Assembly (NCBI GenBank): GCA_964642155.1
Contig: CAZXNT010000004.1
Location: 2,040 to 66,039 of the forward strand
Length of the DNA: 64,000 bases
Reading direction: 5' to 3'
Source: an uncultured Candidatus Saccharibacteria bacterium
GTDB taxonomy: Bacteria; Patescibacteriota; Minisyncoccia; UBA6257; UBA9933
Shown: positions 1 to 64,000 of the stretch, one piece after another
How the letters are laid out: each line of letters starts with the position of its first letter
How positions within the stretch are numbered: position 1 is the stretch's first letter
The notes under the pieces: model-generated
Seen by the model: the letters and a program-made list of their open reading frames with translations, nothing else
Databases searched by the model: none
Told to the model about the DNA's origin: nothing
Made by a program: the position numbers and the translations under genes

Positions 1-114
1 TTTAGGTAAAATGTTTATTAAAAATCGTCTCAAATCTTATTTAACGGGGTGCTCAATGTTGTAGATAAATTTATTTCGCTCAACATTGGGTTTCGCTTAT
101 AAATTTATACAACA

Positions 115-1302
115 TTGGCAATGACTATTTTAATTAAAAACACTCAACTTCTTGATGGTACGGGCAGGTCGGCGATAAAAGCCGATGTTTTGATAAAAAA
201 CGATAAAATTTCCGCCATCGGCAATTTCCCGAATTATAAAGCTGATGAAATTATTGACGCGATGGGCGCTTATTTAGCTCCGGGGTTTATTGATATTAAT
301 AATGAAAGCGACCATTCGTTGGAAATTTTTTCTAATGATTATCAGGAAAATATTTTAAAACAAGGAATTACTTCCGTTATCGGCGGACACGGGGGCTTTT
401 CTTTGGCGCCGCTTCTTTACGGCTCTTTGGAAGCGATTAAACCATGGGCGGATATAAGAAAAATTAATGTTGATTGGCATACTTTAACTGAATTTTTAAA
501 GACTTTTAAAACAAGAAAGCTTAATGTGAATTTTGGCACTTTTTTGGGGCATACAACCGTTCGCTTTGATATTATTCACGACGCGCATAAATTAATTTTT
601 CGCGATTTGACTCCAAACGAATCGGCGGTTTTGAATTTTGTTATGGGGAAAAATTTAAAAGCAGGAGCTTTCGGCATTTCCGTCGGTTTTGACCACTCTT
701 TGGCTTCGGAAGTGTCCTATTTTGAAATTAAAAAAATGGCGGAATTGGCCGTTAAAGTCGGCGCGCTTTTAAGTTATAATCTTAAAGACAATAAAGAAGG
801 AATCGTTGATTCCGTTAAAAAAGCGATTTTTTTGGCAAAAGAAACCGGAGTTAAAATTTTGATAAATAATTTTAAACCGTCTCTGGAAGCTTTTAATTTA
901 ATTGAAGAAAATTCCAGCAACGCTGATATTTGTTTTTGCGCGAATCTTGATGATAATTATTCCGGCGAATCGGTTAAAATGTTGCAAAGCGACAAAGCTC
1001 TTATTTCTTCCGGCTTGCCTGCGCAGGCAGGCGGCTTTGGAAAATTTTTGGAATTAGTTGAAAAGGACAAAATTATGACAATTGAAGAAGCAGTTAAAAA
1101 AATAACTTCTTTGCCGGCGGCGAAGCTTAAATTGGATAAAAGGGGAATTGTTCGGGAAGGGTATTTTGCTGATTTGGTTCTTTTCAGAATTGAAAATTCG
1201 GAAATTTCAGATGTTATTATTAACGGTAAAAGAGCGGTGAAAGAAGGGAAATTCCAAAATATTTTAGAGGGGAAGGCGTTGGTAAACGATAAATTTATAT
1301 GA
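115..1302 (+). CDS. Amidohydrolase-family protein (D-aminoacylase/dihydroorotase-like metal-dependent hydrolase)
   Basis: 395 aa ORF; N-terminal DVLIKNDKI...G.IDI.NESDHS pattern typical of amidohydrolase fold; overlaps the ftsW start by 4 nt. Confidence 0.5.
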   Translation: MAMTILIKNTQLLDGTGRSAIKADVLIKNDKISAIGNFPNYKADEIIDAMGAYLAPGFIDINNESDHSLEIFSNDYQENILKQGITSVIGGHGGFSLAPLLYGSLEAIKPWADIRKINVDWHTLTEFLKTFKTRKLNVNFGTFLGHTTVRFDIIHDAHKLIFRDLTPNESAVLNFVMGKNLKAGAFGISVGFDHSLASEVSYFEIKKMAELAVKVGALLSYNLKDNKEGIVDSVKKAIFLAKETGVKILINNFKPSLEAFNLIEENSSNADICFCANLDDNYSGESVKMLQSDKALISSGLPAQAGGFGKFLELVEKDKIMTIEEAVKKITSLPAAKLKLDKRGIVREGYFADLVLFRIENSEISDVIINGKRAVKEGKFQNILEGKALVNDKFI

Positions 1303-2396
1303 GAAAAGGACATCGGCCGGATTATATTTTTATCTCTTGTATTATTATATTGTCGGTTTTTGGCTTAGTGATTCTTTCCAGCGCTTCTTCGGATACGGGA
1401 AAAATAAAATTTAACGACACTTATTATTATCTTAAGCATCAGATAATTTACGGATTAAGTTTGGGCATCGTCGGTTTTTTAATCGCTTCCAATTTTTATT
1501 ATCAAAATTGGAAAAAAATCGCGGTTTACGCCTTACTTATCAATATCGTTCTTTTGCTTTTGGTTTTTACGCCATTGGGTTTTGCCCACAGGGGCGCGAG
1601 CCGTTGGTTGGATATCGGCTTTTTTTCATTTCAGCCGGCGGAGTTTTTAAAAATAACTTTTATCATTTATCTCGCCGCTTGGCTAAGTAACAGGAAATCC
1701 GGCCGCCAAAAAAGTTTTTTAAAAGGTTTTGTGCCGTTTATCGTTATTTCGGGAATTATAGGCGCGTTGGTTTTATTTCAGCCGGCGACAACGATTTTGA
1801 TAATCGTTATGGTTTCGGCTTTAATCGTCTATTTCGCGAGCGGATTAAAAATGTCGCATCTTTTTTTAATCGCGCTGTTGGGAATTCTCGCGCTTGTTTT
1901 CGTGATTTATGCGACTCCTTACCGCTATGAAAGAATTAAAAATTTTTTTATTGAAGATGAAGCTAAGGACGCCACCAGCCGTTATCAAATAAATCGGGCG
2001 CAAGAGGCCATTGGGAGCGGGGGATTATTCGGCGTCGGTTTTGGCAAATCAACCACGAAATTCAAATATCTTCCCGAGCCGATAGGAGATTCAATTTTTG
2101 CCGTGGTTGCGGAAGAATTGGGGTTTACGGGTTCGTTGTTTTTAATTTCCGTTTTCATACTTTTTTTTATAAGAGGAATTTTAATAGCCAAGAAGGCGAG
2201 CGATCAATTCGGGAAATTGGCGGTGATGGGGTTGGTTTCCGCTATTGCGATTCAAACATTTATTCATATCGGAGCCGTTTCCGGATTAGTTCCTTTAACA
2301 GGGGTGCCCTTGCCCTTTATCAGTTACGGCGGTACGGCTTTGGCGGTTTTTTTGACGATGAGCGGGATTATTGTTAATATATCAAAGTACACATGA
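1299..2396 (+). CDS. ftsW: FtsW/RodA/SpoVE family peptidoglycan glycosyltransferase
   Basis: 365 aa polytopic membrane protein; conserved GFGKSTTKFKYLPEPIGDSIFAVVAEELGF block; TGA stop overlaps murG ATG (dcw-type arrangement). Confidence 0.8.
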   Translation: MRKGHRPDYIFISCIIILSVFGLVILSSASSDTGKIKFNDTYYYLKHQIIYGLSLGIVGFLIASNFYYQNWKKIAVYALLINIVLLLLVFTPLGFAHRGASRWLDIGFFSFQPAEFLKITFIIYLAAWLSNRKSGRQKSFLKGFVPFIVISGIIGALVLFQPATTILIIVMVSALIVYFASGLKMSHLFLIALLGILALVFVIYATPYRYERIKNFFIEDEAKDATSRYQINRAQEAIGSGGLFGVGFGKSTTKFKYLPEPIGDSIFAVVAEELGFTGSLFLISVFILFFIRGILIAKKASDQFGKLAVMGLVSAIAIQTFIHIGAVSGLVPLTGVPLPFISYGGTALAVFLTMSGIIVNISKYT

Positions 2397-3565
2397 GAAT
2401 TTTATTCACCGGCGGCGGAACCGGCGGACATATTTATCCGATTTTAGCGGTTGTTGAAGAACTGCAAGCCTTTGCCGCGAAAAGAAACATATATATTGAT
2501 TTGCAATATCTCGGCGCTCCCGGAAATTTTCGCAAACTTTTTGTTTCCAACGGCGTTTCGGTTTCAAAAATATTATCCGCCAAATTACGGCGTTATTTTG
2601 ATTTGCGTAATTTTTTGGATTTTATTCTTTTCCCCATAAGTATTATTCAGGCGTTTTGGAAAGTTTTTTGGATTATGCCGGATGTTTTATTTTCCAAAGG
2701 CGGTCCGGGTTCGTTACCGGTTGTTATTGCCTGCAAATTTTATCAAATTCCCGTGATTGTCCATGATTCTGATTCAACAATCGGTTTAGCTAATAAATTA
2801 GCATTGTCTTTCGCGAGCCGTATTGCCGTTTCTTTTATTTCAACTGCCGAGGAAATTGTCGGAATGCAAAAAAACGCAAAAAAAGCCGAATCTTTTCGCG
2901 CCAAAATAGCGTTTGTCGGCAATCCAATCAGGCCTTCTCTTTTTAAAGGTGATATTATAGACAAACAGATGGCTAAAAAAATGCTTGGTTTTGAGTCGGA
3001 AAAACCCTTGATGCTGATTTTGGGCGGTTCGCAAGGTTCATCTACTATAAACGATTTTATGTTGAATATCGCCGGAGAATTGGTGAAAGATTGGCAAATT
3101 TTTCATCAAACCGGCATTGATAATTTTAACAGCGTTAAAAGTGAACTGGCGGTTGTCTTGAAAGGATTCGGCGAAGAGGAAAAATCACGATATAAAATTA
3201 TTCCTTATTTTGAAAATAATTTAAAAGACGCTTATTCGGCCGCTGATGTGGTAATTTCACGCGCTGGCAGTCTTTCAATTTTTGAAATCGCCACTTTCGG
3301 AAAGCCGTCAATTCTTATCCCTTTAAGCGAGAAAGTTGTGGGGGTTCATCAAATTAGAAACGCTTATGAATATGCGAAAACCGGAGCCGCCGTTGTTATT
3401 GAAGAAGAAAATCTTAAACCCCATATTTTTATGAGTCAATTAAGTAAAATTATCGGCGATGTTGATTTATTGAAAAAAATGTTTGAAGCCGCCCGCGGTT
3501 TTTCAAAACCCGACGCCGCTTCAAAAATCGCTGAAGAAATAATTCGTTTAAGCAATATGGTATAA
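2393..3565 (+). CDS. murG: UDP-N-acetylglucosamine--N-acetylmuramyl-(pentapeptide) pyrophosphoryl-undecaprenol N-acetylglucosamine transferase
   Basis: N-terminal FTGGGTGGHIYPILAV glycine-rich MurG signature; 390 aa; directly follows ftsW. Confidence 0.85.
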   Translation: MRILFTGGGTGGHIYPILAVVEELQAFAAKRNIYIDLQYLGAPGNFRKLFVSNGVSVSKILSAKLRRYFDLRNFLDFILFPISIIQAFWKVFWIMPDVLFSKGGPGSLPVVIACKFYQIPVIVHDSDSTIGLANKLALSFASRIAVSFISTAEEIVGMQKNAKKAESFRAKIAFVGNPIRPSLFKGDIIDKQMAKKMLGFESEKPLMLILGGSQGSSTINDFMLNIAGELVKDWQIFHQTGIDNFNSVKSELAVVLKGFGEEEKSRYKIIPYFENNLKDAYSAADVVISRAGSLSIFEIATFGKPSILIPLSEKVVGVHQIRNAYEYAKTGAAVVIEEENLKPHIFMSQLSKIIGDVDLLKKMFEAARGFSKPDAASKIAEEIIRLSNMV

Positions 3566-3572
3566 TTTAAAA

Positions 3573-4052
3573 ATGAACCCCGTTAGAAGTCTTAAAAAAT
3601 ATTTTTTACAAAAGGAGCCAAAGACGAAAGTCGGCTTCGCCTTTAAGATATTCAATAAAGATAATCAAGTATGGACTTCTAACGGGGTGAATTCATTGAT
3701 TTATCAAAAAAAACAAAAAGGACAAGCGATGCTTTTAGCGGTTCTATTGATTGGCACCAGTGTCTTAGTTATTACTTCTTTATCCGGTTATATGATGTTG
3801 CAAAGAATTAGAATGGGTTTTAATTTTGTTGATTCAACAAGGGCTATTTTTGCGGCTGACGCCGGAGTGGAATGCGAATTTTATAATTCTTTTAAGGGAG
3901 CGAGCGTGGATTGCGATGGTTTGGATTTTTCGGACCCATTAACAAAAGTTCAAACTATTATTGTGGCTGATGACAATGGCGTTCCGCAGTATATAAAATC
4001 AATCGGCACTTCTAATAAATCCAACCGCGCTTTCGTGGCGGAGTTTAAGTAA
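3573..4052 (+). CDS. Hypothetical membrane-anchored protein
   Basis: 159 aa ORF with one predicted TM helix (LLAVLLIGTSVLVITSL); no recognisable family. Confidence 0.35.
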   Translation: MNPVRSLKKYFLQKEPKTKVGFAFKIFNKDNQVWTSNGVNSLIYQKKQKGQAMLLAVLLIGTSVLVITSLSGYMMLQRIRMGFNFVDSTRAIFAADAGVECEFYNSFKGASVDCDGLDFSDPLTKVQTIIVADDNGVPQYIKSIGTSNKSNRAFVAEFK

Positions 4053-4105
4053 TTTTTTTAATTTTTTCTTGATTTTTATAAATAACACGAGTATATTGTT
4101 ATCGC

Positions 4106-4291
4106 GGGGTAGAAGAGTTGTGTCTCACAGTGTCTTTTAGACTCATAATTTTATTTCTATTCTTCGCCGAGATTTTCTGAAAATTTGGAGCATCTCGGCG
4201 GGGTAGAGGAACGGTACCTCGCAGTGTCTTATAGACTCATAATCCCCATTTCTGTTCTTCGCTGAAATTTTCTAAGTTGTTGGAGTATTTC
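4106..4291 (+). repeat. Two tandem degenerate copies (about 93-bp period) of the 5' half of tRNA-fMet, upstream of the intact gene
   Basis: gcggggtagaagag... (4106) and gcggggtagaggaacggtacctcg... (4199) repeat the acceptor/D-arm of the tRNA at 4292, each followed by the ctcataat(cccca) anticodon-loop remnant and diverged filler. Confidence 0.6.
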
Positions 4292-4362
4292 AGCGGGGTA
4301 GAGGAACGGTACCTCGGGGGGCTCATAATCCCCAGGAGCGGGTTCAATTCCCGCCCCCGCAA
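4292..4362 (+). tRNA. tRNA-fMet (CAT), initiator-type
   Basis: Manual cloverleaf: A1xA72 mismatch, D-stem GAGG/CCTC, anticodon loop CTCATAA, G-C rich anticodon stem, T-loop TTCAATT, 3' CCCCGCAAC as in E. coli tRNA-fMet. Confidence 0.75.
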
Positions 4363-4378
4363 CATTTTTAAAATTTTC

Positions 4379-4450
4379 GTCGGCGTAGCTCAGTGGTAGA
4401 GCGAAGGACTCATAAACCTTAGGTCGCAGGTCCGATTCCTGCCGCCGACA
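4379..4450 (+). tRNA. tRNA-Met or tRNA-Ile2 (CAT anticodon, elongator type)
   Basis: Manual fold: acceptor GTCGGCG/CGCCGAC, D-arm GCTC..GAGC, anticodon loop CTCATAA, T-arm GCAGG-TCCGATT-CCTGC. Confidence 0.7.
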
Positions 4451-4459
4451 CTGAAATTA

Positions 4460-4876
4460 ATGCGTAAACATTCCAAAAAATTTATAATTTTTTTATTAAT
4501 AATCATTACGATTGCCGGTTTTTTTTATATTTATTCGGCAATAAAAATGGAAAAAACCTATGCTTTTTTTAAGCCGTTAGAAGTATTGGGAACATTTGAA
4601 AACTTGCCGGTAGTAAAAGCGGCAACGGAATATGGTAAAAAAAGCGTTGACAAAATCGGAGAAAAAATAAAAAATCAAACAAGTGTGATTAATAATTCAG
4701 TTTCCAAAGCAACGGATAATTTTAAAAATAGCGCGTTTGAATTTGCCAAAGAAAACATAAATAGCGGTCTTAACGCCATGGGCAATGTTTTGGGAGTTGA
4801 TGAGAAATTGATTACTACAACCATTATCAGTACAAGTACAGTAAATACAATTAGCAATAAAGAGAATTGTAAATAA
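4460..4876 (+). CDS. Hypothetical N-terminally membrane-anchored protein
   Basis: 138 aa; N-terminal TM helix then polar domain; no family recognised. Confidence 0.35.
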   Translation: MRKHSKKFIIFLLIIITIAGFFYIYSAIKMEKTYAFFKPLEVLGTFENLPVVKAATEYGKKSVDKIGEKIKNQTSVINNSVSKATDNFKNSAFEFAKENINSGLNAMGNVLGVDEKLITTTIISTSTVNTISNKENCK

Positions 4877-4885
4877 TAAATAAAA

Positions 4886-5461
4886 ATGTCTCTGACTTAC
4901 AACGAATTAAAACCCGGAACTTTTATTATTTTTGAAGGACAGCCCTATGAAGTGCTGGAATTTGCGTTTTTGAGAATGCAACAGAGAAAACCGGTAAGCA
5001 AAACGAAATTGAAAAATTTGATAACCGGAAAAGTGAAAGAGCAAACCTTTCATCAAAGCGACATTTTGGAAGAAGCGGAACTTGAAAAGATGCCCTCGCG
5101 TTTTCTTTATGAAAGCAGGGGAGCTTATTGGTTTGACGAAGTCGGCAATCCAAAAAATCGTTTTTCTTTTGATAAAGAAACTTTTGGGGATTCGGTTGAT
5201 TTTTTAAAGCCGAATTTGGAAACAACAGCCGTGAAATTTGAAGGGAAAATCATCAATATAGAATTGCCGATTAAAGTCGCTTATAAGGTTGTGGAAGCTC
5301 CGCCGGCGATTAAAGGAGATACGGCGCAAGGCGGAAACAAGGCCGTGATTATTGAAACCGGCGCGAAAGTAAACACTCCGTTATTTATCAATAGCGGAGA
5401 CGTTGTTTTAGTGAATACTCAAACTGGCGAATATGTAGAGCGCGTTGAAAAAGGATTATAA
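4886..5461 (+). CDS. efp: Translation elongation factor P
   Basis: 191 aa; N-terminal NELKPGTFIIFEGQPYEVLEF and KPG loop typical of EF-P. Confidence 0.85.
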   Translation: MSLTYNELKPGTFIIFEGQPYEVLEFAFLRMQQRKPVSKTKLKNLITGKVKEQTFHQSDILEEAELEKMPSRFLYESRGAYWFDEVGNPKNRFSFDKETFGDSVDFLKPNLETTAVKFEGKIINIELPIKVAYKVVEAPPAIKGDTAQGGNKAVIIETGAKVNTPLFINSGDVVLVNTQTGEYVERVEKGL

Positions 5462-5860
5462 GGCGCAACCGCTTTCCTGTGAAAGTTTTTCAAGTGTTTG
5501 TTCTCCTTCAAATTTTTTGCCCTCAGGGGCTTGCCCTGAGTTTGTCGAAGGGAAAATCCAAGTCGGGTATCCTTCCACTCCTTTATCAATGCATAATTTA
5601 GTATTTTCCGGACATTCAATATAAGGAACATATTGAAATGAATTTCCGAAAAGTTTTTTCTGATTTTGACAATGGACGCACCATTCGGCGCCGTACATCG
5701 TGATATTTTTTTCCGCCAAACATTTGGCGAAATTGTCATATTGGCTTAGCGCGTTATTTTGCGACTTGTCTTTTTTAATCTGTAAAAAAACCAACACCGC
5801 AACAGCGATTATGGCAATAATACCAATACTAATAATAATTTTTGCGCTTTTGTTTAACAT
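5456..5860 (-). CDS. Thioredoxin-fold thiol:disulfide oxidoreductase, membrane-anchored (CxxC)
   Basis: 134 aa; N-terminal TM helix; WCVHC active-site motif; adjacent to CcdA-like gene. Confidence 0.55.
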   Translation of the reverse strand: MLNKSAKIIISIGIIAIIAVAVLVFLQIKKDKSQNNALSQYDNFAKCLAEKNITMYGAEWCVHCQNQKKLFGNSFQYVPYIECPENTKLCIDKGVEGYPTWIFPSTNSGQAPEGKKFEGEQTLEKLSQESGCAL

Positions 5861-5911
5861 ATTATTTTACAAAATAATTGAAGTCAGATTTGTTTTGAAG
5901 AACATCCCGCA

Positions 5912-5960
5912 GCCCCGACGGGCTTGGTCTGACCCCGCAAAGCGGGGGAAGCCGTCGGGG
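5912..5960. terminator. Nested GC-rich hairpin (probable intrinsic terminator downstream of the minus-strand gene 6035..6547)
   Basis: ccccgacgg...ccgtcgggg outer stem enclosing the recurrent ccccgcaaagcggggg hairpin. Confidence 0.45.
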
Positions 5961-6034
5961 CGAGGGCGAAGAAAATTTTATCGCTGGAATAAAATTATTC
6001 TGTTTCTGAAAGGCAAATCTGGCTGAAATAAAAC

Positions 6035-6547
6035 TTATTCATCGCAACAATTCACTAATTTATTTACAATATCTTCCGTTGTCCAGGCCTGCCCCGTATG
6101 CGGGGATTTTTCGTTTTTCACCTCATTTTTTAATTCGGGGATACTGATAAGTTTCAGTCGCAACGCCCAAAACAGTGAGTAAATTTTATACGCTTTGTCA
6201 AAAAAATTTTTAGCCTCTTCTTTTTTGCCGTCAGAATAAAGTTTCGTGCCGACTTCAATCAGGCGCATTGCGGTTGCGAGCAGATGTTTTGCCGCGCACC
6301 AAGTTTCGCCTTCATGCTTATCAATCATTTTCGCGAGCAGTTCTTTGCGCGTTTCCCTGATTTCGTTCATAAAATCAAAATATTCTTCTTTACCTGTTTT
6401 TTTAGCGGTGAAAAAGAAATGCTCTTCCAGACTGATTAAATTCATTATGGCGATGCTTAAATCTTCTTCGGTTGACAAGTCAAACTCGCCGCTTTTTTTA
6501 AGCTCTTGGATTTTTTCTATAAGTTTTTGAAATTTTTGTTCGTCCAT
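6035..6547 (-). CDS. Hypothetical cytoplasmic helical protein
   Basis: 170 aa ORF, charged/helical; no family recognised. Confidence 0.35.
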   Translation of the reverse strand: MDEQKFQKLIEKIQELKKSGEFDLSTEEDLSIAIMNLISLEEHFFFTAKKTGKEEYFDFMNEIRETRKELLAKMIDKHEGETWCAAKHLLATAMRLIEVGTKLYSDGKKEEAKNFFDKAYKIYSLFWALRLKLISIPELKNEVKNEKSPHTGQAWTTEDIVNKLVNCCDE

Positions 6548-6564
6548 ATATTTATTTTAACCGA

Positions 6565-7227
6565 TTATAAAAGAAAAATCACTATGCCTAAAATTATCAT
6601 TGCCAAACTGCTGATATAGCGCATTCCTTTCATATTTTCAGATTTCCATTTTTGGGTTTTTTCCAGAAGCGTTTTATTATTGGCGATTAAAAGTATGATT
6701 ATCAGTGGCAAAATGAAAACCAAATTGTAATAAATCAAATATCCGAGCCCCTTCCAAAAAGTCGCTTGGTCGTGCAAGAGGCCGAGAACCAGCAGATATG
6801 GGCCGCCGGTGCAAGGAAATTCACAAAGCCCGACAAATCCGCCGAGCAGGAAAGCCGTTGGCGCCGAACCTTTTTCCATAAGTTTCGCCATTGTTCTGTG
6901 TGAACCCTGAGGGATTTTCAGTTTAATCGGAAAATTCGGGAAAATCGCGCCGAGCAATTCAATAATTCCCCATATTATAAGAAGAGACGCGCCGACTTTT
7001 CCCATAAAATTAGGGATGTTGAAAATTTGCAAAGTTTGCAGAATTCCGAGGCCGATTAAAATATAAACAATAAAGATGCCGAAAATATAAAGCAGGCCGA
7101 TTTTCAAAATATTCAAACGGTCGCGGCCGAGAGTGAAAAGAAAGGCGATAGTCAGTATTAAAACGGAAAAAGCGCAGGGATTAACGCTGTCAACCAGAGC
7201 GGCGGTTGTGATAATTAGCAAAAGCAT
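6565..7227 (-). CDS. ccdA: Cytochrome c-type biogenesis/thiol-disulfide transporter CcdA (DsbD transmembrane domain family)
   Basis: 220 aa polytopic; conserved VDSVNPCA first-Cys motif and second Cys in CEFPCTGGPYL. Confidence 0.7.
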   Translation of the reverse strand: MLLLIITTAALVDSVNPCAFSVLILTIAFLFTLGRDRLNILKIGLLYIFGIFIVYILIGLGILQTLQIFNIPNFMGKVGASLLIIWGIIELLGAIFPNFPIKLKIPQGSHRTMAKLMEKGSAPTAFLLGGFVGLCEFPCTGGPYLLVLGLLHDQATFWKGLGYLIYYNLVFILPLIIILLIANNKTLLEKTQKWKSENMKGMRYISSLAMIILGIVIFLL

Positions 7228-7294
7228 AATTCTTAATTTTAATTGAGCGAAAACTTGAAGTCAAACGGATTTTTGTTTAGTATAAAAGCGGATT

Positions 7295-7365
7295 GGGCTT
7301 GTAGCTTAGTGGCAGAGCATCCGGTTTGCATCCGGAAGATAGGGGTTCGATTCCCCTCAAGTCCA
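7295..7365 (+). tRNA. tRNA-Ala (TGC)
   Basis: Manual fold: acceptor GGGCTTG/CAAGTCC with G3:U70 Ala identity pair, anticodon loop TTTGCAT. Confidence 0.8.
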
Positions 7366-7538
7366 AAGGAAAGGCGAGAGTTCGACCTGCCCCGTAATGT
7401 CCGCCAGAAGCGGACTATTTCGGGGTTCTCGCTTGGTCCAAAAGGTAGGGTGGGTGAGCGGTTTAAACCGCTGGTCTTGTTCCCGATTTGTATAAAATTT
7501 GTTAGAATTTTATCTACAAATCGCAATCCCGCTTAAAG
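7366..7538. other. Structured, relatively GC-rich spacer between tRNA-Ala and tRNA-Ser (nested hairpins; possible small RNA)
   Basis: gcgagag...ccccg-taatg-tccgc-cagaa-gcgga-ctattt-cgggg...ctctcgc nested stems; gagcggtttaaaccgctg hairpin; overlapping ORFs 7239..7526(-)/7243..7536(+) judged spurious. Confidence 0.3.
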
Positions 7539-7626
7539 CGGAAGGTTGGCAGAGCGGTCTAATGCGCCGCACTTGAAATGCGGTTGAGGAGAAATCCTCT
7601 CGGAGGTTCGAATCCTCCACCTTCCG
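7539..7626 (+). tRNA. tRNA-Ser (TGA)
   Basis: Manual fold: acceptor GGAAGGT/ACCTTCC, 3-bp D-stem, anticodon stem CCGCA/TGCGG loop CTTGAAA, long variable arm, T-arm GGAGG-TTCGAAT-CCTCC. Confidence 0.8.
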
Positions 7627-7629
7627 CTT

Positions 7630-7760
7630 TGTGCGGGAAAAAGCGTTATTGTGAGTTCTCCGCCTACGCGCCTCCTCCGCCGAAGCAACTTCGGCTGCGA
7701 AGGCCGGGCAAAGCTTCGGCGGATTGCTTTTGGTAGTAAAATCAAAGATTTTAACCAAAA
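7630..7760. ncRNA. GC-rich structured region downstream of tRNA-Ser (candidate small ncRNA; identity unknown)
   Basis: Perfect 9-bp stem ccgccgaag/cttcggcgg enclosing GNRA-like loops; GC far above local average; ORFs 7510..7758(-) and 7533..7745(-) judged spurious. Confidence 0.25.
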
Positions 7761-7886
7761 GGGAAGAATCTCACCCCTACCGCCAGCGTCAGTTAGAGAA
7801 ATTTAAACTTTTTTGGTATAATTAAATTGTAGTAAAAATCGCCAAGGCGTTGGGCGTTTTAATTGAGGATTTAATCAAATAAAACT

Positions 7887-8489
7887 ATGAAAGGAATTAT
7901 TTACATAATGACAACAGCCGTTTCTGGGTTGATAAAAATAGGACAAACTGGCACTGGTAATTATCAGGAACGAATGCGTAATCTTGAGGCAAATGGTTAT
8001 TATAATGTTTCCGGTCTGAAGAGATTTTTTGCGATTGAGCTTGAAGATTATAATGATAAAGAAAATCTTTTAAAGGAAATTTTTAACAAACATCGGGTTG
8101 GGGATAGTGAATTATTTGCCCTTGATTATGATTTAGTGCGACAACTTTTGTTATCATTCGAAGGCAAAGTGATATATCCCAAAGATGTAGATAAAGAAAA
8201 GGAATTTGACGAGGTTTCGAAAGCGAGAGAGCAAGGAGTACGGTTTAGTTTTTATAAAAAAGGAATTAAGAACGGAGAAGAAATTGTTTTTATAGCTGAT
8301 AAAGAAATCACTACGAAAGTAGTTGGCGAGCGTGAAGTGGAATATGGTGAACAAATTTGGAAACTTACACCATTAACGTACAAAATATATGAGCAAAAAG
8401 GAGGATTAAATGAGAGTGGCGCATACCAAGGGGCTGCTTATTGGCAATATAAAGGCAAACGACTAAGAGACTTGCCTGATATTAATTAA
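7887..8489 (+). CDS. T5orf172 (GIY-YIG-like) domain protein
   Basis: N-terminal GIIYIM...SGLIKIGQTG...ERMRNLE resembles the T5orf172/MUG113 GIY-YIG-like domain; first gene after the tRNA cluster. Confidence 0.5.
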   Translation: MKGIIYIMTTAVSGLIKIGQTGTGNYQERMRNLEANGYYNVSGLKRFFAIELEDYNDKENLLKEIFNKHRVGDSELFALDYDLVRQLLLSFEGKVIYPKDVDKEKEFDEVSKAREQGVRFSFYKKGIKNGEEIVFIADKEITTKVVGEREVEYGEQIWKLTPLTYKIYEQKGGLNESGAYQGAAYWQYKGKRLRDLPDIN

Positions 8490-8496
8490 ATAAAAT

Positions 8497-8977
8497 TATG
8501 GAACAATACTTAGAATTTGCAAAAAGTTTGGCAAAAGAAGCTGAAGAAATAGCCCTAAGGTATTTTAGTTTTGAAGTTGGAAATATTTGAAAAGAAGACA
8601 ATACGCCATTAACTCAAGCTGACACAGAAATAAAAGATTTGGTAATTAAGAGAATCAATGGAAAATACCCAGAACATAGTATTTATGGAGAAGAAAAAAG
8701 CGAGAGGAAAGAAAATTCAAAATATATTTGGGTTTGCGACCCAATAGATGGAACAATGGCTTTTTCTTGCGGTTTACCTATATTTGTTTTTTCTATAGCC
8801 TTAGTTGATCAATCAAATGGTCTACCTATTTTAGGATTAATAAATGATCCAGTAATGAAAAATCTGTATTGGGGTTATAAAGATGGTGGAGCATATAGAA
8901 ATGGTCAAAAAATATTTGTATCAAAAGATGCTACTCTTTCAAAAAAGGAGAAGATGGACTCACAAAACTACTTTTAG
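8497..8977 (+). pseudogene. Inositol monophosphatase family (SuhB-like) pseudogene: in-frame TGA after codon 29 and C-terminal truncation
   Basis: ATG at 8497 encodes MEQYLEFAKSLAKEAEEIALRYFSFEVGNI-stop-KEDNTPLTQADTEIKDLVIKR...WVCDPIDGT (IMPase metal-binding motif); ends about 120 aa short of a full IMPase. Confidence 0.6.
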
Positions 8978-9006
8978 ATAATATTATTTTTGGAATAGAA
9001 GATGAA

Positions 9007-9315
9007 TTGTTGTTTATATTTTTATACAGCTCACTAGAGGGAAAAAATAAAAATTTACTAAAAACAGATATGGGGGAATTTAAAAAAAGAGACTATATTT
9101 GGCCTTCTGAATCTAAATACCAGAATTATCCCAAAGAACTCAGTGATTTAGAGTATATTAGACATCAAATATACCATCCGAGAAGTAATAAAAATACTCA
9201 CGGAAAAATAGTATTGGAAAATGAGAAAAAACCTGTAGGTAAAAACTATTATACAGAAAAAGAACTAGCAGATGCTATAAAAAAAATGAGTGAGATATTT
9301 GGGGCTAGTAGTTGA
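9007..9315 (+). CDS. Hypothetical protein
   Basis: 102 aa ORF in accessory islet; no family recognised. Confidence 0.3.
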   Translation: MLFIFLYSSLEGKNKNLLKTDMGEFKKRDYIWPSESKYQNYPKELSDLEYIRHQIYHPRSNKNTHGKIVLENEKKPVGKNYYTEKELADAIKKMSEIFGASS

Positions 9316-9387
9316 GCATAGTAAATACGTTATAAAAACCACTTTATCAAAAACCGAAGTTAATAAAAAATTAGGAAAATAAATTTT

Positions 9388-9600
9388 ATGGAAGAAGAAA
9401 AAATTAAAAACATCAAAAAAACAATTATTAATACAATCGTATTTGCAGGATTAGCACACGGCGTGTTTAATGATTTAATTTATCCTGATCAATCAGACGA
9501 TTTTGGTGATTTTGGCGGGAATTATGTTATGAAAAATTCGGATAGTAGTGGCACAGCAGTAGCTTTTAATATAATTCCTTCAATTATAGATATAAATTAA
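9388..9600 (+). CDS. Hypothetical small protein
   Basis: 70 aa ORF; acidic C-terminal half. Confidence 0.25.
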   Translation: MEEEKIKNIKKTIINTIVFAGLAHGVFNDLIYPDQSDDFGDFGGNYVMKNSDSSGTAVAFNIIPSIIDIN

Positions 9601-9739
9601 ACTAACGAAAACGCGGCGCTAATTTAGGGGCTTATGCAAAAATCCGCTTTTGGCGGATTTTTGTTTGTTAATATGATAAAATAAATTTATGAATCCCGCT
9701 TTAATCCCGTCGGCCAACAAAAAAATCAGGCAAATAACT

Positions 9740-9769
9740 CATTGTACAATTCCATAGAATTGTACAATG
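9740..9769. promoter_or_regulatory. Perfect 13-4-13 palindrome cattgtacaattc-cata-gaattgtacaatg (candidate ArsR-family operator)
   Basis: Exact inverted repeat 25 bp upstream of the ArsR-family gene at 9795; same sequence recurs at 18820 and a variant at 10071. Confidence 0.55.
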
Positions 9770-9794
9770 ATAAATTATCCTATAATATTATTAT

Positions 9795-10061
9795 ATGAAA
9801 AGATGGACTGTAATTTTTAGAGCTTTGGCCAATATTAACCGGCTAAAAATAATTAAAATGCTGACCGGTGGCCACAAGATGAATGTCGGCGATATTGCGG
9901 AGGATTTGAATATTTCTTTTAAAGCCACTTCTAACCACCTTGCCATACTTAAAAATCTGGATGTTTTGGATGCGCAAGGCGTTGAGGGGCATGTTTTTTA
10001 TTTTATTAATCCTCAAATGCCCAAAGATTTCCAAAAAATAATTGAGATTACCCTAAAGTAA
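9795..10061 (+). CDS. ArsR/SmtB-family winged-helix transcriptional regulator
   Basis: 88 aa; ALANINRLKIIKML...VGDIAEDLNISFKATSNHLAILKNLDVL HTH. Confidence 0.7.
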   Translation: MKRWTVIFRALANINRLKIIKMLTGGHKMNVGDIAEDLNISFKATSNHLAILKNLDVLDAQGVEGHVFYFINPQMPKDFQKIIEITLK

Positions 10062-10070
10062 TTATATAGT

Positions 10071-10100
10071 CATTGAACAATTCCATAGAATTGTTCAATG
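10071..10100. promoter_or_regulatory. Variant palindrome cattgaacaattc-cata-gaattgttcaatg downstream of the arsR-like gene
   Basis: Same architecture as 9740..9769 with a compensated t-to-a change in each half-site. Confidence 0.5.
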
Positions 10101-10189
10101 GATAATCAATAAAAAAATAGGCGAGTAAATTTATGTCACATAATCTGCCTTTTATATTTTTTTATGATTTTTTATGATATAATATTTTT

Positions 10190-10384
10190 ATGAAGCGTTT
10201 ATATAAAAGTCGCGAGAATAAGGTCTTTTGCGGGGTGATTGGCGGGTTGGGGGAGTATTTCGGCGTTGATGCGGTGATTTTGCGGGTCGGGTATGTTTTA
10301 CTTTCCATCTTTACCGGCATCGTGCCCGGGCTTATAGCGTATTTTGTTATCTGTCTCGTGGTGCCGAAAAAATTAGAGAAATAG
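10190..10384 (+). CDS. PspC-domain membrane protein
   Basis: 64 aa; LYKSRENKVFCGVIGGLGEYFGVD...TM helix matches the PspC domain. Confidence 0.6.
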   Translation: MKRLYKSRENKVFCGVIGGLGEYFGVDAVILRVGYVLLSIFTGIVPGLIAYFVICLVVPKKLEK

Positions 10385-10435
10385 ATTTTAGATTTATTGT
10401 CGGTTGTTTTTCTATTATTCACCTGTTTGTCCATG

Positions 10436-10461
10436 CTCTAATTCGCGCGAATAAGCGAATA
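10436..10461. repeat. Copy 1 of repeated motif ctctaattcgcgcgaataagcgaata (core palindrome attcgcgcgaat)
   Basis: Shares 25+ bp with copies at 10811, 11119 and 18689; ORF 10438..10629(-) that covers it judged spurious. Confidence 0.5.
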
Positions 10462-10519
10462 AGGAAAATCCAGCAACGGCAAAATAAAAAGGTCGAAGAA
10501 ATGGTTAAGAAATAAATTT

Positions 10520-10789
10520 ATGGCAATAATCAAAAAGAAAATTTGGCCGGAATATTTTGAGGCCGTAGTTTCTGGCAGGAAGAAATTTGAGCTCCGCTTG
10601 AATGATTTTGAGATTAATGAAGGCGACACGCTTTTACTTGAAGAATATGATCCAATAAAGAAAGAATATACCGGCAGAAGCGTGGAAAAGAAAGTCGGTT
10701 ATGTTTTTAAATTCAAACCAACTGAACTTCCTTTTTACTCAAAAGAAGATATTGAAAAAAACGGTCTTCAAATAATTTCTCTGGAGTAA
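10520..10789 (+). CDS. DUF3850/ASCH-like small protein
   Basis: 89 aa; IWPEYFEAVVSGRKKFELRLNDFEINEGDTLLLEEY matches the DUF3850 pattern. Confidence 0.5.
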   Translation: MAIIKKKIWPEYFEAVVSGRKKFELRLNDFEINEGDTLLLEEYDPIKKEYTGRSVEKKVGYVFKFKPTELPFYSKEDIEKNGLQIISLE

Positions 10790-10810
10790 TAAAACATTTA
10801 AAGCGAGTTA

Positions 10811-10852
10811 TTCTCTATGCTCTAATTCGCGCGAATAAGCGAATAGATGAAA
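10811..10852. repeat. Copy 2 of repeated motif ttctctatgctctaattcgcgcgaataagcgaatagatgaaa, just upstream of a tataat box and the second arsR-like gene
   Basis: Exact 38-bp identity with copy 3; located 20-60 bp upstream of the 10872 start. Confidence 0.55.
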
Positions 10853-10871
10853 TTCTTGCTATAATTTATTT

Positions 10872-11132
10872 ATGCGTAAATTGGAGAAAATTTTAAAAGC
10901 ATTGGCTAATCGGCGGCGGTTGGCGATTTTGAAATATCTGAAAGAAAACAAAGAAGCGCCGGTAGGGGAAATTACCCACGAAATTGATTTGTCATTTAAA
11001 TCAACATCAAAACATCTTGGCGTTTTGTCGGCGGTGGATATTATTGAAAAAGACCAGCGAAGTTTGCAAATGTTTTATAGATTATCCGATAATCAAGAGT
11101 CGGCGGTTAAACACATTATTTCTATGCTCTAA
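10872..11132 (+). CDS. ArsR/SmtB-family transcriptional regulator (second copy)
   Basis: 86 aa; LKALANRRRLAILKYL...VGEITHEIDLSFKSTSKHLGVL HTH. Confidence 0.65.
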   Translation: MRKLEKILKALANRRRLAILKYLKENKEAPVGEITHEIDLSFKSTSKHLGVLSAVDIIEKDQRSLQMFYRLSDNQESAVKHIISML

Positions 11133-11182
11133 TTCGCGCGAATAAGCGAATAGATGAAAATGACTAATTACTCAACAAAAAA
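11119..11182. repeat. Copy 3 of repeated motif (covers the last 4 codons of arsR-2 through the HAD gene start)
   Basis: tttctatgctctaattcgcgcgaataagcgaatagatgaaaatgactaattactcaacaaaaaa; about 60 bp near-identical to copy 4 at 18689. Confidence 0.55.
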
Positions 11183-11896
11183 ATGAGAACAAAACTGCTT
11201 ACTAAAACATATAAAAGGAAAGTAGCTGTATTTGATATAGACGGAACATTTTTTCGTTCAAGCCTTTTGATTGAACTTGTAGAAGTATTCGTGCAAAAAG
11301 GTATTTTTCCCAGTAAAACAAGTAAAATTTATGAACCAGCATATAAAAAATGGCGTGATAGAAAAGAATCTTACGAAAACTATATTACTTCTGTAATTAA
11401 AGCATTTGATAAAAATATAGATGGTGTTGATTGCGATAAATTCGTAGAAATTGCCGATAAAGTTGCAAGCGTTAATCAAAATCACATTTATCGTTACACG
11501 CGAGATCTCATAAAAGAGTTAAAAGATAAGGATTATTTTATTTTAGCCATATCAAATTCGCCTTGGGGAGTTTTAGAAAAGTTTTGTAAGAAAAATGGCT
11601 TTGATAAAGTTTATGGAAGATTTTATAAAGTTGATGACAACGGAAAATTAACTAATACTGTTGAGCACGAAAAACTAATTTCGGATAAATCTAAAATCTT
11701 GATGCGCGCTATAGAAAAAGAAAACCTGACATTAAAAGGATCTATCGGAGTTGGAGATACTGAATCAGACATTCCGTTTTTAAAAATAGTTGAGAAGCCA
11801 ATTTGTTTTAATCCGAACAAAAAACTCTACGATTACGCTAAAAGCAAGAAATGGAAAATAGTTGTTGAAAGAAAAGATATGATTTATCATATTTAA
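11183..11896 (+). CDS. HAD-superfamily hydrolase, subfamily IB (phosphoserine phosphatase-like)
   Basis: 237 aa; VAVFDIDGTFF motif I and GVGDTESDIPFL motif IV. Confidence 0.65.
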   Translation: MRTKLLTKTYKRKVAVFDIDGTFFRSSLLIELVEVFVQKGIFPSKTSKIYEPAYKKWRDRKESYENYITSVIKAFDKNIDGVDCDKFVEIADKVASVNQNHIYRYTRDLIKELKDKDYFILAISNSPWGVLEKFCKKNGFDKVYGRFYKVDDNGKLTNTVEHEKLISDKSKILMRAIEKENLTLKGSIGVGDTESDIPFLKIVEKPICFNPNKKLYDYAKSKKWKIVVERKDMIYHI

Positions 11897-11922
11897 TACA
11901 GTAAATTAAAAAAGATAAAAAT

Positions 11923-13386
11923 CTACACCTTATCTAAATCTAAAGTCATATCAATCTTAATTTGCTTCACAAATTCTGGCACATGGCTTACAAGAATCAT
12001 TGCGCCGGTATATTTATCTATAGCAGAAGCAATAACAGGGATATGCCTAAAATTAATATGGTTAGTAGGTTCATCAAGAATTAATAATCCCGGTTTTTGA
12101 AGTACGAGACGAGTAAAAGCAACTAATCCTTTTAATCCTTCTGATAAATTTCCAACTTTTGTTTTTAATAATTGCTCGTTAATTAAAAATCCAGACGCAA
12201 TTGAACGAAGTTTTTGCTGAGTCATATCAGAATTATCCTTTATCACTGCTATTAGTGATTCATACACGGTATCTTCAAAATTAAGTGTAGAAAAATCTTG
12301 TCTGTAATAACCAATTTCTATACCAGTAGTAATTAGCTCTCCCTTTAAATCTCCGTGCGCTAATTTTTCAAGCAAAGTGGTTTTTCCAATTCCATTCGCC
12401 CCTGTTAAAAGTAAGCGCTCACCCTTTTTTAAAATAACATTAACTTTTTTATTAACTGATTTATGATTTTTTATGATAGAAACGGATTTTAATTCCAATA
12501 CTTGACCAACTATATCTTCTTGGCACGGAATAAAGAAACTGCGAATTGTTTTATCTTCTTGTCGTTCATCTACTATTTCTTCTTCTAATTCTTCAATTTT
12601 CGCGTTCATTTTTTTTGCTATATTACGCATCTTCCCTCCTTTTTGAGCAAAGAAATTTGCTTGTTCTTTTCTATGTATAATATCTTTTTCAAGCCGTACA
12701 TTTTTCATTCTTTCTCTTTCTAAACGCACCTTAATTTCTTCAACAACATCAAAATAGTTTCCGACATATTGCTCTACTTTATGAGTAAATATATCCAAAT
12801 AAAGAACGCCTTGCGTAAAAGCATTAAGAAAATCAGCATCATGAGAAATAACCACACAAGTTTTTTTATAATCCAAAAGAAATTGCGTTAAATGTTCAAT
12901 GCCAGCTTTATCTAAATTATTAGTCGGTTCGTCTAATAGTAATAAATCAGGGTCTTGAATAAGGGCAGATGCAAGAAGAAGGCGCGCTTGTTGGCCTCCG
13001 GAAAATGACTTAACAATCCTTTCATAAGGGGCATTTAAATTTACAATCTCGCATACAGCATCAATTCGCGGGTCAATGTTGTATATTTTTTCCGTAAAAC
13101 ATTTCTCAAAAAATTCTCGTACAGTTAAATCCATTTGATCGCGGGGGATTACTTGCCGAGCAGTGGCGACTGTAATTTTATCATCAGTATTAATTGCTCC
13201 AGATTCAGGATGTAATATTTTTGTAATAAGTTGAAAAATAGTGCTTTTCCCGGAACCATTTTGACCCATTAAAGTTATTTTTGCTCCGCGACGAATTGAA
13301 AAATCCGCCTCTTGTAAAATAGGTTTATTATGCCCATACCCAAACGACGCCTTATTAAATCTAATTATAACTTCATTTTGCGCCAT
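11923..13386 (-). CDS. ABC-F family ATPase (tandem ABC domains, no transmembrane domain)
   Basis: 487 aa; Walker A GQNGSGKST and GANGIGKTT, signatures LSGGQQARL and LSEGLKGLV, helical linker between the two domains. Confidence 0.8.
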   Translation of the reverse strand: MAQNEVIIRFNKASFGYGHNKPILQEADFSIRRGAKITLMGQNGSGKSTIFQLITKILHPESGAINTDDKITVATARQVIPRDQMDLTVREFFEKCFTEKIYNIDPRIDAVCEIVNLNAPYERIVKSFSGGQQARLLLASALIQDPDLLLLDEPTNNLDKAGIEHLTQFLLDYKKTCVVISHDADFLNAFTQGVLYLDIFTHKVEQYVGNYFDVVEEIKVRLERERMKNVRLEKDIIHRKEQANFFAQKGGKMRNIAKKMNAKIEELEEEIVDERQEDKTIRSFFIPCQEDIVGQVLELKSVSIIKNHKSVNKKVNVILKKGERLLLTGANGIGKTTLLEKLAHGDLKGELITTGIEIGYYRQDFSTLNFEDTVYESLIAVIKDNSDMTQQKLRSIASGFLINEQLLKTKVGNLSEGLKGLVAFTRLVLQKPGLLILDEPTNHINFRHIPVIASAIDKYTGAMILVSHVPEFVKQIKIDMTLDLDKV

Positions 13387-13446
13387 AACATTATAGGATA
13401 ATCTAATTTTAGTAATTTTTCCAGTATTTATAAAGAAATTTATCTT

Positions 13447-14709
13447 TTGTATACTTATATTATTATGAAAAATAATATTTGGGACGTTATTGTTATTGGC
13501 GGTGGACCGGCAGGAATGATTTCAGCTGGAAGATCGGCAGAATTAGGCAGTTCTGTTTTATTACTTGAAAAAAATCCAACACTTGGAAAAAAACTCCTTA
13601 TAACCGGAGGTGGAAGATGTAATCTTACGAATAATAGACCGGATATTCGTAATATGGTCACGCAATATAATGGAAGCGATCAATTTCTTATGTCCGCATT
13701 CTCACAGTTTGATGTTGTAAAAACATTAAGTTTTTTTAATTCTAGGGGAATGAAGATAAAAGAAGAAGCGGGCGGGAGAATTTTTCCAACCTCAGATAAA
13801 TCACAGTCAGTGTTAGATGTACTAGTAAAATATATGAGTAAGGGTGGAGTAGAAATAAAAACAAAAGCAATAGTTTCTGATTTTTCTATTGATAAAAAAA
13901 CTGGATGCGTAGTAATTCAACTTAAAACAGGAACTACTTTAATGGCGAAGTCATGTATTATCGCCACAGGAGGAACATCACATCCAGAAACAGGCTCAAC
14001 GGGAGAAGGTTTTAAATGGCTTAAAAAAATAGGACATACAATTGTAAAAAATAATTTTGCTCTTGTTCCTATTGCGATTAAAGATAAATGGGTAAAAAAT
14101 TTAACCGGAATAACACTAAACGATATTAAACTCACTGTATTGTTAGATGGAAAAAAACAAGATTCTAAAAAAGGAAGGGTACTGTTTACGCATTTTGGAA
14201 TTAGCGGGCCAATGGTATTAAATATGAGTAAAAATATTGGTGAATTATTACCTCGTGGAGAAGTAATTATTATACTGGATTTATTCCCAAAATTTGACCT
14301 CGGCGCTCTTAAAAAAACTTTGCAAAATATTCTTATAACAGAAAGTAATAAAAAATTAAAAAATACTTTAAGCGCAATTATTCCGTCAGCTATTGTTCCA
14401 ATAATACTTACAATGGCTGGAGTAGATGGTGAAACGGCAAATCACAGCATACGGCATGAAGAAAGAAAAAAACTTGTTAACTGTATGAAAGGAATCCCAA
14501 TGCGCGTAGAAGGATTATTGGGCGCGCATAAAGCAATTGTGTCTTCAGGCGGCGTTAAGCTTGAAGAAGTAAATTTTAAAACAATGCAGTCGCGCGTTAC
14601 ACCGCAAATATATCTTGTTGGAGATGTACTTAATATCAATCGTCCATCTGGAGGATACAGTCTGCAATTATGCTGGACAACGGGGTTTGTGGCAGGAAGT
14701 AATGCTTAA
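13447..14709 (+). CDS. FAD-dependent oxidoreductase, HI0933/aminoacetone-oxidase-like family
   Basis: 420 aa; WDVIVIGGGPAGMISA Rossmann motif and GGGRCNLTN signature. Confidence 0.7.
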   Translation: MYTYIIMKNNIWDVIVIGGGPAGMISAGRSAELGSSVLLLEKNPTLGKKLLITGGGRCNLTNNRPDIRNMVTQYNGSDQFLMSAFSQFDVVKTLSFFNSRGMKIKEEAGGRIFPTSDKSQSVLDVLVKYMSKGGVEIKTKAIVSDFSIDKKTGCVVIQLKTGTTLMAKSCIIATGGTSHPETGSTGEGFKWLKKIGHTIVKNNFALVPIAIKDKWVKNLTGITLNDIKLTVLLDGKKQDSKKGRVLFTHFGISGPMVLNMSKNIGELLPRGEVIIILDLFPKFDLGALKKTLQNILITESNKKLKNTLSAIIPSAIVPIILTMAGVDGETANHSIRHEERKKLVNCMKGIPMRVEGLLGAHKAIVSSGGVKLEEVNFKTMQSRVTPQIYLVGDVLNINRPSGGYSLQLCWTTGFVAGSNA

Positions 14710-14730
14710 AATTATGTTAAAATAAATCTT

Positions 14731-15621
14731 ATGAGAACTTATCTTCCTAAACTACTTATATTCATTTCAGGATTCATAATAGTTGCGTCTTTGGGATATG
14801 GCGGCTACCGCTATACTCTTACTGTAAAAGAGCTTAAAGCGACTAAAAACAATCTTGCCTCAACCACGGCAGAGTTTGAGAATAAAGTTAAACAGCTTGA
14901 AACCAATCTTTCTCAAGCTAAAAACGAAAACACAATTCTTACAAATTCACTTGTCGCCGAACAAGATAAAAATAATTTATTTGAGGGGCAGATAAGTTTA
15001 ATTCAAGGCGCCGTCAATATTCTTGAAAAACTTCGCAAAACAGACGAAGAACTTTTGCAAAAATACTCAAAAGTTTATTTTCTCAACGAAAACTATGTGC
15101 CATCCAATCTTGCCGAGATTGATTTAAAATATTTATACAACAAAAGTCAGCTTTTTCAAATACACGCTAATGTTCAACCGTATCTTTATAATTTGTTTGA
15201 AAACGCCTCTTCAAGCGGTATGTCTATGGAAATAATTTCGGCTTATCGATCGTTTGGCGCTCAGACGTCTCTTAAATTAAACTACAAAATGACGTACGGC
15301 TCGGGCGCCAATAAATTTTCGGCAGACCAAGGATATTCAGAGCATCAGCTTGGAACAACCATAGATATTACAACCCCGGATATTGGCGCGTCGTTTACAA
15401 AATTTGAAATAACAACCGCGTATAAATGGCTTACGGAAAACGCGTATAAATACGGCTTTATACTCTCTTATCCCAAACAAAACACGTATTATCGGTTTGA
15501 GCCGTGGCATTGGCGATTTGTTGGCGTTGCTCTGGCCACAAAACTGCGCGACAGTGATAAATATTTTTATAATTTGGACCAACGCGAAATTGATTCTTAT
15601 CTTGTTTCTATTTTTGATTAA
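14731..15621 (+). CDS. D-alanyl-D-alanine carboxypeptidase (peptidase M15B/VanY-like), membrane-anchored with coiled-coil
   Basis: 296 aa; SAYRSFGAQ, SEHQLGTTIDI and EPWHWRF zinc-site motifs of VanY. Confidence 0.7.
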   Translation: MRTYLPKLLIFISGFIIVASLGYGGYRYTLTVKELKATKNNLASTTAEFENKVKQLETNLSQAKNENTILTNSLVAEQDKNNLFEGQISLIQGAVNILEKLRKTDEELLQKYSKVYFLNENYVPSNLAEIDLKYLYNKSQLFQIHANVQPYLYNLFENASSSGMSMEIISAYRSFGAQTSLKLNYKMTYGSGANKFSADQGYSEHQLGTTIDITTPDIGASFTKFEITTAYKWLTENAYKYGFILSYPKQNTYYRFEPWHWRFVGVALATKLRDSDKYFYNLDQREIDSYLVSIFD

Positions 15622-15643
15622 TTTGTTATAATTAATAATATTC

Positions 15644-17167
15644 ATGATAAACATTCTTTCGCCGATTAATATTTTTAAACGAGAACAAAAATTAAAACTT
15701 CTTTTTGTCGCTTCCGAAGCGGCGCCTTTTGTCAAAGTCGGCGGGTTGGGCGAAGTAATGCGTTCTTTACCCGGCGCTCTTCGGACATTAGGCCACGATG
15801 CTCGCGTTTTTCTTCCCAAGTATGCCACTATTGATACTGAAAAATATCCCTTGCGTTTAGAACTTGAAGGTTTGCAGCCGGCGCCTTCCGAGAGAGAAGA
15901 CCCGTACGGTCTTTTTGTTTCCAATGTTTTGAGATACGATAATGATTCGGGCGAAACTATCGCGTATTTTCTTGAAAATTTGGAGTATTACGAAAAACGG
16001 GCGAATGTTTACGGCTACGCCGATGACGCGATAAGATGGGCGCTTCTTTCAAGAGCGGTTCTTGAATTTTTAAAACATTCATCCTGGCGACCGGACGTAA
16101 TTATTGCCGCTGATTGGCAAACCGGCCTTATTCCAAATTATTTTCATACTATTTACAAAAACGACCCTAAACTTTTGCCAATGGCAATTGTTTTTTCCAT
16201 TCATAATCTTTCTTTTCAAGCAATGTTTGACCATCATTTTGTTCCTGAAATGGATTATGATTCAGGGAGAGAAGCAATTCCGGATTTTAACGATTTGAGA
16301 CTCTTAAAACTTAATTTTATGAGACGGGGCATTATGTACGCCGATGTCGTTAATACTGTTTCGCCCACGTATTCACAGGAGATTACTACGCCAGAATATG
16401 GCGAGGGATTGCATGAGCTTTTAAGCGAAAGACGCTCAAGGCTTTCGGGTATTTTAAACGGTATTGATACCGACATTTATAGTCCCGAAACCGATTCTAA
16501 TATCCAATTTCACTATGGCGTAAAAACGTTGGATTTAAAAACGAAAAACAAGTTGGCTCTTCAGCGGGAATTTAATTTACCTGTTCGCGACGATGTTCCG
16601 CTTTTTGGCATTGCTTCAAGATTAACCGACCAAAAGGGATTTGGCTTGCTTATGGATGCGGCAAAACCGCTTTTAGAAAATTTTGACATCCAATTGATTG
16701 TTGTCGGTTCCGGCGAAGGGCATTTTATGACTTTTTTTCAAGAATTGGCGAAAAAATATCCCCAGAAAGTTGGTATTCACTTAAATTATGATGAAATTCT
16801 CGCTCATATGATTTATGCCGGAGCTGACGCGGTTATTATTCCTTCACGTTTTGAGCCGTGCGGCTTGACGCAAATGGAAGCGATGCGTTACGGAACTGTG
16901 CCGATTGTCCGCAAGACTGGCGGTTTGGCGGATAGTGTCGTGGATTATAATCCTACAAATCAAACCGGCACAGGTTTTGTTTTTGAAAAGTTTGACAACC
17001 ACGCTTTTTACGGCGCAATGGTGAGAGCTATTGAGACTTATCGTTATCCTGAATTTTGGCGCGATATTCAAAAACGAGCTATGAAAGCCGATTTTTCGTG
17101 GACCAAATCAGCCAGCGAATACGTTGAATTATTTAAAAAAGCTATGGAATATCATGTATTGGGCTAA
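15644..17167 (+). CDS. glgA: Glycogen/starch synthase (GT5)
   Basis: 507 aa; KVGGLGEV glycine-rich motif near the N-terminus; GT-B C-terminal half. Confidence 0.8.
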   Translation: MINILSPINIFKREQKLKLLFVASEAAPFVKVGGLGEVMRSLPGALRTLGHDARVFLPKYATIDTEKYPLRLELEGLQPAPSEREDPYGLFVSNVLRYDNDSGETIAYFLENLEYYEKRANVYGYADDAIRWALLSRAVLEFLKHSSWRPDVIIAADWQTGLIPNYFHTIYKNDPKLLPMAIVFSIHNLSFQAMFDHHFVPEMDYDSGREAIPDFNDLRLLKLNFMRRGIMYADVVNTVSPTYSQEITTPEYGEGLHELLSERRSRLSGILNGIDTDIYSPETDSNIQFHYGVKTLDLKTKNKLALQREFNLPVRDDVPLFGIASRLTDQKGFGLLMDAAKPLLENFDIQLIVVGSGEGHFMTFFQELAKKYPQKVGIHLNYDEILAHMIYAGADAVIIPSRFEPCGLTQMEAMRYGTVPIVRKTGGLADSVVDYNPTNQTGTGFVFEKFDNHAFYGAMVRAIETYRYPEFWRDIQKRAMKADFSWTKSASEYVELFKKAMEYHVLG

Positions 17168-18668
17168 CTTTTTACATTTTTACCAGCCGGCGGAACAACA
17201 ACAGGATGTTTTAGAAGCAATTGTCGCCCAAAGTTATCGTCCTCTAATTGAAGGAATAAAAAAACATAAAAGAGTTAGTCTTACCTTAAACATAAACGGC
17301 ACTCTTTTTGAGCTTTTAGATAAATATGGTTATAAGGATATTATTGACGGCTTGCGCGAAGCGAGCAGGGAAGGAAGAATTGAATTTACGTCTTCGGTAA
17401 AATATCACGCCCTTTTGCCTTTTTTAAAAGAAGACGAAATCGTCAGACAGATAAAAATGAATGACGAGACCAATAAGTTTTTCTTGGGAGATTTCTATAA
17501 ACCTCAAGGTTTTTTTCCGCCGGAGATGGCTTATAGCGAAACCTGCCTGCCGGCAGGCAAGAACATGCCGGCCTTGATTTCTTCGCTCGGTTTCAAGTGG
17601 ATTATTCTTGATGAAATAGCTTACGATGGTTTTGTCGGACATATTGATTATAAAAAAATTCATAAAATTGCCGGAAGCGATCTTTTGGTTTTTTTCCGCG
17701 AACGTCGTTTAAGCAATCTTATTATGAGCGCCGTTGTCCGATCGCGGGAAACACTACTTGAGGCGATGAAAGAAGATATTTTAAGCGGACGATATTTGGT
17801 AACGGCTATGGATGCGGAAACTTTCGGTCATCATCGGCCTGGTTTGGAAAAAATGCTTTTTGATATTTTTGACGCGCCGGAATTTGAGCTTATCAAAATT
17901 TCTGATATTTCTGACCACTACCGAGAAACAAAAGAAATTTCGCCGGTAAAATCAACTTGGGCTTCGAGCCGAAATGACATTGAAGAAAATACCCAGTTTC
18001 TTTCCTGGTCCGACCCGGAAAATATAATTCACCAATGGCAGTGGAAATTTACCGAGCTTGTTATTAAAGAAATTAACGCCATAAATAAAAACCATCCCCA
18101 TTACAGCTTAGTTAGAAAGAAAACCGACATAGCGCTCTCGAGCGATCACTTTTGGTGGGCTTCGGCTAAACCCTGGTGGAGTTTAGAAATGATTGAGGGC
18201 GGAGCCTATCGTTTGCTTGATACGATAAAACACATCCCCGATGTTTCAAAAGAGATTATTGAAGAAGCTCGCGATTATTATGAAAAGATAATAACCACTG
18301 CTTTCAATTGGCAGCGGACCGGAAAAATCAGGCAAATGATGAAAGAACAAAAATCTATTTTGCGGATTCCTTTTAAAGATAGAACTGTCGGCCGAGGTGG
18401 CGCCGAAGAAGGCGTTTATTGGGCTTTTATTAATATGATGAAGCGGTTGGAAAAAGAAGCGGCAAACAAGGGGGAATATGAAAAAGCGATTTTATGGCGA
18501 GACGCCATTTACAAACTTGAAAACAAACTCGATGTTTACGATACTATAAACGCCATCGACCTTTTACGAGTGGAAATTCCTCATAAAGAAGTTGAAGAAA
18601 CGATCGAAAAATATAAAGACAAGTACCGGCAAATTCGCGGTGGCCAACCGGAACAGCGGGGAACTTAA
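17124..18668 (+). CDS. Glycoside hydrolase family 57 protein (alpha-glucan branching/amylase-like)
   Basis: 514 aa; N-terminal LHFYQPAEQ and catalytic-region MDAETFGHH resemble GH57; immediately follows glgA. Confidence 0.55.
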   Translation: MNYLKKLWNIMYWANFLHFYQPAEQQQDVLEAIVAQSYRPLIEGIKKHKRVSLTLNINGTLFELLDKYGYKDIIDGLREASREGRIEFTSSVKYHALLPFLKEDEIVRQIKMNDETNKFFLGDFYKPQGFFPPEMAYSETCLPAGKNMPALISSLGFKWIILDEIAYDGFVGHIDYKKIHKIAGSDLLVFFRERRLSNLIMSAVVRSRETLLEAMKEDILSGRYLVTAMDAETFGHHRPGLEKMLFDIFDAPEFELIKISDISDHYRETKEISPVKSTWASSRNDIEENTQFLSWSDPENIIHQWQWKFTELVIKEINAINKNHPHYSLVRKKTDIALSSDHFWWASAKPWWSLEMIEGGAYRLLDTIKHIPDVSKEIIEEARDYYEKIITTAFNWQRTGKIRQMMKEQKSILRIPFKDRTVGRGGAEEGVYWAFINMMKRLEKEAANKGEYEKAILWRDAIYKLENKLDVYDTINAIDLLRVEIPHKEVEETIEKYKDKYRQIRGGQPEQRGT

Positions 18669-18688
18669 TTTGGAAAAGGCAAACGTTA

Positions 18689-18750
18689 TTGTCTCATCTC
18701 TAATTCGCGCGAATAGGCGAATAGATGAAAATGACTAACTACTCAACAAA
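18689..18750. repeat. Copy 4 of repeated motif, including a degraded arsR-2 3'-end-like stretch
   Basis: ttgtctcatctctaattcgcgcgaataggcgaatagatgaaaatgactaactactcaacaaa; followed by an imperfect hairpin and the 18814 palindrome. Confidence 0.55.
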
Positions 18751-18813
18751 CCCCAGTAGTAGAACGCAAGGCGTTCACTACGGGGCGAGAAAATTAGGCG
18801 ATAAATTAGGTTA

Positions 18814-18855
18814 TAAACTCATTGTACAATTCCATAGAATTGTACAATGAGTTTA
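18814..18855. promoter_or_regulatory. Extended 42-bp palindrome aaactcattgtacaattccatagaattgtacaatgagttt (third copy of the ArsR-type operator)
   Basis: Identical core to 9740..9769; lies about 180 bp upstream of the 19037-20978 operon. Confidence 0.55.
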
Positions 18856-19036
18856 TCCTGTCTGTTAAATTACACACCGCTTGCTATGGGGTAGGTAAAC
18901 TACGAGGCAGGCAAATTTATGAGAAAGTTAAATCAGGTAAAATTTGAGAAAATCGTGGGAGAGGGAATAAAAGCAATCCCGGAGTGGTAAAAGTTATCCA
19001 CAGGGATATTCGGCAATTTATGGTATAATTTAATTA

Positions 19037-19312
19037 ATGAGTAAAAACTTAAAAATTATAATAATTTTAGCAATAATCATTATTTTATCTCTAACCGGAT
19101 TTTTCGTTTGGAAGAAATTTTATCAAAAATCGCAAACCGAAAAAACAATAGAAAAAGCGGGCGAGGCCGCGGAAATTATCACCGAGAGCGCCACTCAGGG
19201 GGTTTTGCCTTTAATAAATTCCACGGCTAATCCTTATGAAAATGTTTCGGAAACCAATCCGGTTGAGAAGGCCAATCCCTTTAAAAATATAAAAACTAAC
19301 CCATTTGAGTAA
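19037..19312 (+). CDS. Small secreted/anchored hypothetical protein
   Basis: 91 aa; N-terminal hydrophobic helix; overlaps the next gene by 8 nt. Confidence 0.35.
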   Translation: MSKNLKIIIILAIIIILSLTGFFVWKKFYQKSQTEKTIEKAGEAAEIITESATQGVLPLINSTANPYENVSETNPVEKANPFKNIKTNPFE

Positions 19313-20978
19313 AAATAATATGAAAAATAAAAAACAATCTTTATTTTTATCGCTGGTGATTTTAATTTTTGGATTATCGGTGTCCGGCAGCATAATTTTT
19401 GCGCAAAATGATTTATCGGATAATAATATCCAATATCCGATAGTCGAGCTTGGCAGTTGTGAAAATAAAAATGATTGTAAAAAATATTGCGATAATTCGC
19501 AGAATTTTGACGCGTGCATCACTTTTGCCGAAAAAAATAATTTAATGCCGAAAGGAGAAATTGAAATCGCCAAAAAATTTATGGCAGGTGGCGTTAAAGG
19601 TCCGGGCGGGTGCGGGAATAAAAATGAATGCGAAACGTATTGCGACAATATTGATAAAATAAACGAATGTGTTTCTTTTGCCGAGAAAAATAATATTTTA
19701 CCGCCGAAAGAATTAGAAGAAGCCAAAAAAATAAAAGCGGCCATAGAAAAGGGAATTAAACCGCCGGCGTGCGGAAGCAAAAAGTCCTGCGATGTTTATT
19801 GCAGCCAATCCGAACATATGGAGGAATGTATTAGCTTTGCCGAAGTCGCCGGATTCATTCCGCCGAAAGAATTAGATGAAGCCAAAAAAGTTTTAGCAGC
19901 CGTTAAAAAAGGCATTAAGCCGCCGGCTTGCCGTGGAAAAGAGGAATGCGATATTTATTGTTCCGAAGAAAGTCATTTTGACGAGTGTATAGTTTTTGCC
20001 GAAGCTGCCGGTTTTATGCGGCCTGAAGAAGTGGAAATGGCGCGTAAAACAAAAGGCAAGGGTCCGGGTGGATGCAGAGGCAGAGAGGAATGCGACGCTT
20101 TTTGTCAAAGTGAATCAAATATGGAAATTTGCGCCAACTTTGCTTTGGAACACGGCTTAATGAAGCCGGAAGAAGTGAAAATGATGAGAAAGACCGGCGG
20201 TAAAAGTCCGGGTAATTGTAGAGGCAAAGAAAAATGCGAAAATTTTTGTAATAATTCAGATAATCAGGAAACTTGTTTTAATTTCGCCAAAGAACATAAT
20301 TTGATTCCTCAGGGAGAAATGGAAAAAATGAAGGAAGGAATGGGACAAATGAAAGAAAATTTTCGGATGGCGTCGCCGGAAATAAGCGAGTGTCTTAAAT
20401 CAAACGTTGGCGAAGAAGTTTTAAATAAAATACAAAGCGGGACATTTGCGCCACCGCGCGAACTTGGCGAAAAAATGAAAAATTGTTTTGAGAATTTCGC
20501 GCCTCAACGTCTTGATATTCCTCAACAACGTCTCGAGATGCCTTCTTTTGAGGGCGAGGGACAAAATTTTGAGAAAAGATTTGAAGGAACAATAGAAGAA
20601 TTAAAGAGAATGCCTCCTGCGGAAATGTTGTCACCGAATGGATTTATACCGTCTGATTATCGCCCAGAAGGCGCAATAGAGGGCAGAATGCCTCTTAATG
20701 AGTATATGAAACCGCCCGAAGGGGGAGGGTATATTCCGCAAATGTTTAAGCAGAACGAAGAAACGCGTCAATTTCAGCAATATCCATTGCAATATCAGCA
20801 AATGATGCCGCCATCTCAAGAAATACGGCAAATGATTCCGCCGCAAGAAATACAACAGATGCCGTTTCAACAAGTTCCGCAGAATATGCAGCAAACTCCG
20901 CCACTTCCTTCATCAATGAATAATCAAAAGCCGTTTGCTCAAATTCTTTATTTCTTTACCCGCTTATTAGGAAGATAA
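19305..20978 (+). CDS. Secreted cysteine-rich repeat protein (7 x 4-Cys modules, Q/P-rich C-terminus)
   Basis: 557 aa; signal peptide; seven about 40-aa repeats C-x5-6-C-x3-C-x7-9-C-x2-FA...P (28 Cys); low-complexity Q/P/M tail. Confidence 0.6.
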   Translation: MSKNNMKNKKQSLFLSLVILIFGLSVSGSIIFAQNDLSDNNIQYPIVELGSCENKNDCKKYCDNSQNFDACITFAEKNNLMPKGEIEIAKKFMAGGVKGPGGCGNKNECETYCDNIDKINECVSFAEKNNILPPKELEEAKKIKAAIEKGIKPPACGSKKSCDVYCSQSEHMEECISFAEVAGFIPPKELDEAKKVLAAVKKGIKPPACRGKEECDIYCSEESHFDECIVFAEAAGFMRPEEVEMARKTKGKGPGGCRGREECDAFCQSESNMEICANFALEHGLMKPEEVKMMRKTGGKSPGNCRGKEKCENFCNNSDNQETCFNFAKEHNLIPQGEMEKMKEGMGQMKENFRMASPEISECLKSNVGEEVLNKIQSGTFAPPRELGEKMKNCFENFAPQRLDIPQQRLEMPSFEGEGQNFEKRFEGTIEELKRMPPAEMLSPNGFIPSDYRPEGAIEGRMPLNEYMKPPEGGGYIPQMFKQNEETRQFQQYPLQYQQMMPPSQEIRQMIPPQEIQQMPFQQVPQNMQQTPPLPSSMNNQKPFAQILYFFTRLLGR

Positions 20979-21135
20979 TAAAACTTAAATCGGAGAAAAA
21001 ATCAGGGAAAATCGCTTGCCACGAGTTCTATACCCAAACAACATTCTTACAAACTTGAAAATGTTTAAATTAAGATATTTTTTTGGTAAAATTTAAAAAA
21101 GGTCGAAATTAATACAAAATTAATATTAAAAAAAT

Positions 21136-21390
21136 ATGATCAACACTAAGCATTTACTAAAAGTATCGTCAGCGTGGGTAAGTATTGTTTATATTATTTG
21201 TTATGTTGGGGTGGCGATTTATCCGCCAGTTCGGAATTTATTTATGAAATACGCGTTGCACGCAAATGTTTCCTTTCAATCTGATTTTTTAAGTTTCGGA
21301 TATTTTATTTTCGGATTGATTATTTGGAATATTGTTGCGATTGTCGGTATTTGGCTTTTTGCGGTTTTGTTTAATAGGATAAGGCAATAG
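21136..21390 (+). CDS. Hypothetical 2-TM membrane protein
   Basis: 84 aa, two hydrophobic helices. Confidence 0.3.
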   Translation: MINTKHLLKVSSAWVSIVYIICYVGVAIYPPVRNLFMKYALHANVSFQSDFLSFGYFIFGLIIWNIVAIVGIWLFAVLFNRIRQ

Positions 21391-21474
21391 AAATAAAAAA
21401 GGGTTAGCATCGCGCTAAACCCTTTTATTTTATAAGAGGTTTTGGGAAAATTTAATTTGTGATATAATAAAATC

Positions 21475-21813
21475 ATGAATAATTTCGAAAAAAATATAAT
21501 TGAAAATATAAATATAGGCGATATTGTCAGACAAGTGGCTATAGATAGAATTTGGCTCATTCGCGAATTAAATGAAAGAATGGAGGAAGAAATTAATAAA
21601 AATAAAGATGCTGACAAAGATGTTATTTTTGAGAAAATTAAAAGAGCATTTGCTGCGAATTTAAAATTCGCGGTTGAAAAAAAGATAATAGAAAGTGAGG
21701 GCGTTGACGAGAATGAAAAAGATTCTATTTTAAAATTTCGCGAAAAATATCCGCTTGAAGAAATAGAAAAGGAAATTTACGATAAAGCGGAAGAATTTTT
21801 AAAACCTTTATAA
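21475..21813 (+). CDS. Hypothetical acidic protein
   Basis: 112 aa, E/K-rich. Confidence 0.3.
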   Translation: MNNFEKNIIENINIGDIVRQVAIDRIWLIRELNERMEEEINKNKDADKDVIFEKIKRAFAANLKFAVEKKIIESEGVDENEKDSILKFREKYPLEEIEKEIYDKAEEFLKPL

Positions 21814-21820
21814 AATTTAT

Positions 21821-22507
21821 ATGGATATTAAACAAACAGTTGATAATAATTGGCCACGCGCTTTGCGCGTTACTGCCACAGTTTTCGTTCTTTTTATTTT
21901 ACAGCATTATTTCCGCCGCTTCGGACAGCCGATTGAAAAAATATATTTCACCGTTCTTTTCGCTTCCATTGCTCTTACGGGTTTAACAATGATTACCACA
22001 AGTTATCTTATAGGTCCGTTGGCGCGGCTTTGGCCCGCGAAATGGGAAAGATATCGCGATATGCGGAAACAATTCGGTTTGATAGGGTTAGCGTTTGTCG
22101 TATTCCATATATTTATGGCGCTTGTTGTTTTAACGCCGGTTTATTTCCAAAAATTTTTTTTAGAAACCGGCAGATTATCAAATTTGGGGCAAATTTCCGT
22201 ATTAACGGGAATTTTGGGATTTGTTATTTTTATGATTGTGGCGATAACTTCGCTTCCGTCAGTGGCGGGAAAAATGACGGAACGCGGTTGGTTTTTTATT
22301 CAGCGTTTAGGATTAATCGCGATAATATTTTCTGTTCTTCATTTTATTGTATTCAAATGGCGAGGTTGGTTTAATTGGGATAATTGGAATAATAATATTC
22401 CTCCCGGCACGTTTGTTGTGACGGTTTTTATTATATTGGTGTTTTTAATCCGCGCTGTCGCGTATATTTCAGAACGAAAGAGAAGAGAAGAGGATAGTAT
22501 GGGATAA
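21821..22507 (+). CDS. Ferric-reductase-like transmembrane-domain protein (MsrQ/YedZ-like)
   Basis: 228 aa, about 6 TM helices with conserved His in VFHIFMAL and VLHFIVF. Confidence 0.35.
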   Translation: MDIKQTVDNNWPRALRVTATVFVLFILQHYFRRFGQPIEKIYFTVLFASIALTGLTMITTSYLIGPLARLWPAKWERYRDMRKQFGLIGLAFVVFHIFMALVVLTPVYFQKFFLETGRLSNLGQISVLTGILGFVIFMIVAITSLPSVAGKMTERGWFFIQRLGLIAIIFSVLHFIVFKWRGWFNWDNWNNNIPPGTFVVTVFIILVFLIRAVAYISERKRREEDSMG

Positions 22508-22945
22508 TTGCTCTTTAATTATAATTATGGTAAGATATGCGTAATGAAATTGGCTGGGAAATTGAAAATTGGCTTGGATAAAAAGTTTCAAAAGGTGCTA
22601 AAAACGCCCGCGAGCTTTGATTTTTTCGTGGCAGTCCACGATTTTATTGAATATATTGAATCTCATTCTTCTCTTTTGGATAATCTTTCATCCCGCACAA
22701 AACTCAACAGGGAATTGAATATTCCCAAGAAATACGGCTATTTAAAACAAATTTATCAAGGATTGGAAGATGCCGACAGTAAATCCAATGTTGATTTGGG
22801 GCATACGAGGTATACGGTGATTTTGGAATTAAATAAAATCAAAAATAAAGATGTTTCGGAAAGCAATTCGTTTTGGAAAAAGCGCGAATTAATCAGAAGG
22901 CTTGCGGGAGAAATTTATAATAGATTAAATCCGGATTCCATATAA
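22508..22945 (+). CDS. Hypothetical protein
   Basis: 145 aa ORF; no family recognised. Confidence 0.3.
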   Translation: MLFNYNYGKICVMKLAGKLKIGLDKKFQKVLKTPASFDFFVAVHDFIEYIESHSSLLDNLSSRTKLNRELNIPKKYGYLKQIYQGLEDADSKSNVDLGHTRYTVILELNKIKNKDVSESNSFWKKRELIRRLAGEIYNRLNPDSI

Positions 22946-22975
22946 TAAATCCTTCGACTTTACTCATGGTAAATA

Positions 22976-23006
22976 AAAATACCCCCGCTAAGTAGGGGTA
23001 TTTTTA
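22976..23006. terminator. Bidirectional intrinsic terminator hairpin
   Basis: aaaaataccccc-gctaagta-gggggtattttt between convergent genes 22508..22945(+) and cspA(-). Confidence 0.6.
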
Positions 23007-23015
23007 TTTCGGCGT

Positions 23016-23216
23016 TTAAGCGCGCGATACGTTTTTAGCGCTCGGGCCCTTGTCGCCTTCAACGACTTCAAAGGTAACGGCATCGCCAACTTTGAGTTCT
23101 TCAAATGTCACTCCGTTTAATTCGTTAACATGAAAGAAAAGATCTTTTGCTTCGCCTTCGCGGGCGATAAATCCAAATCCTCTGTCTTCTCTGAGTGTTT
23201 TTATAGTTCCGTTCAT
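23016..23216 (-). CDS. cspA: Cold-shock protein
   Basis: 66 aa; GTIKTLREDRGFGFI and DLFFHVNEL RNP motifs. Confidence 0.85.
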   Translation of the reverse strand: MNGTIKTLREDRGFGFIAREGEAKDLFFHVNELNGVTFEELKVGDAVTFEVVEGDKGPSAKNVSRA

Positions 23217-23322
23217 AGTGTTTATTTTTTTATCCAGAAATTCGACTATATTTCTTATGCTTAAATAGCATTGGGTAATTATATATTAAATAATATGATT
23301 TTGTCAAATGAGATGGAATGCA

Positions 23323-24033
23323 TCAGCCCAATTTTCTAAAAAATTCTTTCAGTTCCTCTCCTTGGATTTCCTTGTATTGGCCGGGCTTTAAATCGTCGAG
23401 TTTTATATTCATAATTCGTATTCTTTCCAAATCCAAAACATTATATCTAAACACTTCGCACATTCGCCTAATCTGCCGTTTTTTACCTTCGGTTAAGATA
23501 ATCCGGAAAGATTTTTTTCCGGTTTGTTCGGCAAAACATTTTTTTGTGTAAAAATCTTCAAGTCGCATGCCCGAGCTTATGCGTTTTATAAAATTCGGCG
23601 ACAGGGGGCGGTCAACTTCCACAAGATATTCTTTTTCATGTTCGTATTTCGGATTAAGCAGTTTGTCCGTGATGCGGCCGTCGTTGGTTAAAATCATCAA
23701 TCCGTAAGAATCCTTATCTAGCCGTCCAAGCGGAAAAAGACGAGTTTTGAATTTCAAGGTTCCTTTTATGTCTTTTTGCCCTTTTGTTGAGGCGTGAGTT
23801 TCTATGCCGATTGGTTTGTTATACGCCAAATAAACGCGCTGTTTTTGCGAATTTTTGGCTTGGGCTCTTAATTTAACTTCGTCTTTTTCATAAACCTTGT
23901 CGCCGAGCTTAGCAATTTTGCCGTTAATTTTAATTTGTTTTTGCTTTATAAAATTGTCGGCTTGCCGGCGGCTACAATAATTTTTCAGCGCCAGATAGCG
24001 ATTGATTCTTATGGGATAAATAATTTCCGTCAT
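23323..24033 (-). CDS. rRNA pseudouridine synthase, RsuA/RluB family
   Basis: 236 aa; S4 domain RINRYLA...CSRRQAD and catalytic GRLDKDSYGLMILTNDG. Confidence 0.8.
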   Translation of the reverse strand: MTEIIYPIRINRYLALKNYCSRRQADNFIKQKQIKINGKIAKLGDKVYEKDEVKLRAQAKNSQKQRVYLAYNKPIGIETHASTKGQKDIKGTLKFKTRLFPLGRLDKDSYGLMILTNDGRITDKLLNPKYEHEKEYLVEVDRPLSPNFIKRISSGMRLEDFYTKKCFAEQTGKKSFRIILTEGKKRQIRRMCEVFRYNVLDLERIRIMNIKLDDLKPGQYKEIQGEELKEFFRKLG

Positions 24034-24073
24034 ATATGGATTTTACCATATTTTGGATGTATAATTCATCTTT

Positions 24074-24829
24074 ATGCCCGAATATTACAATTCTAAAAGA
24101 ACAAAAGGCCTTTACGAGCCGGATTCAAGCGAGCCGTTCAAATTAAGCCGTTCCAAATTGGAAATGTTTTTGGAATGTCCGCGGTGTTTTTATTTGGACC
24201 GCCGTTTGGGCGTGGGACGGCCACCCGGATATCCTTTTAGTCTAAACAACGCGGTGGACACTTTATTAAAAAAAGAATTTGACATTCATCGGGCGAAAAA
24301 TCAAAAACATCCGTTAATTGAAAAATACGGAGTGGACGCCGTTCCGGTTGCTCATAAAAATCTTGATTTATGGCGGCATAATTTCACCGGCGTACAATAT
24401 CTTTATGAGCCGACCAATTTATTGATTACCGGCGCGATTGACGATTTGTGGCAGAATTCAAAAGGAGAATATATTGTTGTTGATTATAAGGCGACGAGCA
24501 AAAATGAAAAAATAGAAGCATTGGACAAGGCGTGGCAGGACGGTTATAAAAGGCAGATGGAAATTTATCAGTGGCTTTTGCGTAAAAACGGATTTAAAGT
24601 TTCCGACACCGGATATTTTGTTTATTGCAACGGCATCACGGACAAAAAAGCGTTTGACGCTAAACTTGAATTTGAAATTACGCTTATTGCTTATAAAGGT
24701 GACGACTCGTGGGTGGAGAATGTTATTTTGGAGGCGCATAAATGTTTGAACGGCGATAAAATTCCCGAAGCCGGCGATAGTTGCGACTATTGTTCTTATA
24801 TTACGGCGGTGAATGGTGAGATGAAATAA
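24074..24829 (+). CDS. PD-(D/E)XK nuclease with Cys clusters (Cas4/RecB-nuclease-like)
   Basis: 251 aa; CPRCFYLD N-terminal C-x2-C, IDDLWQN...EYIVVDYK D/ExK core, C-terminal CDYCSY; no CRISPR array nearby. Confidence 0.5.
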   Translation: MPEYYNSKRTKGLYEPDSSEPFKLSRSKLEMFLECPRCFYLDRRLGVGRPPGYPFSLNNAVDTLLKKEFDIHRAKNQKHPLIEKYGVDAVPVAHKNLDLWRHNFTGVQYLYEPTNLLITGAIDDLWQNSKGEYIVVDYKATSKNEKIEALDKAWQDGYKRQMEIYQWLLRKNGFKVSDTGYFVYCNGITDKKAFDAKLEFEITLIAYKGDDSWVENVILEAHKCLNGDKIPEAGDSCDYCSYITAVNGEMK

Positions 24830-24846
24830 TATGATACAATAAATTT

Positions 24847-25263
24847 ATGAATTGGATTGTTTATGCTTTATTATCGGCTGTTTTCGCGGCGTTGGTTGCC
24901 GTGTTCGGCAAGATTGGGTTGAAGGGATTGGATTCAACGCTTGCCACCACCATCCGTTCAATCGTAATGGCGGTTTTTCTCGTGGCAGTTTCTTTTTCAC
25001 TCGGTAAATTTGCTTTTCTCGGCGCTTTTACCAGCAAGGCGGTTATTTTTATTATTCTTTCCGGAATCGCCGGCGCCCTTTCGTGGCTTTTTTATTTTTT
25101 TGCTATTAAATTAGGAACCGTTTCCGGCGTTGTGGCGATTGACAGAACGAGCGTCATATTCGCGTTTATTCTGGCAATGTTGTTTTTGGGCGAAGTTTTT
25201 ACTTGGCAAAAAGCTATCGGCGCGACGCTAGTGGCAATCGGCGCGATTTTAATGGCATTATAA
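24847..25263 (+). CDS. EamA-like small DMT-superfamily transporter
   Basis: 138 aa, 4 TM helices, EamA-type pattern. Confidence 0.55.
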   Translation: MNWIVYALLSAVFAALVAVFGKIGLKGLDSTLATTIRSIVMAVFLVAVSFSLGKFAFLGAFTSKAVIFIILSGIAGALSWLFYFFAIKLGTVSGVVAIDRTSVIFAFILAMLFLGEVFTWQKAIGATLVAIGAILMAL

Positions 25264-25296
25264 GATTTAGGATTTATGATTTAGGATTTAAAAATT

Positions 25297-27942
25297 ATGA
25301 CTAACTGGCATACAAAAACTCCAACCGAAATATTTGAAATTTTAAGAACCAACGAACGAGGTTTAAATAAAGAAGAAGTTGGTTCACGGCTGAAAGAATA
25401 CGGATTAAATAAACTGCCGGAAGCGAAAATTGACAATCCGGCGATTATTTTCCTGCGTCAATTTCAAAGTCCGCTGATTTACATTCTTTTTGCCGCCAGT
25501 TTGGCAATTTTTTATTTGAAAGATTTTATTGATGGTTTGATTATTTTAGCAGTGCTTCTTTTCAACGCTATTGTCGGCGCTTTACAGGAAGGAAAGGCGC
25601 AAAATACGCTTTTGGCGCTTAAAAATTTTATTAAAACCGATGCTGAAGTTTTAAGGGACGGCAAGGAAATTATTGTTCCGGACAGTGAATTGGTTCCCGG
25701 AGACATTATTCTCTTGCAGGAAGGGGAAAAAATACCGGCTGACGCCAGAGTTCTGGTTTCTAATAATCTTAAAATAGACCAGGCGTCTTTAACAGGAGAA
25801 TCAATTCCAGTTTATAAAACGCCGGAAGAACTTCATCGTGGAGATTTGGTCGTCATTGACCAAAAAAACATAGTTTTTAAAGGCACTTATATCGCGGCCG
25901 GGAACGGACAAGCGGTTGTTGTTGCCACTGGTTTAGATACCACCATTGGGAAAATCAGTCAGAAAATCGCGCTTATTGATACGGAAATACCGCTTAAAAA
26001 AGATATCCGCCAGCTTTCGCGGTTGATAATTATAGTGGTTGCCATTATTGGAATTATTTTGTTTTTCAGCGGAATTTTTTCCGGAAAATCTTTAATTGAA
26101 ATGTTTAAAGTTGTTGTCGCGATTTCGGTTTCTATTATTCCCGAAGGCTTGCCGATTGTCATTACGCTTGTTTTAGCCACCGGCGTTTGGCGTATGGCAA
26201 AACAAAACGCCTTAGTTAAAAAACTTCAGGCAGTTGAGGCCTTGGGTCAGGTAAAAATAATCGCGGTTGATAAAACAGGAACTATTACAAAAAACGAATT
26301 AGTTGTCCAAAAAGTTTTTACAAATGGCAAAATATTTGAAGTCAGGGGAGTCGGTTACGAACCAAAAGGTGAAATTTATTTTGAAAATCAATTGATTTCT
26401 CCGCCGGATTTTGAAGATTTAATTTTCTCCGGGAAAATCGCTTCTTTTTGCGCCAACGCGCGAGTTTTTTATTCCGAAGAAAATAAAAATTACAAAGTAA
26501 TTGGTGATCCGACCGAAGCCGCTCTTTTGGTTTTTAGCCAAAAAATAGGTTTCCAGAAAGAAATTATTGACGCGCAACATTCATTAATTAAAGAAATTCC
26601 TTTTGATTACAAAAATAAATATCACGCGGCAATCAGAAAAGTTGATGATAATAATTTTTTGACCGTTGTCGGAGCACCTGAATCGGTTATTCCGTTTTGC
26701 GGGCTTTCTAAAAAAGAAAATGAAGAATTGGAGTCTGTCTTGAATAAGATGCTGGAACAAGGATTACGGGTTTTGGCGTTCGCTTATAATCGCAGAGTTT
26801 CCGAAGATGTTGATTCCGAAAAAATGCCCAAACTTTCTTTTGGCGGTTTTTTTGGGATAAAAGACGGTTTGCGGCCGGAAGCCAAAGAGGCGATAAAAAG
26901 AGTCAAAGATGCCGGAATTAGAGTGATAATGATAACCGGCGACAATAAAATAACGGCGAGGGCTCTTGCCAAAGAAGCTGGAATTTATGCGGAAGGCGAT
27001 GGAATTTTAACGGACAAAGATTTAGACGCGCTTTCCGAAGAAGAATTGGCGAAAAAACTTCCGGAAATTTCCGTTTTTGCCCGCGTAACTCCGGAACACA
27101 AATTAAAAATTATTGAAGCCTATAAAAAAAGAAAAGAAATAATCGCGATGACCGGAGACGGCGTCAATGACGCGCCATCGCTCGTTGCCGCCGATTTAGG
27201 AATCGGGATGGGTAAAATCGGCACAGAAGTGGCGAAAGAAGTGGCGGACATCGTGCTTTTGGACGATAATTTTGAAACAATTGTTTCCGCGATTGAAGAG
27301 GGGAGAAGTATATATAAAACGATTAAAAAAGCCATTTTATATCTTTTTTCAACAAGTTTGGGCGAGGTTTTAACTATTAGCATCGCTCTTTTTTCCGGCT
27401 ATCCTTTGCCGCTTTTAGCCGGTCAAATTATTTGGTTGAATTTTGTCACCGATGGTTTTTTAACCGTAGCTTTGGCAATGGAACCGAAAGAAAAAGGATT
27501 GCTTAGAAAAAATTGGAAAAAGAAAGGGAAATATATGGTTGATATGCTGATGGCTCAAAGAATGTTTGTGATGGCGTTACCAATGAGCATCGGCGCGTTT
27601 TTTGTTTTTCAAAAATATCTTGATTTTGATTTAATAAAAGCAATGACTATGTCTTTAACCACTCTGGCGATTTTTCAATGGCTGAACGCTTGGAATTGCC
27701 GTTCGGAAGACAAATCAATTTTTAGAATGAATATTTTTTCCAATAAATGGCTGATGGGAGCCACATTTATCGTTGTTTCGCTCCAGCTTCTGGCGGTTTA
27801 CAATCCGATAATGCAAAAAATTTTACACACCGTTCCCTTGGATATTTCTGATTGGTTATTCGCGCTCGGCATTGCTTCTTCCATTATTGTAATAGAAGAA
27901 ATAAGAAAATTAATTTACAATAAACTAAGTTTTAATGTTTAA
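25297..27942 (+). CDS. P-type cation-transporting ATPase (type IIA, Ca2+/Mg2+-like)
   Basis: 881 aa; DKTGTIT phosphorylation motif, TGDGVNDAP hinge, 10 predicted TM helices. Confidence 0.85.
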   Translation: MTNWHTKTPTEIFEILRTNERGLNKEEVGSRLKEYGLNKLPEAKIDNPAIIFLRQFQSPLIYILFAASLAIFYLKDFIDGLIILAVLLFNAIVGALQEGKAQNTLLALKNFIKTDAEVLRDGKEIIVPDSELVPGDIILLQEGEKIPADARVLVSNNLKIDQASLTGESIPVYKTPEELHRGDLVVIDQKNIVFKGTYIAAGNGQAVVVATGLDTTIGKISQKIALIDTEIPLKKDIRQLSRLIIIVVAIIGIILFFSGIFSGKSLIEMFKVVVAISVSIIPEGLPIVITLVLATGVWRMAKQNALVKKLQAVEALGQVKIIAVDKTGTITKNELVVQKVFTNGKIFEVRGVGYEPKGEIYFENQLISPPDFEDLIFSGKIASFCANARVFYSEENKNYKVIGDPTEAALLVFSQKIGFQKEIIDAQHSLIKEIPFDYKNKYHAAIRKVDDNNFLTVVGAPESVIPFCGLSKKENEELESVLNKMLEQGLRVLAFAYNRRVSEDVDSEKMPKLSFGGFFGIKDGLRPEAKEAIKRVKDAGIRVIMITGDNKITARALAKEAGIYAEGDGILTDKDLDALSEEELAKKLPEISVFARVTPEHKLKIIEAYKKRKEIIAMTGDGVNDAPSLVAADLGIGMGKIGTEVAKEVADIVLLDDNFETIVSAIEEGRSIYKTIKKAILYLFSTSLGEVLTISIALFSGYPLPLLAGQIIWLNFVTDGFLTVALAMEPKEKGLLRKNWKKKGKYMVDMLMAQRMFVMALPMSIGAFFVFQKYLDFDLIKAMTMSLTTLAIFQWLNAWNCRSEDKSIFRMNIFSNKWLMGATFIVVSLQLLAVYNPIMQKILHTVPLDISDWLFALGIASSIIVIEEIRKLIYNKLSFNV

Positions 27943-28019
27943 ACAAAAATATTGACAGAATTATTAATTTGTGTATTATTAAAATAGTTTTTAAAAAATA
28001 ATAAAAGGGGGGCAAAATT

Positions 28020-28331
28020 ATGTTTGGAGAATCAGCATTAGATAGAATATATCGGGTTAATAACATTGTTTTTCGGGTTTTAGATATTGAGCCATATCCT
28101 AGAAATAAGGTCAGTAAGCAATATTTAGAAATCTTTAATTTTCCAGCGGGTGTGCTTATAGCAGTTCTTTACCGTGGGATACTTATTCCCAATATTACGT
28201 TTACAGGTGGCGTAGTGCGGCTTATGAAAGTCAAAATTATTAATGGCGATGTTTATAATAATCCCAAAGCCATTAGTGAGGTCTTGGGCGTGGAAAAGGC
28301 GATGTGTTCATACGACCTTATAAGATACTAA
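28020..28331 (+). CDS. Hypothetical protein
   Basis: 103 aa ORF; no family recognised. Confidence 0.3.
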   Translation: MFGESALDRIYRVNNIVFRVLDIEPYPRNKVSKQYLEIFNFPAGVLIAVLYRGILIPNITFTGGVVRLMKVKIINGDVYNNPKAISEVLGVEKAMCSYDLIRY

Positions 28332-28423
28332 ATTAACAAAGTAATATGGTTGTACTAGGGGCGCTTGTATTCACAGGAGCCTCTTTTATTTTTTTTAAGC
28401 GTAAAAAATGATAAGATTAAATT

Positions 28424-29386
28424 ATGAAAAATTCATTTGAACAACCAACTTTAAAAAATTCAGAAGAACAAGACGTTTGTGAACACGGAAACCCGAAGGG
28501 TTTGTGTGAGGTTTGTGATGAGAAAAATAAAGTAGAAATCAAAAATGAAAAAATAGACTACAGTAATCAACTTCATTTAAAAAAAATATTAGAAAATCCA
28601 CAAGAGCCGATTGATTTTAAAAATTGCGGAGTCCATGAATTTAGAAAAATAATTTTTGGTACAAATTCTCGTTTTAGAGAAAGAGATGGGCGGGCGTTGC
28701 TTAATAGTTTTGGGACCAAAAAAGGGATTACGGAAAACATGATTGCTTTGCTGAATTTTGCCGGAATCGAAAGAGAGTATCTTGATTATAATAATACACT
28801 TCATTTAAAGGAAATATTGGGAAAATCCAAGGAAAATATTAATTTAAATATATGCGGAGTTAAAGAATTTAGAAAAATGGTTTTTGGTACCGGTTCCCGT
28901 TTCAAAGAAATAAATGGATATGTATTGCTTGATAATTTCGGAACCAAAAAACAAGATACGGAAAACATGATTGATTTGCTTAATTTTGCCGGAATAGAAC
29001 ATGAAAATGAAAAAACGGGGGATAAAAAAGAAGAAGTTTTAAAACAATCTCTTGAAAATTTTGTTCAAGAAATATCAAATGCGGAAACTCAAGATAAAAT
29101 GGCAAAAAAAATCCGGGAAATTATGGAACTTCTACCGGAAAATGCCTGTGATATATTGCTTAAATATCATCCGGAATACAAAGGACTTAATATTGGTTAT
29201 GTAAAAAGCGTAATCGCGGATTATTTGGGCGATTTTCTTTTAATCAGGAAACTATGGGAGATTAAGGATGTTGAAATAACAAAAGAACTTTTTTCCGAAG
29301 AACAATTTGCGGAAGCATTATTTTTGAAATTTAAGGATGCTAGCTTCAATTTTTTCCAAAGAGAAAAAAAACTAATCCGGAAATAA
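28424..29386 (+). CDS. Hypothetical protein with two tandem about 95-aa internal repeats; first gene of the SNF2 operon
   Basis: 320 aa; NTLHLKEILG..ICGVKEFRKMVFGTGSRFKE..GYVLLDNFGTKKQDTENMIDLLNFAGIE repeats residues 45-140. Confidence 0.4.
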   Translation: MKNSFEQPTLKNSEEQDVCEHGNPKGLCEVCDEKNKVEIKNEKIDYSNQLHLKKILENPQEPIDFKNCGVHEFRKIIFGTNSRFRERDGRALLNSFGTKKGITENMIALLNFAGIEREYLDYNNTLHLKEILGKSKENINLNICGVKEFRKMVFGTGSRFKEINGYVLLDNFGTKKQDTENMIDLLNFAGIEHENEKTGDKKEEVLKQSLENFVQEISNAETQDKMAKKIREIMELLPENACDILLKYHPEYKGLNIGYVKSVIADYLGDFLLIRKLWEIKDVEITKELFSEEQFAEALFLKFKDASFNFFQREKKLIRK

Positions 29387-29397
29387 AAGAGCATGAT

Positions 29398-30348
29398 TTG
29401 ATAATGAAATATTTTGAGAACGCAGAACTTTTACAAGCGATAATTAAAATTCCCGAACTGCAGAAAACAATAGAAAAACTTAAAGAATATTATGAAGATA
29501 TTTTTAAATGGGCGAATAAGAAACCGGATAATATTGTGGATATTTTAGGAGAAGGGCGAACTTTTCCGGATATTAATCAATTGGTTAATATTAAAGAAAT
29601 TGTTGATAATGGCAAAATGCTTATTGCCGATGAAATGGGATTAGGTAAAAGCGCTTCAGCTATTCTATTTAAAGAATATTTAAAATTAAAGTGCGCTGTT
29701 ATTGTAGTGCCGAGCAATGTTGAAGATGTGTGGAAAAATTATTTGTCGGATAAAATAGGCGACAAAGGGGAACAAAAAGGCTATTTTAAAACAGGTTTAG
29801 CTCCAAAAGTTTTAATAATTGAGAATAAAAAGGATTTAGAAAAATTAAAAACAGAGGTTTTTGATTATATTTTGATTTCTCAGGAAAAAATATCAAGTGA
29901 GCATTATTTAGAAGCGTTGGAAGGCATTGATTTTGACATGTTAATCATAGATGAGGTGCATAAATTGAAAAACATAGAAGAGGGCATCCGTTCAGAAAAT
30001 ACCATAAAATTAGCTAAAAAAATTCAGGGTAAAGATAAATATTTAGCTATGCTTTCTGGCACTCCGATGCCCAATAAGGTAAAGGATTTAGCTATTATTC
30101 TTAAATTGCTTTATCCGGGGAAATATAAAAATATAAACGATAAAGAATTAATTAATCGTATAATTTACGGCGATATGGCTGGTTTGCGGCAGGAACTTTT
30201 TTCACGCATGCAGATGAAGGAAGTTGCTTCCAGTATTGAAATTCCTCCATTTTTACCCGAAGACGTGCGAGTTGAATTATCCAATAAAGAGAAAGAAGTT
30301 TATCAAATTCTTTTAGAAGAAGACGAATTGACTGCTTCGGAAAAATAA
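29398..30348 (+). CDS. SNF2-family helicase, N-terminal ATPase lobe (interrupted by a frameshift at a poly-A tract)
   Basis: 316 aa; motif I LIADEMGLGKSASAIL, motif II LIIDEVHKLKN, motif III LSGTPMPNKVKDL; stop created at the A5 run 30340-30345. Confidence 0.65.
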   Translation: MIMKYFENAELLQAIIKIPELQKTIEKLKEYYEDIFKWANKKPDNIVDILGEGRTFPDINQLVNIKEIVDNGKMLIADEMGLGKSASAILFKEYLKLKCAVIVVPSNVEDVWKNYLSDKIGDKGEQKGYFKTGLAPKVLIIENKKDLEKLKTEVFDYILISQEKISSEHYLEALEGIDFDMLIIDEVHKLKNIEEGIRSENTIKLAKKIQGKDKYLAMLSGTPMPNKVKDLAIILKLLYPGKYKNINDKELINRIIYGDMAGLRQELFSRMQMKEVASSIEIPPFLPEDVRVELSNKEKEVYQILLEEDELTASEK

Positions 30349-30383
30349 TTATTCTTCGACAATTTTTACTTAATCCTCAGCTT

Positions 30384-32120
30384 TTGGGAGTAGAGCCTGG
30401 ATTTGAGGGTTCTAAAGTTAAAAAATTAAGAGAAATTTTAGCTGAAGATTTAAAAATTAAAAATAGAATTATTATTTGGGTGAATAGCTATATCGATGGC
30501 GTAATTCGTCCAGAGATGGAAGAAAGCGGAAAAGTTATAACAGAAGACATTATTAGTAAATTAAAATTGCCCAAAGATATAGTATGGACAATTCACGGCG
30601 AAGACAAAAATAGAAAAAAATATCGTGAAGAATTACAAAAGCGATTTAATAGCGGCGGCGCCGGGAAAATGGTTCTTTTTGTCAGCGGCAATACGGTTGA
30701 TGTCGGCGTGGATTTTTCTGGAGCGGAAGAAATAATTCACTATAATGAACCGTGGAGTAAATATGATAAAAAGCAACAAGATAAGCGCGCTCATAGAGTA
30801 GGATTAAAGAGGCCATTAATTGCGAAAACGCTTATTACTCGCGGAACAATTGAAGAAGGAATTAGAAGATATATTGATGCCAAAGAGAAGGCGATTGAAA
30901 AACTTTTACGTGGCTTGGAAAGGACGGAGGCGGAAAATAAAATGCTCAAAAAAGACGCCAATAGTTGGAAAAAAGATATTGAAGCGGATATAAATCTTGC
31001 GGAAGATTATAATAATGAATCGAAAAAATTAATGCTTCATTTTGGAGCGGGATGGGAAGCGGGTGAAGAATATTTTAAAAATATGCCGGAAGAAGAAAAA
31101 GAAAGTTATGCCAGTTTATATAGAAAAAACAGACGGCTTTCCTATCAAGGGAATAATGCACGTGTCAGTATTTCTTTATTGGAGAAAATGATTGCCGAAC
31201 AAAGAAAAAATAATGTGCGATTAAGAATTTTAGATATTGCTTCTGGTCCGGAGATGTTGAAAAGATGCGCTAGAGAAGATTTGCGCAATCAAATTTATAG
31301 TATGGACATAAATGAAAAGCATTTTGAAGATGTTGTTGATACTAAAAGAATTTTTAGAAAAAGTTATTTAAATTTACCGGTAAGAAGCGGTTCGGCGGAT
31401 TATTATAATATTGGATTTGCCTTTCATCAAACTAAACCGTTTAGGTTTTATAAAAAAAATTATGAAAAACTTCAAGTTTTATCAGAAATGAATCGGGTTT
31501 TGAAAGTTGGCGGTCGAGCGATAATTAGTGAAATTCATAATGTAGAATTTATAAATCTTAAAAAATTTGAAGAATTAATAGTAAGATTGGGCATGAAGGT
31601 AGTTAAAGAATATAGCGGTGAAGTAAATGGGGGCGAAAATTACAGAGCGCATTTTTTAATTTTGGAAAAAGTGAGAGAAATAGAAGAATATGGAAGTGAT
31701 ACATTTAGATTAAGCGATGAAGAAAAGAAAAATAGAATTAAAAAATTGAGCGATAAACTTGGGAAAGAATTGCTCTCGGGTTTGGAAATAGGAAAGCTTC
31801 CTAAGGGAGTAAGCCATCTTAACGATCAACGACGCATGATTAATAATTTTGAATTAAATGGCAAAAATATTCAAGTAGTTTTTATAGAAGAAGACAGGAA
31901 ATTATTTGTAGAAGAAAAGAAATCTATTCAAGACGGCGAAGCGCTTAAGAAAAAATTTGGCGGAAGAATTGATGATATACCATTATTTGAAATACATAAG
32001 ATTGGTTTTAAAAGAAAATTAAAGAATCCTAATTTAATGTATAGAATTATTGAAAATGGCGGAGTAATTGTGATTAGGGGTGATAAGAAAAAAAGGAATT
32101 ATTCTAAAAGAAATGAATGA
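30384..32120 (+). CDS. SNF2-family helicase C-terminal lobe fused to a class I SAM-dependent methyltransferase-like domain (frame -1 continuation of 29398..30348)
   Basis: Open frame continues upstream to 30339 (..KIIILRQFLLNPQLL..); helicase-C motif VI KRAHRVGLKRP; MTase motif I ILDIASGPEMLKR and post-I VLKVGGRAIISE. Confidence 0.6.
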   Translation: MGVEPGFEGSKVKKLREILAEDLKIKNRIIIWVNSYIDGVIRPEMEESGKVITEDIISKLKLPKDIVWTIHGEDKNRKKYREELQKRFNSGGAGKMVLFVSGNTVDVGVDFSGAEEIIHYNEPWSKYDKKQQDKRAHRVGLKRPLIAKTLITRGTIEEGIRRYIDAKEKAIEKLLRGLERTEAENKMLKKDANSWKKDIEADINLAEDYNNESKKLMLHFGAGWEAGEEYFKNMPEEEKESYASLYRKNRRLSYQGNNARVSISLLEKMIAEQRKNNVRLRILDIASGPEMLKRCAREDLRNQIYSMDINEKHFEDVVDTKRIFRKSYLNLPVRSGSADYYNIGFAFHQTKPFRFYKKNYEKLQVLSEMNRVLKVGGRAIISEIHNVEFINLKKFEELIVRLGMKVVKEYSGEVNGGENYRAHFLILEKVREIEEYGSDTFRLSDEEKKNRIKKLSDKLGKELLSGLEIGKLPKGVSHLNDQRRMINNFELNGKNIQVVFIEEDRKLFVEEKKSIQDGEALKKKFGGRIDDIPLFEIHKIGFKRKLKNPNLMYRIIENGGVIVIRGDKKKRNYSKRNE

Positions 32121-32833
32121 AATCAAGCGATGTTAAAAAAGCTTTACGAAAAGTGGCGGATAAAAAGAAAGCGATAATTCTCGCGAGGTTTTTTAAAACC
32201 GGAAAAGACGATTACGGCGAGGGCGATGTTTTTATCGGCGTTGTTGTTCCGCGACAAAGGAAAATCGCCGCAAAATTCGCCGAGCTTCCGCTTAAAGAAA
32301 TTAAAAAACTTTTAAAAAGCAAAATTCACGAGGAGCGTCTCACGGGATTGATTATTCTGGTTAACCAATACAAAGCAAGCTTAAAAGCTGACAAGCTGAA
32401 AAGTTTACAAGACGAAATTTTCCGTTTTTATGTAAAAAATATTTCTAGCGTCAATAATTGGGATTTGGTTGATTTATCCTGCCGCGATATTATCGGCGAA
32501 CATTTAATTTTATGGTCGCGAAAAATTCTTTATCAATTCGCAAAATCGCGGAATATGTGGAAACGCAGAATCGCGATTGTTTCCACTTGGGCGTTTATTC
32601 GTAGAAATGATTTTAAAGATACTTTGTGGCTTGCAGAAATTTTTTTTAATGATAAGCACGATTTAATCCATAAAGCGGCTGGTTGGATGCTTCGCGAGGT
32701 TGGCAAAAAAAATGAATGCATTTTACGGCAGTTTCTTGATAAAAACGCCTCAAAAATGCCGCGCGTGATGTTGCGTTACAGTATTGAACGCTTGCCGGAA
32801 GATATTCGGGGAAAATACTTGCGTATGATATAA
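32117..32833 (+). CDS. DNA alkylation repair enzyme family (AlkD/AlkC-like HEAT-repeat glycosylase)
   Basis: 238 aa; FFKTGKDDYGEGDVFIGVVVPRQRKIA and WDLVD motifs of the DNA_alkylation family; 4-nt overlap with upstream SNF2-MTase ORF. Confidence 0.7.
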   Translation: MKSSDVKKALRKVADKKKAIILARFFKTGKDDYGEGDVFIGVVVPRQRKIAAKFAELPLKEIKKLLKSKIHEERLTGLIILVNQYKASLKADKLKSLQDEIFRFYVKNISSVNNWDLVDLSCRDIIGEHLILWSRKILYQFAKSRNMWKRRIAIVSTWAFIRRNDFKDTLWLAEIFFNDKHDLIHKAAGWMLREVGKKNECILRQFLDKNASKMPRVMLRYSIERLPEDIRGKYLRMI

Positions 32834-32840
32834 TATCCAG

Positions 32841-33137
32841 ATGGTTAAAAACATAAGCGCGGAAGAATTGTGCGAATCTATTAAAACTAAAAAAGACGGT
32901 ATTGAGATGATAGATGTTCGTCAGCCGGAAGAATACGCGGAATCGCATATTGAAAGAGCAAAATTGATTCCCTTGGGCGAATTATCGGAACGAATAAATG
33001 AAATAAATTGGAATAGGGAAGTTGTTTTTATGTGCCGAAGCGGAGTCAGAAGCGCTATGGCAGCCAATATCGCGGCCTCATTGGGCAAAGATGTTAGTAA
33101 TCTTGAAGGCGGAATTTTAGCTTGGCAAAAATTATGA
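32841..33137 (+). CDS. Rhodanese-like single-domain sulfurtransferase
   Basis: 98 aa; active-site loop CRSGVRS. Confidence 0.75.
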   Translation: MVKNISAEELCESIKTKKDGIEMIDVRQPEEYAESHIERAKLIPLGELSERINEINWNREVVFMCRSGVRSAMAANIAASLGKDVSNLEGGILAWQKL

Positions 33138-33155
33138 TAATATAGTATAATTATT

Positions 33156-33752
33156 ATGAATATGTTTGGAATCCAATTTAATCTTAAAAAATTCGGTATC
33201 GGACTGGCGATTATTATTGTCTTTAATTTATTTGTTAATTACGGCATTAATACTTTTTATAAATTGCCGAAGTACGAGGATTTTTGTAATCCTGAAAGGT
33301 TAAAGCAATCTTTAAACACAAGAGAAAGCTGTGAAGTTGTCGGCGGATTATGGACGGAGAACGTCGGTTATGAAACAAAGCGCCTTTACGCGCCGGCTTC
33401 TGAATTAACGCCTGCGGAAAAACCGATTCCAGTGGTGGAAATTCAAAATCAACAGCTGTCCGGCTGGTGCGACCAAGATTTCTCTTGTAGAAAAGATTTT
33501 GAGAAAATTGATAATATTTATCGGAGGAATGTTTTTGTGGTGTGGGTTGTTGTCGGCATAGCGGCAATTGTCGCGAGTTTCTTCATAGGCGCCGTTCAAA
33601 TGCTTTCCACGAGTTTTATGTTTTCCGGACTTTTGGCTTTAATTATTGGCACGATTCAATATTGGTCCGCAATGCAGGATTATCTAAGATTTATAATTTT
33701 GGGCATTGCGCTTGGTATTTTGATTTATTTGGCGTATAAAAAGTTAAAGTAA
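33156..33752 (+). CDS. Hypothetical membrane protein
   Basis: 198 aa; N- and C-terminal TM helices. Confidence 0.35.
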   Translation: MNMFGIQFNLKKFGIGLAIIIVFNLFVNYGINTFYKLPKYEDFCNPERLKQSLNTRESCEVVGGLWTENVGYETKRLYAPASELTPAEKPIPVVEIQNQQLSGWCDQDFSCRKDFEKIDNIYRRNVFVVWVVVGIAAIVASFFIGAVQMLSTSFMFSGLLALIIGTIQYWSAMQDYLRFIILGIALGILIYLAYKKLK

Positions 33753-33769
33753 AGGTCGGTGAAGTAATC

Positions 33770-33853
33770 GCTAATAATGCGAATCAATTTTAAATAATGC
33801 TAATAAACTATTCGCATTATTTGCTAAAAATTAGCATTATTCGCGAACACTAT
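33770..33853. promoter_or_regulatory. Cluster of AATAATGCGAAT / ATTCGCATTATT inverted motifs upstream of gene 33855
   Basis: taatcgctaataatgcgaat ... attcgcattatt ... attagcattattcgcgaa; near-identical 19-mer taatcgcgaataatgcgaat upstream of rplU at 46121. Confidence 0.4.
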
Positions 33854-33854
33854 T

Positions 33855-34106
33855 ATGAAGGAAGAAAAACCAATCGGCAAAATCACTCATTATTATGACC
33901 ATATCGGCGTGGCGATTATCAAATTCAATAAAGCGGTTAAAAAAGGGGAAATGATTACTATTAGGGGCGCTCACACGGATTTTACCCAAAAGATTGATTC
34001 AATACAGTATGACCATAAAGATATAAATGAAGCGAAAAAGGGGCAGGAAGTAGGAATCAAGGTGAAAGAAAAAGTTCATGATACTGATAAAATTTACGCC
34101 GCTTAA
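33855..34106 (+). CDS. Hypothetical small beta-barrel protein
   Basis: 83 aa ORF; no confident family. Confidence 0.3.
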   Translation: MKEEKPIGKITHYYDHIGVAIIKFNKAVKKGEMITIRGAHTDFTQKIDSIQYDHKDINEAKKGQEVGIKVKEKVHDTDKIYAA

Positions 34107-34119
34107 TATAATTTAAAAT

Positions 34120-34917
34120 ATGGAAAAAATTAAAAATTATTTAAATATCGCGATTATTATCGTTTTGTTTATTTTTGCTTTCTCGGCGATGTCGTATGTG
34201 GGCAGTTATTCAAAATCAATTCAACCGTCGTCTTTCAGAAGTTTTTCAGCCAACGGCGAGGGAAAAATTACGGCGATTCCGGATATTGCCCAGTTTACTT
34301 TTAGCGTGATAACGGAGGGTGACAAGGGTATTGCCGGATTGCAAAAAGAAAATATCAATAAGATAAATAAGATAATCAGTTTTATAAAATCAAATGGGGT
34401 TGAAGATAAAGATATTAAAACTCTAAATTACAATTTAGAGCCGCGATATCAACGATATGGTTGTGGTCTTTATGAACAATACCAAGCGGAAAAAAGTGGA
34501 GAACTAAATCCGTGTCCGCCGGCCGAAATTGTCGGCTATACGATTACTCAAACGGTTTCCGTAAAAATAAGGAATTTTGAAAAGATAGGGGATATTATGG
34601 CGGGAGTCGTTCAAAATGGCGCCAATTCTGTTTCGCAATTGTCTTTTGCGATAGACGACCCGTCTTCCATTCAAGATAAAGCGCGGGAGGAAGCGATTGG
34701 AAAAGCCAAGGCGCGGGCGAAATTGATTGCCAAAGCGGGCGGATTTGATGTCGGGAAATTGCTTTCAATTGATGAAAATAATTATCCTGTTCCGGTTTAT
34801 GGATATGGTATTGGCGGCGGAATGGAAAAATCAGTGGCATTGTCGGCATCGCCGCAAATAGAACCCGGTTCTCAAGAAATCACGGTAAATGTGATTTTGC
34901 GGTATGAGATAGAATAA
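34120..34917 (+). CDS. SIMPL-domain (DUF541) secreted/periplasmic protein
   Basis: 265 aa; signal/anchor then SANGEGKITAIPDIAQFTFSV SIMPL pattern. Confidence 0.5.
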   Translation: MEKIKNYLNIAIIIVLFIFAFSAMSYVGSYSKSIQPSSFRSFSANGEGKITAIPDIAQFTFSVITEGDKGIAGLQKENINKINKIISFIKSNGVEDKDIKTLNYNLEPRYQRYGCGLYEQYQAEKSGELNPCPPAEIVGYTITQTVSVKIRNFEKIGDIMAGVVQNGANSVSQLSFAIDDPSSIQDKAREEAIGKAKARAKLIAKAGGFDVGKLLSIDENNYPVPVYGYGIGGGMEKSVALSASPQIEPGSQEITVNVILRYEIE

Positions 34918-35066
34918 CGCCATCAGCAAGAAAGAAATATTTTCTTCAACCCGCTCACACCCCGCTAAGCGGGGCTGCGCTTCCGTTTAGGTTTCAGAAA
35001 AATATTTTTTCTTGCTTTTTAATATGAGGTTAGTGGCGAGAAAAGATTTTTTTTGATATAATATTA

Positions 35067-35759
35067 TTGTTTATGCAAATACTTTCAGTTAAAAATCTTA
35101 GTATTGAAATTAACAGAATTAAAATTCTTGAAGATATTAATTTTGAAATCAATAAGGGAGACGTGCTGGCGATTATCGGACCGAATGGAGCCGGTAAAAC
35201 AATACTTTTAAGAGCATTGCTTGATTTGGGGGATTATAGCGGTGAAATTAAGTGGGTTCCGGAAATTAAAGTCGGTTATGTTCCGCAAAGAATGGATATT
35301 GAAACCGATATTCCGCTTACGGTAAGGGAATTTTTTTATTTGCGCGATGCGGAAATAAACGAAGTAAAAATCAAAGAAGCGCTTGCTTTTGTCCATCTTG
35401 ACGAAAAAATTTTAAATTCCGGATTTGGCGAAATTTCCGTTGGTCAAAGACAGCGCGTTTTGGTTGCTTGGGCGGTTGTTGCTAAACCCGATGTTTTGCT
35501 TTTTGACGAACCAACAGCGGATGTGGATATCGTCGGCCAGAAATCAATTTACGAGATGCTTCATAAATTGCAACACGATTTGAATCTCACCGTAATTTTA
35601 GTTTCGCACGACCTTAATATTGTTTATAAATACGCCGATAAAGTCATCTGTCTTAATAAGAAAAAAATTTGCGAAGGCACGCCGAATGAAATATTAAATA
35701 CCGAAAGACTGCTTGAAATTTACGGAGGGGAAAAAGCCTTTTATCATCATCAGCACTAA
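35067..35759 (+). CDS. znuC: Metal (Zn/Mn) ABC transporter ATP-binding protein
   Basis: 230 aa; GPNGAGKT Walker A, LLFDEPT Walker B, ZnuC-like length. Confidence 0.7.
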   Translation: MFMQILSVKNLSIEINRIKILEDINFEINKGDVLAIIGPNGAGKTILLRALLDLGDYSGEIKWVPEIKVGYVPQRMDIETDIPLTVREFFYLRDAEINEVKIKEALAFVHLDEKILNSGFGEISVGQRQRVLVAWAVVAKPDVLLFDEPTADVDIVGQKSIYEMLHKLQHDLNLTVILVSHDLNIVYKYADKVICLNKKKICEGTPNEILNTERLLEIYGGEKAFYHHQH

Positions 35760-35762
35760 ATC

Positions 35763-35908
35763 CCTCACCCTTTAAAGATTTAAAATAATAAAATTTGAAG
35801 AGCGAGAGATTTATGTAAAAAATAAAATCTATAAAATAACATAATAACTTTAATAAATTATTTGTAAATTTCTTATGAAATTTACAAATAGATCTTTAAA
35901 GGGTGAGG
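35763..35908. repeat. Intergenic element bounded by perfect 18-bp inverted repeats (ccctcaccctttaaagat / atctttaaagggtgaggg) with internal 11-bp palindrome
   Basis: Lies between znuC stop and znuB start; inner ttgtaaatttc-ttatg-aaatttacaa palindrome; AT-rich core. Confidence 0.5.
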
Positions 35909-35909
35909 G

Positions 35910-36683
35910 ATGGATATAAATTTATTACAACCTATTTTAACAGCCGCTTTTGTCGCCGCCGCCGCGAGTTTAGTCGGTTCTTTCGCGATTTTAAAAAGAA
36001 TGGCTTTAGTCGGCGACGCTATGAGTCATGTCGCTTTGCCGGGGATAGCCATTGCCTTGCTTCTTAATCTTAATCCGTTTTTAGGAGCTATTGTTTTTTT
36101 AGCCGTGGCGATTGTCGGAATTTGGTTTATTCAATATCGCAGTAATTTGTCAATTGAGACGACTGTGGGCGTGTTTTTTACCGCTAGTTTGGCATTGGGA
36201 GCGTTAATCGCGCCGGAACACGAGCTTTTAGAGGCCTTATTGGGCAATATCACTGATTTAAGCTGGCAGGAATCTTTAGTCTCAATTATTTTATCCATTG
36301 TTTTAATTGCCGTTATTTTACGGTTAAGAAAAAAATTAGCGCTTAGCATGGTTTCATCGGAAATGGCTCATTCTATCGGCATAAAAAATAAGAGACTGGA
36401 ATTTATTTATTTGATGATTTTTGCCTTGGTGGTTTCTTTGGGCATACGTTTTGTCGGCGCTCTTTTAATGGGTTCGCTGGTTATTATCCCGGCTGCTTCG
36501 GCGAAAAATATCGCTAAGAGTTTAAATTATTTTATGGGATTAAGCGTGATTTTCGGAGTTTTGGCGGCTGCGGCGGGAATTTATTTTTCATCAATCTATA
36601 ATCTTACACCCGGTCCCATTTTTATAATTATCAGCGTCGCTATTTTTATTGTTTCTTTGGTAATAAGAGGCAGTCGTAGATAA
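35910..36683 (+). CDS. znuB: Metal ABC transporter permease (ABC-3 family)
   Basis: 257 aa; 8 TM helices; ABC-3 permease pattern. Confidence 0.7.
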   Translation: MDINLLQPILTAAFVAAAASLVGSFAILKRMALVGDAMSHVALPGIAIALLLNLNPFLGAIVFLAVAIVGIWFIQYRSNLSIETTVGVFFTASLALGALIAPEHELLEALLGNITDLSWQESLVSIILSIVLIAVILRLRKKLALSMVSSEMAHSIGIKNKRLEFIYLMIFALVVSLGIRFVGALLMGSLVIIPAASAKNIAKSLNYFMGLSVIFGVLAAAAGIYFSSIYNLTPGPIFIIISVAIFIVSLVIRGSRR

Positions 36684-36839
36684 ATCCAATATAAAACCAC
36701 TCTTTAAAGATGGGTTTTGCGCCATTATTAAAATACATCCCAGTAAATTTTTCAATGAAAAATGATTGAAAAATTTACTGCTTTAGCGATAAATTCTTTT
36801 ATTAAAATTTAAGAAAAAAGAAAGACGCCGTACCCGAAG

Positions 36840-37130
36840 GTCGTGCGCCTGATGACTAGAGAGAAGAGAAAGAAACATGTTAGATTGGCTCGAAGACATA
36901 GGTCGGTGCTCGCTGACTGAAGCAACAGCCTCCAGTCATTGAGTCTTTGAAGAGCATACGCCACCTCTCTTTGCTCGGGTCGCTGTGTCGAATCAACGCG
37001 AACTCGGTTGTCTCTCCGGGATAGAGCTTGAGACTTTCGATCTCAATCTCCTGTGTAGGCTGATGCCCGCCAGTCCCGACGCGACAAACGATGGCTTCGT
37101 CGATCACTTCTCCATTTTCGAGGATTTTAA
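36840..37130. other. GC-anomalous (about 50% GC) about 290-bp segment with no convincing gene (foreign fragment or structured RNA)
   Basis: Sharp compositional shift versus about 33% GC flanks; only short overlapping ORFs (36880..37107 -, 36985..37368 +). Confidence 0.3.
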
Positions 37131-37133
37131 CTT

Positions 37134-37499
37134 TTATTCCTTTACCGAAACCATTATCACGGAAATAAGAGGTTTATCTAATTGCCACCAAACTACAATC
37201 GCAGATAAAGCGGCGATCAAAATAGCAGTGTCGCTTTTTGTTATATTTTTTGTTCCATACTTTAGTGAGAATAAAAAGACGGCAATAACAAAAAGTGTTC
37301 CAACTGTTAAATTAAGCGCACCCCAACCACCGCCACCATACCAAATCCCCAAAACCGCAGTTCCTTGAGTGATTGCCCATATTAGCCAAGTATAGGCGTG
37401 CGGTTTGGTTTTTAATAAAAAAGTATCTCTCAAATACGGAAAGAAGGCGGCAACTCCGATAATCGTGGCAATTATGGTAAGAATTATTTTTGTATCCAT
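37134..37499 (-). CDS. Hypothetical 4-TM membrane protein
   Basis: 121 aa, hydrophobic with GGGGWG motif. Confidence 0.35.
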   Translation of the reverse strand: MDTKIILTIIATIIGVAAFFPYLRDTFLLKTKPHAYTWLIWAITQGTAVLGIWYGGGGWGALNLTVGTLFVIAVFLFSLKYGTKNITKSDTAILIAALSAIVVWWQLDKPLISVIMVSVKE

Positions 37500-37501
37500 A
37501 A

Positions 37502-37822
37502 TTAATTTTCTATTGGATAAATATCAAAAGCAACTTCCTCGTATGGATGGATTGCTTTTACTTTTTCAATAACGTTTTTCAAAATTTCTCGTGGCACAAT
37601 TACTTCAATTCTTTCTTCTTCGACAGCTTCGTGTTTTCCGGATTCACCAATAGTGGGGTTTGTTTTTTCATTTCCACGAAAACGGCCAGTGCCGCGAGAA
37701 GAAAAAGAGCAAAAGTCATAGTTTCCAATTTTGCCAGCTCCGACTTCGCCAAGAGCTTGACGCACCGCGTCAGCGTGAAAAATCGGGACAAAGATAACAA
37801 TTTTTACATTTTTAGTTTCCAT
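37502..37822 (-). CDS. NIF3/YqfO C-terminal-like (CutA/PII-like fold) small protein
   Basis: 106 aa; GAGKIGNYDFCSFSSRGTGRFRG...AIHPYEEVAFDIYPI resembles the C-terminal domain of NIF3-family proteins. Confidence 0.4.
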   Translation of the reverse strand: METKNVKIVIFVPIFHADAVRQALGEVGAGKIGNYDFCSFSSRGTGRFRGNEKTNPTIGESGKHEAVEEERIEVIVPREILKNVIEKVKAIHPYEEVAFDIYPIEN

Positions 37823-38017
37823 ACTTATTTCAAAAACTTGTCCATTGAGATACCAGTTTTCTTTTCCAAGTCTTTTCCGGTGGCCTCTATTTCCTCGTCA
37901 TTCATTTTTCTTTCATTGATTCCATGTTCGTAAATAATTACTTCAATAGCTCATCAACCGAAACATCAAGCGCATTGGCGATTTTTTTCAAATCGTATTT
38001 AATATAACTTTTATTAT

Positions 38018-38280
38018 GTGCTGTAATTATACACTTTGCGCGAACCTTTTTCGAGCGGAAAGACCAATGACTTCGCACGCTCCGCGTGAGTGGTGGCTCT
38101 GACCAAAATCGTACGCGCGGAGCGCGTGGTGAAGCGAACTCTGCGCGCCTCGTCCGCTCCCTTCGGTCGCGGGAGCAAAAACCAAAAATTTTCCTTCCTT
38201 TCTTTTAGATTCTCGGCGGGGGGTGTGGGGGGAGCCGACAAAAAATGGAAAGGAAATTTTTGGTTTTGCTTCGCCACTAC
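38018..38280. repeat. IR1-L: left copy of an about 265-bp inverted repeat
   Basis: Near-identical reverse complement at 40616..40881; internal 22-bp hairpin flanking a G6-TGT-G6 run; ORFs 38014..38277(-) and 38090..38299(+) are artefacts of the repeat. Confidence 0.85.
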
Positions 38281-38566
38281 AGACTACGAAATGAACTAAT
38301 TCTATTTTATCACTTTAGGTGATACCTTGTCGCTCATTTCTCCGTCCTTGCGGCGAGACGAGGTGCCTCCTCTAGGTGTTTGGTGGATTTATCTGCTCTT
38401 GTAAAAGCGGAGGTCAGGCTTCCACAGAAGAGTTTTATCGCCGTTCTGTTGGTGTGTTGATGCCTGACCTCAATAGACTTTCTCCTTTTCATTATTAACG
38501 TAATCATTTGAAATATGACCCCCGTATGAGATGCTCCCCTCGCTCACCAAAATAAATAACGGCTTC

Positions 38567-40324
38567 CTATCGCTCGGGGGCATATTTTTTACATTTTTTA
38601 TATTCATTGTATTTATCATGAGCATCTGGTCTGCTACCATAGTCAATATTCCATTTTATCGATGGGTCAGATACAAAAGTAGCTGAATCAATTCCTTCAA
38701 TTATAAAAATTGCTGATTTTTGCCATTCATATTCTTTACCATAACAATATAGATGGTCCTTGTCAGCCGTATAAAGATCATTAATAACCCTGAATGTTTT
38801 CGGGTCAGCATCAATTTTCGTTAATGTACAACCTTCATAACAAAGAACGGCATATACACCGCGATTATCCTTAGCATATCTATCTGATAGTGCCTCAAAA
38901 TACCTTGTATCTGACCCACTAAGGGTGTCACCGAAACCACTGAAATACACTCTTCTATTATCTCTAGCAAAACTATCATTAATCACCGTGAAGGAATCGT
39001 GGTCAGCTCCGTCTAACATTTCCGCACGACTGCCGCTATATGGATCATAGTCAAAACGATAAATATTTTTTTCATCTTCAGCATAAATACTACCGAGTAT
39101 TTTGAACGTATTTCTTGTTGAAACACCCAAGGGGCAAAATCTTTCATCAGAAAGACTGCCATACTCAATACCATTTACTGAGTTTTTTATTGCCCAGTAT
39201 TCATTCAATTTAGTTACGCCGTCACTAGGGCGAGTAGGAACACAATCTCGGTTGAAGCTGGTGGTCGTAGCTAATTTAATACTCCTTATCACTTTATCAA
39301 GTTCATCTGCAAGTTTTCTCCCGTATTTCAAAGACATTGTTTCGAAACGAAATATAATAATTTTATCTTGTATCTTTACGTAGAATGAAAAAGTGCCGAA
39401 CATCTCGGATGGTTGATGGGTTAGCGTATAAGATAAACCACTATCAGTTCTTGATTCTTTACATTTTAGTTCAAAATAAAAATCAATAATCTGAACAGCA
39501 TTGTCACAATTCAAATCATCCGCTTTTATGTTTTTTATGCTTGAATCAAGATTGGAAAAGTGCTTCAAAAAGTCTGAGGAAGTGGAAGCTGAAAATATAT
39601 AAACTCTGCCTGCTCCACCAAATTCAGGCAGGTCTGAAGGTATAAGGTAGAGAATAGCTCCCGAATTCGAGGGTTCAAATTTATTTTCTCTTAATCCCCA
39701 ATCTGCCGGGTATACAAAAGAAAATCCTAATATTGTATTTTTATACAACTTGGGGGTGGCGTTTGCAGTCGCCACTGCTTGCGGTCCGTTCGATCTTGTT
39801 GGAGTTTGAAATCGCTCAACTTCGCCTTTCAGTTCGGCAATTTGTTTCGTCGCTTCCTCTTGGCCTTTCTTGCTTGCTTCAATTGCTTGCGTGATTGCCT
39901 CTTTTGCCTCATCGGGGACCTTAATTAAAATGGTGGCTAACACATCTTGATTTCTTGAGTTGTTGTCTGCAATCGAGTTGAGCAAAGTTTCCGCCTGTCC
40001 TTTGTCTTTAACTTCTTTTGATTTTTCTGTCGCTAACGCAATATTGCTTTCATAATTGGCGATAGCCGTTTTAACCCCGTCCGGATTCTTTTCTTCCGCA
40101 ATGGCTTCTATTTCAGCTAAACGCTCATCAGCATAACCTAACGCTTTCTTGGCTTTGCTTTCAGAATCAAAAGTGAAGAAAAGACCTATATTTTCAAAAG
40201 CGGTGTCAAAGAAATAGAAAAAACTTCCTGGCTTAACGCCCGCATTTGTAGCCGCGGACACTTGCACTGGTACAACAAAAGCAAGTGAGATAAGGAGTAC
40301 CGACAGTGTGGTTAGTTTTTTCAT
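38567..40324 (-). CDS. Secreted protein with N-terminal DUF5667-like helical domain and C-terminal DKNYY-type repeats
   Basis: 585 aa; signal peptide; KPGSFFYFFDTAFENI block; repeated YAKDNRGVY / YTADKDHLY / ARDNRRVYF motifs. Confidence 0.5.
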   Translation of the reverse strand: MKKLTTLSVLLISLAFVVPVQVSAATNAGVKPGSFFYFFDTAFENIGLFFTFDSESKAKKALGYADERLAEIEAIAEEKNPDGVKTAIANYESNIALATEKSKEVKDKGQAETLLNSIADNNSRNQDVLATILIKVPDEAKEAITQAIEASKKGQEEATKQIAELKGEVERFQTPTRSNGPQAVATANATPKLYKNTILGFSFVYPADWGLRENKFEPSNSGAILYLIPSDLPEFGGAGRVYIFSASTSSDFLKHFSNLDSSIKNIKADDLNCDNAVQIIDFYFELKCKESRTDSGLSYTLTHQPSEMFGTFSFYVKIQDKIIIFRFETMSLKYGRKLADELDKVIRSIKLATTTSFNRDCVPTRPSDGVTKLNEYWAIKNSVNGIEYGSLSDERFCPLGVSTRNTFKILGSIYAEDEKNIYRFDYDPYSGSRAEMLDGADHDSFTVINDSFARDNRRVYFSGFGDTLSGSDTRYFEALSDRYAKDNRGVYAVLCYEGCTLTKIDADPKTFRVINDLYTADKDHLYCYGKEYEWQKSAIFIIEGIDSATFVSDPSIKWNIDYGSRPDAHDKYNEYKKCKKYAPER

Positions 40325-40328
40325 ATCT

Positions 40329-40550
40329 CTATTTTATAAAATAGTTAATATCTTTACTGTACATTTTCGCAAAGGTCTGAAGTTCAACAACATCAACCCT
40401 CTGCTGTCCCGATTCTACATTAGAAATATGCGATTGCGGACGCTTCAATTTCTTTGCAACCTGAACCTGTGTCAATCCCGCCTCCTCCCGAGCTTTCCGT
40501 AATCGCTCGACAAAATAAGCATATTCCTTTGTTCTTATTGACCTAGTCAT
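40329..40550 (-). CDS. XRE-family helix-turn-helix transcriptional regulator
   Basis: 73 aa; LRKAREEAGLTQVQVAKKL...SHISNVESG HTH_XRE; 4 nt upstream of the 585-aa gene. Confidence 0.7.
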   Translation of the reverse strand: MTRSIRTKEYAYFVERLRKAREEAGLTQVQVAKKLKRPQSHISNVESGQQRVDVVELQTFAKMYSKDINYFIK

Positions 40551-40615
40551 ATATTACCATTGTCTATCTAAAGATTCAATATCCAAAGTTTAGATACTGT
40601 GGTAAACTGAATTTG

Positions 40616-40881
40616 GTAGCGGCGAAGCAAAACCAAAAATTTCCTTTCCATTTTTTGTCGGCTCCCCCCACACCCCCCGCCGAGAATCTAAAAGAAAGGA
40701 AGGAAAATTTTTGGTTTTTGCTCCCGCGACCGAAGGGAGCGGACGAGGCGCGCAGAGTTCGCTTCACCACGCGCTCCGCGCGTACGATTTTGGTCAGAGC
40801 CACCACTCACGCGGAGCGTGCGAAGTCATTGGTCTTTCCGCTCGAAAAAGGTTCGCGCAAAGTGTATAATTACAGCACCAT
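40616..40881. repeat. IR1-R: right (inverted) copy of the about 265-bp repeat
   Basis: Reverse complement of 38018..38280 with one indel at the outer end; ORFs 40576..40806(-) and 40613..40975(+) mirror the artefactual ORFs in IR1-L. Confidence 0.85.
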
Positions 40882-40972
40882 AAGTAACTTGTTCGGAAAT
40901 GACTGCTCCGCGCGGCGAGTACGCCGCGCTCCGCAGGGCAAAATCCGCTTTTGTTTTCGCCGTGAAATCCCA
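40875..40972. repeat. IR2-L: left copy of a 98-bp inverted repeat (overlaps the end of IR1-R by about 7 bp)
   Basis: gcaccataagtaacttgttcggaaatgactgctccgcgcggcgagtacgcc...gtgaaatccca; reverse complement at 42426..42523 with one mismatch. Confidence 0.85.
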
Positions 40973-40988
40973 TAATTCGCCCCAGCGT

Positions 40989-42662
40989 ATGGAAACAACT
41001 CAAACCAAAACTAAATGCGTTCTCTACGCTCGCAAGAGCACCGAGGAGGACGACAAGCAAGTGATGAGCATAGACGCTCAACTTTTTGAGCTGAAAGAAT
41101 ATGCTCGTAGAGAACGCATTGAAATCGTAAAAGTATTTACGGAAGCGAAAAGCGCAAAGAAGCCCGGGCGAGACCAATTCGCCAAAATGATTGCGTATAT
41201 TGAAAGTTCTAGTGAACCGCTTGGTATTTTGGCATGGCACCCAGACCGTCTCGCCCGTAATTCTGTTGATGGCGGAAAAATTATCTATCTCATAGACATC
41301 AACAGAATTGCTTCTTTGCGCTTTCCGCAGTTTTGGTTTGAGCCAACTCCGCAAGGGAAATTCATGTTGCAAGTGGCGTTCGGACAAAGCAAGTATTTCT
41401 CGGATAACTTAGTGGAAAATGTGAAGCGCGGTATCCGCCAAAAACTCCGCCGTGGCGAATGGCTGACGCTCGCTCCTTTGGGATATGTGAATAATTACAA
41501 AACGCGGAACATTGACCCTCACCCTACATATTCCAAAGTTATCAAGCGAGCGTTTGAGGAATACGCCACCGGAAAATATACCCTTGTCGGTTTAGCGGAG
41601 TTTTTGGCGGAGCATAGCATTGTCCAAAAGAAAGGAACGTCACTTGCCAAAGTTTCCGTCGTGAAAATGCTCACGAACAGGGCATATTTGGGATTTGTAA
41701 AATTTCATGGCGAATATCACGACGGAAACTTTGAGCCGATTCTTTCCCCGACACTGTTTGAAGCAGTGCAGAAGGTTTTGAAATCCAAGCAACGACCGCG
41801 CAAACAAAAGGAGAGGTATGATTTTCCATTTACGCAGTTTGCGCGGTGCGGCGAGTGCGGCAATATGATCACGGCGCAATATGCCACTAACCGCTTCGGC
41901 ACTCGCTATACTTACTATCGTTGCACCAAGAAAAGCGGAAAGTGTAGCCAGCCGTATATTGCCGCTGACGCGCTCGCCGCTCAAGCGCAAAGACTGCTTC
42001 AATCAGTGTCGCTCCCTCTCGAAGAAATTGCGATTATGGAAAAGCAGATAAACGTATGGAAAAACGAGTCAATTTCTTTGAGAGGAGAAGTTGCCCAAAA
42101 TCTGAAATCCAAGCTTTCCGAGGCGCAGGAGAAGCTAGACCGGCTTGTGTCGCTCTATCTCGACCAAGATATCGAGCGCGACCTGTATCTCACTCGCAAA
42201 GACGCTCTCCTGCGCCAAAAAGCGAAGTTGGAGGAAAGTTTGGGAGATTTTGGGCAACAAGGAAAGAATCGGCTCGAACCCTTGTGGAGTTTCGTTTTGT
42301 CCTTGAAAGAAGCGGAAAAAGTAGCGCAAACAAAAAATTACGCCGAATGGCGCAACTTTTTCCGTTCTCTCGGCTCTAACCCCGAAATCAAGGACAAAAC
42401 GCTTTCAATCAATTGGGGCGAACTCTGGGATTTCACGGCGAAAACAAAAGCGGATTTTGCCCTGCGGAGCGCGGCGCACTCGCCGCGCGGAGCAGTCATT
42501 TCCGAACAAGTTACTTATGGTGCCCGGGGTGGGATTCGAACCCACAAACCTTTTGGGTCAAGGATTTTAAGTCCTCTGCGTAAACCGTTCCGCCACCCGG
42601 GCATATTTAAATTTCGAGGCCTGAGGCGGAATCGAACCGCCGTTATACCCAGCACCTCTTGA
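40989..42662 (+). CDS. Large serine recombinase (resolvase/invertase catalytic domain + recombinase domain + zinc ribbon)
   Basis: Start METTQTKTKCVLYARKSTEEDD (catalytic Ser), LAWHPDRLARN, zinc ribbon CGECGN...YYRCTKKSGKC; about 47% GC; ORF has no stop before 42662 and reads through IR2-R and two tRNA genes, so the true C-terminus is uncertain. Confidence 0.8.
   Translation: METTQTKTKCVLYARKSTEEDDKQVMSIDAQLFELKEYARRERIEIVKVFTEAKSAKKPGRDQFAKMIAYIESSSEPLGILAWHPDRLARNSVDGGKIIYLIDINRIASLRFPQFWFEPTPQGKFMLQVAFGQSKYFSDNLVENVKRGIRQKLRRGEWLTLAPLGYVNNYKTRNIDPHPTYSKVIKRAFEEYATGKYTLVGLAEFLAEHSIVQKKGTSLAKVSVVKMLTNRAYLGFVKFHGEYHDGNFEPILSPTLFEAVQKVLKSKQRPRKQKERYDFPFTQFARCGECGNMITAQYATNRFGTRYTYYRCTKKSGKCSQPYIAADALAAQAQRLLQSVSLPLEEIAIMEKQINVWKNESISLRGEVAQNLKSKLSEAQEKLDRLVSLYLDQDIERDLYLTRKDALLRQKAKLEESLGDFGQQGKNRLEPLWSFVLSLKEAEKVAQTKNYAEWRNFFRSLGSNPEIKDKTLSINWGELWDFTAKTKADFALRSAAHSPRGAVISEQVTYGARGGIRTHKPFGSRILSPLRKPFRHPGIFKFRGLRRNRTAVIPSTS
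42426..42523. repeat. IR2-R: right copy of the 98-bp inverted repeat, ending exactly at the 3' end of tRNA-Leu(TAA)
   Basis: tgggatttcacggcg...aagttacttatggtgc; the terminal tggtgc is the reverse complement of the tRNA discriminator+CCA. Confidence 0.85.
42521..42602 (-). tRNA. tRNA-Leu (TAA)
   Basis: Manual fold on minus strand: acceptor GCCCGGG/CCCGGGC, anticodon loop CTTAAAA, long variable arm, T-arm GTGGG-TTCGAAT-CCCAC, encoded CCA. Confidence 0.8.
42603..42661 (-). other. Truncated tRNA-like fragment (acceptor + T-arm only) between tRNA-Cys and tRNA-Leu
   Basis: minus strand cgaggcc-tcaagaggtgctgggtataac-ggcgg-ttcgatt-ccgcc-tca-ggcctcg; lacks D and anticodon arms. Confidence 0.4.
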
Positions 42663-42733
42663 GGCCTCGGGGAGAATCGAACTCCCGTATAAGAGTTTTG
42701 CAGACTCTCGCCTTACCACTTGGCTACGAGGCC
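42662..42733 (-). tRNA. tRNA-Cys (GCA)
   Basis: Manual fold: acceptor GGCCTCG/CGAGGCC, 3-bp D-stem, anticodon stem AGAGT/ACTCT loop CTGCAAA, T-arm GGGAG-TTCGATT-CTCCC. Confidence 0.8.
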
Positions 42734-42970
42734 ATATTTTCTTTTTAGTAATTCTTTTTGTTGATGGTTTTTAAGAAATTTTTCATATTTCATAGCTTCA
42801 CTTCTTGAGTTGCGTTCATAATATTCAAGTAATTTCCATGGGCGATACGCTTTTGTTGATTTTACTTTTCCTTGATTATGTAAAATAATTCTTTTTTCAA
42901 GATTTGCCGTACTGCCAATATAGATATCATTATTTTTATCGCTTTTCAAGACATAAATATAGTAATTCAT
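42713..42970 (-). CDS. GIY-YIG nuclease-family protein (free-standing homing-endonuclease-like)
   Basis: Probable start MNYYIYVLKSDKNNDIYIGSTANLEKRIILHNQG (GIY-YIG core); stop codon lies inside the D-loop of tRNA-Cys; ORF-track start 43036 is likely an upstream over-extension. Confidence 0.65.
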   Translation of the reverse strand: MNYYIYVLKSDKNNDIYIGSTANLEKRIILHNQGKVKSTKAYRPWKLLEYYERNSRSEAMKYEKFLKNHQQKELLKRKYGLVAKW

Positions 42971-42974
42971 AAGA

Positions 42975-43043
42975 GTTTTGTCTGGCTTCGCCAGATCTCG
43001 CGTAGCGAGACAGACCCTCGCTTTACCACTTAGCAACCAGGCC
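42975..43043 (-). pseudogene. Divergent 5' half of a tRNA-Cys-like gene carrying a 30-nt twin-hairpin insertion in the anticodon loop; 3' half replaced by the GIY-YIG ORF
   Basis: minus strand ggcctggttgctaagtggtaaagcgagggtctg + tctcgctacgcgaga|tctggcgaagccaga + caaaactcttATG; acceptor 5' strand does not pair with the downstream tRNA-Cys 3' strand. Confidence 0.5.
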
Positions 43044-43087
43044 GTTGCTTAATCAATTTTAAGGTTTATAAAACTTAATTGTCAAAC

Positions 43088-44551
43088 TTACTGCCACATC
43101 AAGCGGTCGCCGGCAATAATAAAAATATCGGATTCAAATATAAGTCCGCATTCTTCATTAAGCAAAACTTCGTTGACTTCCTGTTTGTATTTTTTAAGGC
43201 TGGTTATTTTACCGAAGCCGATTTCATTATTTTCGCGCGTTATTTTCAGCTGATTGTTATTTTTAATTTTTCCCCCAATAACTTTCCCTCCAATTAATTG
43301 TTTTTTTCCTTTTTGGCTGAAAATTTTCAAAATTTCCAATTCTCCTTGAAGTGGGGGAGTTTCCAATAATTTTATTTCTTTTTGTATTATTTCAATTAAT
43401 TCGTAAATTATTTCCGAAGAAATTATTTTCACATTTTGCGCTTTTGCCAAATTTTCGGCGATTTTATTCGTTTTGACGCGAAAACCGGTAATAATGGCGT
43501 TGCTTGAGAACGCGCTTTTAATGTCGCCATCCGTTATCTCTCCAATGGATTCGTTTAAAACGTTAATTTTCACGTTTTCGCTTTTGAGCGTTTTGATTAT
43601 TTCGGACAAAGTTTCAAGCGAGCCGGAAACATCGGCTTTTAAAATTAAATTTAATTCCGGTAATCTATCCTTATTTGAAGCGATAAATTGGGTTGATGGT
43701 TTTTCTGATTCTGTTTGAATTTCCATCAAATCAATATTCCCACTGGTGAATTCTTCGCCTATTTGCGGCAATGTTTCAAATCCTAAAATTATTGCCGGTG
43801 AAGAAGGGGAGAGCGTGTCCGATTTTTCGCCTAAAAAATTTTCAAGATTTTTTATTTTTCCGCAAGCGCTGGCAGTGGCGATTCTGTCGTTGGTTTTCAA
43901 AATGCCGTTTTTAACGATGGCCGAGACGATTATTCCGCTTCGGCTGTCGGCTTTGGTCTCAATAATTATGCCGTTGGCGTTTTCATCGGGATTATAAGTT
44001 AAATTTTCCATTTCCGCGGCAAGTAAAATTAAATCAAGCAATTCATTGACGCCTTGGCCGGTCTTGGCTGAAATCGCTTGCCAGCTTATATTGCCGCCGT
44101 ATCCTTCAAGTAAAACTCCATTCGTCATTAAATCATTTTTTGTTTTTTCAATGTCGGCGTTCGGCTTGTCTATTTTATTGATGGCGACCACAAAAGGAGT
44201 TTTTGTTTCTTTAATAATTTCAATTGATTCTTTGGTTTGCGGTTTTACGCCGTCTTCGGCCGCTATCACTAAAATCGCTAGATCCGCCACTTTTGCTCCG
44301 CGGCCGCGCATTTTTGAAAACGCTTCGTGCCCCGGAGTATCTATAAAAGTGATTTTTTTGCCATTGTGTTCAATTTCATATGCGCCGATTGATTGAGTAA
44401 TGCCGCCGGCTTCTTTGGCAATAATGTTTGTTTTGCGTATAAAATCAAGCAAACTGGTTTTGCCGTGATCAACGTGCCCCATCACTACCACAATCGGCGG
44501 ACGAGAAAACGAATTTTCAATTATCTTTTTTTGGTTATTATTTTTTTCCAT
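43088..44551 (-). CDS. infB: Translation initiation factor IF-2 (short form)
   Basis: 487 aa; G-domain VVVMGHVDHGKTSLLD, DTPGHEAF, NKID; C-terminal beta-barrels. Confidence 0.85.
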   Translation of the reverse strand: MEKNNNQKKIIENSFSRPPIVVVMGHVDHGKTSLLDFIRKTNIIAKEAGGITQSIGAYEIEHNGKKITFIDTPGHEAFSKMRGRGAKVADLAILVIAAEDGVKPQTKESIEIIKETKTPFVVAINKIDKPNADIEKTKNDLMTNGVLLEGYGGNISWQAISAKTGQGVNELLDLILLAAEMENLTYNPDENANGIIIETKADSRSGIIVSAIVKNGILKTNDRIATASACGKIKNLENFLGEKSDTLSPSSPAIILGFETLPQIGEEFTSGNIDLMEIQTESEKPSTQFIASNKDRLPELNLILKADVSGSLETLSEIIKTLKSENVKINVLNESIGEITDGDIKSAFSSNAIITGFRVKTNKIAENLAKAQNVKIISSEIIYELIEIIQKEIKLLETPPLQGELEILKIFSQKGKKQLIGGKVIGGKIKNNNQLKITRENNEIGFGKITSLKKYKQEVNEVLLNEECGLIFESDIFIIAGDRLMWQ

Positions 44552-44649
44552 CGCAATTCAAAGATTAACAGAAAAATCTTGTGAATACAAGGATTTTAAT
44601 AATAATTCTTGATTATTAATTCATTATTCATTATTCTTAGTAAGGGAAT

Positions 44650-44736
44650 GGAGGCGTGGCTGAGCGGTTGAAAGCAGCATCCTGCTAAGATGTTAGGGGA
44701 GCAATCCCCTCGAAGGTTCGAATCCTTCCGCCTCCG
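44650..44736 (+). tRNA. tRNA-Ser (GCT)
   Basis: Manual fold: acceptor GGAGGCG/CGCCTCC, anticodon stem GCATC/GATGT loop CTGCTAA, long variable arm, T-arm GAAGG-TTCGAAT-CCTTC. Confidence 0.7.
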
Positions 44737-44763
44737 CCTTCGCCCGCCATAGCGGGCTTCGGC

Positions 44764-44827
44764 GGACACAGTCCGCCAGAGCTTTAGCGACGGCTGGACA
44801 CAGTCCGCAAGAAGTTTGCGACGGCGG
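44764..44827. repeat. Two tandem 32-bp GC-rich repeats each containing a ggac-aca-gtcc hairpin, preceded by a gcccgc-cata-gcgggc hairpin
   Basis: ggacacagtccgccagagctttagcgacggct / ggacacagtccgcaagaagtttgcgacggcgg; directly downstream of tRNA-Ser, upstream of a GIY-YIG gene. Confidence 0.55.
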
Positions 44828-44839
44828 GATGATTAAGTT

Positions 44840-45076
44840 ATGTATATAGTTTATATTTTAAAATGTATTGATGGAAAATCATATACTGGTTGTACAGAAA
44901 ATTTAGAAGAAAGATTAAAACGACATAATAATGGTTATGTTCCAGCAACTGAAAATCATCGCCCTGTTAAACTTATAACACACATTGTGTTTAGTGATAA
45001 ATATAAAGCGTTTGAATTTGAAAAATATTTAAAATCTGGTTCTGGACGAGCATTTTTAAATAAACATTTATATTAG
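44840..45076 (+). CDS. GIY-YIG nuclease family protein (YhbQ-like)
   Basis: 78 aa; MYIVYILKCIDGKSYTGCTENLEERLKRHNNG matches the GIY-YIG core. Confidence 0.7.
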   Translation: MYIVYILKCIDGKSYTGCTENLEERLKRHNNGYVPATENHRPVKLITHIVFSDKYKAFEFEKYLKSGSGRAFLNKHLY

Positions 45077-45102
45077 AAATAAATTTTTAAAATATTATCA
45101 CC

Positions 45103-45678
45103 ATGTCGATAATTGATTTAAGAAATAAAAAACCAATAAAATATTCTGAGAAAAAGAGTGAAGGCGGAAGAGGACGGGAGAAATCCGATGAAATAATCTG
45201 GCAGATTCCGGAATATGAATACCGGCCCAAAGACGTTTCTTGGTATTGGATAAGTTTGATTGCCACAATTATTTTATTTGCTTTCGCGATTTGGCAAGAA
45301 AATTTTTTATTCGCTATTTTTGTAGTGATTGCTTTTTTTGCGTTAAATTATTTAACCAATCGTTTTCCGCCCATTTGGGAAATTAAAATGAATGGAAAGG
45401 GGATATTTATCGGATTACCTAATAGCAAGAATAAAAAATTTTATTCTATTGAAAACATTGAAATTTTTGACATTCACTCTGAAATTTACGAAGATGATAA
45501 AGAGCCGGAATATAAAAAATTAATACTCAAGTTTAAGTCAAAAATGACGCCATATTTGAAAATCAATATTTATTCAAAAGATGAATTAAGAATCAAGGAA
45601 TTTCTTTTGGAATTTGCGCCGCAAGAAGAAATTTCCAAATCCTTGGTTGATTCGCTTTCTGAATTAATAGGATTTTAA
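45103..45678 (+). CDS. Hypothetical 2-TM membrane protein
   Basis: 191 aa ORF; no family recognised. Confidence 0.35.
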   Translation: MSIIDLRNKKPIKYSEKKSEGGRGREKSDEIIWQIPEYEYRPKDVSWYWISLIATIILFAFAIWQENFLFAIFVVIAFFALNYLTNRFPPIWEIKMNGKGIFIGLPNSKNKKFYSIENIEIFDIHSEIYEDDKEPEYKKLILKFKSKMTPYLKINIYSKDELRIKEFLLEFAPQEEISKSLVDSLSELIGF

Positions 45679-45680
45679 CC

Positions 45681-45751
45681 GCCCTCATCGTTCAACGGAT
45701 AGGACATTAGATTGCGGATCTGAAGATTGAGGTTCGATTCCTCATGAGGGC
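45681..45751 (+). tRNA. tRNA-Arg (anticodon read as GCG; needs confirmation)
   Basis: Manual fold: acceptor GCCCTCA/TGAGGGC, D-arm GTTC..GGAC, anticodon stem TTAGA/TCTGA loop TTGCGGA, 4-nt variable loop, T-arm TGAGG-TTCGATT-CCTCA. Confidence 0.55.
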
Positions 45752-45772
45752 ATAAGGAAAGATAGTAAATAT

Positions 45773-46117
45773 ATGATTTTTTTTCACGTTTTAAAAGATA
45801 AATATTTAAGAGTGGTTTTTGTTTTGAATTTTTTGATTTTGTTTTTTTTGTCTTTAGTATCTTTTGTAAAATTAGCCGATATTTCTTCTCCTTTGATTAT
45901 TCATTTTGACGTTTATGAAGGAATTGATTTTTTTGGCGGTAAAATGGAAATTTTCGGAATTTTATTTTCCGCTTTTGTTATGATTTTAATAAATTTTTTC
46001 TTAGCAGATTTTCTTTACCATCGTCAGCGTTTTCTTTCATATATATTCAGTTTTGGAAGTTTGTGGATAACAATCTTGATTTTAATATCAATGGGTGTTA
46101 TTATTTCAATTAATTAA
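45773..46117 (+). CDS. Hypothetical 3-TM membrane protein
   Basis: 114 aa hydrophobic ORF. Confidence 0.3.
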   Translation: MIFFHVLKDKYLRVVFVLNFLILFFLSLVSFVKLADISSPLIIHFDVYEGIDFFGGKMEIFGILFSAFVMILINFFLADFLYHRQRFLSYIFSFGSLWITILILISMGVIISIN

Positions 46118-46178
46118 GAAATAATCGCGAATAATGCGAATTTTAAGTAAATAATGCAAATAAATAAAATTTAAGATT

Positions 46179-46481
46179 ATGAAATTTTCAATTATACAAA
46201 CAGGCGGTAAGCAGTATAAAATATCGTCTGGACAAAAATTAAAAGTGGAAAAACTGGAAGCCGAAGCTGGCACTAGCTTTATTTTTGACAAGGTTTTACT
46301 CGTGGCTGACGGCGAAAACGTTAAAATCGGAACGCCTTACGTGGAGGGCGCCAAAGTTAAAGCTAAGGTTTTAAATCAAGGGAGAGATAAAAAGAAAATC
46401 GTTTTTAAATATCATTCCAAAACTCGTTATCGCAAGAAGAAAGGCCATCGGCAGTCTTTTACGGAAGTAGAAACTATATAA
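46179..46481 (+). CDS. rplU: 50S ribosomal protein L21
   Basis: 100 aa; MKFSIIQTGGKQYKISSGQ...VLLVADG L21 pattern. Confidence 0.85.
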   Translation: MKFSIIQTGGKQYKISSGQKLKVEKLEAEAGTSFIFDKVLLVADGENVKIGTPYVEGAKVKAKVLNQGRDKKKIVFKYHSKTRYRKKKGHRQSFTEVETI

Positions 46482-46484
46482 AAA

Positions 46485-47702
46485 ATGAAAATGAAAGGTT
46501 TTACCCTCTTAGAACTTCTTGTTGTCATAGGCATATTGGCGATATTGGCATCAGTAGTAATTATAGTTCTAAATCCCGCTGAACTGATTAACTCCTCTAA
46601 GGACGCCAAAAGATTGTCAGAACTCAATACTCTTAATAAAACCCTGGCTTTATACCGTTTTGATAACACCTTGGGTTTTGGTTCGTCTTCATATGTTTAT
46701 CTCTCTATTCCCGACAGTAGTTCTAATTGTTCCAGTTATTCAGGTCTTTCTAATCCTCCTTCGGGATATACTTATATTTGTAAACCAGAATCAGAATATA
46801 GAAAAACAAACGGAACCGGCTGGATTCCCGTTGATTTCAGCAATATTTCCGCCGGAAATCCCTTATCTTCTCTTCCCGTTGACCCCGTCAACAACGAAGA
46901 ATTTCATTTTACTTATATTGTCTCGGGAGAAAATAACGATAATTGGGAACTTAATGCCAAACTCAAATCAGAATCAAAAAAACCTCTTGCCTTAAATGAA
47001 AAAGACGGAGGAGATGATAATAATAGATACGAATTAGGAGCTGTTCTTTCCGTAGTAAGCGCTGGATATCAGGCCACAGTAGCGGCAGAAGCCAATCTTG
47101 TTTCCTATTGGAAGATGGACAATAACTGGTTGGATAGCAAAAGCACAAATAATGGAACTGCTTATGGGGGGGTGACTTTTGGCACAGCCAAATACGGTAC
47201 CTATTCAGGAAGTTTTGACGGGACGGATGATTATGTAAATATGGGCGATCCTGACTCTCTTGATTTTACCACAAACATAACTGTAGAGGCCTGGATTAAA
47301 GAGACTGGTGTTCGTGATCCTAATGGTGTTGGGATCGTAACCAAGCACGATAGTGGTTGGAATGGATATGGCCTTAATTTTACTGATCCAAATAAAATCA
47401 TATTTTTTGTAGATTGGGGTTGGGACGGGAAGGAGGCATCAGCCACATTGGTTAATGACGGACAGTGGCATCATGTGGTTGGGACTTACAACGGGACTAC
47501 AATCAGAATTTTTGTGGATGGCGTTGAAGGGACGCCATACTCGTATTCAAATCCAATACCTCCTAATCCCAGTAATTTTATAATTGGCAATACTGATCTT
47601 CCAGGGCAAGATTTTTTTAACGGCCTTATCGACGAAGTCGCCATTTACAACACCGCTTTGTCGGCGGCGACAATTTCTTCTCATTACGCGGCTGGAATAT
47701 AG
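46485..47702 (+). CDS. Type IV pilin-like protein with C-terminal LamG/concanavalin-like lectin domain
   Basis: 405 aa; prepilin leader MKMKGFTLLELLVVIGILAILASVVI; C-terminal LamG-like block (YVNMGDPDSLDFTTNITVEAWIK, LIDEVAIYNTAL). Confidence 0.65.
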   Translation: MKMKGFTLLELLVVIGILAILASVVIIVLNPAELINSSKDAKRLSELNTLNKTLALYRFDNTLGFGSSSYVYLSIPDSSSNCSSYSGLSNPPSGYTYICKPESEYRKTNGTGWIPVDFSNISAGNPLSSLPVDPVNNEEFHFTYIVSGENNDNWELNAKLKSESKKPLALNEKDGGDDNNRYELGAVLSVVSAGYQATVAAEANLVSYWKMDNNWLDSKSTNNGTAYGGVTFGTAKYGTYSGSFDGTDDYVNMGDPDSLDFTTNITVEAWIKETGVRDPNGVGIVTKHDSGWNGYGLNFTDPNKIIFFVDWGWDGKEASATLVNDGQWHHVVGTYNGTTIRIFVDGVEGTPYSYSNPIPPNPSNFIIGNTDLPGQDFFNGLIDEVAIYNTALSAATISSHYAAGI

Positions 47703-47714
47703 ATAAAAACATTT

Positions 47715-48314
47715 TTAAATTCTTCGTTCCAGCGCCGAAGATAAAGTTTGTTCATCGGCAAATTCTATTTCTCCGCCGGTCGGAATCCCGCGTCCCAAGC
47801 GGGTTATTTTTTTGGCAAAGCCGTTTAATTCTTTGGTGATAATTGAGGCGTTTAAATCGCCGTAAGTCGTGGGGTTAGTGGCGATTATAATTTCTTCGGC
47901 TTGGCCGTTTAATTCTTTATTTATAAAATTTTTAAGATTATTAAGGCGTAATTTTTCTTCGCTTTCTAAAATTCCGTTTTTAGACAATTCGCCAAGAATA
48001 AGATAACGGCCGTTGAATTTTTTCGGCCTTTCAAGAGAAATTAAGTCTGTCTCTTTTTCCACAATCATTATAATGTCTTTTTTGCGGTTGGGATTCTTGC
48101 AAATTTCGCAAAGCGCGTCGGCGTTTGAATGGATAAAAAAACAATTTGAACAAATTTTTAAATTTTTTAATTCATAAATCACTCTGGCAAGCTCTTCCAC
48201 TTTATTTTTTCCGCCACTAATCAATTTAAAAGCCAGCCGCGTTGCTTGGCGCGGTCCAATACCCGGAAGGCCGGAAAAGCTTTCAATAAAATTTTTAATC
48301 TGTTGAGGAAGCAT
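47715..48314 (-). CDS. recR: Recombination protein RecR
   Basis: 199 aa; HhH, C4 zinc finger CSNCF...CEIC, Toprim domain. Confidence 0.85.
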   Translation of the reverse strand: MLPQQIKNFIESFSGLPGIGPRQATRLAFKLISGGKNKVEELARVIYELKNLKICSNCFFIHSNADALCEICKNPNRKKDIIMIVEKETDLISLERPKKFNGRYLILGELSKNGILESEEKLRLNNLKNFINKELNGQAEEIIIATNPTTYGDLNASIITKELNGFAKKITRLGRGIPTGGEIEFADEQTLSSALERRI

Positions 48315-49645
48315 TAGTGCGTTTTATCAATCTGACTGAAGCTCACTTTTTCAGGGTCAAACTTTAATTGCACGGACCCAATCGGCCCGTTTCTGTGTTT
48401 GGCAATAATAATTTCCGCCATATTTTGTTCTTCAAGAGTCGGATTAAGCCTGTCGCGGTCTTTGCGGTAAATAAACATAACGACATCCGCATCTTGTTCC
48501 CACGAACCGGTTTCACGAAGGTCGGAAAGGCGGGGGATTTTAACTTCTCTTTGGTCAACCGCGCGATTCAGCTGGGAAACCGCCAGAATCGGCAGATTAA
48601 GTTCTCTTGCCAGCGCTTTTAATCCATGGCTGATTTCGGTGAATTGCTGAACCATATTTTCCGAATTGGTTCTCGGCATCACCAATTGAACATAATCAAT
48701 TATTATAAGCCCGAGATTTTTATTTTCGGCTTGTAGCCGCCTTGACATAGCCCTTAATTGAAGGATGTTCGGCGACGGCGTATCATCAATAAAAATTTGC
48801 AATTGGGATAATTTATCCAAAGCTTCTTGAATCATTTGGAACTCTATTTCATCGGTAAGACGGCCCGTGCGCAATCTCCACAGAGGGACTCTGGCTTCGG
48901 CGGCGATAAGTCTGTCAACAACTTGTTCGCGGGACATTTCAAGGGAGAATATTGCCACGGCGCTACCGGAAGCCGCCGCGTTGCGGGCCATATCAAGGAC
49001 AAGGGTCGTTTTTCCCACAGACGGTCTGGCGCCCAAAATTATCAAATCGGAATTTTGTAGCCCGGAAAGGTAATGGTCTATTTCATTGAACCCCGTTGTC
49101 ACTCCGCGCAATCTTTTTTCTCCCTGATGTAATTTTTCAATTCTTTCATAAGCGTCTTTAAGTTCGTCTTTTAATAAAACGAAATTTTTAAGGTTTGATT
49201 TTTGAGCGATAGAAAATATTATTTGTTCAATTTCATCAAGTATGCTGTCGGAATCTTTTTGGCTGCCAAAAACTTTTTCGGCTATCTCGCTAGAAGTCGT
49301 GATTAAATCACGCAAAACTTTTTTATCGCGAATAATCTTAGCGTAATGGGCGATATGAGTTGCCGTCGGCACACCGCTGATAAGTTCCGATAAATAAGTT
49401 GAGCCACCGATATCATTTAATTGCTTTTTGTTTTTTAATTTATTGGTAACACTTAATATGTCTATCGGCTCGTTTTTATTAAAAAGTTCATAAATTGAAT
49501 TAAAAATTTTTGAATGGGACGGCTGGTAAAAATCTTCAGACGTTATTAAATCTGCTATCTTTATGATGGCGTTTTTATCAAGCATTAAAGCTCCCAAAAC
49601 GGAGCGTTCAGCTTCTATGTCCTGCGGGGGTAATTTCAGATCCAT
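48314..49645 (-). CDS. dnaB: Replicative DNA helicase DnaB
   Basis: 443 aa; Walker A GARPSVGKTT, DnaB N-terminal domain, RecA-like fold. Confidence 0.85.
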   Translation of the reverse strand: MDLKLPPQDIEAERSVLGALMLDKNAIIKIADLITSEDFYQPSHSKIFNSIYELFNKNEPIDILSVTNKLKNKKQLNDIGGSTYLSELISGVPTATHIAHYAKIIRDKKVLRDLITTSSEIAEKVFGSQKDSDSILDEIEQIIFSIAQKSNLKNFVLLKDELKDAYERIEKLHQGEKRLRGVTTGFNEIDHYLSGLQNSDLIILGARPSVGKTTLVLDMARNAAASGSAVAIFSLEMSREQVVDRLIAAEARVPLWRLRTGRLTDEIEFQMIQEALDKLSQLQIFIDDTPSPNILQLRAMSRRLQAENKNLGLIIIDYVQLVMPRTNSENMVQQFTEISHGLKALARELNLPILAVSQLNRAVDQREVKIPRLSDLRETGSWEQDADVVMFIYRKDRDRLNPTLEEQNMAEIIIAKHRNGPIGSVQLKFDPEKVSFSQIDKTH

Positions 49646-51065
49646 TGGGTGTGTCTTTTATGTTATATCCTAACTTTTCAATTTGTTTCCGCAAGAGGTC
49701 GGCGGGGATAAACTGTTTATTAGCTCTTAATTTCTCGCGTTGAGCCGCCAATCCCTTTATTTTTTGAGGTATTTTTACTGGTTTTATTTTGATGCCGAAA
49801 ATACCCAATTTTTCGTTAATAAATCGGCTCGCGGCTTTGGCTTGAGCGGGATTAATTCGCCATATTTTATCTTGAAGCGAAGCGATTAAATTAAAAATAA
49901 CCGCTAATGCTTTTGGCGTGTTAAAATCATCATCCATCGCCTCGTTAAATTTTTTATCGTATTGTTTGACGTTAATTTTCATTCCTAGTCCCTGTTTACT
50001 AGCGCCTGATGCCTTTTTTAGTTTCCATAAAAATTCTTCTATGGTTTGAATTGAGTTTTGAGCATTAACAGCAAGGTTCTTATTATAATCAACGGGCGAA
50101 CGATAATGATGTGAGAGAATAATAAATCTTAAAATCTCGGGCGGATATTTTTTTAAAAAGTCCCTGATAGTGATAAAATTTCCTAAACTCTTGGACATTT
50201 TTTCTCCGTTAACCAAAAGGAAACCAGTATGGAGCCAGATTTTGACAAAAGGTTTTTTTCCGGAAGCCGCTTCTTGCTGGGCGATTTCCGATTCATGATG
50301 GGGGAATTTCAAATCAATTGCGCCGCCGTGCAAGTCATATTGATGGCCGAAATATTTTTCGCTGATTGCCGTATCCTCAATGTGCCAACCGGGCCGACCC
50401 GAACCCCAAGGCGATAACCATGACGGTTCGCTATTAATCGTTTGTTTCTTTATTTTCGGATTTTTTCGTAGATTCGGATGCGATTCGGATTGTTCGGATT
50501 GCTCTGAAAATTTCCACAAACAAAAATCGCCCTTATTTCTTTTCTCTCTCGTGTCGTCTATTCTTGAAACCGCGTCTTCGGCTTGAGAAATGGTTCTTCT
50601 TGATAATTTTCCGTAGTCATAAAATTTTGAAATGTCGTAATAAATACCATCGCTTATTTCATAAGCAAAGCCCTTTCCCATCAATTTTTTAACTTGGTTT
50701 ACGACTTCTTTTATATGGCCGGTTGCTTTGGCGTATTTATTTACGCTGTCCACGTTCAAAACTTTCATATCTTTCATATATTCTTTTTCAAAATTCACGC
50801 TCAGTTTTTTCCAGGGGATTTTTTTCTCTTTCGCGCGGTTGATTATTTTATCGTCAATATCGGTAATATTTTGAAGATAAAAAATTTTATGCCCTTGGGA
50901 ACGGAGATATTTTACCATAATGTCAAAAGCGATATAAGTTCTGGCGTGGCCGATGTGGGAATAATCGTAAACCGTGGGCCCGCAGACGAATAATTTTAAA
51001 GGGCCTCGGCGAGGAAATTTGAGGATTTCTTTTTTGGCGCTAAATGTGTTGAAGATTTTGAGCAT
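49608..51065 (-). CDS. cysS: Cysteine--tRNA ligase
   Basis: 485 aa; HIGH (HIGHARTY) and KMSKS motifs. Confidence 0.85.
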
Positions 51066-51152
51066 TGATTTGATTATAAAAATTATTCTTCAATTTGTCC
51101 ATATTTAATAAAAAGGGCCCCCATCAATGATGTTGGGGGACCCGTGAGTTGT

Positions 51153-51530
51153 TCAAGTGGCAAACGCAGGATGTCTGGGAAAAGGCGAGGGACAGAATTG
51201 ATAGTTCTCTGCCGCGGGAAGAAATGTCGGTTTGCCCGGTATAAAACCGCTTGGGTTACCCGAATTGTTTTCACATTCCCGAAAGACGAAATGAGTCGCT
51301 CCTTTCGGTATTTTGTAGAAGCGTTTACTTCGTCTTCCACATCCTTCAAAATCAGACGAGTAAGAGGAATTATAGTGGCTGTATCGGCCACTATAAACGC
51401 CGATATGGGTTATTATTGGTAGCGGTTTGTGAGGTGGCAACGTAGTGCTGGGAATGGCGTAAATTTTATGCGGGGCGATTTCTATTTTTTGCGGCAATAC
51501 TTTAATTAACTGAAAATCAGGATTATTCAT
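51153..51530 (-). CDS. Hypothetical protein (locally elevated GC)
   Basis: 125 aa ORF; alternative overlapping ORFs present on both strands; no family recognised. Confidence 0.25.
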   Translation of the reverse strand: MNNPDFQLIKVLPQKIEIAPHKIYAIPSTTLPPHKPLPIITHIGVYSGRYSHYNSSYSSDFEGCGRRSKRFYKIPKGATHFVFRECENNSGNPSGFIPGKPTFLPAAENYQFCPSPFPRHPAFAT

Positions 51531-51675
51531 CTTTACCTCCTTTCTTTTTTGAAGTTATTTATATTTAACGCATTATTAAAAGGTACTGCTTATTAAGATA
51601 ATATATAAATATATTTATGTCAAGACGTTGAATCTATAATCTTGACACTCTAAAATTTTTTAATATAATTATAAA

Positions 51676-52206
51676 ATGTCCGATAATCCAGAAGATAAAA
51701 ATAAAAAAGAAGAAGTTGAGGAAGAGTCGGCTATGGTTGGTGAAACTGATTTGGGAAAATATCAAAAAGAACGCGATGAGTATCTTGATGGTTGGAAACG
51801 GGCGAAAGCGGATTTGATAAATTACAAAAAAGATGAGGCAAAACGTTTTGAAACAATTGCGAAATTTTCTCAGGAAATAATTATCAGGGATTTAATAACG
51901 GTTTTGGATAGTTTTGACCTCGCTTTGGCGGCGCTTGAAAGGGAAAATGGGGCGGAAAATGATTCGGCAAGGCTCACTATAAAAGGAGTTTACCTAATAA
52001 GGACGCAACTGGAAGATATTTTGAAGCAGAACGGATTAGAGAGAGTTATTATTTCCGTTGGCCAACCATTTGACCCGTCTTTGCAGGAAGCGATTGTAAG
52101 CGTTGATTCCGACCAACTAAGCGGGACTATTATTGAAGAAGTGGAAAGAGGATATTTATTACACGGCAAGTTGGTGAGGCCGGCAAGAGTAAAAGTCGCA
52201 AAATAA
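51676..52206 (+). CDS. grpE: Nucleotide exchange factor GrpE
   Basis: 176 aa; coiled-coil then GrpE C-terminal beta-domain; precedes dnaK. Confidence 0.8.
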
Positions 52207-52235
52207 AATTTAAATTATTATTAATATATAAAATT

Positions 52236-54095
52236 ATGAAAATATTAGGCATAGATTTAGGAACAACAAATTCAGCGATGGCGGTTATTGAAGCCGGTGA
52301 GCCGAAAATTTTAGAAAATCATGAGGGCAATCGTACTACGCCGTCAGTGGCTTCATTAAGCAAAACCAATGAACGATTAGTCGGTCTTTTGGCTAAACGC
52401 CAGTCGGTCGTTAATCCAAAGAACACGATTTCTTCAGTAAAGCGTCTTATCGGCAGAAATTTTGACGACCAAGAAGTCCAAAAAGATAAAGCATGGTTTC
52501 CTTTTGATATTCAAAAATCTTCAACTGGCGGTGTTGAAGTTAAGATGGGTGATAAATGGTATAAACCCGAAGAAATTTCCGCTATGGTACTCGCGAAATT
52601 AAAAGCCGATGCTGAAGCGAAATTGGGAGAAAAAATTGAAGAAGCGGTAATTACCGTGCCGGCTTATTTTGACGATTCTCAAAGACAAGCTACGAAAAAT
52701 GCCGGAGAAATTGCTGGTCTTAAAGTTCGCAGAATTATCAATGAACCGACAGCCGCAGCTTTGGCTTACGGTTTAAATCGCCAGAAAAACGAAAAAATCG
52801 TCGTCTATGATTTCGGCGGCGGAACTTTTGATATTTCAATTTTGGAAGTCGGCGACGATGTCGTGGAAGTTAAAGGAACGGGCGGCGACACTCATCTTGG
52901 CGGAGACGATTTTGACAAGAAAATAATTGAATTTTTAGTCGGGGAATACAAAAAACAGGAAGGGATTGATATTTCCAAAGACCCATTGGCGCTTCAACGG
53001 TTGAAAGAGGCGGCCGAGCGCGCCAAACATGAACTTTCAACGGCGTTTGATACGGAAATTAATTTGCCGTATATCACTTCCGACGCATCCGGACCGAAAC
53101 ATTTTGTTATAAAAATGACACGCGCCAAACTTGAAGAGCTTGTCAGCGAAGATATTAAACGTTCAATTGATTTGACAAAAAAAGCCGTGGAGGAAGCGGG
53201 ATTAAAAATTTCCGATATTAATGAAATTGTGCTTGTGGGCGGACAAACAAGAATGCCGGCCATTCAGGAGGCGGTTAAAAAATTATTCAATAAAGAACCG
53301 CATAAAGGAATTAATCCCGATGAAGTTGTGGCGGCCGGAGCTGCGGTGCAAGCCGGAATTTTCCAAGGCGATGTTAAAGATATTCTTCTTCTTGATGTAA
53401 CGCCGCTTAGTTTAGGAATTGAAACTTTTGGCGGAGTTTTCACGCCTCTTATAGAAAAAAATACGACTATTCCAACTTCAAAATCACAAGTGTTTTCAAC
53501 TGCGGCGGATAGTCAAACTTCGGTTGAGATTCATATTTTACAAGGAGAAAGGTCAATGGCAGCCGATAATAAAACATTGGGTAGATTTATATTAGATGGC
53601 ATTCCGCCGTCGCCGCGCGGTATTCCGCAAATTGAAGTGATTTTTGACATTGATGCCAATGGAATTTTAAGCGTTTCCGCCAAAGATAAAGCCACTAGTA
53701 AAACTCAAACAGTCCGCATAGAAGCTTCAACACAGCTCTCAAAAGATGAAATAGAAAAGCTTAAACAAGAGGCCGTGGCGCACGCGGAAGAAGATAAAAA
53801 GAAAAAAGAATTAGTTGAAACGAAAAATATCGCCGAACAAGCCGTTTATATGGCGGAAAAATCATTAAACGAAGCCGGCGATAAAGTTTCGCAGGAAATT
53901 AAAGACGCTATTAACGCAAAAATTACTGATTTGAAATCCGTTAAAGACGGACAGGATATTGAAGCGATAAAATCAAAAACAGCGGAACTTTCAGCCGAAC
54001 TTCAAAAAATAGGCGCGGCGCTCTATAATAAACAGGAGGATAATAAACAAGAGGATAAAAAAGATGATGGAGAACAACAGCAGCAAAATAGTTAG
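52236..54095 (+). CDS. dnaK: Molecular chaperone DnaK (Hsp70)
   Basis: 619 aa; [26 protein letters not shown] Hsp70 signatures. Confidence 0.9.
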
Positions 54096-55068
54096 CGATT
54101 CGGTGGATGTTGACAGGTCAATACTTAAAATCGCCGTTTTGGCGGTTTTTAGCGTTGTTTCTCTTTCCGCTTTCGGATATTTTTTTAAATTGTTTTTTCA
54201 AAGCGGCGAAGAAAAACTTCTTTTAATATCAGGATTATCTGCAATTATTTTTCTGATATTTTTTACACTGCAAACTTTATTTATTAAAAGTTTAAAAATC
54301 AGTTCTTTGATGATTTTTTTGAGTTGTGTCGGATTAGCAGCCGTTTTTTACGACATTGCAAATTCCGCTATATTAATAGGAATCGCGTTGGTTTTTCTGG
54401 CATTATTTTTCAGCAACCTTAATGGCGTCAGAGAATTAAGAAATTCTCTTAAAATAAGTTTTTGGAAAATAAATAAAACTGTTTTACCTAAAGCGATTGC
54501 AGCAATATTTTTATTTATAAGCATAATTTATATTTACGGCGGTTCAAAGACAAATGGAGAATTTTTTATTTCCCAGCAAAATTTTGAGAAAATAGTTTTG
54601 TCGCCTTCAATGATTATGGTACAGAGATTTTATCCTGAAATTAATACATCGCTGACCATCAACGAATTAGCCGTTAATTTAGCCAAGAAACAGATAGGGG
54701 AAAGTTCTGAATTAAATGTTCTGCCATTAACAGTGAAAAAAACAATGGTTAATCAGGCAGCTGCTGAATTAGAAAAACAAATTGCCGGATTTTTAAGCAT
54801 TTCCAAATCTGCCGGCAAAAAGTCAACGATTAGCGAGGCGATTTATGAAGCATTAAAAAATAAATTTAACACTTTTCCGGAAAATATTAAATCTTTGATT
54901 TTAATCGGTGTTGTTTTGACTATTTTCTTGACTCTTGAAGTTTTAGCCTTGCCAATTCGTTTGATAATTTCTTTTTTGGCGTTTATAGTTTATGAAATTC
55001 TTTTGGCATTCGGCTTCGCGAATATAGAATTGGAAGGAAAAAGCAAGGAAATAATAATATTAAAATAG
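54064..55068 (+). CDS. Hypothetical polytopic membrane protein inserted between dnaK and dnaJ
   Basis: 334 aa, 6-8 TM helices. Confidence 0.4.
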
Positions 55069-55072
55069 AAAG

Positions 55073-56191
55073 ATGTCTGATTATTACAAAATTCTCGGTA
55101 TAAATAAGGGAGCGTCGGATGAAGAAATCAAGAAAGCTTTCAGGAAATTGGCGCATCAGTATCATCCGGACAAAAAAGGCGGCGATGAAAAAAAATTCAA
55201 AGAAATAGCGGCAGCTTACGCGATTTTGTCGGATAAAAATAAACGCGAACAGTATGATAAATACGGCAGGGTTTTTGATGGACAGCAATCTAACGGAGGC
55301 GCCGGGCCCTTTGGTTCCGGTTTTGGCTTTTCTGCCGGAGGCGGACCAGCCTCTGGCTTTGAATTTGACCCGTCGGCTTTCAATGATTTCACTGACCTGG
55401 GAGATATTTTCAGCGCATTTTTTGAAGGAATAGGGGTTAGACAAAAAAGACGCACTTATCATCGCGGGGCGGATATTGAAATTATTCAGGAAATAACGCT
55501 TGAAGAAGCGTTTTACGGAGTTAAAAAAGAATTAAAATACAATATTGCCGTTGGTTGCGTCAAATGCGGCGGTAAGGGATATGACCAAAAAGAAGGTTTT
55601 GAAAAATGTTCTGTTTGCGGCGGCAGTGGGGAAATAAAAGAAGCGAGAAATACTTTTTTCGGCAATTTTTCCCAGATTAAACAATGTAAAGAATGTTTTG
55701 GTAGCGGGCAAATTCCAAAAAAATCTTGTGTTGAATGCCGTGGCAAAGGCATAATTTCCGGCAATCGCGACATCAAAGTAGAAATATTGTCCGGAGTTAT
55801 GGATAGCCAATTTATAAAAATAACCGGCGCCGGCGAAGCCGGAGAGCGAGGAGCCGGAACAGGAGATCTTTATGTCAGGATAAAAATCAAACCGCATTCT
55901 GTTTTTAGCAGGCGCGGGAATGATTTGTTTATCAGAAAAGAAGTAAAATTGATTGATATTTTTTTGGGAGAAAAAATTGAAATACCGATGATTTCCGGAG
56001 AAAAAATCAGCGTTGAAATTCCTGAAAATTTTGACTTGAAAAACGATTTAATCGTTCCGAAACAGGGAATGCCGATTTTCAGTTCGTCCAATCGAGGTAA
56101 TTTAGTCGTTGAATTTAAAATCAAAACCCCTAAAAAACCAAACGCTAAGGCAAAAAAAATTCTGGACGATTTTAAAAAAGAAATTGACTGA
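55073..56191 (+). CDS. dnaJ: Molecular chaperone DnaJ
   Basis: 372 aa; J-domain with HPD, G/F region, four CxxCxGxG zinc-finger repeats. Confidence 0.85.
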
Positions 56192-56202
56192 ATAATAAAA
56201 AC

Positions 56203-56240
56203 GCCCCGCAAAGCGGGGTTTACCACTAAGCTATGGGAGC
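56203..56240. terminator. Bidirectional terminator hairpin ccccgcaaagcgggg fused to a tRNA-Lys 5'-half-like fragment
   Basis: plus strand aaaaacgccccgcaaagcggggttt; minus strand reads gctcccatagcttagtggtaaa-ccccgctttgcgggg-cgttttt (first 22 nt = 5' end of tRNA-Lys at 56738). Confidence 0.5.
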
Positions 56241-56245
56241 GGCAC

Positions 56246-56533
56246 TTAGATTTCTTTTGTCGCATTATGCCACGCTTTAAGAGCTTCGCTGGATTTTTTT
56301 ATAGCCTCATCCATTAAAGAAGCGTATTTCTTAAATATAATCCTTCCTTCTTCTGTTTTATCCGGCGCACTAATAAGAATTTTATTAATTTCTTTCGCTA
56401 TTGTATCTACTTCGCTCATTGCGGCTTGCCATTCTTTATATTTTTGGCCCCCTAAATTTTCTTGAGCCGAACTTTTTTCTTTATTGGGTTGTTCACTCAT
56501 AATTTTGATAATTATTATTTTATGCTCCCACAA
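56246..56533 (-). CDS. Hypothetical protein
   Basis: 95 aa ORF. Confidence 0.3.
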   Translation of the reverse strand: MWEHKIIIIKIMSEQPNKEKSSAQENLGGQKYKEWQAAMSEVDTIAKEINKILISAPDKTEEGRIIFKKYASLMDEAIKKSSEALKAWHNATKEI

Positions 56534-56610
56534 GGAATCAGTCCCTGGGTTCTAGCTGTGCTCGTCCTGCTTCGCAAGACTGCGCTCAGAGAACCCTTCG
56601 ATTCCTTGTA
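56523..56610. other. Structured element: long hairpin (acaaggaatc ... gattccttgt) carrying a tRNA-Lys 3'-end-like fragment
   Basis: minus strand ...gattccttgtgggagca matches T-stem 3' + acceptor 3' of tRNA-Lys; 10-bp terminal inverted repeat; GC-rich internal stems. Confidence 0.4.
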
Positions 56611-56667
56611 AAAATACAATAAAATATAAATATCAAAATAAATTTAATATTTATATTTTATATTTTG

Positions 56668-56738
56668 TGCTCCCACAAGGAATCGAACCTTGATCAATTG
56701 CTTAAAAGGCAACTGCTTTACCACTAAGCTATGGGAGC
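56668..56738 (-). tRNA. tRNA-Lys (TTT)
   Basis: Manual fold: acceptor GCTCCCA/TGGGAGC, D-arm GCTT..AAGC, anticodon stem GTTGC/GCAAT loop CTTTTAA, T-arm CAAGG-TTCGATT-CCTTG. Confidence 0.8.
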
Positions 56739-56879
56739 GTATTTTATTAGTTCTTTAATATTATAACCTCCTTTTTCAATATTGGAAGTTGAGCCAATAT
56801 AATTTTTTTTATATCTATCACTTTTTATAATATAAGCATAATACTTCATAAGTCAATTAAATCCATGTAATTGACTTAA

Positions 56880-57060
56880 AAGTCCCGCAAAGCGGGGTTT
56901 ACCACTAAGCCCCGTTTCACGGGACCCCGTTTTGCGGGGCTATAGGAGCGTGTGCCCAGGGGGAGAGTCGAACTCCCATGCCTTGCGGCACGCGATTTTG
57001 CCTGCCCCGTACCGAGCTTTGCTCTGGCGCGGGGAGTCATGCGCGCCCCGCACTAAATTT
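56880..57060 (-). other. Composite of tRNA-derived fragments and GC hairpins; a complete tRNA could not be folded by eye
   Basis: minus strand: T-arm gggag-ttcgact-ctccc + cctgggca with GNRA-capped variable-arm-like stem, then gctcctatagc[hairpin insert]ttagtggtaaa-ccccgctttgcggga-ctttt (tRNA-Lys 5' half split by an insert). Confidence 0.35.
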
Positions 57061-57067
57061 TGTTTTG

Positions 57068-57151
57068 TGGCCAGGGAGGGATTTGAACCCTCACGCCCTT
57101 GCGAGCAATGGATTTTGAGTCCATATTGTCTGCCAATTCCAACACCTGGCC
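57068..57151 (-). tRNA. tRNA-Leu (CAA)
   Basis: Manual fold: acceptor GGCCAGG/CCTGGCC, anticodon stem ATGGA/TCCAT loop CTCAAAA, long variable arm, T-arm GAGGG-TTCAAAT-CCCTC. Confidence 0.8.
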
Positions 57152-57194
57152 ATTTATTTAATTATTAAGAAACAAAATTAGTGCGGGGTAAATC

Positions 57195-57232
57195 TGCCTC
57201 CGCCAGCTGGCGGACCGCCACCCGGGCATAAA
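57195..57232 (-). other. tRNA-Leu(TAA) 5'-end-like fragment fused to a ccgccagctggcgg palindromic hairpin
   Basis: minus strand atgcccgggtggcgg (identical to 5' end of tRNA-Leu at 42602) + tccgccagctggcgga hairpin. Confidence 0.4.
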
Positions 57233-57298
57233 TAATTAAAAATAACTGGGCATAACTTAGTTATTGATAATATCAAAATTTTATTTTATAGTAAAGAT

Positions 57299-58339
57299 AT
57301 GGAAGAAAATAATCAATCTCACTTGTCCGCCGAAGCTTTAGCGAAGGCGGGAAATCAAGATTCGTCCCATGACGAGCCGCCTTTTATGCTGCCGTTGACT
57401 GATACGGAAAAATACCATCAACTTGCTCCGCAAATTCAACCGCAGCCGCAGCCAGAACCGCAACCACAACCGCAAATAAATATAAATGATAAAAAATCGT
57501 TTGTTAACAACGCGATTTTTCATATTGAAATAGAAAAAATAAAACCCAATCCTTTCCAACCGCGCAAAACATTTGACGAAGAATCATTAAAAGAACTGGC
57601 AACGTCAATCAGGGAATTCGGCGTTATTCAGCCGATAGTCATCACAAAAATAGAACATGAAATTGAAAATGGAACGCAAGTTGAATATCAGCTTATTGCC
57701 GGAGAAAGGAGATTAATGGCGTCAAAATTAATCGGCCTTGAACGTATACCGGCGATTATTAAAAGAATTGCGCAAGGCGATGGAGCTGTGCAAATGGAAA
57801 TGGCGATTGTGGAGAATCTTCAACGCTCCAGCCTTAATCCCATTGAAACAGCCAGAGCTTATGCCAAACTCCAAGACCAATTCGGATTAACTCAAAGAGA
57901 AATCGCCGCTAAACTTGGTAAAAGCCGCGAAACAATCGCCAACGCGGTCCGGCTTTTGAATTTACCGACGGAAATCCAAGACGCGCTGGCAGACGAAAAA
58001 ATAAACGAAAGCCAAGGAAGATTGCTTTTAACTGTTGATGATTTGGCTCAACAAATTGCGGCCTTCCGGGACTTATTGTCCAATAATTTAAGCGTTCGGG
58101 AATTAAAGAATAAAATTAGGAGAATAACGACTCCAATTGAAGAAAAAACGGAATTATTCGCTGAAAACGCCGCTGTTGACCCGGAAATAAACGATATGCA
58201 GGAAAAATTAATGGAACTTCTCGGCGCTCCGGTAAAAATAGATCCGCCAGTCGGCGGATCCGGCAAAGGAAAAATCGTCATTCAATTCTTTTCTTCTGAA
58301 GAAATTAAAGGAATAATTAATAAGCTGACAAACCAATAA
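57299..58339 (+). CDS. parB: ParB/Spo0J-family chromosome partitioning protein (N-terminal PQ-repeat extension)
   Basis: 346 aa; ParB box IQPIVI...AGERRLMASKLIGL...IPAII; HTH GLTQREIAAKLGKSRETIANAVRLLNLP; PQPQPEPQPQ repeat. Confidence 0.8.
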   Translation: MEENNQSHLSAEALAKAGNQDSSHDEPPFMLPLTDTEKYHQLAPQIQPQPQPEPQPQPQININDKKSFVNNAIFHIEIEKIKPNPFQPRKTFDEESLKELATSIREFGVIQPIVITKIEHEIENGTQVEYQLIAGERRLMASKLIGLERIPAIIKRIAQGDGAVQMEMAIVENLQRSSLNPIETARAYAKLQDQFGLTQREIAAKLGKSRETIANAVRLLNLPTEIQDALADEKINESQGRLLLTVDDLAQQIAAFRDLLSNNLSVRELKNKIRRITTPIEEKTELFAENAAVDPEINDMQEKLMELLGAPVKIDPPVGGSGKGKIVIQFFSSEEIKGIINKLTNQ

Positions 58340-58357
58340 GCTTAAAAGCTGAAAAGT

Positions 58358-60067
58358 TTAAATAATTTTATAGCCGATTTCTTTAATCTCTTTTATCTTT
58401 TTCAATTTTAAAATCAGTTTCTCCGCTTTTTCTTTATTTATTTCGCAATGAATTTTAATTATTGACTGCCCTCTAATGTCGGTAGTGTTGATATTTTGAA
58501 TATTTATATGGCTTCTGGATATTATTGATGAAATATTTTTTATTAAACCTATTTTATCTTCCGCGGTTATTTTGAATTCAACGACATCGGGTTTTTTCTG
58601 CATAAAACTCGGCGTGTTTTTTAACGCCGCTTTAATCCTTTTTTTCGCCATTGGCGTCTTGGCAAATTCAAGCCACGATTGCGATGGCTTCTTGCTTTTT
58701 TGCGTTAAAATTTCAATTAAATCTCCCGATTGTAATTGGTAATCAAGGGGCGCTATCTTGCCGTTGATTCTAACTCCAACGCATTGATTGCCTATGTCGG
58801 TATGAATTACATAAGCAAAATCAACGGGCGTGGCTCCGGCTGGCAAATCAATCACTTCACCTTTTGGGGTAATGGCAAAAATTCTGTCCTTAAGAAAATC
58901 AATTTTTAATGATTGCAAAAATTCTTCCGAGCCTGCTGTTTCTTTTTGCCATTCTTTCAGCTGGTTAATCCAAAACAGTTCTTTTTTCTCGGCGAATATC
59001 GCTTTATTTTTTTGATAGGCTTTACTTCCTTTTGACTGAGCGTAAGCCCAATAAGCGGCAATGCCGTTTTCCGCTTGTTCATGCATTTCAGATGTTCTTA
59101 TTTGAAATTCTGTTGGTCTGTTATTAACGCAAAAAACCGTAGTATGAAGAGAGCGATAGCCGTTCGGTTTCGGCATAGCGATGTAATCCTTGATTTTTCC
59201 GGGCATCGGCGGCCAAAGCTGGTGAATAATGCCTAAAACCGCATAACAATCTTCAACTGTTTTTAAAATAATTCTTAAAGCCATTAAATCGTAAATTTGT
59301 TCTAAATTCATATTCGTTCGGAATAATTTTTTATACAAACTGCTGTATTTTTTGGCGCGAAAATCTATTTTAATGGGCTCAATTTTATGTTTTTCAAGCG
59401 TTTGCTCAATAATTATTTTTACTTTTTCCAGATATTTTTGGCGTTCTTCATAGCGTTCTTTAATATTTTCCAAAAGCCATTTATGTTCTTGCGGATGAAG
59501 ATAGGGGAAAGCTAAATCTTCCAGCTCACCTGCTAAATTTGCCATTCCTAAACGATAGGCGATTGGCGCGTAAATTTCCGAAGTTTCCAAGGCGATTCGT
59601 TTTTGTTTTTGCGGCGGTAAAACAGAAAGCGTTTTTATATTATGCAATCTGTCCGCCAGTTTAATAAATATAACTCGTAAATCCTGACTTAAAGCCAAAA
59701 TCATTTTACGGATATTTTCTGACTGTAAATTAGTTTCATTGTCATCTTGCTGGCGATATTTTATGCGTCCGAGTTTTGTAACGCCATCCACTAAAAAGGC
59801 GATATCTTCTCCAAATTGTTTTTTGATTTCTTCAAGTGAAATTTTTGTATCTTCAACAACGTCATGAAGCAAACCAGCGGCAATTGTCGTCGCATCCATT
59901 TGCCATTCGGATAATTTAAGGGCGGTTTGATAACAATGAGTGAAATAAACTTCTCCAGATCTTCTTTTTTGTCCTTGATGCGCCGCCTTGGCAAAATCAA
60001 AAGCGCGCCTAATAAGTTGCGCTTCTTCTGGCGTAAAAGATTTTTTTATTAAATCCTTGACATCCAT
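58358..60067 (-). CDS. Bifunctional (p)ppGpp synthetase/hydrolase, RelA/SpoT family
   Basis: 569 aa; HD domain HDVVEDT, synthetase block with EFQIRT, TGS and ACT-like C-terminal domains. Confidence 0.85.
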   Translation of the reverse strand: MDVKDLIKKSFTPEEAQLIRRAFDFAKAAHQGQKRRSGEVYFTHCYQTALKLSEWQMDATTIAAGLLHDVVEDTKISLEEIKKQFGEDIAFLVDGVTKLGRIKYRQQDDNETNLQSENIRKMILALSQDLRVIFIKLADRLHNIKTLSVLPPQKQKRIALETSEIYAPIAYRLGMANLAGELEDLAFPYLHPQEHKWLLENIKERYEERQKYLEKVKIIIEQTLEKHKIEPIKIDFRAKKYSSLYKKLFRTNMNLEQIYDLMALRIILKTVEDCYAVLGIIHQLWPPMPGKIKDYIAMPKPNGYRSLHTTVFCVNNRPTEFQIRTSEMHEQAENGIAAYWAYAQSKGSKAYQKNKAIFAEKKELFWINQLKEWQKETAGSEEFLQSLKIDFLKDRIFAITPKGEVIDLPAGATPVDFAYVIHTDIGNQCVGVRINGKIAPLDYQLQSGDLIEILTQKSKKPSQSWLEFAKTPMAKKRIKAALKNTPSFMQKKPDVVEFKITAEDKIGLIKNISSIISRSHINIQNINTTDIRGQSIIKIHCEINKEKAEKLILKLKKIKEIKEIGYKII

Positions 60068-60113
60068 AATGATTATAGTTTAACATATTTACAGAACTTA
60101 TCAATAAATTTAT

Positions 60114-60296
60114 ATGGAGGTGTTTATGTCTAAAGTACAAGACTTTAGTGGTGAAACATGTGAAAATAACGCCGTAGATTATATTTGCACTGAATGTAAA
60201 TATATTCTTAAAAACGGCGAATTAATGGCAAGAGAGATATGCCCTGAATGTAAAGCCATTAATCCCTTTATTATTTTTAATAAATGGCATCATTAA
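60114..60296 (+). CDS. Small zinc-ribbon protein
   Basis: 60 aa; CTEC...CPEC. Confidence 0.3.
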   Translation: MEVFMSKVQDFSGETCENNAVDYICTECKYILKNGELMAREICPECKAINPFIIFNKWHH

Positions 60297-60706
60297 CTAA
60301 TACAGGGTGTAGCGTCAAGGTGACGCATTGCGCAATAACGCAAATAAGCGCCGGCTTCCGAACGGCCGCCATAACTAAAATTTTAAAGGAGGTGTTTATG
60401 ACAGAAAAAGGATTATGTCATAGCAGATTAGAAGAAAAAAATTTTCCCTTTGATAATTTTCTTGACCCTATTCGGCATACGGATAAAAATTATATATCCA
60501 AAAAGCCGTATTTTCCATTAGCAATAGAAAGTAATGATTACAAATGTAAGGGGTGTGACAATATAATTGTCGCCGACCCGCGCGATTTACCTCACCATTG
60601 CTCCGAATGTGGAGCAGAATATTCATATATGTTAGTCCCAGCTTCTAATGAGAGCACAGAGGATATTATTAATATTGACGGCGATTTATATGCCGGCGAA
60701 AATTAA
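60284..60706 (+). CDS. Small zinc-ribbon protein
   Basis: 140 aa; CKGC...CSEC. Confidence 0.3.
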   Translation: MASLTNTGCSVKVTHCAITQISAGFRTAAITKILKEVFMTEKGLCHSRLEEKNFPFDNFLDPIRHTDKNYISKKPYFPLAIESNDYKCKGCDNIIVADPRDLPHHCSECGAEYSYMLVPASNESTEDIINIDGDLYAGEN

Positions 60707-60754
60707 ATTAAGTTATCCAATTATGAAAGTCCCATGCAACGGTATGGGGCTTTT

Positions 60755-63010
60755 TTATTTTTTAAGCGGATTATAATTCTTACAATTTTTATTAGAGCAA
60801 CGTTCCGGTATGGTTTTAGTTCCTTGCATCATTAATCCCGCGCAAGCGGAACAAATATTGCCGGTTGGCCGTGATTTCATAATAAATTTACAGTTCGGAT
60901 AATTGGAGCAGGAATAAAAAGGCCCAAATCTGCCGCGGCGTTCTACAACTTCGCCCGCCATAGCTTTAGCGGAGGCGGGTAAGCCCTTCTCACATTCCGG
61001 GCATTTAACGCCGGTTTTTCGGCGATTTTCTTCTTCAGCGCTGGTTTTTATAAATTTACATTTCGGATAATTAGAACAAGCCACAAATTTGCCAAATCTG
61101 CCTTCGCGCTCTATAAGTTTTCCCGCCTTCGCTAAAGCTTCGGCGGGCAAGCCTTCTTTACATCTCGGGCAAATTTCGCCTGTTTCTTTCGGCTCTTCCA
61201 TTATTGAACCGTCAATTTTGCGCGCGCCGGAACATTCCGGAAATTTCGCGCAGCTTAAAAATTTTCCGTTGCGCGACAATTTTATAACCATTGAGCCCTT
61301 GCAAACAGGACATTTGTATTTTTTATCCGCTTCGCCAAGATTAGTCAGTTTTTCAGTTGTTTTATCTTTTAATTTTACTTCTTTTGAAAACGGTTTGTAA
61401 AAATCGCCGAGCATTTTTTCATATTTTCTTTTTCCTTCGGCTATTTCATCAAGTTCGTTTTCCATTTCTGCGGTGAAAGAATCGCTGATGTATTTGGCAA
61501 AATTTTTTTCAAGAAAAGAACTGACAACATCTCCTGTATCAGTGGGGTGTAAAGTTTTTCCTTCTTTTGAAACATAACCTCGTTCTTGAATTGTTCTGAT
61601 AATTGTCGCATAAGTACTGGGTCTGCCAATTTCCCGTTTTTCAAGCTCTTTAATCAACCCCGCCTCAGTATATCTTGATGGCGGTTCGGTTTGTTTACCT
61701 TCGCTTTCAATGTTAATAAGTTTTAATTTTTCATCTTTATTGATTTTCGGTAATTCCACATCTTCACCTCGCGCCGCGGGGTCAGCCGCTAACCAACCGT
61801 TAAAAAGCACGATACTGCCGGTTGTTGAAAAATTCGGAATCGTTTCTAATTCCTGAATAATATTTGCCGATATTTTTGTTCTTAAAATCTTTGCGTCCGC
61901 CATTTGAGAAGCAATTGTTCTCTGCCAAATAAGCTGATAGAGTTTTTTTTGTTCATCTGCCGCGCCCGCTGATTTTTGGCTGAAATTAGTCGGCCTTATC
62001 GCTTCATGGGCCTCCTGAGCTGTTTTGCTTTTGGAAAAATAAGTCCGCGGTTCAACGTACTCTTTGCCGTATTGTTTTTCTATTGTCGCGTAAATTTGTG
62101 GCAAAGCTTCTTTGCTGACATTTACGCTGTCAGTTCTCATATAAGTGATTAGCCCTTGTTCGTATAATTTTTGCGCAATGGACATTGTGCGCGAAGGGGA
62201 ATAACCCAACCGCGAGCTGGCTGTCTGTTGAAGCGTTGAAGTGATAAACGGCGGCCGTGGCGAACGTTTAATTTCAGTTTGGCTTATATTTGTTATTTTC
62301 CACAAATTTTTTTTACCTGTTTCAATGATGCGTTTGGTCTCTTTTTCGTTTTTCGGCTGTTCGTCGCAAATCAAAATAATTTTATCATTTTTTTCTGTTT
62401 CAAATTCACCGCTTATTACCCAATAATTCTCGGGAATAAAAGCGCGAATTTCACGTTCACGCTCCATTATAATGCGCAAAGCGGGGGATTGAACCCTGCC
62501 CGCCGACAATCCGTAACGGACTTTTTTCCATATCAGACCGCTTAAATCGTATCCGACTAATCTGTCTAAAACTCGCCGCGCTTCCTGCGCTCTTACCAGA
62601 TTCATATCAATGTCGCGCGGATGTTTCATCGCTTCTTCTATGGCTGATTTGGTGATTTCATGAAAAACAACGCGCTGAAATTTAGGATTTAGAATTTTGG
62701 ATTTAGGATTTCCGAAGCCCAAAGCTTCTGTAATGTGCCAGGCGATAGCTTCTCCTTCGCGGTCCGGATCGGTGGCTAATATAATCTCTTTGGCTTTTTG
62801 GGCAAGATTTTTTATTTCAGAAATAATCTTTTCCTTTCCGGGTAAAATTTCATAATGTGGCGTAAAACCGGCCGGAATATCAATGGCTTTTTTATTATTT
62901 TTCGGTAAATCACGAATATGCCCCACGCTGGCGCAAACGACATAATCACCTTCAAGATATTTGGAAATTGTTTTTGTTTTTGTCGGAGACTCTACAATAA
63001 TTAGGTTCAT
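60755..63010 (-). CDS. topA: DNA topoisomerase I with multiple C-terminal zinc ribbons
   Basis: 751 aa; Toprim MNLIIVESPTKTKTISKYL, catalytic Tyr region, four C4 zinc-ribbon repeats. Confidence 0.9.
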   Translation of the reverse strand: MNLIIVESPTKTKTISKYLEGDYVVCASVGHIRDLPKNNKKAIDIPAGFTPHYEILPGKEKIISEIKNLAQKAKEIILATDPDREGEAIAWHITEALGFGNPKSKILNPKFQRVVFHEITKSAIEEAMKHPRDIDMNLVRAQEARRVLDRLVGYDLSGLIWKKVRYGLSAGRVQSPALRIIMEREREIRAFIPENYWVISGEFETEKNDKIILICDEQPKNEKETKRIIETGKKNLWKITNISQTEIKRSPRPPFITSTLQQTASSRLGYSPSRTMSIAQKLYEQGLITYMRTDSVNVSKEALPQIYATIEKQYGKEYVEPRTYFSKSKTAQEAHEAIRPTNFSQKSAGAADEQKKLYQLIWQRTIASQMADAKILRTKISANIIQELETIPNFSTTGSIVLFNGWLAADPAARGEDVELPKINKDEKLKLINIESEGKQTEPPSRYTEAGLIKELEKREIGRPSTYATIIRTIQERGYVSKEGKTLHPTDTGDVVSSFLEKNFAKYISDSFTAEMENELDEIAEGKRKYEKMLGDFYKPFSKEVKLKDKTTEKLTNLGEADKKYKCPVCKGSMVIKLSRNGKFLSCAKFPECSGARKIDGSIMEEPKETGEICPRCKEGLPAEALAKAGKLIEREGRFGKFVACSNYPKCKFIKTSAEEENRRKTGVKCPECEKGLPASAKAMAGEVVERRGRFGPFYSCSNYPNCKFIMKSRPTGNICSACAGLMMQGTKTIPERCSNKNCKNYNPLKK

Positions 63011-63894
63011 AGTGTATATCCGTTTCCCGTTTCTTTTATTATTCCATCAATTATTAAAAAGGCAACGGATTGATTGGCGATATGCGGTTCAAGTTTAGTT
63101 ATTTTTATAATTTCGTCAATGGTAAGCGCCTCACCGGTTTCTTGAATCGCTTTAATAATCAATAATTGATTTTTATCGGTAATATTTTTTAATTTTAAAT
63201 TGTCATTTTTATTTTTGATTTTTAAATTTTGATTTAAATTGAGATCTTCAAAAATGTCTTCTATTGATGCGACCAACCGCGCCCCGTCTCTCATTAATTG
63301 ATGCGAACCGCGATAATTTGGATTATCAATAGAACCGGGAACAACAAGAACTTCCCGGCCTTGTTCGGCTGCCAATCGCGCGGTAACAAGCGAACCGGAA
63401 CGTTCCGGAGCTTCAATAACAATAGTGGCGATACTTAAACCACTCACAATGCGATTACGTTCAAGAAAATTGCCTTTAAACGCTTCTGTCCCCGCGGGAT
63501 ATTCCGAAATAATCGCGCCGCCGAGTTCTATAATTTTTTTCGCCAAATTTTCATTTTGCGCCGGATAAATCTTATCCAATCCGTTCGCTAAAACAGCAAT
63601 TGTTTTTCCGCCGGCTAAAACCGCGCCTTCGTGAGCCGCCGTATCAATCCCCATAGCAAGGCCGCTTACTACAATAACTCCCAATTCCGTTAATTTCCGT
63701 GCCAATTCTTTGGCAAACCTGCGGCCCGCGGCGCCGGCTTTTCGCGTGCCAACAATGGCGATTTTGGAAATTTCATCATTCGGTAATTCTCCCATTAAAT
63801 AAAACATTTTTGGCGCTCCGGAAATCTCTTTAAGCAAAGAAGGGTATTCGGCATCCGTGATTTTCACAGTGTTGATTTTAAGATTTTTTTGCAT
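63007..63894 (-). CDS. dprA: DNA processing protein DprA (Smf)
   Basis: 295 aa; Rossmann-like AIVGTRKAGAAGRRFAKELARKL...GLAMGIDTAAH; 4-nt overlap with topA. Confidence 0.85.
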   Translation of the reverse strand: MQKNLKINTVKITDAEYPSLLKEISGAPKMFYLMGELPNDEISKIAIVGTRKAGAAGRRFAKELARKLTELGVIVVSGLAMGIDTAAHEGAVLAGGKTIAVLANGLDKIYPAQNENLAKKIIELGGAIISEYPAGTEAFKGNFLERNRIVSGLSIATIVIEAPERSGSLVTARLAAEQGREVLVVPGSIDNPNYRGSHQLMRDGARLVASIEDIFEDLNLNQNLKIKNKNDNLKLKNITDKNQLLIIKAIQETGEALTIDEIIKITKLEPHIANQSVAFLIIDGIIKETGNGYTL

Positions 63895-64000
63895 TATTAT
63901 AATTATATGAAAAAACAGTTAATTTTAACAGCGGGCTTGGGAGCGCTGATAATTTTAATTTTAGGCGCGGTTCTAATTATATTAAGAGCGGATATTTTAA

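Follow-up and report, generated by a model that had tools for sequence, protein, structure and literature searches.

A tandem array of partial tRNA-fMet copies with a covariation-supported leader hairpin in Wolfebacteria-like Patescibacteria

The tRNA-fMet locus and its pseudo-units

The DNA analysed here, a 64,000-nt stretch called the window below, carries on its + strand, at positions 4103-4362, two pseudo-units of 94-95 nt followed by an intact initiator-type tRNA gene with CAU anticodon (4292-4362). The tRNA was recognized by ARAGORN (4292-4363) and by Rfam (RF00005, 55.5 bits), and in the Rfam alignment it displays the traits of a bacterial initiator: besides the CAU anticodon there is an A1xA72 mismatch, i.e. 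a non-Watson-Crick 1:72 combination, the purine11:pyrimidine24 pair A11:U24 and a G-rich anticodon stem. The stem is GGGGG/UCCCC, with G:C pairs between G28-30 and C40-42 and a G.U pair at 31:39. A second tRNA with CAU anticodon (4379-4450, + strand; ARAGORN, Rfam 70.1 bits) lies 16 nt downstream and is probably part of the same transcript. The 3' CCA is encoded by neither gene (4360-4364 ...GCAACA; 4448-4452 ...GACACT), so CCA addition is needed. The array and the tRNAs are located between two ORFs (3573-4052 and 4460-4876) that code for small proteins with a hydrophobic N-terminal segment and have no Pfam match; in the search made, homologues were found in related Patescibacteria only, with 57-92% identity among the relatives, i.e. 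fast divergence.

The tandem character of the region was apparent in several searches. The motif GCGGGG marks the start of a unit at 4104, 4198 and 4293 (spacing 94 and 95 nt), Tandem Repeats Finder reported a period of 95 with 2.0 copies, 84% matches and a score of 272, and the repeat search detected direct repeats of 69 nt and 46 nt with 83-84% identity, spaced 94-95 nt. Positions 4198-4221 and 4293-4316 are identical over 24 nt, which could not be produced by chance in 64 kb, and the 'ctcataat' motif is present in all three units (4142-4149, 4236-4243 and 4322-4329). These searches bear out the initial annotation in its description of decaying 5' copies upstream of the initiator tRNA; the array starts 2-3 nt earlier than it had proposed, and the spacing is 94/95 nt rather than about 93. 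It was also right in regarding only the third unit as complete, as ARAGORN and Rfam called just 4292-4362 among the three units. Since units 1 and 2 gave no ARAGORN match and no Rfam tRNA match even at E<=10, they are pseudogene fragments, and the locus has the make-up of a tandem pseudogene array, with partial copies arranged head-to-tail directly 5' of the functional gene.

Each pseudo-unit begins with tRNA positions 1-26, followed by a 14-nt insert, by the anticodon loop together with the 3' strand of its stem and by a segment of approximately 45 nt, called X in the following; the tRNA-derived part represents the 5' two-thirds of tRNA-fMet, and the T arm and the 3' acceptor strand are absent. 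The insert, CAGTGTCTT(A/T)TAGA, contains a small palindrome (GTCT...AGAC) and stands in for the GGGGG 5' strand of the anticodon stem, and the loop with the 3' stem strand reads CTCATAAT(CCCCA). In pseudo-unit 1 (4103-4196, + strand, delimited by repeat analyses) position 1 (N1) is C4103 and the acceptor and D-arm part (4104-4127) is decayed, with GAAGAGTTGTGTCTCA where the D arm should be; then come the insert CAGTGTCTTTTAGA (4128-4141), the anticodon-loop remnant CTCATAAT (4142-4149) and the leader segment X1 (4150-4196). Pseudo-unit 2 (4197-4291, + strand; repeat analyses and insert pattern search) is intact in its first 24 nt: N1 is G4197, and 4198-4221 match tRNA positions 2-25 exactly. 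It continues with the insert CAGTGTCTTATAGA, which replaces GGGGG (4222-4235), with CTCATAATCCCCA (4236-4248) and with the leader segment X2 (4249-4291). The divergence between the two pseudo-units is 16%.

Outside the array, pattern searches of the 64 kb found no copy of X or of the insert, and pattern and covariance-model searches placed the copies at the tRNA-fMet leader only, which is not the distribution of a dispersed (REP- or MITE-like) repeat. Derivation of X from the promoter or from the tRNA 3' part plus trailer was evaluated by aligning seven X variants with six promoter regions and four tRNA 3' parts; measured against dinucleotide shuffles, all were non-significant. Duplication of the promoter plus the 5' half, or of the whole tRNA plus spacer followed by loss of the T arm, was not supported by the alignments either, and some likenesses of X noticed by eye (GAGTAT; ttcttcgc versus cccccgc; aaattttc) failed the alignment test.

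Copy number and promoter among relatives

Relatives of the locus were collected by three routes. A scan of a genome collection with the tRNA 5' half gave eight CPR loci, a metagenome scan with the X-tRNA junction pattern gave two true loci and one false positive (L009, a chance match within a coding region), and additional contigs came from following homologues of both flanking ORFs. Three homologues of the upstream ORF (P0012, P0013 and P0007) stand in other genomic contexts, without the tRNA. The relatives are Wolfebacteria-like Patescibacteria (the name is that given by the source for P0003), and their FtsW/MurG DNA identity to the window is 76-91%.

The initial annotation had raised the question whether the number of copies differs between strains, and among these relatives it does. 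There is no pseudo-unit in L002/L012-L020 and L032, where the promoter-like site described below directly adjoins the intact tRNA; a truncated one, which has lost the 5' part and retained the insert/loop remnant and X, is found in L023-L025 and L027; there is one in L011, one and a half in L036, two in the window, L022 and L045, and at least two in L021, L026, L044, L046 and L005. In the last five the array runs into a contig end or an N gap (start of L005 and of L046, end of L021, L026 1760-1860, L044 2690-2790), so their unit counts are minimum values. Differences were seen even between L012 and L021, which have zero and at least two pseudo-units and differ in 3 of 2928 upstream bases, an identity of 99.9% in the flank. 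Array-less alleles (L012 group, L032) evidently survive, thus the leader is dispensable. As a practical matter, assemblies made from short reads break at the array, and it could lead tRNA annotation astray.

Type A X segments were found as X1 of the window, as X2 of L022 and in L023, type B as X2 of the window, as X1 of L022 and in L011 and L021; the two types follow each other in opposite order in the window and in L022. The two X types are old. In L036 the lineage-specific G9 occurs in the tRNA and in the pseudo-unit alike, a sign of concerted evolution or of a recent duplication, and the two X copies of this locus are identical. Copy-number polymorphism among close relatives and exchange between units, as known from plastid trnF arrays, were both found here. 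Taken together, the copy number, the X order and G9 of L036 are what results where short direct repeats undergo unequal homologous recombination and gene conversion. An exchange between the tRNA and the first pseudo-unit, within their shared 5' parts, would yield the exact promoter-tRNA junction of the array-less alleles. The initial idea that the units are scars of repeated recombination holds in the form of unequal homologous exchange, with copy number ranging from 0 to at least 2 and the X order swapped; there is no integrase, and no element lies between the copies.

The surroundings of the tRNAs also vary. In L022 (3290-3990) a block consisting of the promoter, two pseudo-units, tRNA-fMet and the second CAU tRNA has the opposite orientation to the genes around it, being inverted as a whole. 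Between its two tRNAs there is an 81-aa GIY-YIG ORF (Pfam 3.3e-16; PHROG 'homing endonuclease'); perfect hairpins flank this ORF, as does another copy of the tRNA 3' end, 'cccgcaac'. In L012 (2975-3830; also in L013-L020) a 231-aa ORF replaces the 16-nt spacer and is followed by a different tRNA with CAU anticodon. This ORF was dropped as a candidate homing endonuclease: it was LAGLIDADG-like by eye only, and the searches gave a weak N-terminal HTH (Pfam), families of unknown function (PHROGs) and nothing (PDB).

A further variable feature is position 1 of the initiator tRNA, which is A, G, C or U among the relatives. N1, standing opposite A72, tracks its upstream neighbour: it is A after a type B X, G after a type A X and C or U after the promoter (in the window, compare 4292, 4197 and 4103). 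The U1 of L032 would pair with A72 in Watson-Crick fashion, which is unusual for a bacterial initiator. As the locus shows, recombination among close relatives can exchange this base of the mature initiator tRNA.

Between the end of the small upstream ORF (4052) and the array there is a promoter-like site on the + strand (4069-4097), consisting of TTGATT (4069-4074), a 17 nt spacer and TATATT (4092-4097), with 9/12 consensus matches. Its end lies 5 nt ahead of position 1 of pseudo-unit 1, and there is no other such site on the + strand from the upstream ORF to the tRNAs; the same hexamers and spacing are conserved in L002, L010, L011, L022, L023, L027, L032 and L036. Consensus and conservation suggest that this is an active promoter. 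No promoter-like or sigma-70-like site was found in the interior of the array, and there is no sign of an intrinsic terminator or attenuator: the hairpins described below are followed by GGGGUAGAGG, and 4053-4460 contain no terminator-like site. Since the units lie between a single promoter and the tRNA, with no internal promoter or terminator, they should be transcribed as a 5' leader, and we infer that the array is co-transcribed as the leader of a tRNA-fMet/tRNA-Met precursor. Of the three readings offered initially, that of processed leader elements comes closest: the location between promoter and tRNA agrees with it, and transcription as a leader would follow from this location. Where the array is missing (L012 2876-2905; L032, minus strand, around 4396-4430), tRNA position 1 follows the end of the -10 hexamer at a distance of 5-6 nt, and judging from this spacing the initiator tRNA may be transcribed there without a 5' leader.

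The leader hairpin and its covariation

One key feature had escaped the initial annotation, namely the pairing of the inter-unit segment with the next 5' acceptor strand. Inverted repeats link each X to the start of the next unit, and folding of the + strand RNA gives two long hairpins. In each of them X forms 18 bp, with a 3' arm that combines the 5 final leader bases and positions 1-7 of whatever follows, the next unit or the real tRNA. Hairpin 1 (4162-4203, + strand) has the type A arms CGCCGAGAT and ATCTCGGCG and comprises 18 pairs by RNAalifold; its 3' arm takes in N1 and GCGGGG of pseudo-unit 2, and it matched the covariance model at 4154-4211 with 81.6 bits, being itself a training sequence of that model. 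Hairpin 2 (4257-4298, + strand) has the type B arms CGCTGAAAT and ATTTCAGCG and was detected by RNAalifold, as an inverted repeat and by its folding z-score (z = -4.5). The 3' arm of this hairpin consists of leader -5..-1 and positions 1-7 of the functional tRNA-fMet, weaker pairing may reach approximately tRNA position 19, and the covariance-model match extends over 4249-4306 (80.6 bits). Two compensatory changes distinguish the two hairpins of the window, CGCCGAGAT/ATCTCGGCG versus CGCTGAAAT/ATTTCAGCG.

For a comparative analysis 12 distinct X-junction sequences from at least seven related Wolfebacteria-like CPR lineages were aligned. The RNAalifold consensus consists of a 12-bp lower stem and a 6-bp upper stem, and the 3' arm of the lower stem starts with leader -5..-1 and continues into the tRNA or pseudo-tRNA with N1 and G2-G7. 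Pairing was possible in 96.3% of the 216 cells, compared to 40-58% when the partners were slid. Seven of the 18 pairs have changed on both sides (17 cells); these compensatory changes stem from a few X types (A, B, B' and C) and represent perhaps 7-8 independent events. The covariation score was reached by none of 500 shuffles, a statistic that is inflated by the sequences being related and partly paralogous, and a second alignment agreed. A third arm variant (CGCCAAAAT/ATTTTGGCG) was found in L027 and a G.U intermediate in L023. In the pair table G.U cells are far more frequent than A.C cells (44 versus 4), a ratio that would reverse on the opposite strand, which favours the + (sense) strand RNA as the structured molecule. 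Two U.G pairs are invariant in 12/12 copies. The covarying pairs include those of leader -5..-1 and N1, i.e. there is a conserved helix over the proximal leader (-1 to about -6). An outer helix between the leader UUCU and tRNA positions 11-14 is compatible with 98% of the cells and displays no variation.

The hairpin is also present in L023 and L027, in which the repeated 5' part is deleted. This persistence shows that the retained piece is the hairpin and not the half-gene. Its occurrence is restricted: covariance model R1 detected no further copy in the window or in 17 loci, the motif being found at tRNA-fMet leaders only, and no motif in more distant CPR loci with the same tRNA 5' half. Among the 10 tRNAs of the window, tRNA-fMet is the only one with a leader folding onto the acceptor strand (z = -4.5). 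Another strong hairpin, AT-rich (gatttgtataaaattt...aaattttatctacaaatc, 7485-7522), is located directly upstream of the tRNA-Ser at 7540 (z = -4.4 with the tRNA start), and it does not engage the tRNA-Ser acceptor strand as X does. An Rfam search of 3600-4900 gave no family besides tRNA at E<=10 except noise, and no riboswitch or aptamer match; over the whole window, only tRNAs exceeded the gathering thresholds. At the level of sequence comparison, these results show a conserved, strand-specific hairpin at the tRNA-fMet leader, and they point to its being constrained as RNA.

The two competing folds were compared by nearest-neighbour calculations, a method that takes no account of tertiary contacts or modifications of the tRNA; leaders of 60 nt were used except where another length is given. 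In the window, L011, L022, L023, L036 and L045 the predicted advantage of the sequestered fold over the cloverleaf is 2-9 kcal/mol. For L027 the difference was -0.1 kcal/mol with the 60-nt leader and approximately 6 kcal/mol with a 70-nt leader. For L012 and L032, which have no array, the calculation gives the cloverleaf as the fold of minimum energy. If the acceptor stem is enforced, the predicted residual 12-bp hairpin ends at N1, leaving no single-stranded leader. When the whole leader is folded, the structure of lowest predicted energy has unit 1 pairing, by its 5' strand, with the 3' strand of the real tRNA; as L023 and L027 do not have that 5' part, this fold is kept as a prediction only.

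Interpretation and known systems

The explanation that we consider probable, though far from secure, is that a recombination-prone array is co-transcribed as a structured 5' leader whose hairpin would sequester the acceptor strand and thereby slow or gate maturation by RNase P, or guide folding. Identical 5' parts of 24-45 nt would allow unequal homologous recombination and gene conversion, by which units are added, deleted, truncated and reshuffled. The pseudo-copies would be largely by-products of this recombination that multiply the hairpin, and X would be the element selected at the RNA level. By pairing with the final 5 bases of the leader and with tRNA positions 1-7 (weakly to about 14-19), X would form a hairpin of at least 18 bp sequestering the whole 5' acceptor strand; in the cloverleaf state the residual 12-bp hairpin would abut -1/N1 with no single-stranded leader. 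When a hairpin masked the proximal part of the 5' leader, E. coli RNase P was blocked in vitro and in vivo (Ender et al. 2021, PMC7897497), which led us to propose that X delays or gates 5' maturation. Such an 'anti-acceptor' leader could set the supply of mature initiator tRNA. Alternatively, the leader might steer the co-transcriptional folding of a tRNA that is unusually rich in interchangeable G and C runs.

A stronger version, rather unlikely in our estimation, is that the hairpin acts as a natural cis-acting 'anti-acceptor' switch. With tRNA positions 1-7 (up to about 14) and the proximal leader bound in a helix, the tRNA-fMet precursor would then stay RNase P-resistant and non-cloverleaf until a trigger (temperature, a helicase or other protein, or upstream cleavage) intervenes, and the number of units, quickly altered by recombination, would tune the throttle between strains. 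If such a switch exists, it would be a post-transcriptional throttle on translation initiation in bacteria with minimal genomes.

The main rival, possible though on balance improbable, is neutral decay: a partial tRNA duplication arose once, slippage or unequal crossing-over amplifies and loses the copies, nothing is selected, and the hairpin is kept by descent and by DNA-level quasipalindrome correction or gene conversion. The instability of the copy number, with array-less alleles in near-identical strains, and the visible decay of unit 1 in the window would be expected from such a process, and plastid trnF pseudogene arrays behave alike, without known function (PMC3786074). The covariation has few independent X types behind it, and template-switch ('quasipalindrome') correction on DNA could also yield matched changes in the arms. 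However, such correction would turn the two invariant U.G pairs into C.G, and the excess of G.U over A.C suggests a constraint on the RNA. The hairpin, moreover, has been retained with compensatory and G.U-intermediate changes at 76-91% identity of the flanking genes, and it is retained in L023 and L027, where the direct repeats that would drive turnover are gone.

Scars of site-specific integration are a very unlikely origin. An integrase-type element targeting the 5' part or anticodon region of tRNA-fMet would have brought a replacement 5' half, the pseudo-units would be displaced attL-like copies, and the bodies of the elements would have been lost later. The pseudo-copies do end just past the anticodon stem-loop, which is reportedly a classical integrase crossover sublocation; X is unrelated to the local sequence, and N1 of the functional tRNA (A/G) differs from that of the promoter-proximal copy (C). 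Yet only the 45-nt X is found between copies across some 10 lineages, the synteny FtsW-MurG-small ORF-array-tRNA-ORF-EF-P is unbroken, with no integrase gene, and scans of viral contigs for the tRNA 5' half and for the pseudo-unit junction gave no match. It is the 5' part that is duplicated, opposite to the known rule, and multiple identical units per genome would still need local duplication.

Very little probability, too, is assigned to the hairpin being a structure or target at the DNA level, i.e. a recombination or nuclease site, for example for homing-endonuclease-like genes in the tRNA-fMet/tRNA-Met spacer, with the array resulting from repeated break repair. The GIY-YIG ORF of L022 with its flanking hairpins and the duplicated tRNA 3' end beside tRNA-fMet, the inversion of that tRNA block, and the 231-aa ORF replacing the spacer in the array-less L012 group would fit this idea, but the association is inconsistent, L022 having both the GIY-YIG ORF and an array and the window an array without such an ORF. 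Also against it, the G.U bias indicates one strand only, and the covariance model did not find the hairpin elsewhere.

Still less credible is the promoter-duplication array of the initial annotation, in which each unit brings its own promoter and boosts transcription of the tRNA. Unit 1 does adjoin a promoter, and X ends with GAGTAT..., vaguely resembling GAGTATATT of that promoter; but the single conserved site lies before unit 1, local alignments between X and the promoter region were not significant (z -1.8 to 2.2 in 42 comparisons), and there is no sigma-70-like site within the array. Read from the sequence, the -10-like remnant is without the conserved final T and has no -35 at proper spacing, and it is not conserved in L010 or L027. 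Finally, although relatives' short-read assemblies break or carry N gaps at the array (L005, L021, L026, L044, L046), assembly error by repeat expansion or collapse, against which the initial annotation had cautioned, has practically no chance of explaining it: an independent Logan contig (L043, SRR13723394, 2402 bp) matches window 3523-5924 without a difference, the units, with 16% divergence, cannot be mistaken for each other, and the architecture is gap-free in L011, L022, L036 and L045, with homologous arrays in several diverged relatives. The array and its polymorphism are real and reproducible, and their known distribution is a narrow clade. Whatever its function, the locus clearly exemplifies, in a bacterium, a tandem tRNA-pseudogene array that evolves fast.

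For tRNA fragments in prokaryotes, the origins put forward are integration of mobile elements and CRISPR spacers (PMC9897764), and the tRNA-fMet array fits neither. Partial tRNA genes remain after integration of mobile elements at att sites (Reiter 1989 and Williams 2002, as cited in PMC9897764). As summarized there, such fragments share with the present units the position beside an intact gene and a copy boundary near the anticodon stem-loop; they are normally the 3' part, carried by the element, with element and integrase between fragment and gene, whereas here the 5' part is repeated in tandem at 95 nt, with no element or integrase in between and no viral-contig match. CPR genomes encode a (diverged) RNase P RNA (PMC8172020). 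The array-less alleles recall the leaderless tRNA transcription of Nanoarchaeum equitans (Randau 2008, as cited in PMC8172020): in L012 and L032, with the -10 hexamer ending 5-6 nt before position 1, the start may be at or next to the mature 5' end. Unlike in N. equitans as described in that account, the leaderless state is deduced here from spacing only, and the downstream co-transcribed tRNA would still need 5' processing.

The closest structural analogue is the plastid trnF(GAA) pseudogene arrays of Brassicaceae and Solanaceae, in which one to seven partial copies precede the functional gene and the copy number is clade- or species-specific (PMC3786074). In both cases tandem partial copies containing D and anticodon domains stand immediately 5' of the functional gene, copy number differs between close relatives, and the origin is attributed to recombination between repeats. 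In contrast to the plastid arrays, the present one is on a bacterial (CPR) chromosome and involves the initiator tRNA; its copies keep the 5' acceptor strand, which most plastid copies do not have, its units carry the covariation-supported hairpin pairing with the next acceptor strand, and it lies downstream of the promoter, which would make it part of the precursor.

For the proposed gating of RNase P by the leader, the closest functional analogue would be the engineered sequestor hairpin of the synthetic RNase P riboswitch (PMC7897497). Both hairpins hold the bases immediately 5' of the tRNA and offer no single-stranded leader. Unlike the synthetic sequestor, the X hairpin is natural and without a known aptamer or ligand, and it enters the mature tRNA (positions 1-7 or more), so it is predicted to compete with formation of the acceptor stem. 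Searches of open-access text gave no account of a natural leader pairing with the 5' acceptor strand of an initiator tRNA, nor of such arrays in CPR. Should 5' maturation indeed be gated by the hairpin, the engineered 'RNase P riboswitch' principle would have its first counterpart in nature, and the target of the hairpin would be the one tRNA limiting translation initiation, in CPR, whose regulation is almost unknown. On present evidence from sequence, the locus is best filed as a bacterial variant of the tandem tRNA-pseudogene arrays, with a previously undescribed, covariation-supported leader hairpin.

Follow-up and report, generated by a model that had tools for sequence, protein, structure and literature searches.

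Two minimal ArsR/SmtB regulators of Patescibacteria and the palindromic sites that probably serve as their cognate operators

Two small regulator genes and seven palindromic sites

The 64-kb window (the whole stretch of DNA analysed here) carries two plus-strand genes for small DNA-binding proteins: arsR-1 (9795–10061), encoding an 88-aa minimal ArsR/SmtB winged-helix protein, and arsR-2 (10872–11132), encoding an 86-aa minimal ArsR/SmtB protein. Their assignment to the ArsR family in a first-pass annotation of this DNA was borne out by Pfam, with ArsR-1 matching HTH_5 (E = 6.5e-10) and ArsR-2 matching both HTH_20 (E = 9.9e-07) and HTH_5 (E = 3.5e-06). Against the NCBIfam profile NF033788 (cut-off 55), ArsR-2 scored 63.3 and ArsR-1 54.7, just under the threshold; the SdpR family (NF033789) was rejected on scores of 46.3 and 43.6 bits versus a cut-off of 100, as was membership of a defence system, since the PADLOC matches covered no more of Csa3/CasR than its generic HTH part. 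The AF2 model of ArsR-1 (pLDDT 87; layout H2–24, H31–38, H42–54, E58–63, E66–71, H77–87) is predicted to adopt the ArsR/SmtB fold, with a recognition helix, a beta-hairpin wing and a C-terminal dimerisation helix, and its top Foldseek matches were CzrA, HlyU, SmtB and CadC (TM 0.71–0.75). The confidence of the ArsR-2 model (pLDDT 70.9) was too low for use, and for this protein we relied on profile evidence only. PDB profile matches were to CzrA, HlyU, SmtB and NolR.

Relatives of ArsR-1 in Patescibacteria share 67–95% identity with it, and those of ArsR-2, spread across many Patescibacteria lineages, 56–98%. The recognition helices of the two proteins are near-identical (SFKATS[N/K]HL). Neither protein contains Cys, and no Cys is conserved in the family alignments; the alpha3N ligands and the alpha5 His/Asp set of CzrA/SmtB are likewise absent, with the CzrA alpha5 positions aligning to Asn/Ser/Gln. 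The earlier suggestion of a metal- or redox-responsive system thus finds no support in the sequences, and the effector site, as judged from these residues, is not of the classical metal or thiol type. Exact-protein look-ups returned no record of the products of arsR-1, arsR-2 or the neighbouring pspC, and a full-text literature search that included the motif strings yielded nothing on these proteins or sites; there seems to be no earlier description of either ArsR family or of its sites.

Two kinds of palindromic site, given here without strand, accompany these genes. Palindrome A, with the core ACAATTC-N4-GAATTGT, occurs at 9740 (A1), 10071 (A2) and 18820 (A3). The sequence CATTGTACAATTCCATAGAATTGTACAATG is present without mismatch at both 9740–9769 and 18820–18849, and the copy at 10071–10100 is a variant with two mirror-symmetric substitutions (TGAACA...TGTTCA). 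The first-pass description of a 30-bp palindrome on both sides of arsR-1, with a variant 3' copy, agrees with the sites at 9740–9769 and 10071–10100. A third copy of 42 bp had been placed at 18814; the copy itself is confirmed, with an exact core at 18820–18849, and its extended 20-bp arms run from 18813 to 18856. A1 (13-4-13; an exact match, PWM score 43.1) is the predicted upstream operator of arsR-1, and its right arm lies over the -35 region of the arsR-1 promoter, while A2 (PWM score 46.9), the downstream bracket site, starts 10 nt past the arsR-1 stop. Together, A1 and A3 form a 48-nt repeat with 90% identity.

Motif B is a 30-bp site, tATTCtCTAATTCGC|GCGAATnnGnGAATa, with copies at 10432–10461 (B1), 10816–10845 (B2), 11123–11152 (B3) and 18694–18723 (B4); CTCTAATTCGCGCGAATAAGCGAATA is matched exactly at 10436, 10820 and 11127 and with one mismatch at 18698. 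B1 (PWM score 42.8) is located between pspC and a DUF3850 gene, and B2, identified by motif match and PWM, lies upstream of arsR-2 over the -35 region of its extended -10 promoter. B3 overlaps the arsR-2 stop codon (11130–11132) and continues into a 27-nt extension (11123–11179 in all), common to B4 and to the related locus L081, which ends 4 nt short of the HAD gene start, the B3 site itself ending 31 nt short of it. B4, carrying the one mismatch, spans 18694–18750 with an extension as in L081 and was found again in an independent contig; B3 and B4 form 53-nt direct repeats of 96% identity, ~7.5 kb apart. A reading of the B3 extension as a leader peptide (MKMTNYSTKK) was dropped, as the C-termini differ between copies. 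All four copies of the motif had been noticed in the first pass, three of them at coordinates (10811, 11119 and 18689) that lay ~9 nt too far left because an upstream 'tctatg' stretch was included; this stretch belongs to the full 30-bp B site. Nor does B4 hold a diverged arsR-2 3' end, as had been thought: the stretch in question belongs to operator B itself, as its conserved left arm, and every B site has it, even without arsR-2 nearby (for example, in L081). In 24 loci, this arm overlaps the ArsR-2 stop codon, which abuts the site core as it does at B3.

The surrounding genes, all on the plus strand, and their promoters were delineated by sequence reading and Pfam. The arsR-1 gene has a TATAAT -10 box (9781–9786) 8 nt 5' of its ATG, so its mRNA is probably leaderless, and the same 'cctataatattattatATG' promoter arrangement is found in the related loci L081–L087. 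For arsR-2 there is an extended -10 (TG at 10857–10858, TATAAT at 10860–10865) before the ATG at 10872; the TATAAT boxes of the two genes lie 6–8 nt 5' of their ATGs. Between the regulators are pspC, a PspC-domain membrane protein gene (10190–10384; Pfam PspC, E = 1.7e-20) with an extended -10 of its own (TGaTATAAT, 10175–10183), and a DUF3850/ASCH-domain gene (10520–10789; Pfam DUF3850, E = 2.9e-20), which has no visible -10 of its own and is therefore probably co-transcribed with pspC through B1. A HAD-family hydrolase gene (11183–11896; Pfam HAD, E = 3.9e-14) follows directly 3' of B3.

Scanning the 64-kb window with PWMs from relatives recovered these three A and four B sites alone, with nothing else above 8 bits, and all seven are confined to two short regions. 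The ubiquity that the first-pass annotation had regarded as the mark of a generic promoter element was thus not seen. The copies are always intergenic, and a -10-like hexamer (TAGAAT) is found centrally in A and, for many B sites, in the right arm, as might be expected if the motifs had nothing to do with the ArsR genes and were either generic elements (of promoters or intergenic DNA) or repeats due to chance. We assign this explanation almost no probability, given that dinucleotide shuffles produced 0 matches to palindrome A and shuffles 0 matches to motif B, that the motifs are restricted to seven sites in 64 kb, and that each is near-exclusively associated with its cognate gene family, as described below.

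Site–protein association across 160 related loci

We extended the comparison to 160 related loci, counting sites at a PWM score of at least 22 over ArsR-1 loci totalling 503 kb and ArsR-2 loci totalling 789 kb. Sites of type A numbered 179 in ArsR-1 loci versus 1 in ArsR-2 loci, and those of type B 168 in ArsR-2 loci versus 12 in ArsR-1 loci. The loci counted had also served to train the PWMs, but exact-pattern counts agree, and shuffled loci gave 0 sites at this threshold. An upstream A site was found within 150 nt of 72/77 ArsR-1 genes, a downstream one at 70/78 and both at 64/73, and the corresponding B sites accompanied 67/83, 65/82 and 61/82 ArsR-2 genes. Of 64 distinct upstream A sites, 37 have a hexamer within one mismatch of TATAAT that begins 11 nt from the site centre, directly next to the right arm or overlapping it. 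The same is true of only 6 of 61 downstream A sites, and a recognisable -10 is not overlapped by the majority of downstream sites. DNA looping between the bracket sites was considered and rejected, their spacings (292–455 bp) showing no 10–11.5 bp periodicity or helical phasing.

The sites also track the proteins at the level of single residues: the central bases of a site co-vary with positions 43/44, where the recognition helix begins. ArsR-2 proteins with S-F-K-A are paired with ATTC-GCGC-GAAT (39 site types) and those with S-F-R-S with ATTC-GTAC-GAAT (7/7), a covariation drawn from few independent clades in which the FRS/GTAC group may go back to one event in evolution. One locus (L034) encodes both paralogues, each adjoining its own site type. 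Among ArsR-1 proteins, FKA accompanies ATTC...GAAT, FAA accompanies ATTA-CATG-TAAT, and FNA accompanies AATCA/AATCC variants. Sequence comparison thus establishes the association of site and protein, the overlap with promoters and the protein–DNA covariation, and on these three grounds the first-pass proposal that two site types serve two regulators holds well. We put at roughly 80% the probability that these two minimal ArsR/SmtB families, both Patescibacteria-wide, have A and B as their respective cognate operators.

The proposed small regulon fared less well. Pfam analysis of 140 non-redundant site-adjacent genes returned 133 families, the commonest by raw count being NUDIX (5), GIY-YIG (4), AAA (4), HAD (3), the MGMT DNA-binding domain (3) and Zincin_1 (3), and clustering of the ORFs adjoining sites produced large clusters only of the regulators themselves and of spurious antisense ORFs. 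Although these raw counts hint at a DNA-repair or house-cleaning theme, such heterogeneity indicates no conserved regulon and allows no effector to be inferred.

Several observations bear on whether the palindromes might be mainly nucleic-acid structures, either DNA cruciforms or RNA hairpins that terminate, stabilise or process the regulator mRNA at its 3' end. The A sites are predicted to form strong hairpins (z -4.8 to -9.1; -16 to -29 kcal/mol), A3 was picked out as resembling a terminator, and downstream sites lie 12–75 nt past the stop codon. Moreover, mirrored positions in the outer arms of A sites co-vary (103 double-change cells versus 43 expected; 0/500 shuffles reach the observed value), and within a locus the upstream site may differ from the downstream one with both remaining symmetric; as seen at downstream A sites, this covariation is not predicted by a simple homodimer-binding model. 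We nevertheless consider a primarily structural role very improbable. The core ACAATTC/GAATTGT is near-invariant in sequence across lineages, beyond what mere pairing would demand; upstream sites, being positioned before the -10 box or at it, are not transcribed; similar numbers of G-T (n = 13) and A-C (n = 14) arm mismatches give no strand-specific RNA wobble signal; B sites have no significant RNA structure (z ~-1.3 versus shuffles); and site variants follow recognition-helix residues. Intrinsic (Rho-independent) termination was rejected for both site types, which lack the G+C-rich stem-loop and U-tract: the A stems are A+T-rich, no T-run or U-tract follows A2, A2 was not flagged by terminator prediction on the plus strand, and A3, the sole flagged site, has a weak tail. 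An Rfam search over the whole window recovered 10 tRNAs and no match at the A or B sites.

A probable module relic at 18.7–19.0 kb

The second cluster of sites lies at a distance from both regulator genes and has a composite make-up. On the plus strand, B4 and its extension are followed by a small GC-rich hairpin element, CCCCAGTAGTAG...CTACGGGG (18751–18789; predicted fold -21.6 kcal/mol, z -5.8), by A3, and by a 23-codon remnant of a truncated Zincin_1 metallopeptidase gene (18919–18990), identical at 17/22 positions to the start of the Zincin_1 protein of L084 (E = 3e-10). Beyond it lie an extended -10, TGgTATAAT (19021–19029; TG at 19021–19022, TATAAT at 19024–19029), and a two-gene operon (19037–20978; 19021–20978 with the promoter) for a 91-aa membrane protein and a 557-aa Cys-rich repeat protein. 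In relatives, arsR-1 and the A site downstream of it are followed by a Zincin_1 gene, identified by Pfam in L084 and L097. On the left of A3, the context resembles that of the upstream sites of L081 and L099 and is collinear with the B–extension–A arrangement of L081, where the hairpin element is missing at the matching point; on the right, the flank of A3 shares homology with that of the downstream sites in L090 and L099 and runs into the truncated Zincin_1 start.

By these comparisons, B4–A3 is most likely the relic of a second B–A–arsR-1–A–Zincin_1 module in which arsR-1 was lost and the target gene truncated, the missing arsR-1 copy having plausibly been removed by recombination between the bracketing palindromes. 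The first-pass annotation had offered a duplicated-then-degraded regulator locus as its alternative, and the copy at 18.7–19.0 kb fits that description; its other reading, which would have A3 and B4 control the operon at 19037–20978, is doubtful, with the centre of A3 ~190 nt upstream of the extended -10 and the Zincin_1 remnant in between. Short-k Logan contigs, which are independent assemblies, matched both the GH57–B4–hairpin–A3 and the A3–remnant–19037 junctions base for base, and both contigs break inside palindrome A3.

The relic raises the question of whether the unit of site, small wHTH gene and site is a mobile or recombining cassette, with the palindromes as recombination or insertion substrates and the extra copies in the window as its footprints. 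Homology between the window and distant loci spans ~9739–9740 to ~10099–10100, the outer edges of A1 and A2, though selection on the gene and its operators alone would also give sharp homology edges. Flanking genes vary by locus (the 133 Pfam families above), and several genomes are multicopy, with L120/L121 on one contig, tandem arrangements in L097 and L016, and two loci in each of four MAGs. The solo A3, with its upstream-type left and downstream-type right flank, would result from deletion between bracketing repeats, the B3/B4 direct repeats enclose 7.5 kb, and the hairpin element of 18751–18789 also splits the B sites of L036 and L107 at their centre. However, no transposase or recombinase accompanies the module, the sole recombinase in the window being 20 kb off, and target-site duplications were not seen. 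Phage carriage was rejected, as core-pattern matches in viral contigs (IMG/VR) were single, at chance level (PWM ≤26.8 versus 42–47 for true sites) and without arsR homologues. We also discarded an integron-like cassette array, considered because small genes alternate with palindromes: the sites are conserved and protein-family-specific, and no integrase occurs among the neighbours examined. Overall, we regard the cassette explanation as improbable, and it is compatible with the operator assignment rather than opposed to it.

A broader and still unlikely possibility combines these threads: operator-bracketed ArsR genes would be self-contained regulator cassettes that duplicate, recombine and decay in Patescibacteria accessory-gene islands, seeding regulated promoters before unrelated genes, while palindrome symmetry and outer-arm covariation would be kept by a DNA-structure-dependent process (cruciform or hairpin formation, or arm-to-arm correction) beyond protein contacts alone. 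Were this so, the window would hold a double cassette that is still intact, another cassette that has decayed, and direct repeats primed for a deletion of 7.5–9 kb.

Proposed mechanism and relation to known systems

Returning to A and B as cognate operators, we propose that ArsR-1, as a dimer or pair of dimers, would bind the 30-bp palindrome A (aTTGaACAATTC-N4-GAATTGTtCAAt) and, at A1, cover its own -35 region and repress itself; A2 would be a second ArsR-1 site, acting as a roadblock, a cooperative site or an operator for the downstream gene. ArsR-2 would correspondingly bind the 30-bp site B (ATTC-N4-ATTC-GCGC-GAAT-N4-GAAT), autoregulating from B2 over its own promoter and, at B1 and B3, gating downstream genes by roadblock or promoter occlusion. 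A1 and B2 would each represent a palindromic operator over the regulator's own promoter, as in autoregulation, and the ATTC-N4-GAAT core common to A and B fits the near-identical recognition helices of the two proteins. In this scheme, we infer binding, repression, stoichiometry, roadblock action and effector.

Two known classes of repeat share features with these loci. Like REP/RAYT REPtrons, they have a gene between copies of a short palindrome with further copies nearby; unlike them, the gene encodes a winged-helix DNA binder rather than an HUH Y1 tyrosine transposase, local copy number is low (3–4 per 64 kb), and the A/B sites overlap promoters and co-vary with a recognition helix. Lacking a transposase and many-copy dispersal, the loci were not assigned to that class. 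Propagated ('mobile') promoters are near-identical promoter regions before unrelated genes, and B3 and B4 with their extensions (96%, 53 nt) and the A1/A3 flanks (90%, 48 nt) similarly adjoin unrelated genes, here and in L081; the repeat unit in our case, however, is a repressor operator that moves with or near its repressor gene.

The closest counterparts are the ArsR/SmtB autorepressors with inverted-repeat operators, such as CzrA, SmtB and CadC, whose family also includes the non-metal members HlyU, BigR, NolR and SdpR. ArsR-1 and ArsR-2 resemble them in their winged-helix fold and profile membership and in having a ~28–30 bp palindromic operator over the regulator's own promoter, and we take the ATTC/GAAT and TGAACA half-sites to resemble the smt and czr operator repeats. 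They differ in their size of 86–88 aa, their start aligning to residues 14–28 of the solved proteins; in having neither Cys nor the alpha3N or alpha5 ligand set; in a second operator at or just past the stop codon in ~80–90% of loci; and in forming two paralogous families with related but distinct sites across many Patescibacteria lineages.

Patescibacteria (CPR) are uncultivated and have few transcription factors, and we know of no experimentally characterised regulon among them. Two conserved families, each with a sharply defined operator, together with a readable specificity rule (residues 43/44 versus site centre), would make their regulation testable in vitro with heterologous protein, would permit the annotation, across thousands of MAGs, of promoters, regulated genes and transcripts that are probably leaderless, and would offer naturally orthogonal repressor/operator pairs. 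In kind, the system is an ordinary, well-known autoregulated ArsR-type repressor and operator; these loci bring no new principle to it but further members, with an unusual bracketed layout.

Layout of the sites and their promoters

Two minimal ArsR/SmtB-type genes, arsR-1 (9795–10061; 88 aa, HTH_5) and arsR-2 (10872–11132; 86 aa), are each bracketed by their own type of putative operator. Palindrome A flanks arsR-1 at 9740–9769 (A1) and, as a variant, at 10071–10100 (A2), while motif B flanks arsR-2 at 10816–10845 (B2) and 11123–11152 (B3), the latter overlapping its stop codon. Between the two regulators lie pspC (10190–10384, with its own TGaTATAAT), a further B copy (B1, 10432–10461), and a DUF3850/ASCH gene (10520–10789); a HAD hydrolase gene (11183–11896) follows arsR-2. 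Beyond 7.5 kb of unrelated genes (ABC-F ATPase, flavoprotein, VanY-type peptidase, glycogen synthase, and GH57 enzyme) come B4 (18694–18723), a GC-rich hairpin (18751–18789), A3 (18813–18856), and an operon starting at 19037 with its own TGgTATAAT (19021–19029). The palindrome and motif reported in the first-pass annotation are exact and far above chance, with no matches in shuffled sequence; three of its B coordinates were shifted by ~9 nt. A PWM scan with matrices built from relatives recovered no further A or B site above 8 bits in the 64-kb window, where Rfam detected only tRNAs.

Motif B in full is a near-palindrome of 30 bp with halves tATTCtCTAATTCGC and GCGAATnnGnGAATa, readable as ATTC-N4-ATTC-GCGC-GAAT-N4-GAAT, and the A site is cATTGaACAATTC-yATr-GAATTGTtCAATg. 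Their common ATTC-N4-GAAT fits the nearly identical recognition helices of the two families, ISFKATSNHL in ArsR-1 and the consensus LSFKATSKHL in ArsR-2 (LSFKSTSKHL in the window protein).

The right arms of A1 and B2 cover the −35 regions of arsR-1 and arsR-2, whose −10 elements are TATAAT (9781–9786) and an extended TGcTATAAT (10857–10865), an arrangement that is classical for an autorepressor. Among relatives, a TATAAT-like hexamer (≤1 mismatch) begins 11 nt from the centre and abuts or overlaps the right arm in 37/64 distinct upstream A sites against only 6/61 downstream ones. Downstream sites usually lie 5–40 nt 5′ of where the next gene starts, without a −10 of their own, which suggests either a roadblock inside an operon or a site that itself contains a promoter; B1 and B3 are of this type. 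Since the −10 boxes of both regulators are only 6–8 nt from their ATGs, the mRNAs are probably leaderless. The same spacing of TATAAT, often with an upstream TG and with no Shine-Dalgarno, recurs in the window (9781–9795, 10175–10190, 10857–10872, and 19021–19037), suggesting that this genome commonly makes leaderless mRNAs.

Association and covariation of sites with their regulators

Both proteins are members of families conserved across Patescibacteria, with 329 (ArsR-1) and 888 (ArsR-2) relatives in the protein collection; among the matches listed, identities are 67–98% and named relatives are annotated as Patescibacteria/Parcubacteria-group MAGs (Sungbacteria, Wolfebacteria, and Paceibacterota, for example). 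We compared 80 metagenome loci for ArsR-1 and 80 loci from species-representative genomes for ArsR-2, the latter spanning Brennerbacteria, Niyogibacteria, Harrisonbacteria, Liptonbacteria, Doudnabacteria, Uhrbacteria, Moranbacteria, and Kerfeldbacteria, among others. Only in the window and in one of these loci (L115) does arsR-1 adjoin arsR-2.

At a PWM score of at least 22, the ArsR-1 loci (503 kb) contain 179 A and 12 B sites and the ArsR-2 loci (789 kb) 1 A and 168 B sites, with none of either type in shuffled loci; each site type travels with its own protein family. Bracketing is likewise widespread: ArsR-1 genes carry an upstream site in 72/77 cases, a downstream site in 70/78, and both in 64/73, the corresponding values for ArsR-2 being 67/83, 65/82, and 61/82. 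Because the TAA stop runs directly into TTCGCGCGAA in 24 ArsR-2 loci, as at B3, the 'tctatgctctaa' preceding each B copy is the operator's left arm, incidentally coding the conserved C-terminus (SLL, then stop). The supposed diverged arsR-2 3′ end at B4 is therefore no arsR-2 relic, as the same arm recurs at every B copy, including that of L081, which has no arsR-2 gene nearby. A generic promoter element was excluded.

Covariation between protein and DNA is the strongest evidence for reading the sites as operators. In ArsR-2, a helix starting F-K-A after Ser41 accompanies ATTC-GCGC-GAAT (39 site types), F-R-S accompanies ATTC-GTAC-GAAT (7/7), F-T-A GCTC, and F-Q-A GATC, with F-K-S mixed (GCGC, GCAC, GTAC, or GTGC). 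In ArsR-1, F-K-A accompanies ATTC...GAAT, F-A-A ATTA-CATG-TAAT, and F-N-A cores of AATCA or AATCC. One locus with two paralogues (L034) has GTAC sites on both sides of its FRS gene and a GCGC site upstream of its LKA gene. The pattern is as predicted by direct readout via residues 43/44, with few independent events behind it.

The outer arms of the A sites co-vary in a way that keeps them symmetric. At the variable outer positions 4 and 6 of the 30-mer, the base complements its mirror counterpart in 52/60 downstream sites (expected, 26 and 29), and double-change cells overall number 103 against 43 expected, a value reached in 0/500 shuffles; in slid controls the signal collapses. In 14/53 loci, exemplified by A1/A2, these positions are not the same upstream as downstream, yet the downstream site is still symmetric. 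As G-T (13) and A-C (14) mismatches are equally frequent, the symmetry seems to be a property of the DNA and not a matter of RNA pairing; a cruciform or hairpin, correction between the arms, or readout of shape by a symmetric protein could underlie it. Several features speak against the sites acting chiefly as RNA hairpins or terminators rather than operators: an invariant core sequence, the position of upstream sites outside the transcript, the lack of a U-tract at A2, the failure of B sites to fold, and covariation with the protein.

The B4–A3 locus and recombination

B4 and a 27-nt extension are identical to their counterpart in L081, where the extended B site leads into 'aaaattaggcgg', then an upstream A site, then arsR-1; the window keeps this order with the hairpin inserted. 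The hairpin-'aaaaattaggcga'-A unit occurs twice upstream of arsR-1 in L099. To the right of A3, sequence homologous to that flanking the downstream A site in L090 and L099 runs on into a 23-codon stub (MRKLNQVKFEKIVGEGIKAIPEW, then stop) sharing 17/22 residues with the beginning of Zincin_1, the gene after arsR-1 in L084, L090, and L097. A3 itself is upstream-type on its left and downstream-type on its right, the product expected had a second arsR-1 copy been lost through recombination between its bracketing palindromes. The locus is thus best read as a relic, in keeping with the duplicated-then-degraded alternative of the first-pass annotation. The control of the 19037–20978 operon by both sites that it also proposed is possible but not indicated, the first gene having its own promoter ~190 nt from the A3 centre. 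Independent short-k public assemblies (Logan contigs) reproduce both A3 flanks, each breaking inside A3 as expected for a 30–35-nt repeat.

A mobile or recombining cassette is possible as an overlay on the operator reading rather than an alternative to it. It is compatible with homology that stops sharply at 9740 and 10100, with the variety of contexts, with the presence of several copies, and with the B4–A3 relic; no associated recombinase was found, and viral contigs showed no sign of it.

The hairpin element (35–40 nt, GC-rich; CCCCAGTAGTAG, loop, CTACGGGG+CARG) has one copy in the window and others in L036 (~4980), L107 (− strand, ~4339), L090 (5370), L099 (1618 and ~1749), L021 (3745), and L114 (122), and is missing from L081 at the equivalent point. 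Its copies in L036 and L107 split B operators precisely in the middle (between TTCG and CGCG), and in the window and L099 the element is part of a repeated unit (hairpin, AAAAATTAGGCGA, A site); it behaves like a miniature insertion. Direct repeats at 11123–11179/18694–18750 (53 nt, 96% identity) and 9723–9770/18803–18850 (48 nt, 90%) flank segments of 7.5 and 9 kb, both carrying the HAD-to-GH57 genes, which recombination between the repeats would delete or circularise. 3′ of A2, 10105–10177 comprises a conserved translation-start module, 'aaaaaataggcgagtaaatttATG', and only a 14-codon stub; in relatives the module lies ahead of real genes, among them Zincin_1 (L081, 1400–1430; L097, ~5480), and this is another decayed gene start.

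Elsewhere in the window, perfect 263-nt inverted repeats (38018–38280/40616–40878) flank a gene for a 585-aa DUF5667/DKNYY secreted protein, beside a gene for a large serine recombinase (Resolvase, Recombinase, and Zn ribbon); the latter gene adjoins tRNA-Leu and tRNA-Cys and is bracketed by a second, 121-nt inverted repeat (93% complementary; 40875–40995/42403–42523). The region, with ORFs at 38567–40324 (−) and 40899–42662 (+), looks like an integrated element or invertible segment. Also duplicated are a tRNA-Met region (repeat families D8 and D18) and, in tandem within a coding region, a 228-nt segment whose copies are 73% identical (4104–4316 and 28537–28992).

Neighbouring genes and relation to known ArsR/SmtB regulators

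No conserved regulon emerged: the 140 non-redundant site-adjoining genes fall into 133 Pfam families, including NUDIX, GIY-YIG, AAA, HAD, the MGMT DNA-binding domain, Zincin_1, DUF559, P-type ATPases, RNase H, and tRNA synthetases. The sites are grouped no more than a few kb from the regulators, frequently one per intergenic gap, and A/B tandem pairs like B4–A3 occur in L081, L095, L111, and L115. The densest array (L095, 1–7714) holds 7 A and 3 B sites in 7.7 kb, its A sites ~1 kb apart between short, partly degenerate ORFs (RNase H-like and unknown). The commonest cluster of neighbours other than regulators (8 instances, 6 loci) is a 550–620-aa protein with an N-terminal CxxC...CxxC and no Pfam match, occurring as tandem paralogues directly 3′ of the regulators' downstream sites (L111, 6336–11673; L115, 7269–10933; also L018, L019, L022, and L049).

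The window proteins have no Cys and also lack the alpha5 ligands, so the metal or redox responsiveness initially suggested is without support. The ArsR-2 structure model was of too low quality for use; that of ArsR-1 (pLDDT 87) shows helices, wing, and C-terminal helix as expected, with matches to CzrA, HlyU, and SmtB. We found no description of the proteins or motifs in the literature. Profile and PDB searches place both within ArsR/SmtB, nearest CzrA, HlyU, SmtB, and NolR, and with their predicted sites they would constitute two newly defined repressor–operator members of this family, with an unusual bracketed layout.

Follow-up and report, generated by a model that had tools for sequence, protein, structure and literature searches.

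A Patescibacteria gene pair encodes a predicted exported protein of six four-cysteine helical modules and a small membrane partner

Introduction

What is a signal-bearing protein built from tandem four-cysteine modules likely to do for a member of the Patescibacteria, and do the ArsR-type palindromes upstream of its gene mean that it binds metal? Patescibacteria (CPR) account for a large part of bacterial diversity and live attached to other cells, and to our knowledge no function is known for most of their surface proteins. A first-pass annotation of one such locus had suggested either a disulfide-rich adhesin or an extracytoplasmic metal-binding protein, the latter being in keeping with SmtB/ArsR-like operators upstream. 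Here, we describe the gene, its family and the size of that family, the anatomy and predicted helical fold of its modules, its pairing with a second gene, and its promoter motifs. We use "window" for the whole 64-kb stretch of DNA that was analyzed.

Results

The open reading frame originally placed at 19305 to 20978 on the forward strand exists and ends at 20978, and its longest version opens at a TTG at 19305. However, the true start is probably the ATG at 19320, because a public protein (P0001) that is 100% identical to the product, at 552 aa, begins there and because the homologues share the N-terminus of P0001 in our alignment. Read from this ATG, the protein opens with MKNKKQ, a hydrophobic stretch, and IFA|Q, which we read as a Sec-type signal peptide without a twin-arginine motif. 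The N-terminal pattern ending in AQ is conserved across relatives (alignment A1), in agreement with the initial description of a secreted protein with a signal peptide, and residues 1–25 were modeled by AlphaFold2 with pLDDT below 50. From this pattern, the protein is predicted to be exported and its signal peptide to be cleaved. The gene and the other features of the locus are listed in Table 1.

Table 1. Features of the locus and of the ArsR-family region, in window coordinates
Feature	Position	Strand	Details and basis
palA copy A (9737-9770) and ArsR-family gene 1 (9795..10061)	9737..10061	+	palA 10 nt upstream of TATAAT
palA variant B (10068-10101) and 64-aa PspC-domain gene (10190..10384)	10068..10384	+	PspC E=1.7e-20
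palB copy (10820-10852), directly upstream of TGCTATAAT promoter, and ArsR-family gene 2 (10872..11132)	10820..11132	+	86 aa, no Cys
palB copy CTCTAATTCGCGCGAATAGGCGAATAGATGAAA, containing palindrome ATTCGCGCGAAT	18698..18730	+	Other copies at 10436, 10820, 11127
palA copy C, perfect 20-nt inverted repeat with 4-nt loop	18813..18856	.	34-nt core identical to arsR-family gene operator
Perfect DnaA-box consensus TTATCCACA	18994..19002	+	21 nt upstream of TATAAT
Extended -10 element TGGTATAAT	19021..19029	+	Sequence reading; 7 nt before partner ATG
Partner gene: 91-aa single-pass membrane protein, NP[YFLV] motifs in tail, ending ...KANPFKNIKTNPFE	19037..19312	+	Clustering, alignment
Gene for Cys-rich helical-repeat protein, predicted exported	19320..20978	+	552 aa; P0001 100% identical
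Sec-type signal peptide MKNKKQSLFLSLVILIFGLSVSGSIIFA, probable cleavage before QND	19320..19403	+	Direct sequence reading
Six tandem modules, 48-53 aa each	19443..20354	+	C-x5-C-x3-C-x8-C-x2-FA; three helices apiece predicted
Module boundaries	19443-19595, 19596-19754, 19755-19913, 19914-20057, 20058-20201, 20202-20354	+	Pattern coordinates
Post-array helical domain with two conserved Cys	20355..20504	+	C363 and C394 (557-aa numbering); alignment, AlphaFold2
Q/P/E/M-rich low-complexity region, predicted disordered; candidate wall-spanning spacer	20505..20927	+	Composition, pLDDT
C-terminal amphipathic helix KPFAQILYFFTRLLGR, PPLPSS just before	20928..20975	+	Hydrophobic moment, tails of relatives, AlphaFold2

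The protein is Cys-rich and modular, as had been recognized from the start, but its anatomy differs in detail from that first description. A regex count gave six modules rather than seven, repeating every 48–53 aa rather than every ~40 aa, and the total is 26 cysteines (24 within the modules and 2 in the helical domain behind them) rather than 28. What had been taken for a seventh repeat is this two-Cys domain, in which the module pattern is absent. The four-Cys architecture of the proposed C-x5-6-C-x3-C-x7-9-C-x2-FA pattern stands; the spacing within the window protein is, however, strictly 5-3-8. Elsewhere in the 64-kb window, a scan of all six frames found no further instance of the module pattern. 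The region of modules 3 and 4 is 73% alike at the DNA level, with a period of 159 nt.

Across 265 relatives, all four Cys were retained in 2,006 of 2,040 module instances, and each module position has its own consensus, conserved across species. This retention, together with the absence of the pattern elsewhere in the window, shows that the modules did not arise as a chance pattern. The spacing was 5-3-8 in 742 of 861 motif instances in homologues and 5-3-6 in most of the others. Because Cys is almost never lost, the degenerate modules of these relatives gave no information about disulfide pairing. Total Cys content was nevertheless even in 252 of the 265 members, with 0, 2, 4, 6, or more Cys outside the modules, and this occurrence in pairs points to disulfides.

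AlphaFold2 predicted an all-helical structure for residues ~35–395 (pLDDT >90), with three helices per module, and packed the modules confidently as one body (whole-chain pTM of 0.60 despite ~30% of the chain being disordered). A single module modeled alone reached a pLDDT of 84, with helices at 9–17, 19–32, and 37–51. Within each module, the CX3C pair lies on helix 1, one Cys lies on helix 2, and one lies in the preceding loop. The array is followed by helices at residues 353–363, 365–372, and 380–392, also at high pLDDT, with C358 invariant and C389 at least 90% conserved among aligned relatives (552-aa numbering).

Beyond residue ~400, pLDDT was mostly below 50 (segments 402–418 and 435–552). 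The Q/P/M-rich tail described earlier agrees with the composition of residues 401–541 (~140 aa; Q 16%, P 15%, E 11%, M 8.5%), and family-wide this region contains 25% P and 14.5% Q. The model places a last helix at residues 540–551, and the protein ends in ...PPLPSSMNNQKPFAQILYFFTRLLGR. This C-terminal helix (15 aa, mean hydrophobicity of 0.24, hydrophobic moment of 0.61) is, judged from its residues, too short and too polar to serve as a membrane-spanning anchor. Comparable hydrophobic C-terminal tails occur in 95 of 120 relatives, where a PPPxS motif that matches no known sorting motif recurs before the helix.

The family is large, comprising 1,853 representative clusters at 50% identity with 6–13 modules each, and is present in at least 423 species genomes, almost all labeled Patescibacteria. 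Searches returned more than 1,538 matches; those that carry a name are all "hypothetical" and come almost entirely from Patescibacteria. Some relatives carry a Laminin_G_3/ConA-like lectin domain after the array (E ~1e-25).

The initial impression that no named domain is present was borne out. Neither Pfam nor NCBIfam gave an above-threshold match for the protein, its partner, or long relatives, the remaining hits being sub-threshold or compositional. PDB sequence searches with full-length and single-module profiles returned nothing below E = 0.8. The profile, AlphaFold, and Foldseek check recommended at the outset thus ended with a confident all-helical array and no significant known relative by profile or fold: the PDB was searched with the whole model and with a single module, and viral structures with the whole model, and no match fell below E = 0.1; only generic helical repeats or hairpins came up. 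Two candidate domains were set aside. The defensin-like PF25052 (AtDEF-like) scored 18.5 bits against a cut-off of 25, over a match spanning the signal peptide and first module. The ADAM10 Cys-rich domain PF21299 appears at 28.8–30.2 bits in the precomputed annotation of two homologues (P0006 and P0008), with zero individually significant stretches, and the window protein does not match it. No description of the family was found in the literature on Patescibacteria/Parcubacteria Cys-rich, disulfide, or surface proteins or on CPR DnaA boxes.

The Cys-rich gene does not stand alone. Its ATG follows the stop codon of the partner gene by 7 nt, and of 79 evaluable loci, at least 78 have a partner immediately upstream in the same orientation. 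Clustering identified it in 67 of 81 loci (with a median partner-to-gene gap of −10 nt in these 67); of the 14 apparently missing cases, 11 also have the partner and 2 lack upstream DNA. It also adjoins a lectin-bearing variant of the family. The pairing is therefore obligate, and we regard the locus (19037..19312 and 19320..20978) as a two-gene operon specific to Patescibacteria. No further neighbor was conserved in more than 8 of the 81 loci, and the downstream DUF5676 and ferric-reductase-like genes are conserved in close relatives only.

Partners in the alignment are single-pass proteins of ~90 aa whose tails carry 3–5 NPF/NPL motifs. Because lysines flank both sides of the transmembrane segment, the membrane orientation is ambiguous. 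The number of NPx motifs did not increase with the number of modules, and this weakly negative correlation (Spearman rho of −0.27) leaves docking of one motif per module unsupported.

The operon promoter has a TATAAT −10 box at 19024-19029, and its extended −10 arrangement is likewise found in L004, L085, L013, and other related loci. The 7 nt between this element and the partner ATG suggest a leaderless or near-leaderless transcript. Upstream of it, the conserved promoter feature in the sequences compared is a perfect DnaA box, not an ArsR operator. Perfect boxes occurred in the upstream zone of 19 of 79 loci against 0.42 expected (~45-fold, Poisson p ~3e-25), and boxes with no more than one mismatch in 46 of 79. 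In many relatives, the box is likewise separated from TATAAT by 21–23 or 30–33 nt. DnaA may regulate the operon through this candidate box.

The operator-like palindromes reported upstream of the gene are real. Both kinds, palA and palB, have copies at two ArsR-family genes (9795 and 10872), which are the nearest HTH_5 genes and lie 8–9 kb upstream of the Cys-rich gene; within the 64-kb window, copies are restricted to these intergenic regions. The products of the two ArsR-family genes measure 88 aa (HTH_5 E=6.5e-10) and 86 aa, and neither contains Cys. The palA variant ahead of the PspC-domain gene shows a symmetric change from GTAC to GAAC/GTTC, and the palA operator core recurs at promoters of ArsR gene 1 orthologues in other Patescibacteria. 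As RNA, palA copy C would fold at −28.9 kcal/mol (z = −8.65), and when the 368 nt upstream were compared with Rfam, the only matches were spurious miRNA-like ones on this palindrome.

The idea of ArsR-type operator control survives to the extent that the 34-nt sequence is identical to an ArsR-gene operator. However, copy C ends at 18856, 172 nt upstream of the operon −10 box, and does not overlap the promoter, whereas the palA operator at the regulator's own gene does abut its promoter. Nor is the site conserved. Among 80 related loci, only L004 has one, a variant ~55 nt upstream of the −10 box, and a close relative (L085/L086, 78% identity) lacks it while keeping the core promoter. In L085, palA- and palB-like sequences turn up in intergenic regions that are unrelated, the distribution that dispersed repeats would show, and the DNA downstream of the palA and palB copies near our operon resembles decayed arsR-gene promoters. 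Copies of two ArsR-family operators so far upstream may provide strain-specific control in this genome.

The proposed co-occurrence check also came back negative, as none of the 80 related loci has an ArsR-family gene within 6 kb of the Cys-rich gene. Moreover, the canonical metal ligands (the helix-3 Cys motif and Asp/His/Glu of the C-terminal helix) are missing from the ArsR-family regulators: both are Cys-free, and in a comparison of 120 orthologues of gene 1, only 7 contain Cys at all and the C-terminal helix lacks conservation. To go from "ArsR" to "metal" is therefore not justified. The connection to ArsR is a local feature of this lineage and carries no information about metals.

Discussion

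For the original ArsR/metal claim, the useful outcome is negative: our analysis of the protein and locus gave no evidence for a metal-regulated metal binder. We instead favor, at roughly even confidence, a surface stalk or tether formed by the Cys-stapled helical array, encoded in an operon with its membrane partner and held by disulfides rather than metal. The lectin-domain fusions and the extra Cys in pairs both favor this interpretation, which otherwise draws on sequence and structure prediction. The large product would be exported by Sec and its signal peptide removed. Six three-helix modules would form an elongated all-helical array, each locked by its four Cys, most likely as two disulfides, and capped by the two-Cys helical domain. 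The ~140-residue Pro/Gln-rich disordered spacer would cross the wall zone and lead to the C-terminal amphipathic helix, leaving the array as a rigid stalk or scaffold at the cell surface. The complex could be retained at the membrane via that helix, the small single-pass partner, or both, and the partner's outward tail, with its 3–5 NPF/NPL turn motifs, could dock onto the repeated modules. Transcription would proceed from the extended −10 promoter, with the DnaA box at about −38. A point against this interpretation is that many Patescibacteria inhabit anoxic water, in which disulfides outside the cell are less to be expected. In its favor, enrichment of an MdbA-like membrane thiol-disulfide oxidoreductase has been reported for CPR bacteria (PMC6744442). 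A scan of 10 further ORFs of the window revealed no thiol-disulfide oxidoreductase.

Four invariant Cys per module are equally compatible with a metal site. In an extracytoplasmic metal-binding protein, each module would coordinate a metal ion or a small cluster (Zn, Fe, or Cu(I), the last as in Cys-lined helical copper-storage proteins), and the chain would thereby have six sites with which to buffer, store, or capture metal. The CX3C pair on helix 1 and the single Cys on helix 2 and in the loop could converge on one such site, an ArsR-family operator copy lies upstream, and a Zn/Mn-type ABC transporter is encoded elsewhere in the window. His precedes Cys4 by four residues in about half of the modules (46%), but Asn takes that position in 51%, and it is thus not conserved as a ligand. 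We consider metal binding unlikely, given also that the ArsR-family regulator is Cys-free with an unconserved C-terminal helix and that its linkage is absent from the 80 related loci. The extra Cys come in pairs, including a conserved lone pair unable to form a four-Cys site, and the lectin fusions suggest a scaffold. A Sec-type signal without a twin-arginine motif argues against export of a cofactor-loaded fold, and Pfam, NCBIfam, PDB sequence, and Foldseek searches revealed no similarity to metallothioneins or copper-storage proteins. Small Cys-rich units repeated behind a signal peptide, together with the weak sub-threshold match to PF25052, could also describe a polyprotein precursor cut at its KGPGG/KPPA linkers into six ~50-aa disulfide-rich, defensin- or bacteriocin-like peptides. 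This we regard as very improbable, because every module position has its own consensus conserved across species, AlphaFold2 packs the modules into a single body, and a precursor does not account for the conserved tail, the C-terminal helix, or the lectin fusions.

A further proposal concerns regulation alone and is compatible with a stalk or tether. In this strain, the Cys-free repressor (9795..10061) would have both the operon and the PspC-domain gene in its regulon, would respond to a non-metal signal from the envelope or elsewhere, and would make our protein an envelope-stress protein. The identical 34-nt palindrome at the regulator promoter and upstream of the operon, its symmetric variant ahead of the PspC-domain gene, the conservation of the operator core at orthologous regulator genes, the closer site in L004, and the confinement of palA and palB copies to these intergenic regions all speak for such a regulon. 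Still, it seems doubtful, though possible, given the distance of the site from the −10 box, its absence from L085/L086 and 78 other loci, the traces of decayed arsR promoters downstream of both palindromes, and the dispersed-repeat behavior of similar sequences in L085. The 20-bp hairpin could also be a terminator or stabilizer of the upstream GH57 gene.

An unnamed module spanning ~1,850 clusters, with a constant membrane partner and a frequent promoter DnaA box, is a clearly delimited candidate, accessible to study, for an envelope or attachment structure particular to this lineage. The module supplies a new domain definition along with predictions about disulfides vs. metal, partner docking, and DnaA control. 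A bolder version of the stalk/tether interpretation, which we put forward as improbable speculation, is a Patescibacteria-specific envelope complex with DnaA-tied expression, in which a Cys-locked rod would be docked via the partner's NPF-type motifs and/or a new C-terminal sorting signal. If true, NPF-motif docking would parallel, in bacteria, the recognition of NPF peptides by eukaryotes, the conserved "PPPxS + amphipathic helix + basic end" would act as a sorting signal of a new kind at the C-terminus, and the DnaA box would couple the structure of the envelope or of attachment to the cell cycle in organisms with very few regulators.

Among known systems, the order of parts resembles that of surface proteins that Gram-positive bacteria attach to their wall and that consist of tandem three-helix bundles. 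One of these, Staphylococcus aureus protein A, has a signal peptide, five ~58-aa three-helix domains, a Pro-rich wall-spanning region, and a C-terminal sorting signal. Our protein likewise combines a predicted Sec signal, tandem ~50-aa three-helix modules, a Pro-rich spacer, and a short hydrophobic C-terminus ending in a basic residue. However, there is no sequence or fold match, each module here has four invariant Cys, a small membrane partner is obligate, and the family is almost confined to Patescibacteria. The signal peptide, repeats, and Pro-rich spacer of LPXTG-type proteins are present, but the LPXTG or related motif and the ~20-aa hydrophobic segment with positive tail are not, the C-terminal helix of the window protein being amphipathic rather than membrane-spanning.

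Other likenesses are more partial. CHCH/twin CX3C-CX9C proteins and alpha-hairpinins are also small Cys-dependent units with a CX3C on a helix facing a second helix. The CHCH/twin type is defined by two helices with equally spaced CXnC motifs, whereas our modules have one CX3C each within a C-x5-C-x3-C-x8-C pattern, a single helix-2 Cys, a loop Cys, and three helices, and are tandem, bacterial, predicted to be exported, and without a Pfam match. Alpha-solenoids (TPR/PPR) were the best, non-significant, Foldseek neighbors of the whole model, and both are elongated stacks of helical repeats; yet E-values exceeded 1, TM-scores were below 0.2, and TPR/PPR repeats are two-helix, Cys-free, and cytoplasmic. 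With ArsR/SmtB metal-resistance operons, the locus shares an upstream inverted-repeat operator identical to that of an HTH_5 regulator. Unlike in those operons, the regulator is neither adjacent nor divergent but 9 kb away and has no known metal ligands, the operator lies off the promoter, and the linkage is not conserved.

DnaA-regulated promoters are known from dnaA autoregulation and the sda-type promoters of Bacillus. Our operon resembles them in having a perfect TTATCCACA whose spacing to the −10 box downstream is fixed and helically phased (21–23 or 30–33 nt among the loci). Unlike the Bacillus examples, it has one candidate box rather than a cluster, and the putative target is an envelope-protein operon, near whose promoter the 9-mer is conserved.

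A predicted secreted array of six four-cysteine modules

We take the ATG at 19320 as the start of the Cys-rich protein because an identical 552-aa public protein (P0001) begins there and the N-terminus MKNKKQSLF... is common to all close homologs. This ATG lies 7 nt 3' of the stop of the small upstream gene. As the first-pass annotation had claimed, a signal peptide can be read in the sequence. It is of the Sec type (the basic segment MKNKKQ, followed by hydrophobic residues and IFA↓Q), with neither a twin-arginine motif nor a lipobox Cys. A regular-expression count found the strict pattern C-x5-C-x3-C-x8-C-x2-FA in six modules with a period of 48–53 aa, one fewer than the seven first described, and the helical post-array domain adds two conserved Cys for a total of 26 rather than 28. 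The Q/P/M-rich low-complexity tail was correctly described (residues 401–541: Q 16%, P 15%, E 11%, M 8.5%), and the chain closes with an amphipathic helix of 15 residues (mean hydrophobicity 0.24, hydrophobic moment 0.61). No further instance of the module pattern is present in any frame of the window. At the DNA level, duplication is recognizable only in the module 3–4 region (period 159 nt, 73% matches), indicating that the array is old.

The earlier impression that no named domain is present held. Pfam and NCBIfam gave only sub-threshold matches, PDB sequence searches with both profiles returned nothing below E = 0.8, and Foldseek against PDB and a viral library found no significant neighbor, the nearest being TPR/PPR solenoids at E > 1. 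An AtDEF-like match (18.5 bits vs. a cut-off of 25) spanned the signal peptide and module 1 and was rejected, as was an ADAM10 Cys-rich match in two homologs, where no stretch was individually significant. Literature searches did not find a description of the family. Structure prediction, proposed at the outset alongside HMM searches, gave a confident all-helical array: AlphaFold2, with 120 homologs, reached pLDDT >90 over residues ~35–395 (pTM 0.60), with three helices per module, a disordered tail, and a short C-terminal helix. A single module modeled alone adopted the same fold (pLDDT 84; helices 9–17, 19–32, and 37–51), placing Cys2 and Cys3 in helix 1, Cys4 in helix 2, and Cys1 in the loop before helix 1.

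A Patescibacteria family with a conserved partner

Searching 5.8 billion proteins gave >1,538 significant relatives, a lower bound set by the scoring cap; they are called "hypothetical" where the source gives any name, bar one evidently spurious label. Named relatives are almost all Patescibacteria, with Wolfe-, Yanofsky-, Jorgensen-, Nealson-, Staskawicz-, and Magasanikbacteria among the groups. When A2, a 58-column profile of single modules, was searched against 1.84 billion representatives, it matched 1,853 representative clusters at E≤1e-3 (1,008 at E≤1e-30), each with 6–13 modules, and when a single genome was scanned for each species, the family appeared in 423 genomes. Three genome bins with the gene pair carry other labels (L008, Gammaproteobacteria; L022, Methylomirabilis; L062, Aenigmatarchaeota), and we suspect that these are mis-binned Patescibacteria contigs or mislabelled. 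All four Cys were retained in 2,006 of 2,040 module instances, the exceptions being mostly truncated alignments. Tyr/Phe before Cys3, Phe at Cys4+3, Ala/Gly at Cys4+4, and Gly at Cys4+8 are also strongly conserved.

Beyond the array, 95 of 120 relatives end in "PPPxS(S/F)", 5–8 residues, a ~15-aa amphipathic/hydrophobic helix, and a final R or K. This layout is similar to that of C-terminal sorting signals, but no known motif was matched. In three relatives of 920–1,060 aa (P0198, P0312, and P0281, the last from locus L084), a Laminin_G_3/ConA-like lectin domain follows the array and the N-terminus bears an additional domain (FxLKKDPSGLFTLT...), and one lectin-bearing relative retains the partner described below, overlapping its start. 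Kazal-like matches in P0200 and P0307 (23–30 bits) barely exceeded Pfam cut-offs, each within a Cys-rich stretch of ~20–30 residues, and P0186 (1,555 aa) contains 140 Cys.

To describe the neighborhood, ORFs were called and clustered in the window and in 80 related loci. The single conserved neighbor was a ~90-aa protein encoded directly upstream on the same strand, found by clustering in 67 of 81 loci (median gap −10 nt). When the 14 loci apparently without it were looked at again, the partner was recovered in 11, while two had no upstream DNA and one had no partner within 500 nt; of the 79 evaluable loci, at least 78 therefore carry both genes. In the partner, an N-terminal transmembrane helix is followed by a conserved tail with 3–5 NP[FLY] motifs, nearly always ending ...TNPF(E/K); the protein matches no Pfam family. 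No other neighbor was common to more than 8 of 81 loci, and the downstream DUF5676 and ferric-reductase-like genes are retained in close relatives only. No MsrP-like partner was seen for this MsrQ-like heme protein; the tail of the Cys-rich protein is Met-rich. Genes of the zinc/manganese-uptake type lie 14 kb downstream, without a link to the operon.

Promoter elements and possible ArsR-family control

In the operon's promoter, a perfect match to the DnaA-box consensus, TTATCCACA, precedes by 21 nt the TATAAT hexamer of an extended −10 box, TGGTATAAT, which itself lies 7 nt before the ATG of the partner gene. We counted DnaA boxes in the 400 nt upstream of the partner gene (200–600 nt upstream of the Cys-rich gene in L004–L083) at 79 loci. 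Perfect boxes occurred in 19 loci vs. 0.42 expected (Poisson p about 3e-25), and boxes with ≤1 mismatch in 46 (54 matches vs. 8.1 expected). Spacings to TATAAT clustered at 21–23 and 30–33 nt, one helical turn apart. Together, enrichment and spacing suggest DnaA-linked control of this envelope operon. Judged by sequence conservation, its conserved promoter element is the DnaA box, not palA. Four −10 boxes in the window lie 6–8 nt before an ATG without a Shine-Dalgarno sequence, suggesting leaderless transcripts in the source organism.

The palindrome palA (ACTCATTGTACAATTCCATAGAATTGTACAATGA, 34 nt) occurs in three places in the window, and palB (CTCTAATTCGCGCGAATARGCGAATAGATGAAA), a 33-nt intergenic element containing ATTCGCGCGAAT, in four, one of which adjoins the second ArsR-family gene's promoter. 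The ATTCGCGCGAAT core also appears in an unrelated intergenic region of L085, a close relative. Because the first ArsR-family regulator is 70–92% identical across many Patescibacteria and the core ACAATTC-yATrG-GAATTGT recurs at its orthologs' promoters, palA is credibly its operator. Public contigs with this regulator are in many cases very short, and two Logan contigs, L001 and L002, begin precisely within palA, as though assembly had broken off at the repeat. Neither regulator contains Cys, and the C-terminal helix lacks conservation, so none of the family's known metal sites is seen.

The operator-like palindromes reported upstream of the Cys-rich operon in the first-pass annotation are thus real, with palA standing at an ArsR-family promoter, but the proposed control of the operon was weakened on several points. 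The nearby palA copy is 172 nt from the −10 box, and the sequence following the palA and palB copies there resembles decayed arsR promoters. Among 80 related loci, a palA-like element near the operon was found in L004 alone; in L085/L086, an equally close relative, the 93-nt region upstream holds a terminator, GTTATCCACAG, and TGGTATAAT but no palA. The suggested co-occurrence with ArsR regulators also failed to appear, as no related locus has an ArsR homolog within 6 kb of the gene. Strain-specific ArsR control, which would be compatible with the surface role proposed below, therefore seems rather unlikely.

The region at ~7200–14000 has a G+C of 0.315–0.33 vs. about 0.38 elsewhere and could be an acquired island. 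It also holds both ArsR-family genes, the PspC-domain gene, a DUF3850/ASCH gene, and a HAD hydrolase.

Coordinates of features in the window and in related loci
Feature	Position	Remark
tRNA genes	7295–7626	flank low-G+C region
T5orf172/GIY-YIG-like gene	7887–8489	in low-G+C region
Inositol-monophosphatase fragment	8639–8977	matches only profile positions 53–158 of 271
palA copy	9737–9770	10 nt upstream of TATAAT box of ArsR-family gene (HTH_5, E=6.5e-10)
palA copy with symmetric change	10068–10101	before PspC-domain gene
palA exact copy	18817–18850	inverted repeat widens to 20-nt arms, 18813–18856; upstream of Cys-rich operon
palA-marked sites, other loci	L004 2388–2420; L087 ~2910–2940; L089 ~2940–2972 and 3267–3300	
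palB copies	10436–10468; 10820–10852; 11127–11159; 18698–18730	every copy just past a stop codon; 10820 copy at second ArsR-family promoter
TATAAT or TGnTATAAT to ATG	9781–9797; 10174–10192; 10858–10874; 19021–19039	
DnaA box	18994–19002	
Extended −10 box	19021–19029	
Partner gene	19037–19312 (+)	
Cys-rich ORF	19305–20978 (+)	
Ferric-reductase/MsrQ-like heme membrane protein	21821–22507; L085 12202–12885	downstream of Cys-rich gene, not family-wide
Zn/Mn-uptake-type ABC ATPase and ABC-3 permease genes	35067–36683	

A candidate surface stalk

Several features favor disulfide formation. The Cys count is even in 252 of 265 family members, Cys outside the modules number 0, 2, 4, 6, and so on, a lone pair is conserved in the post-array domain, and the signal is of the Sec type. 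In addition, an MdbA-like extracytoplasmic thiol-disulfide oxidoreductase is reportedly enriched in CPR bacteria (PMC6744442). We therefore think that the module Cys probably form disulfides, and helix positions in the model would make C2–C4 plus C1–C3 pairing feasible. Set against this evidence, the metal binding first entertained, which would place the four Cys of a module at a tetrahedral site, appears improbable. Across species, the consensus differs from one module position to the next, showing that the modules are not interchangeable copies; that they make up a peptide polyprotein is very hard to credit.

The best-supported reading is that the protein is a Patescibacteria-specific cell-surface stalk or tether. 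The array would be rigid, cysteine-stapled, and helical, the Pro-rich spacer could span the wall zone, and attachment at the membrane might rest on the amphipathic C-terminus, on the small partner, or on both. We infer this function; the domain family itself is new and solidly supported, with a partner that is obligate and a DnaA box that was not expected. In architecture, the protein comes closest to Gram-positive surface proteins such as protein A, in which three-helix domains follow one another in tandem. Unlike protein A, to which it has no homology, the Cys-rich protein lacks LPXTG and comes with a new partner.
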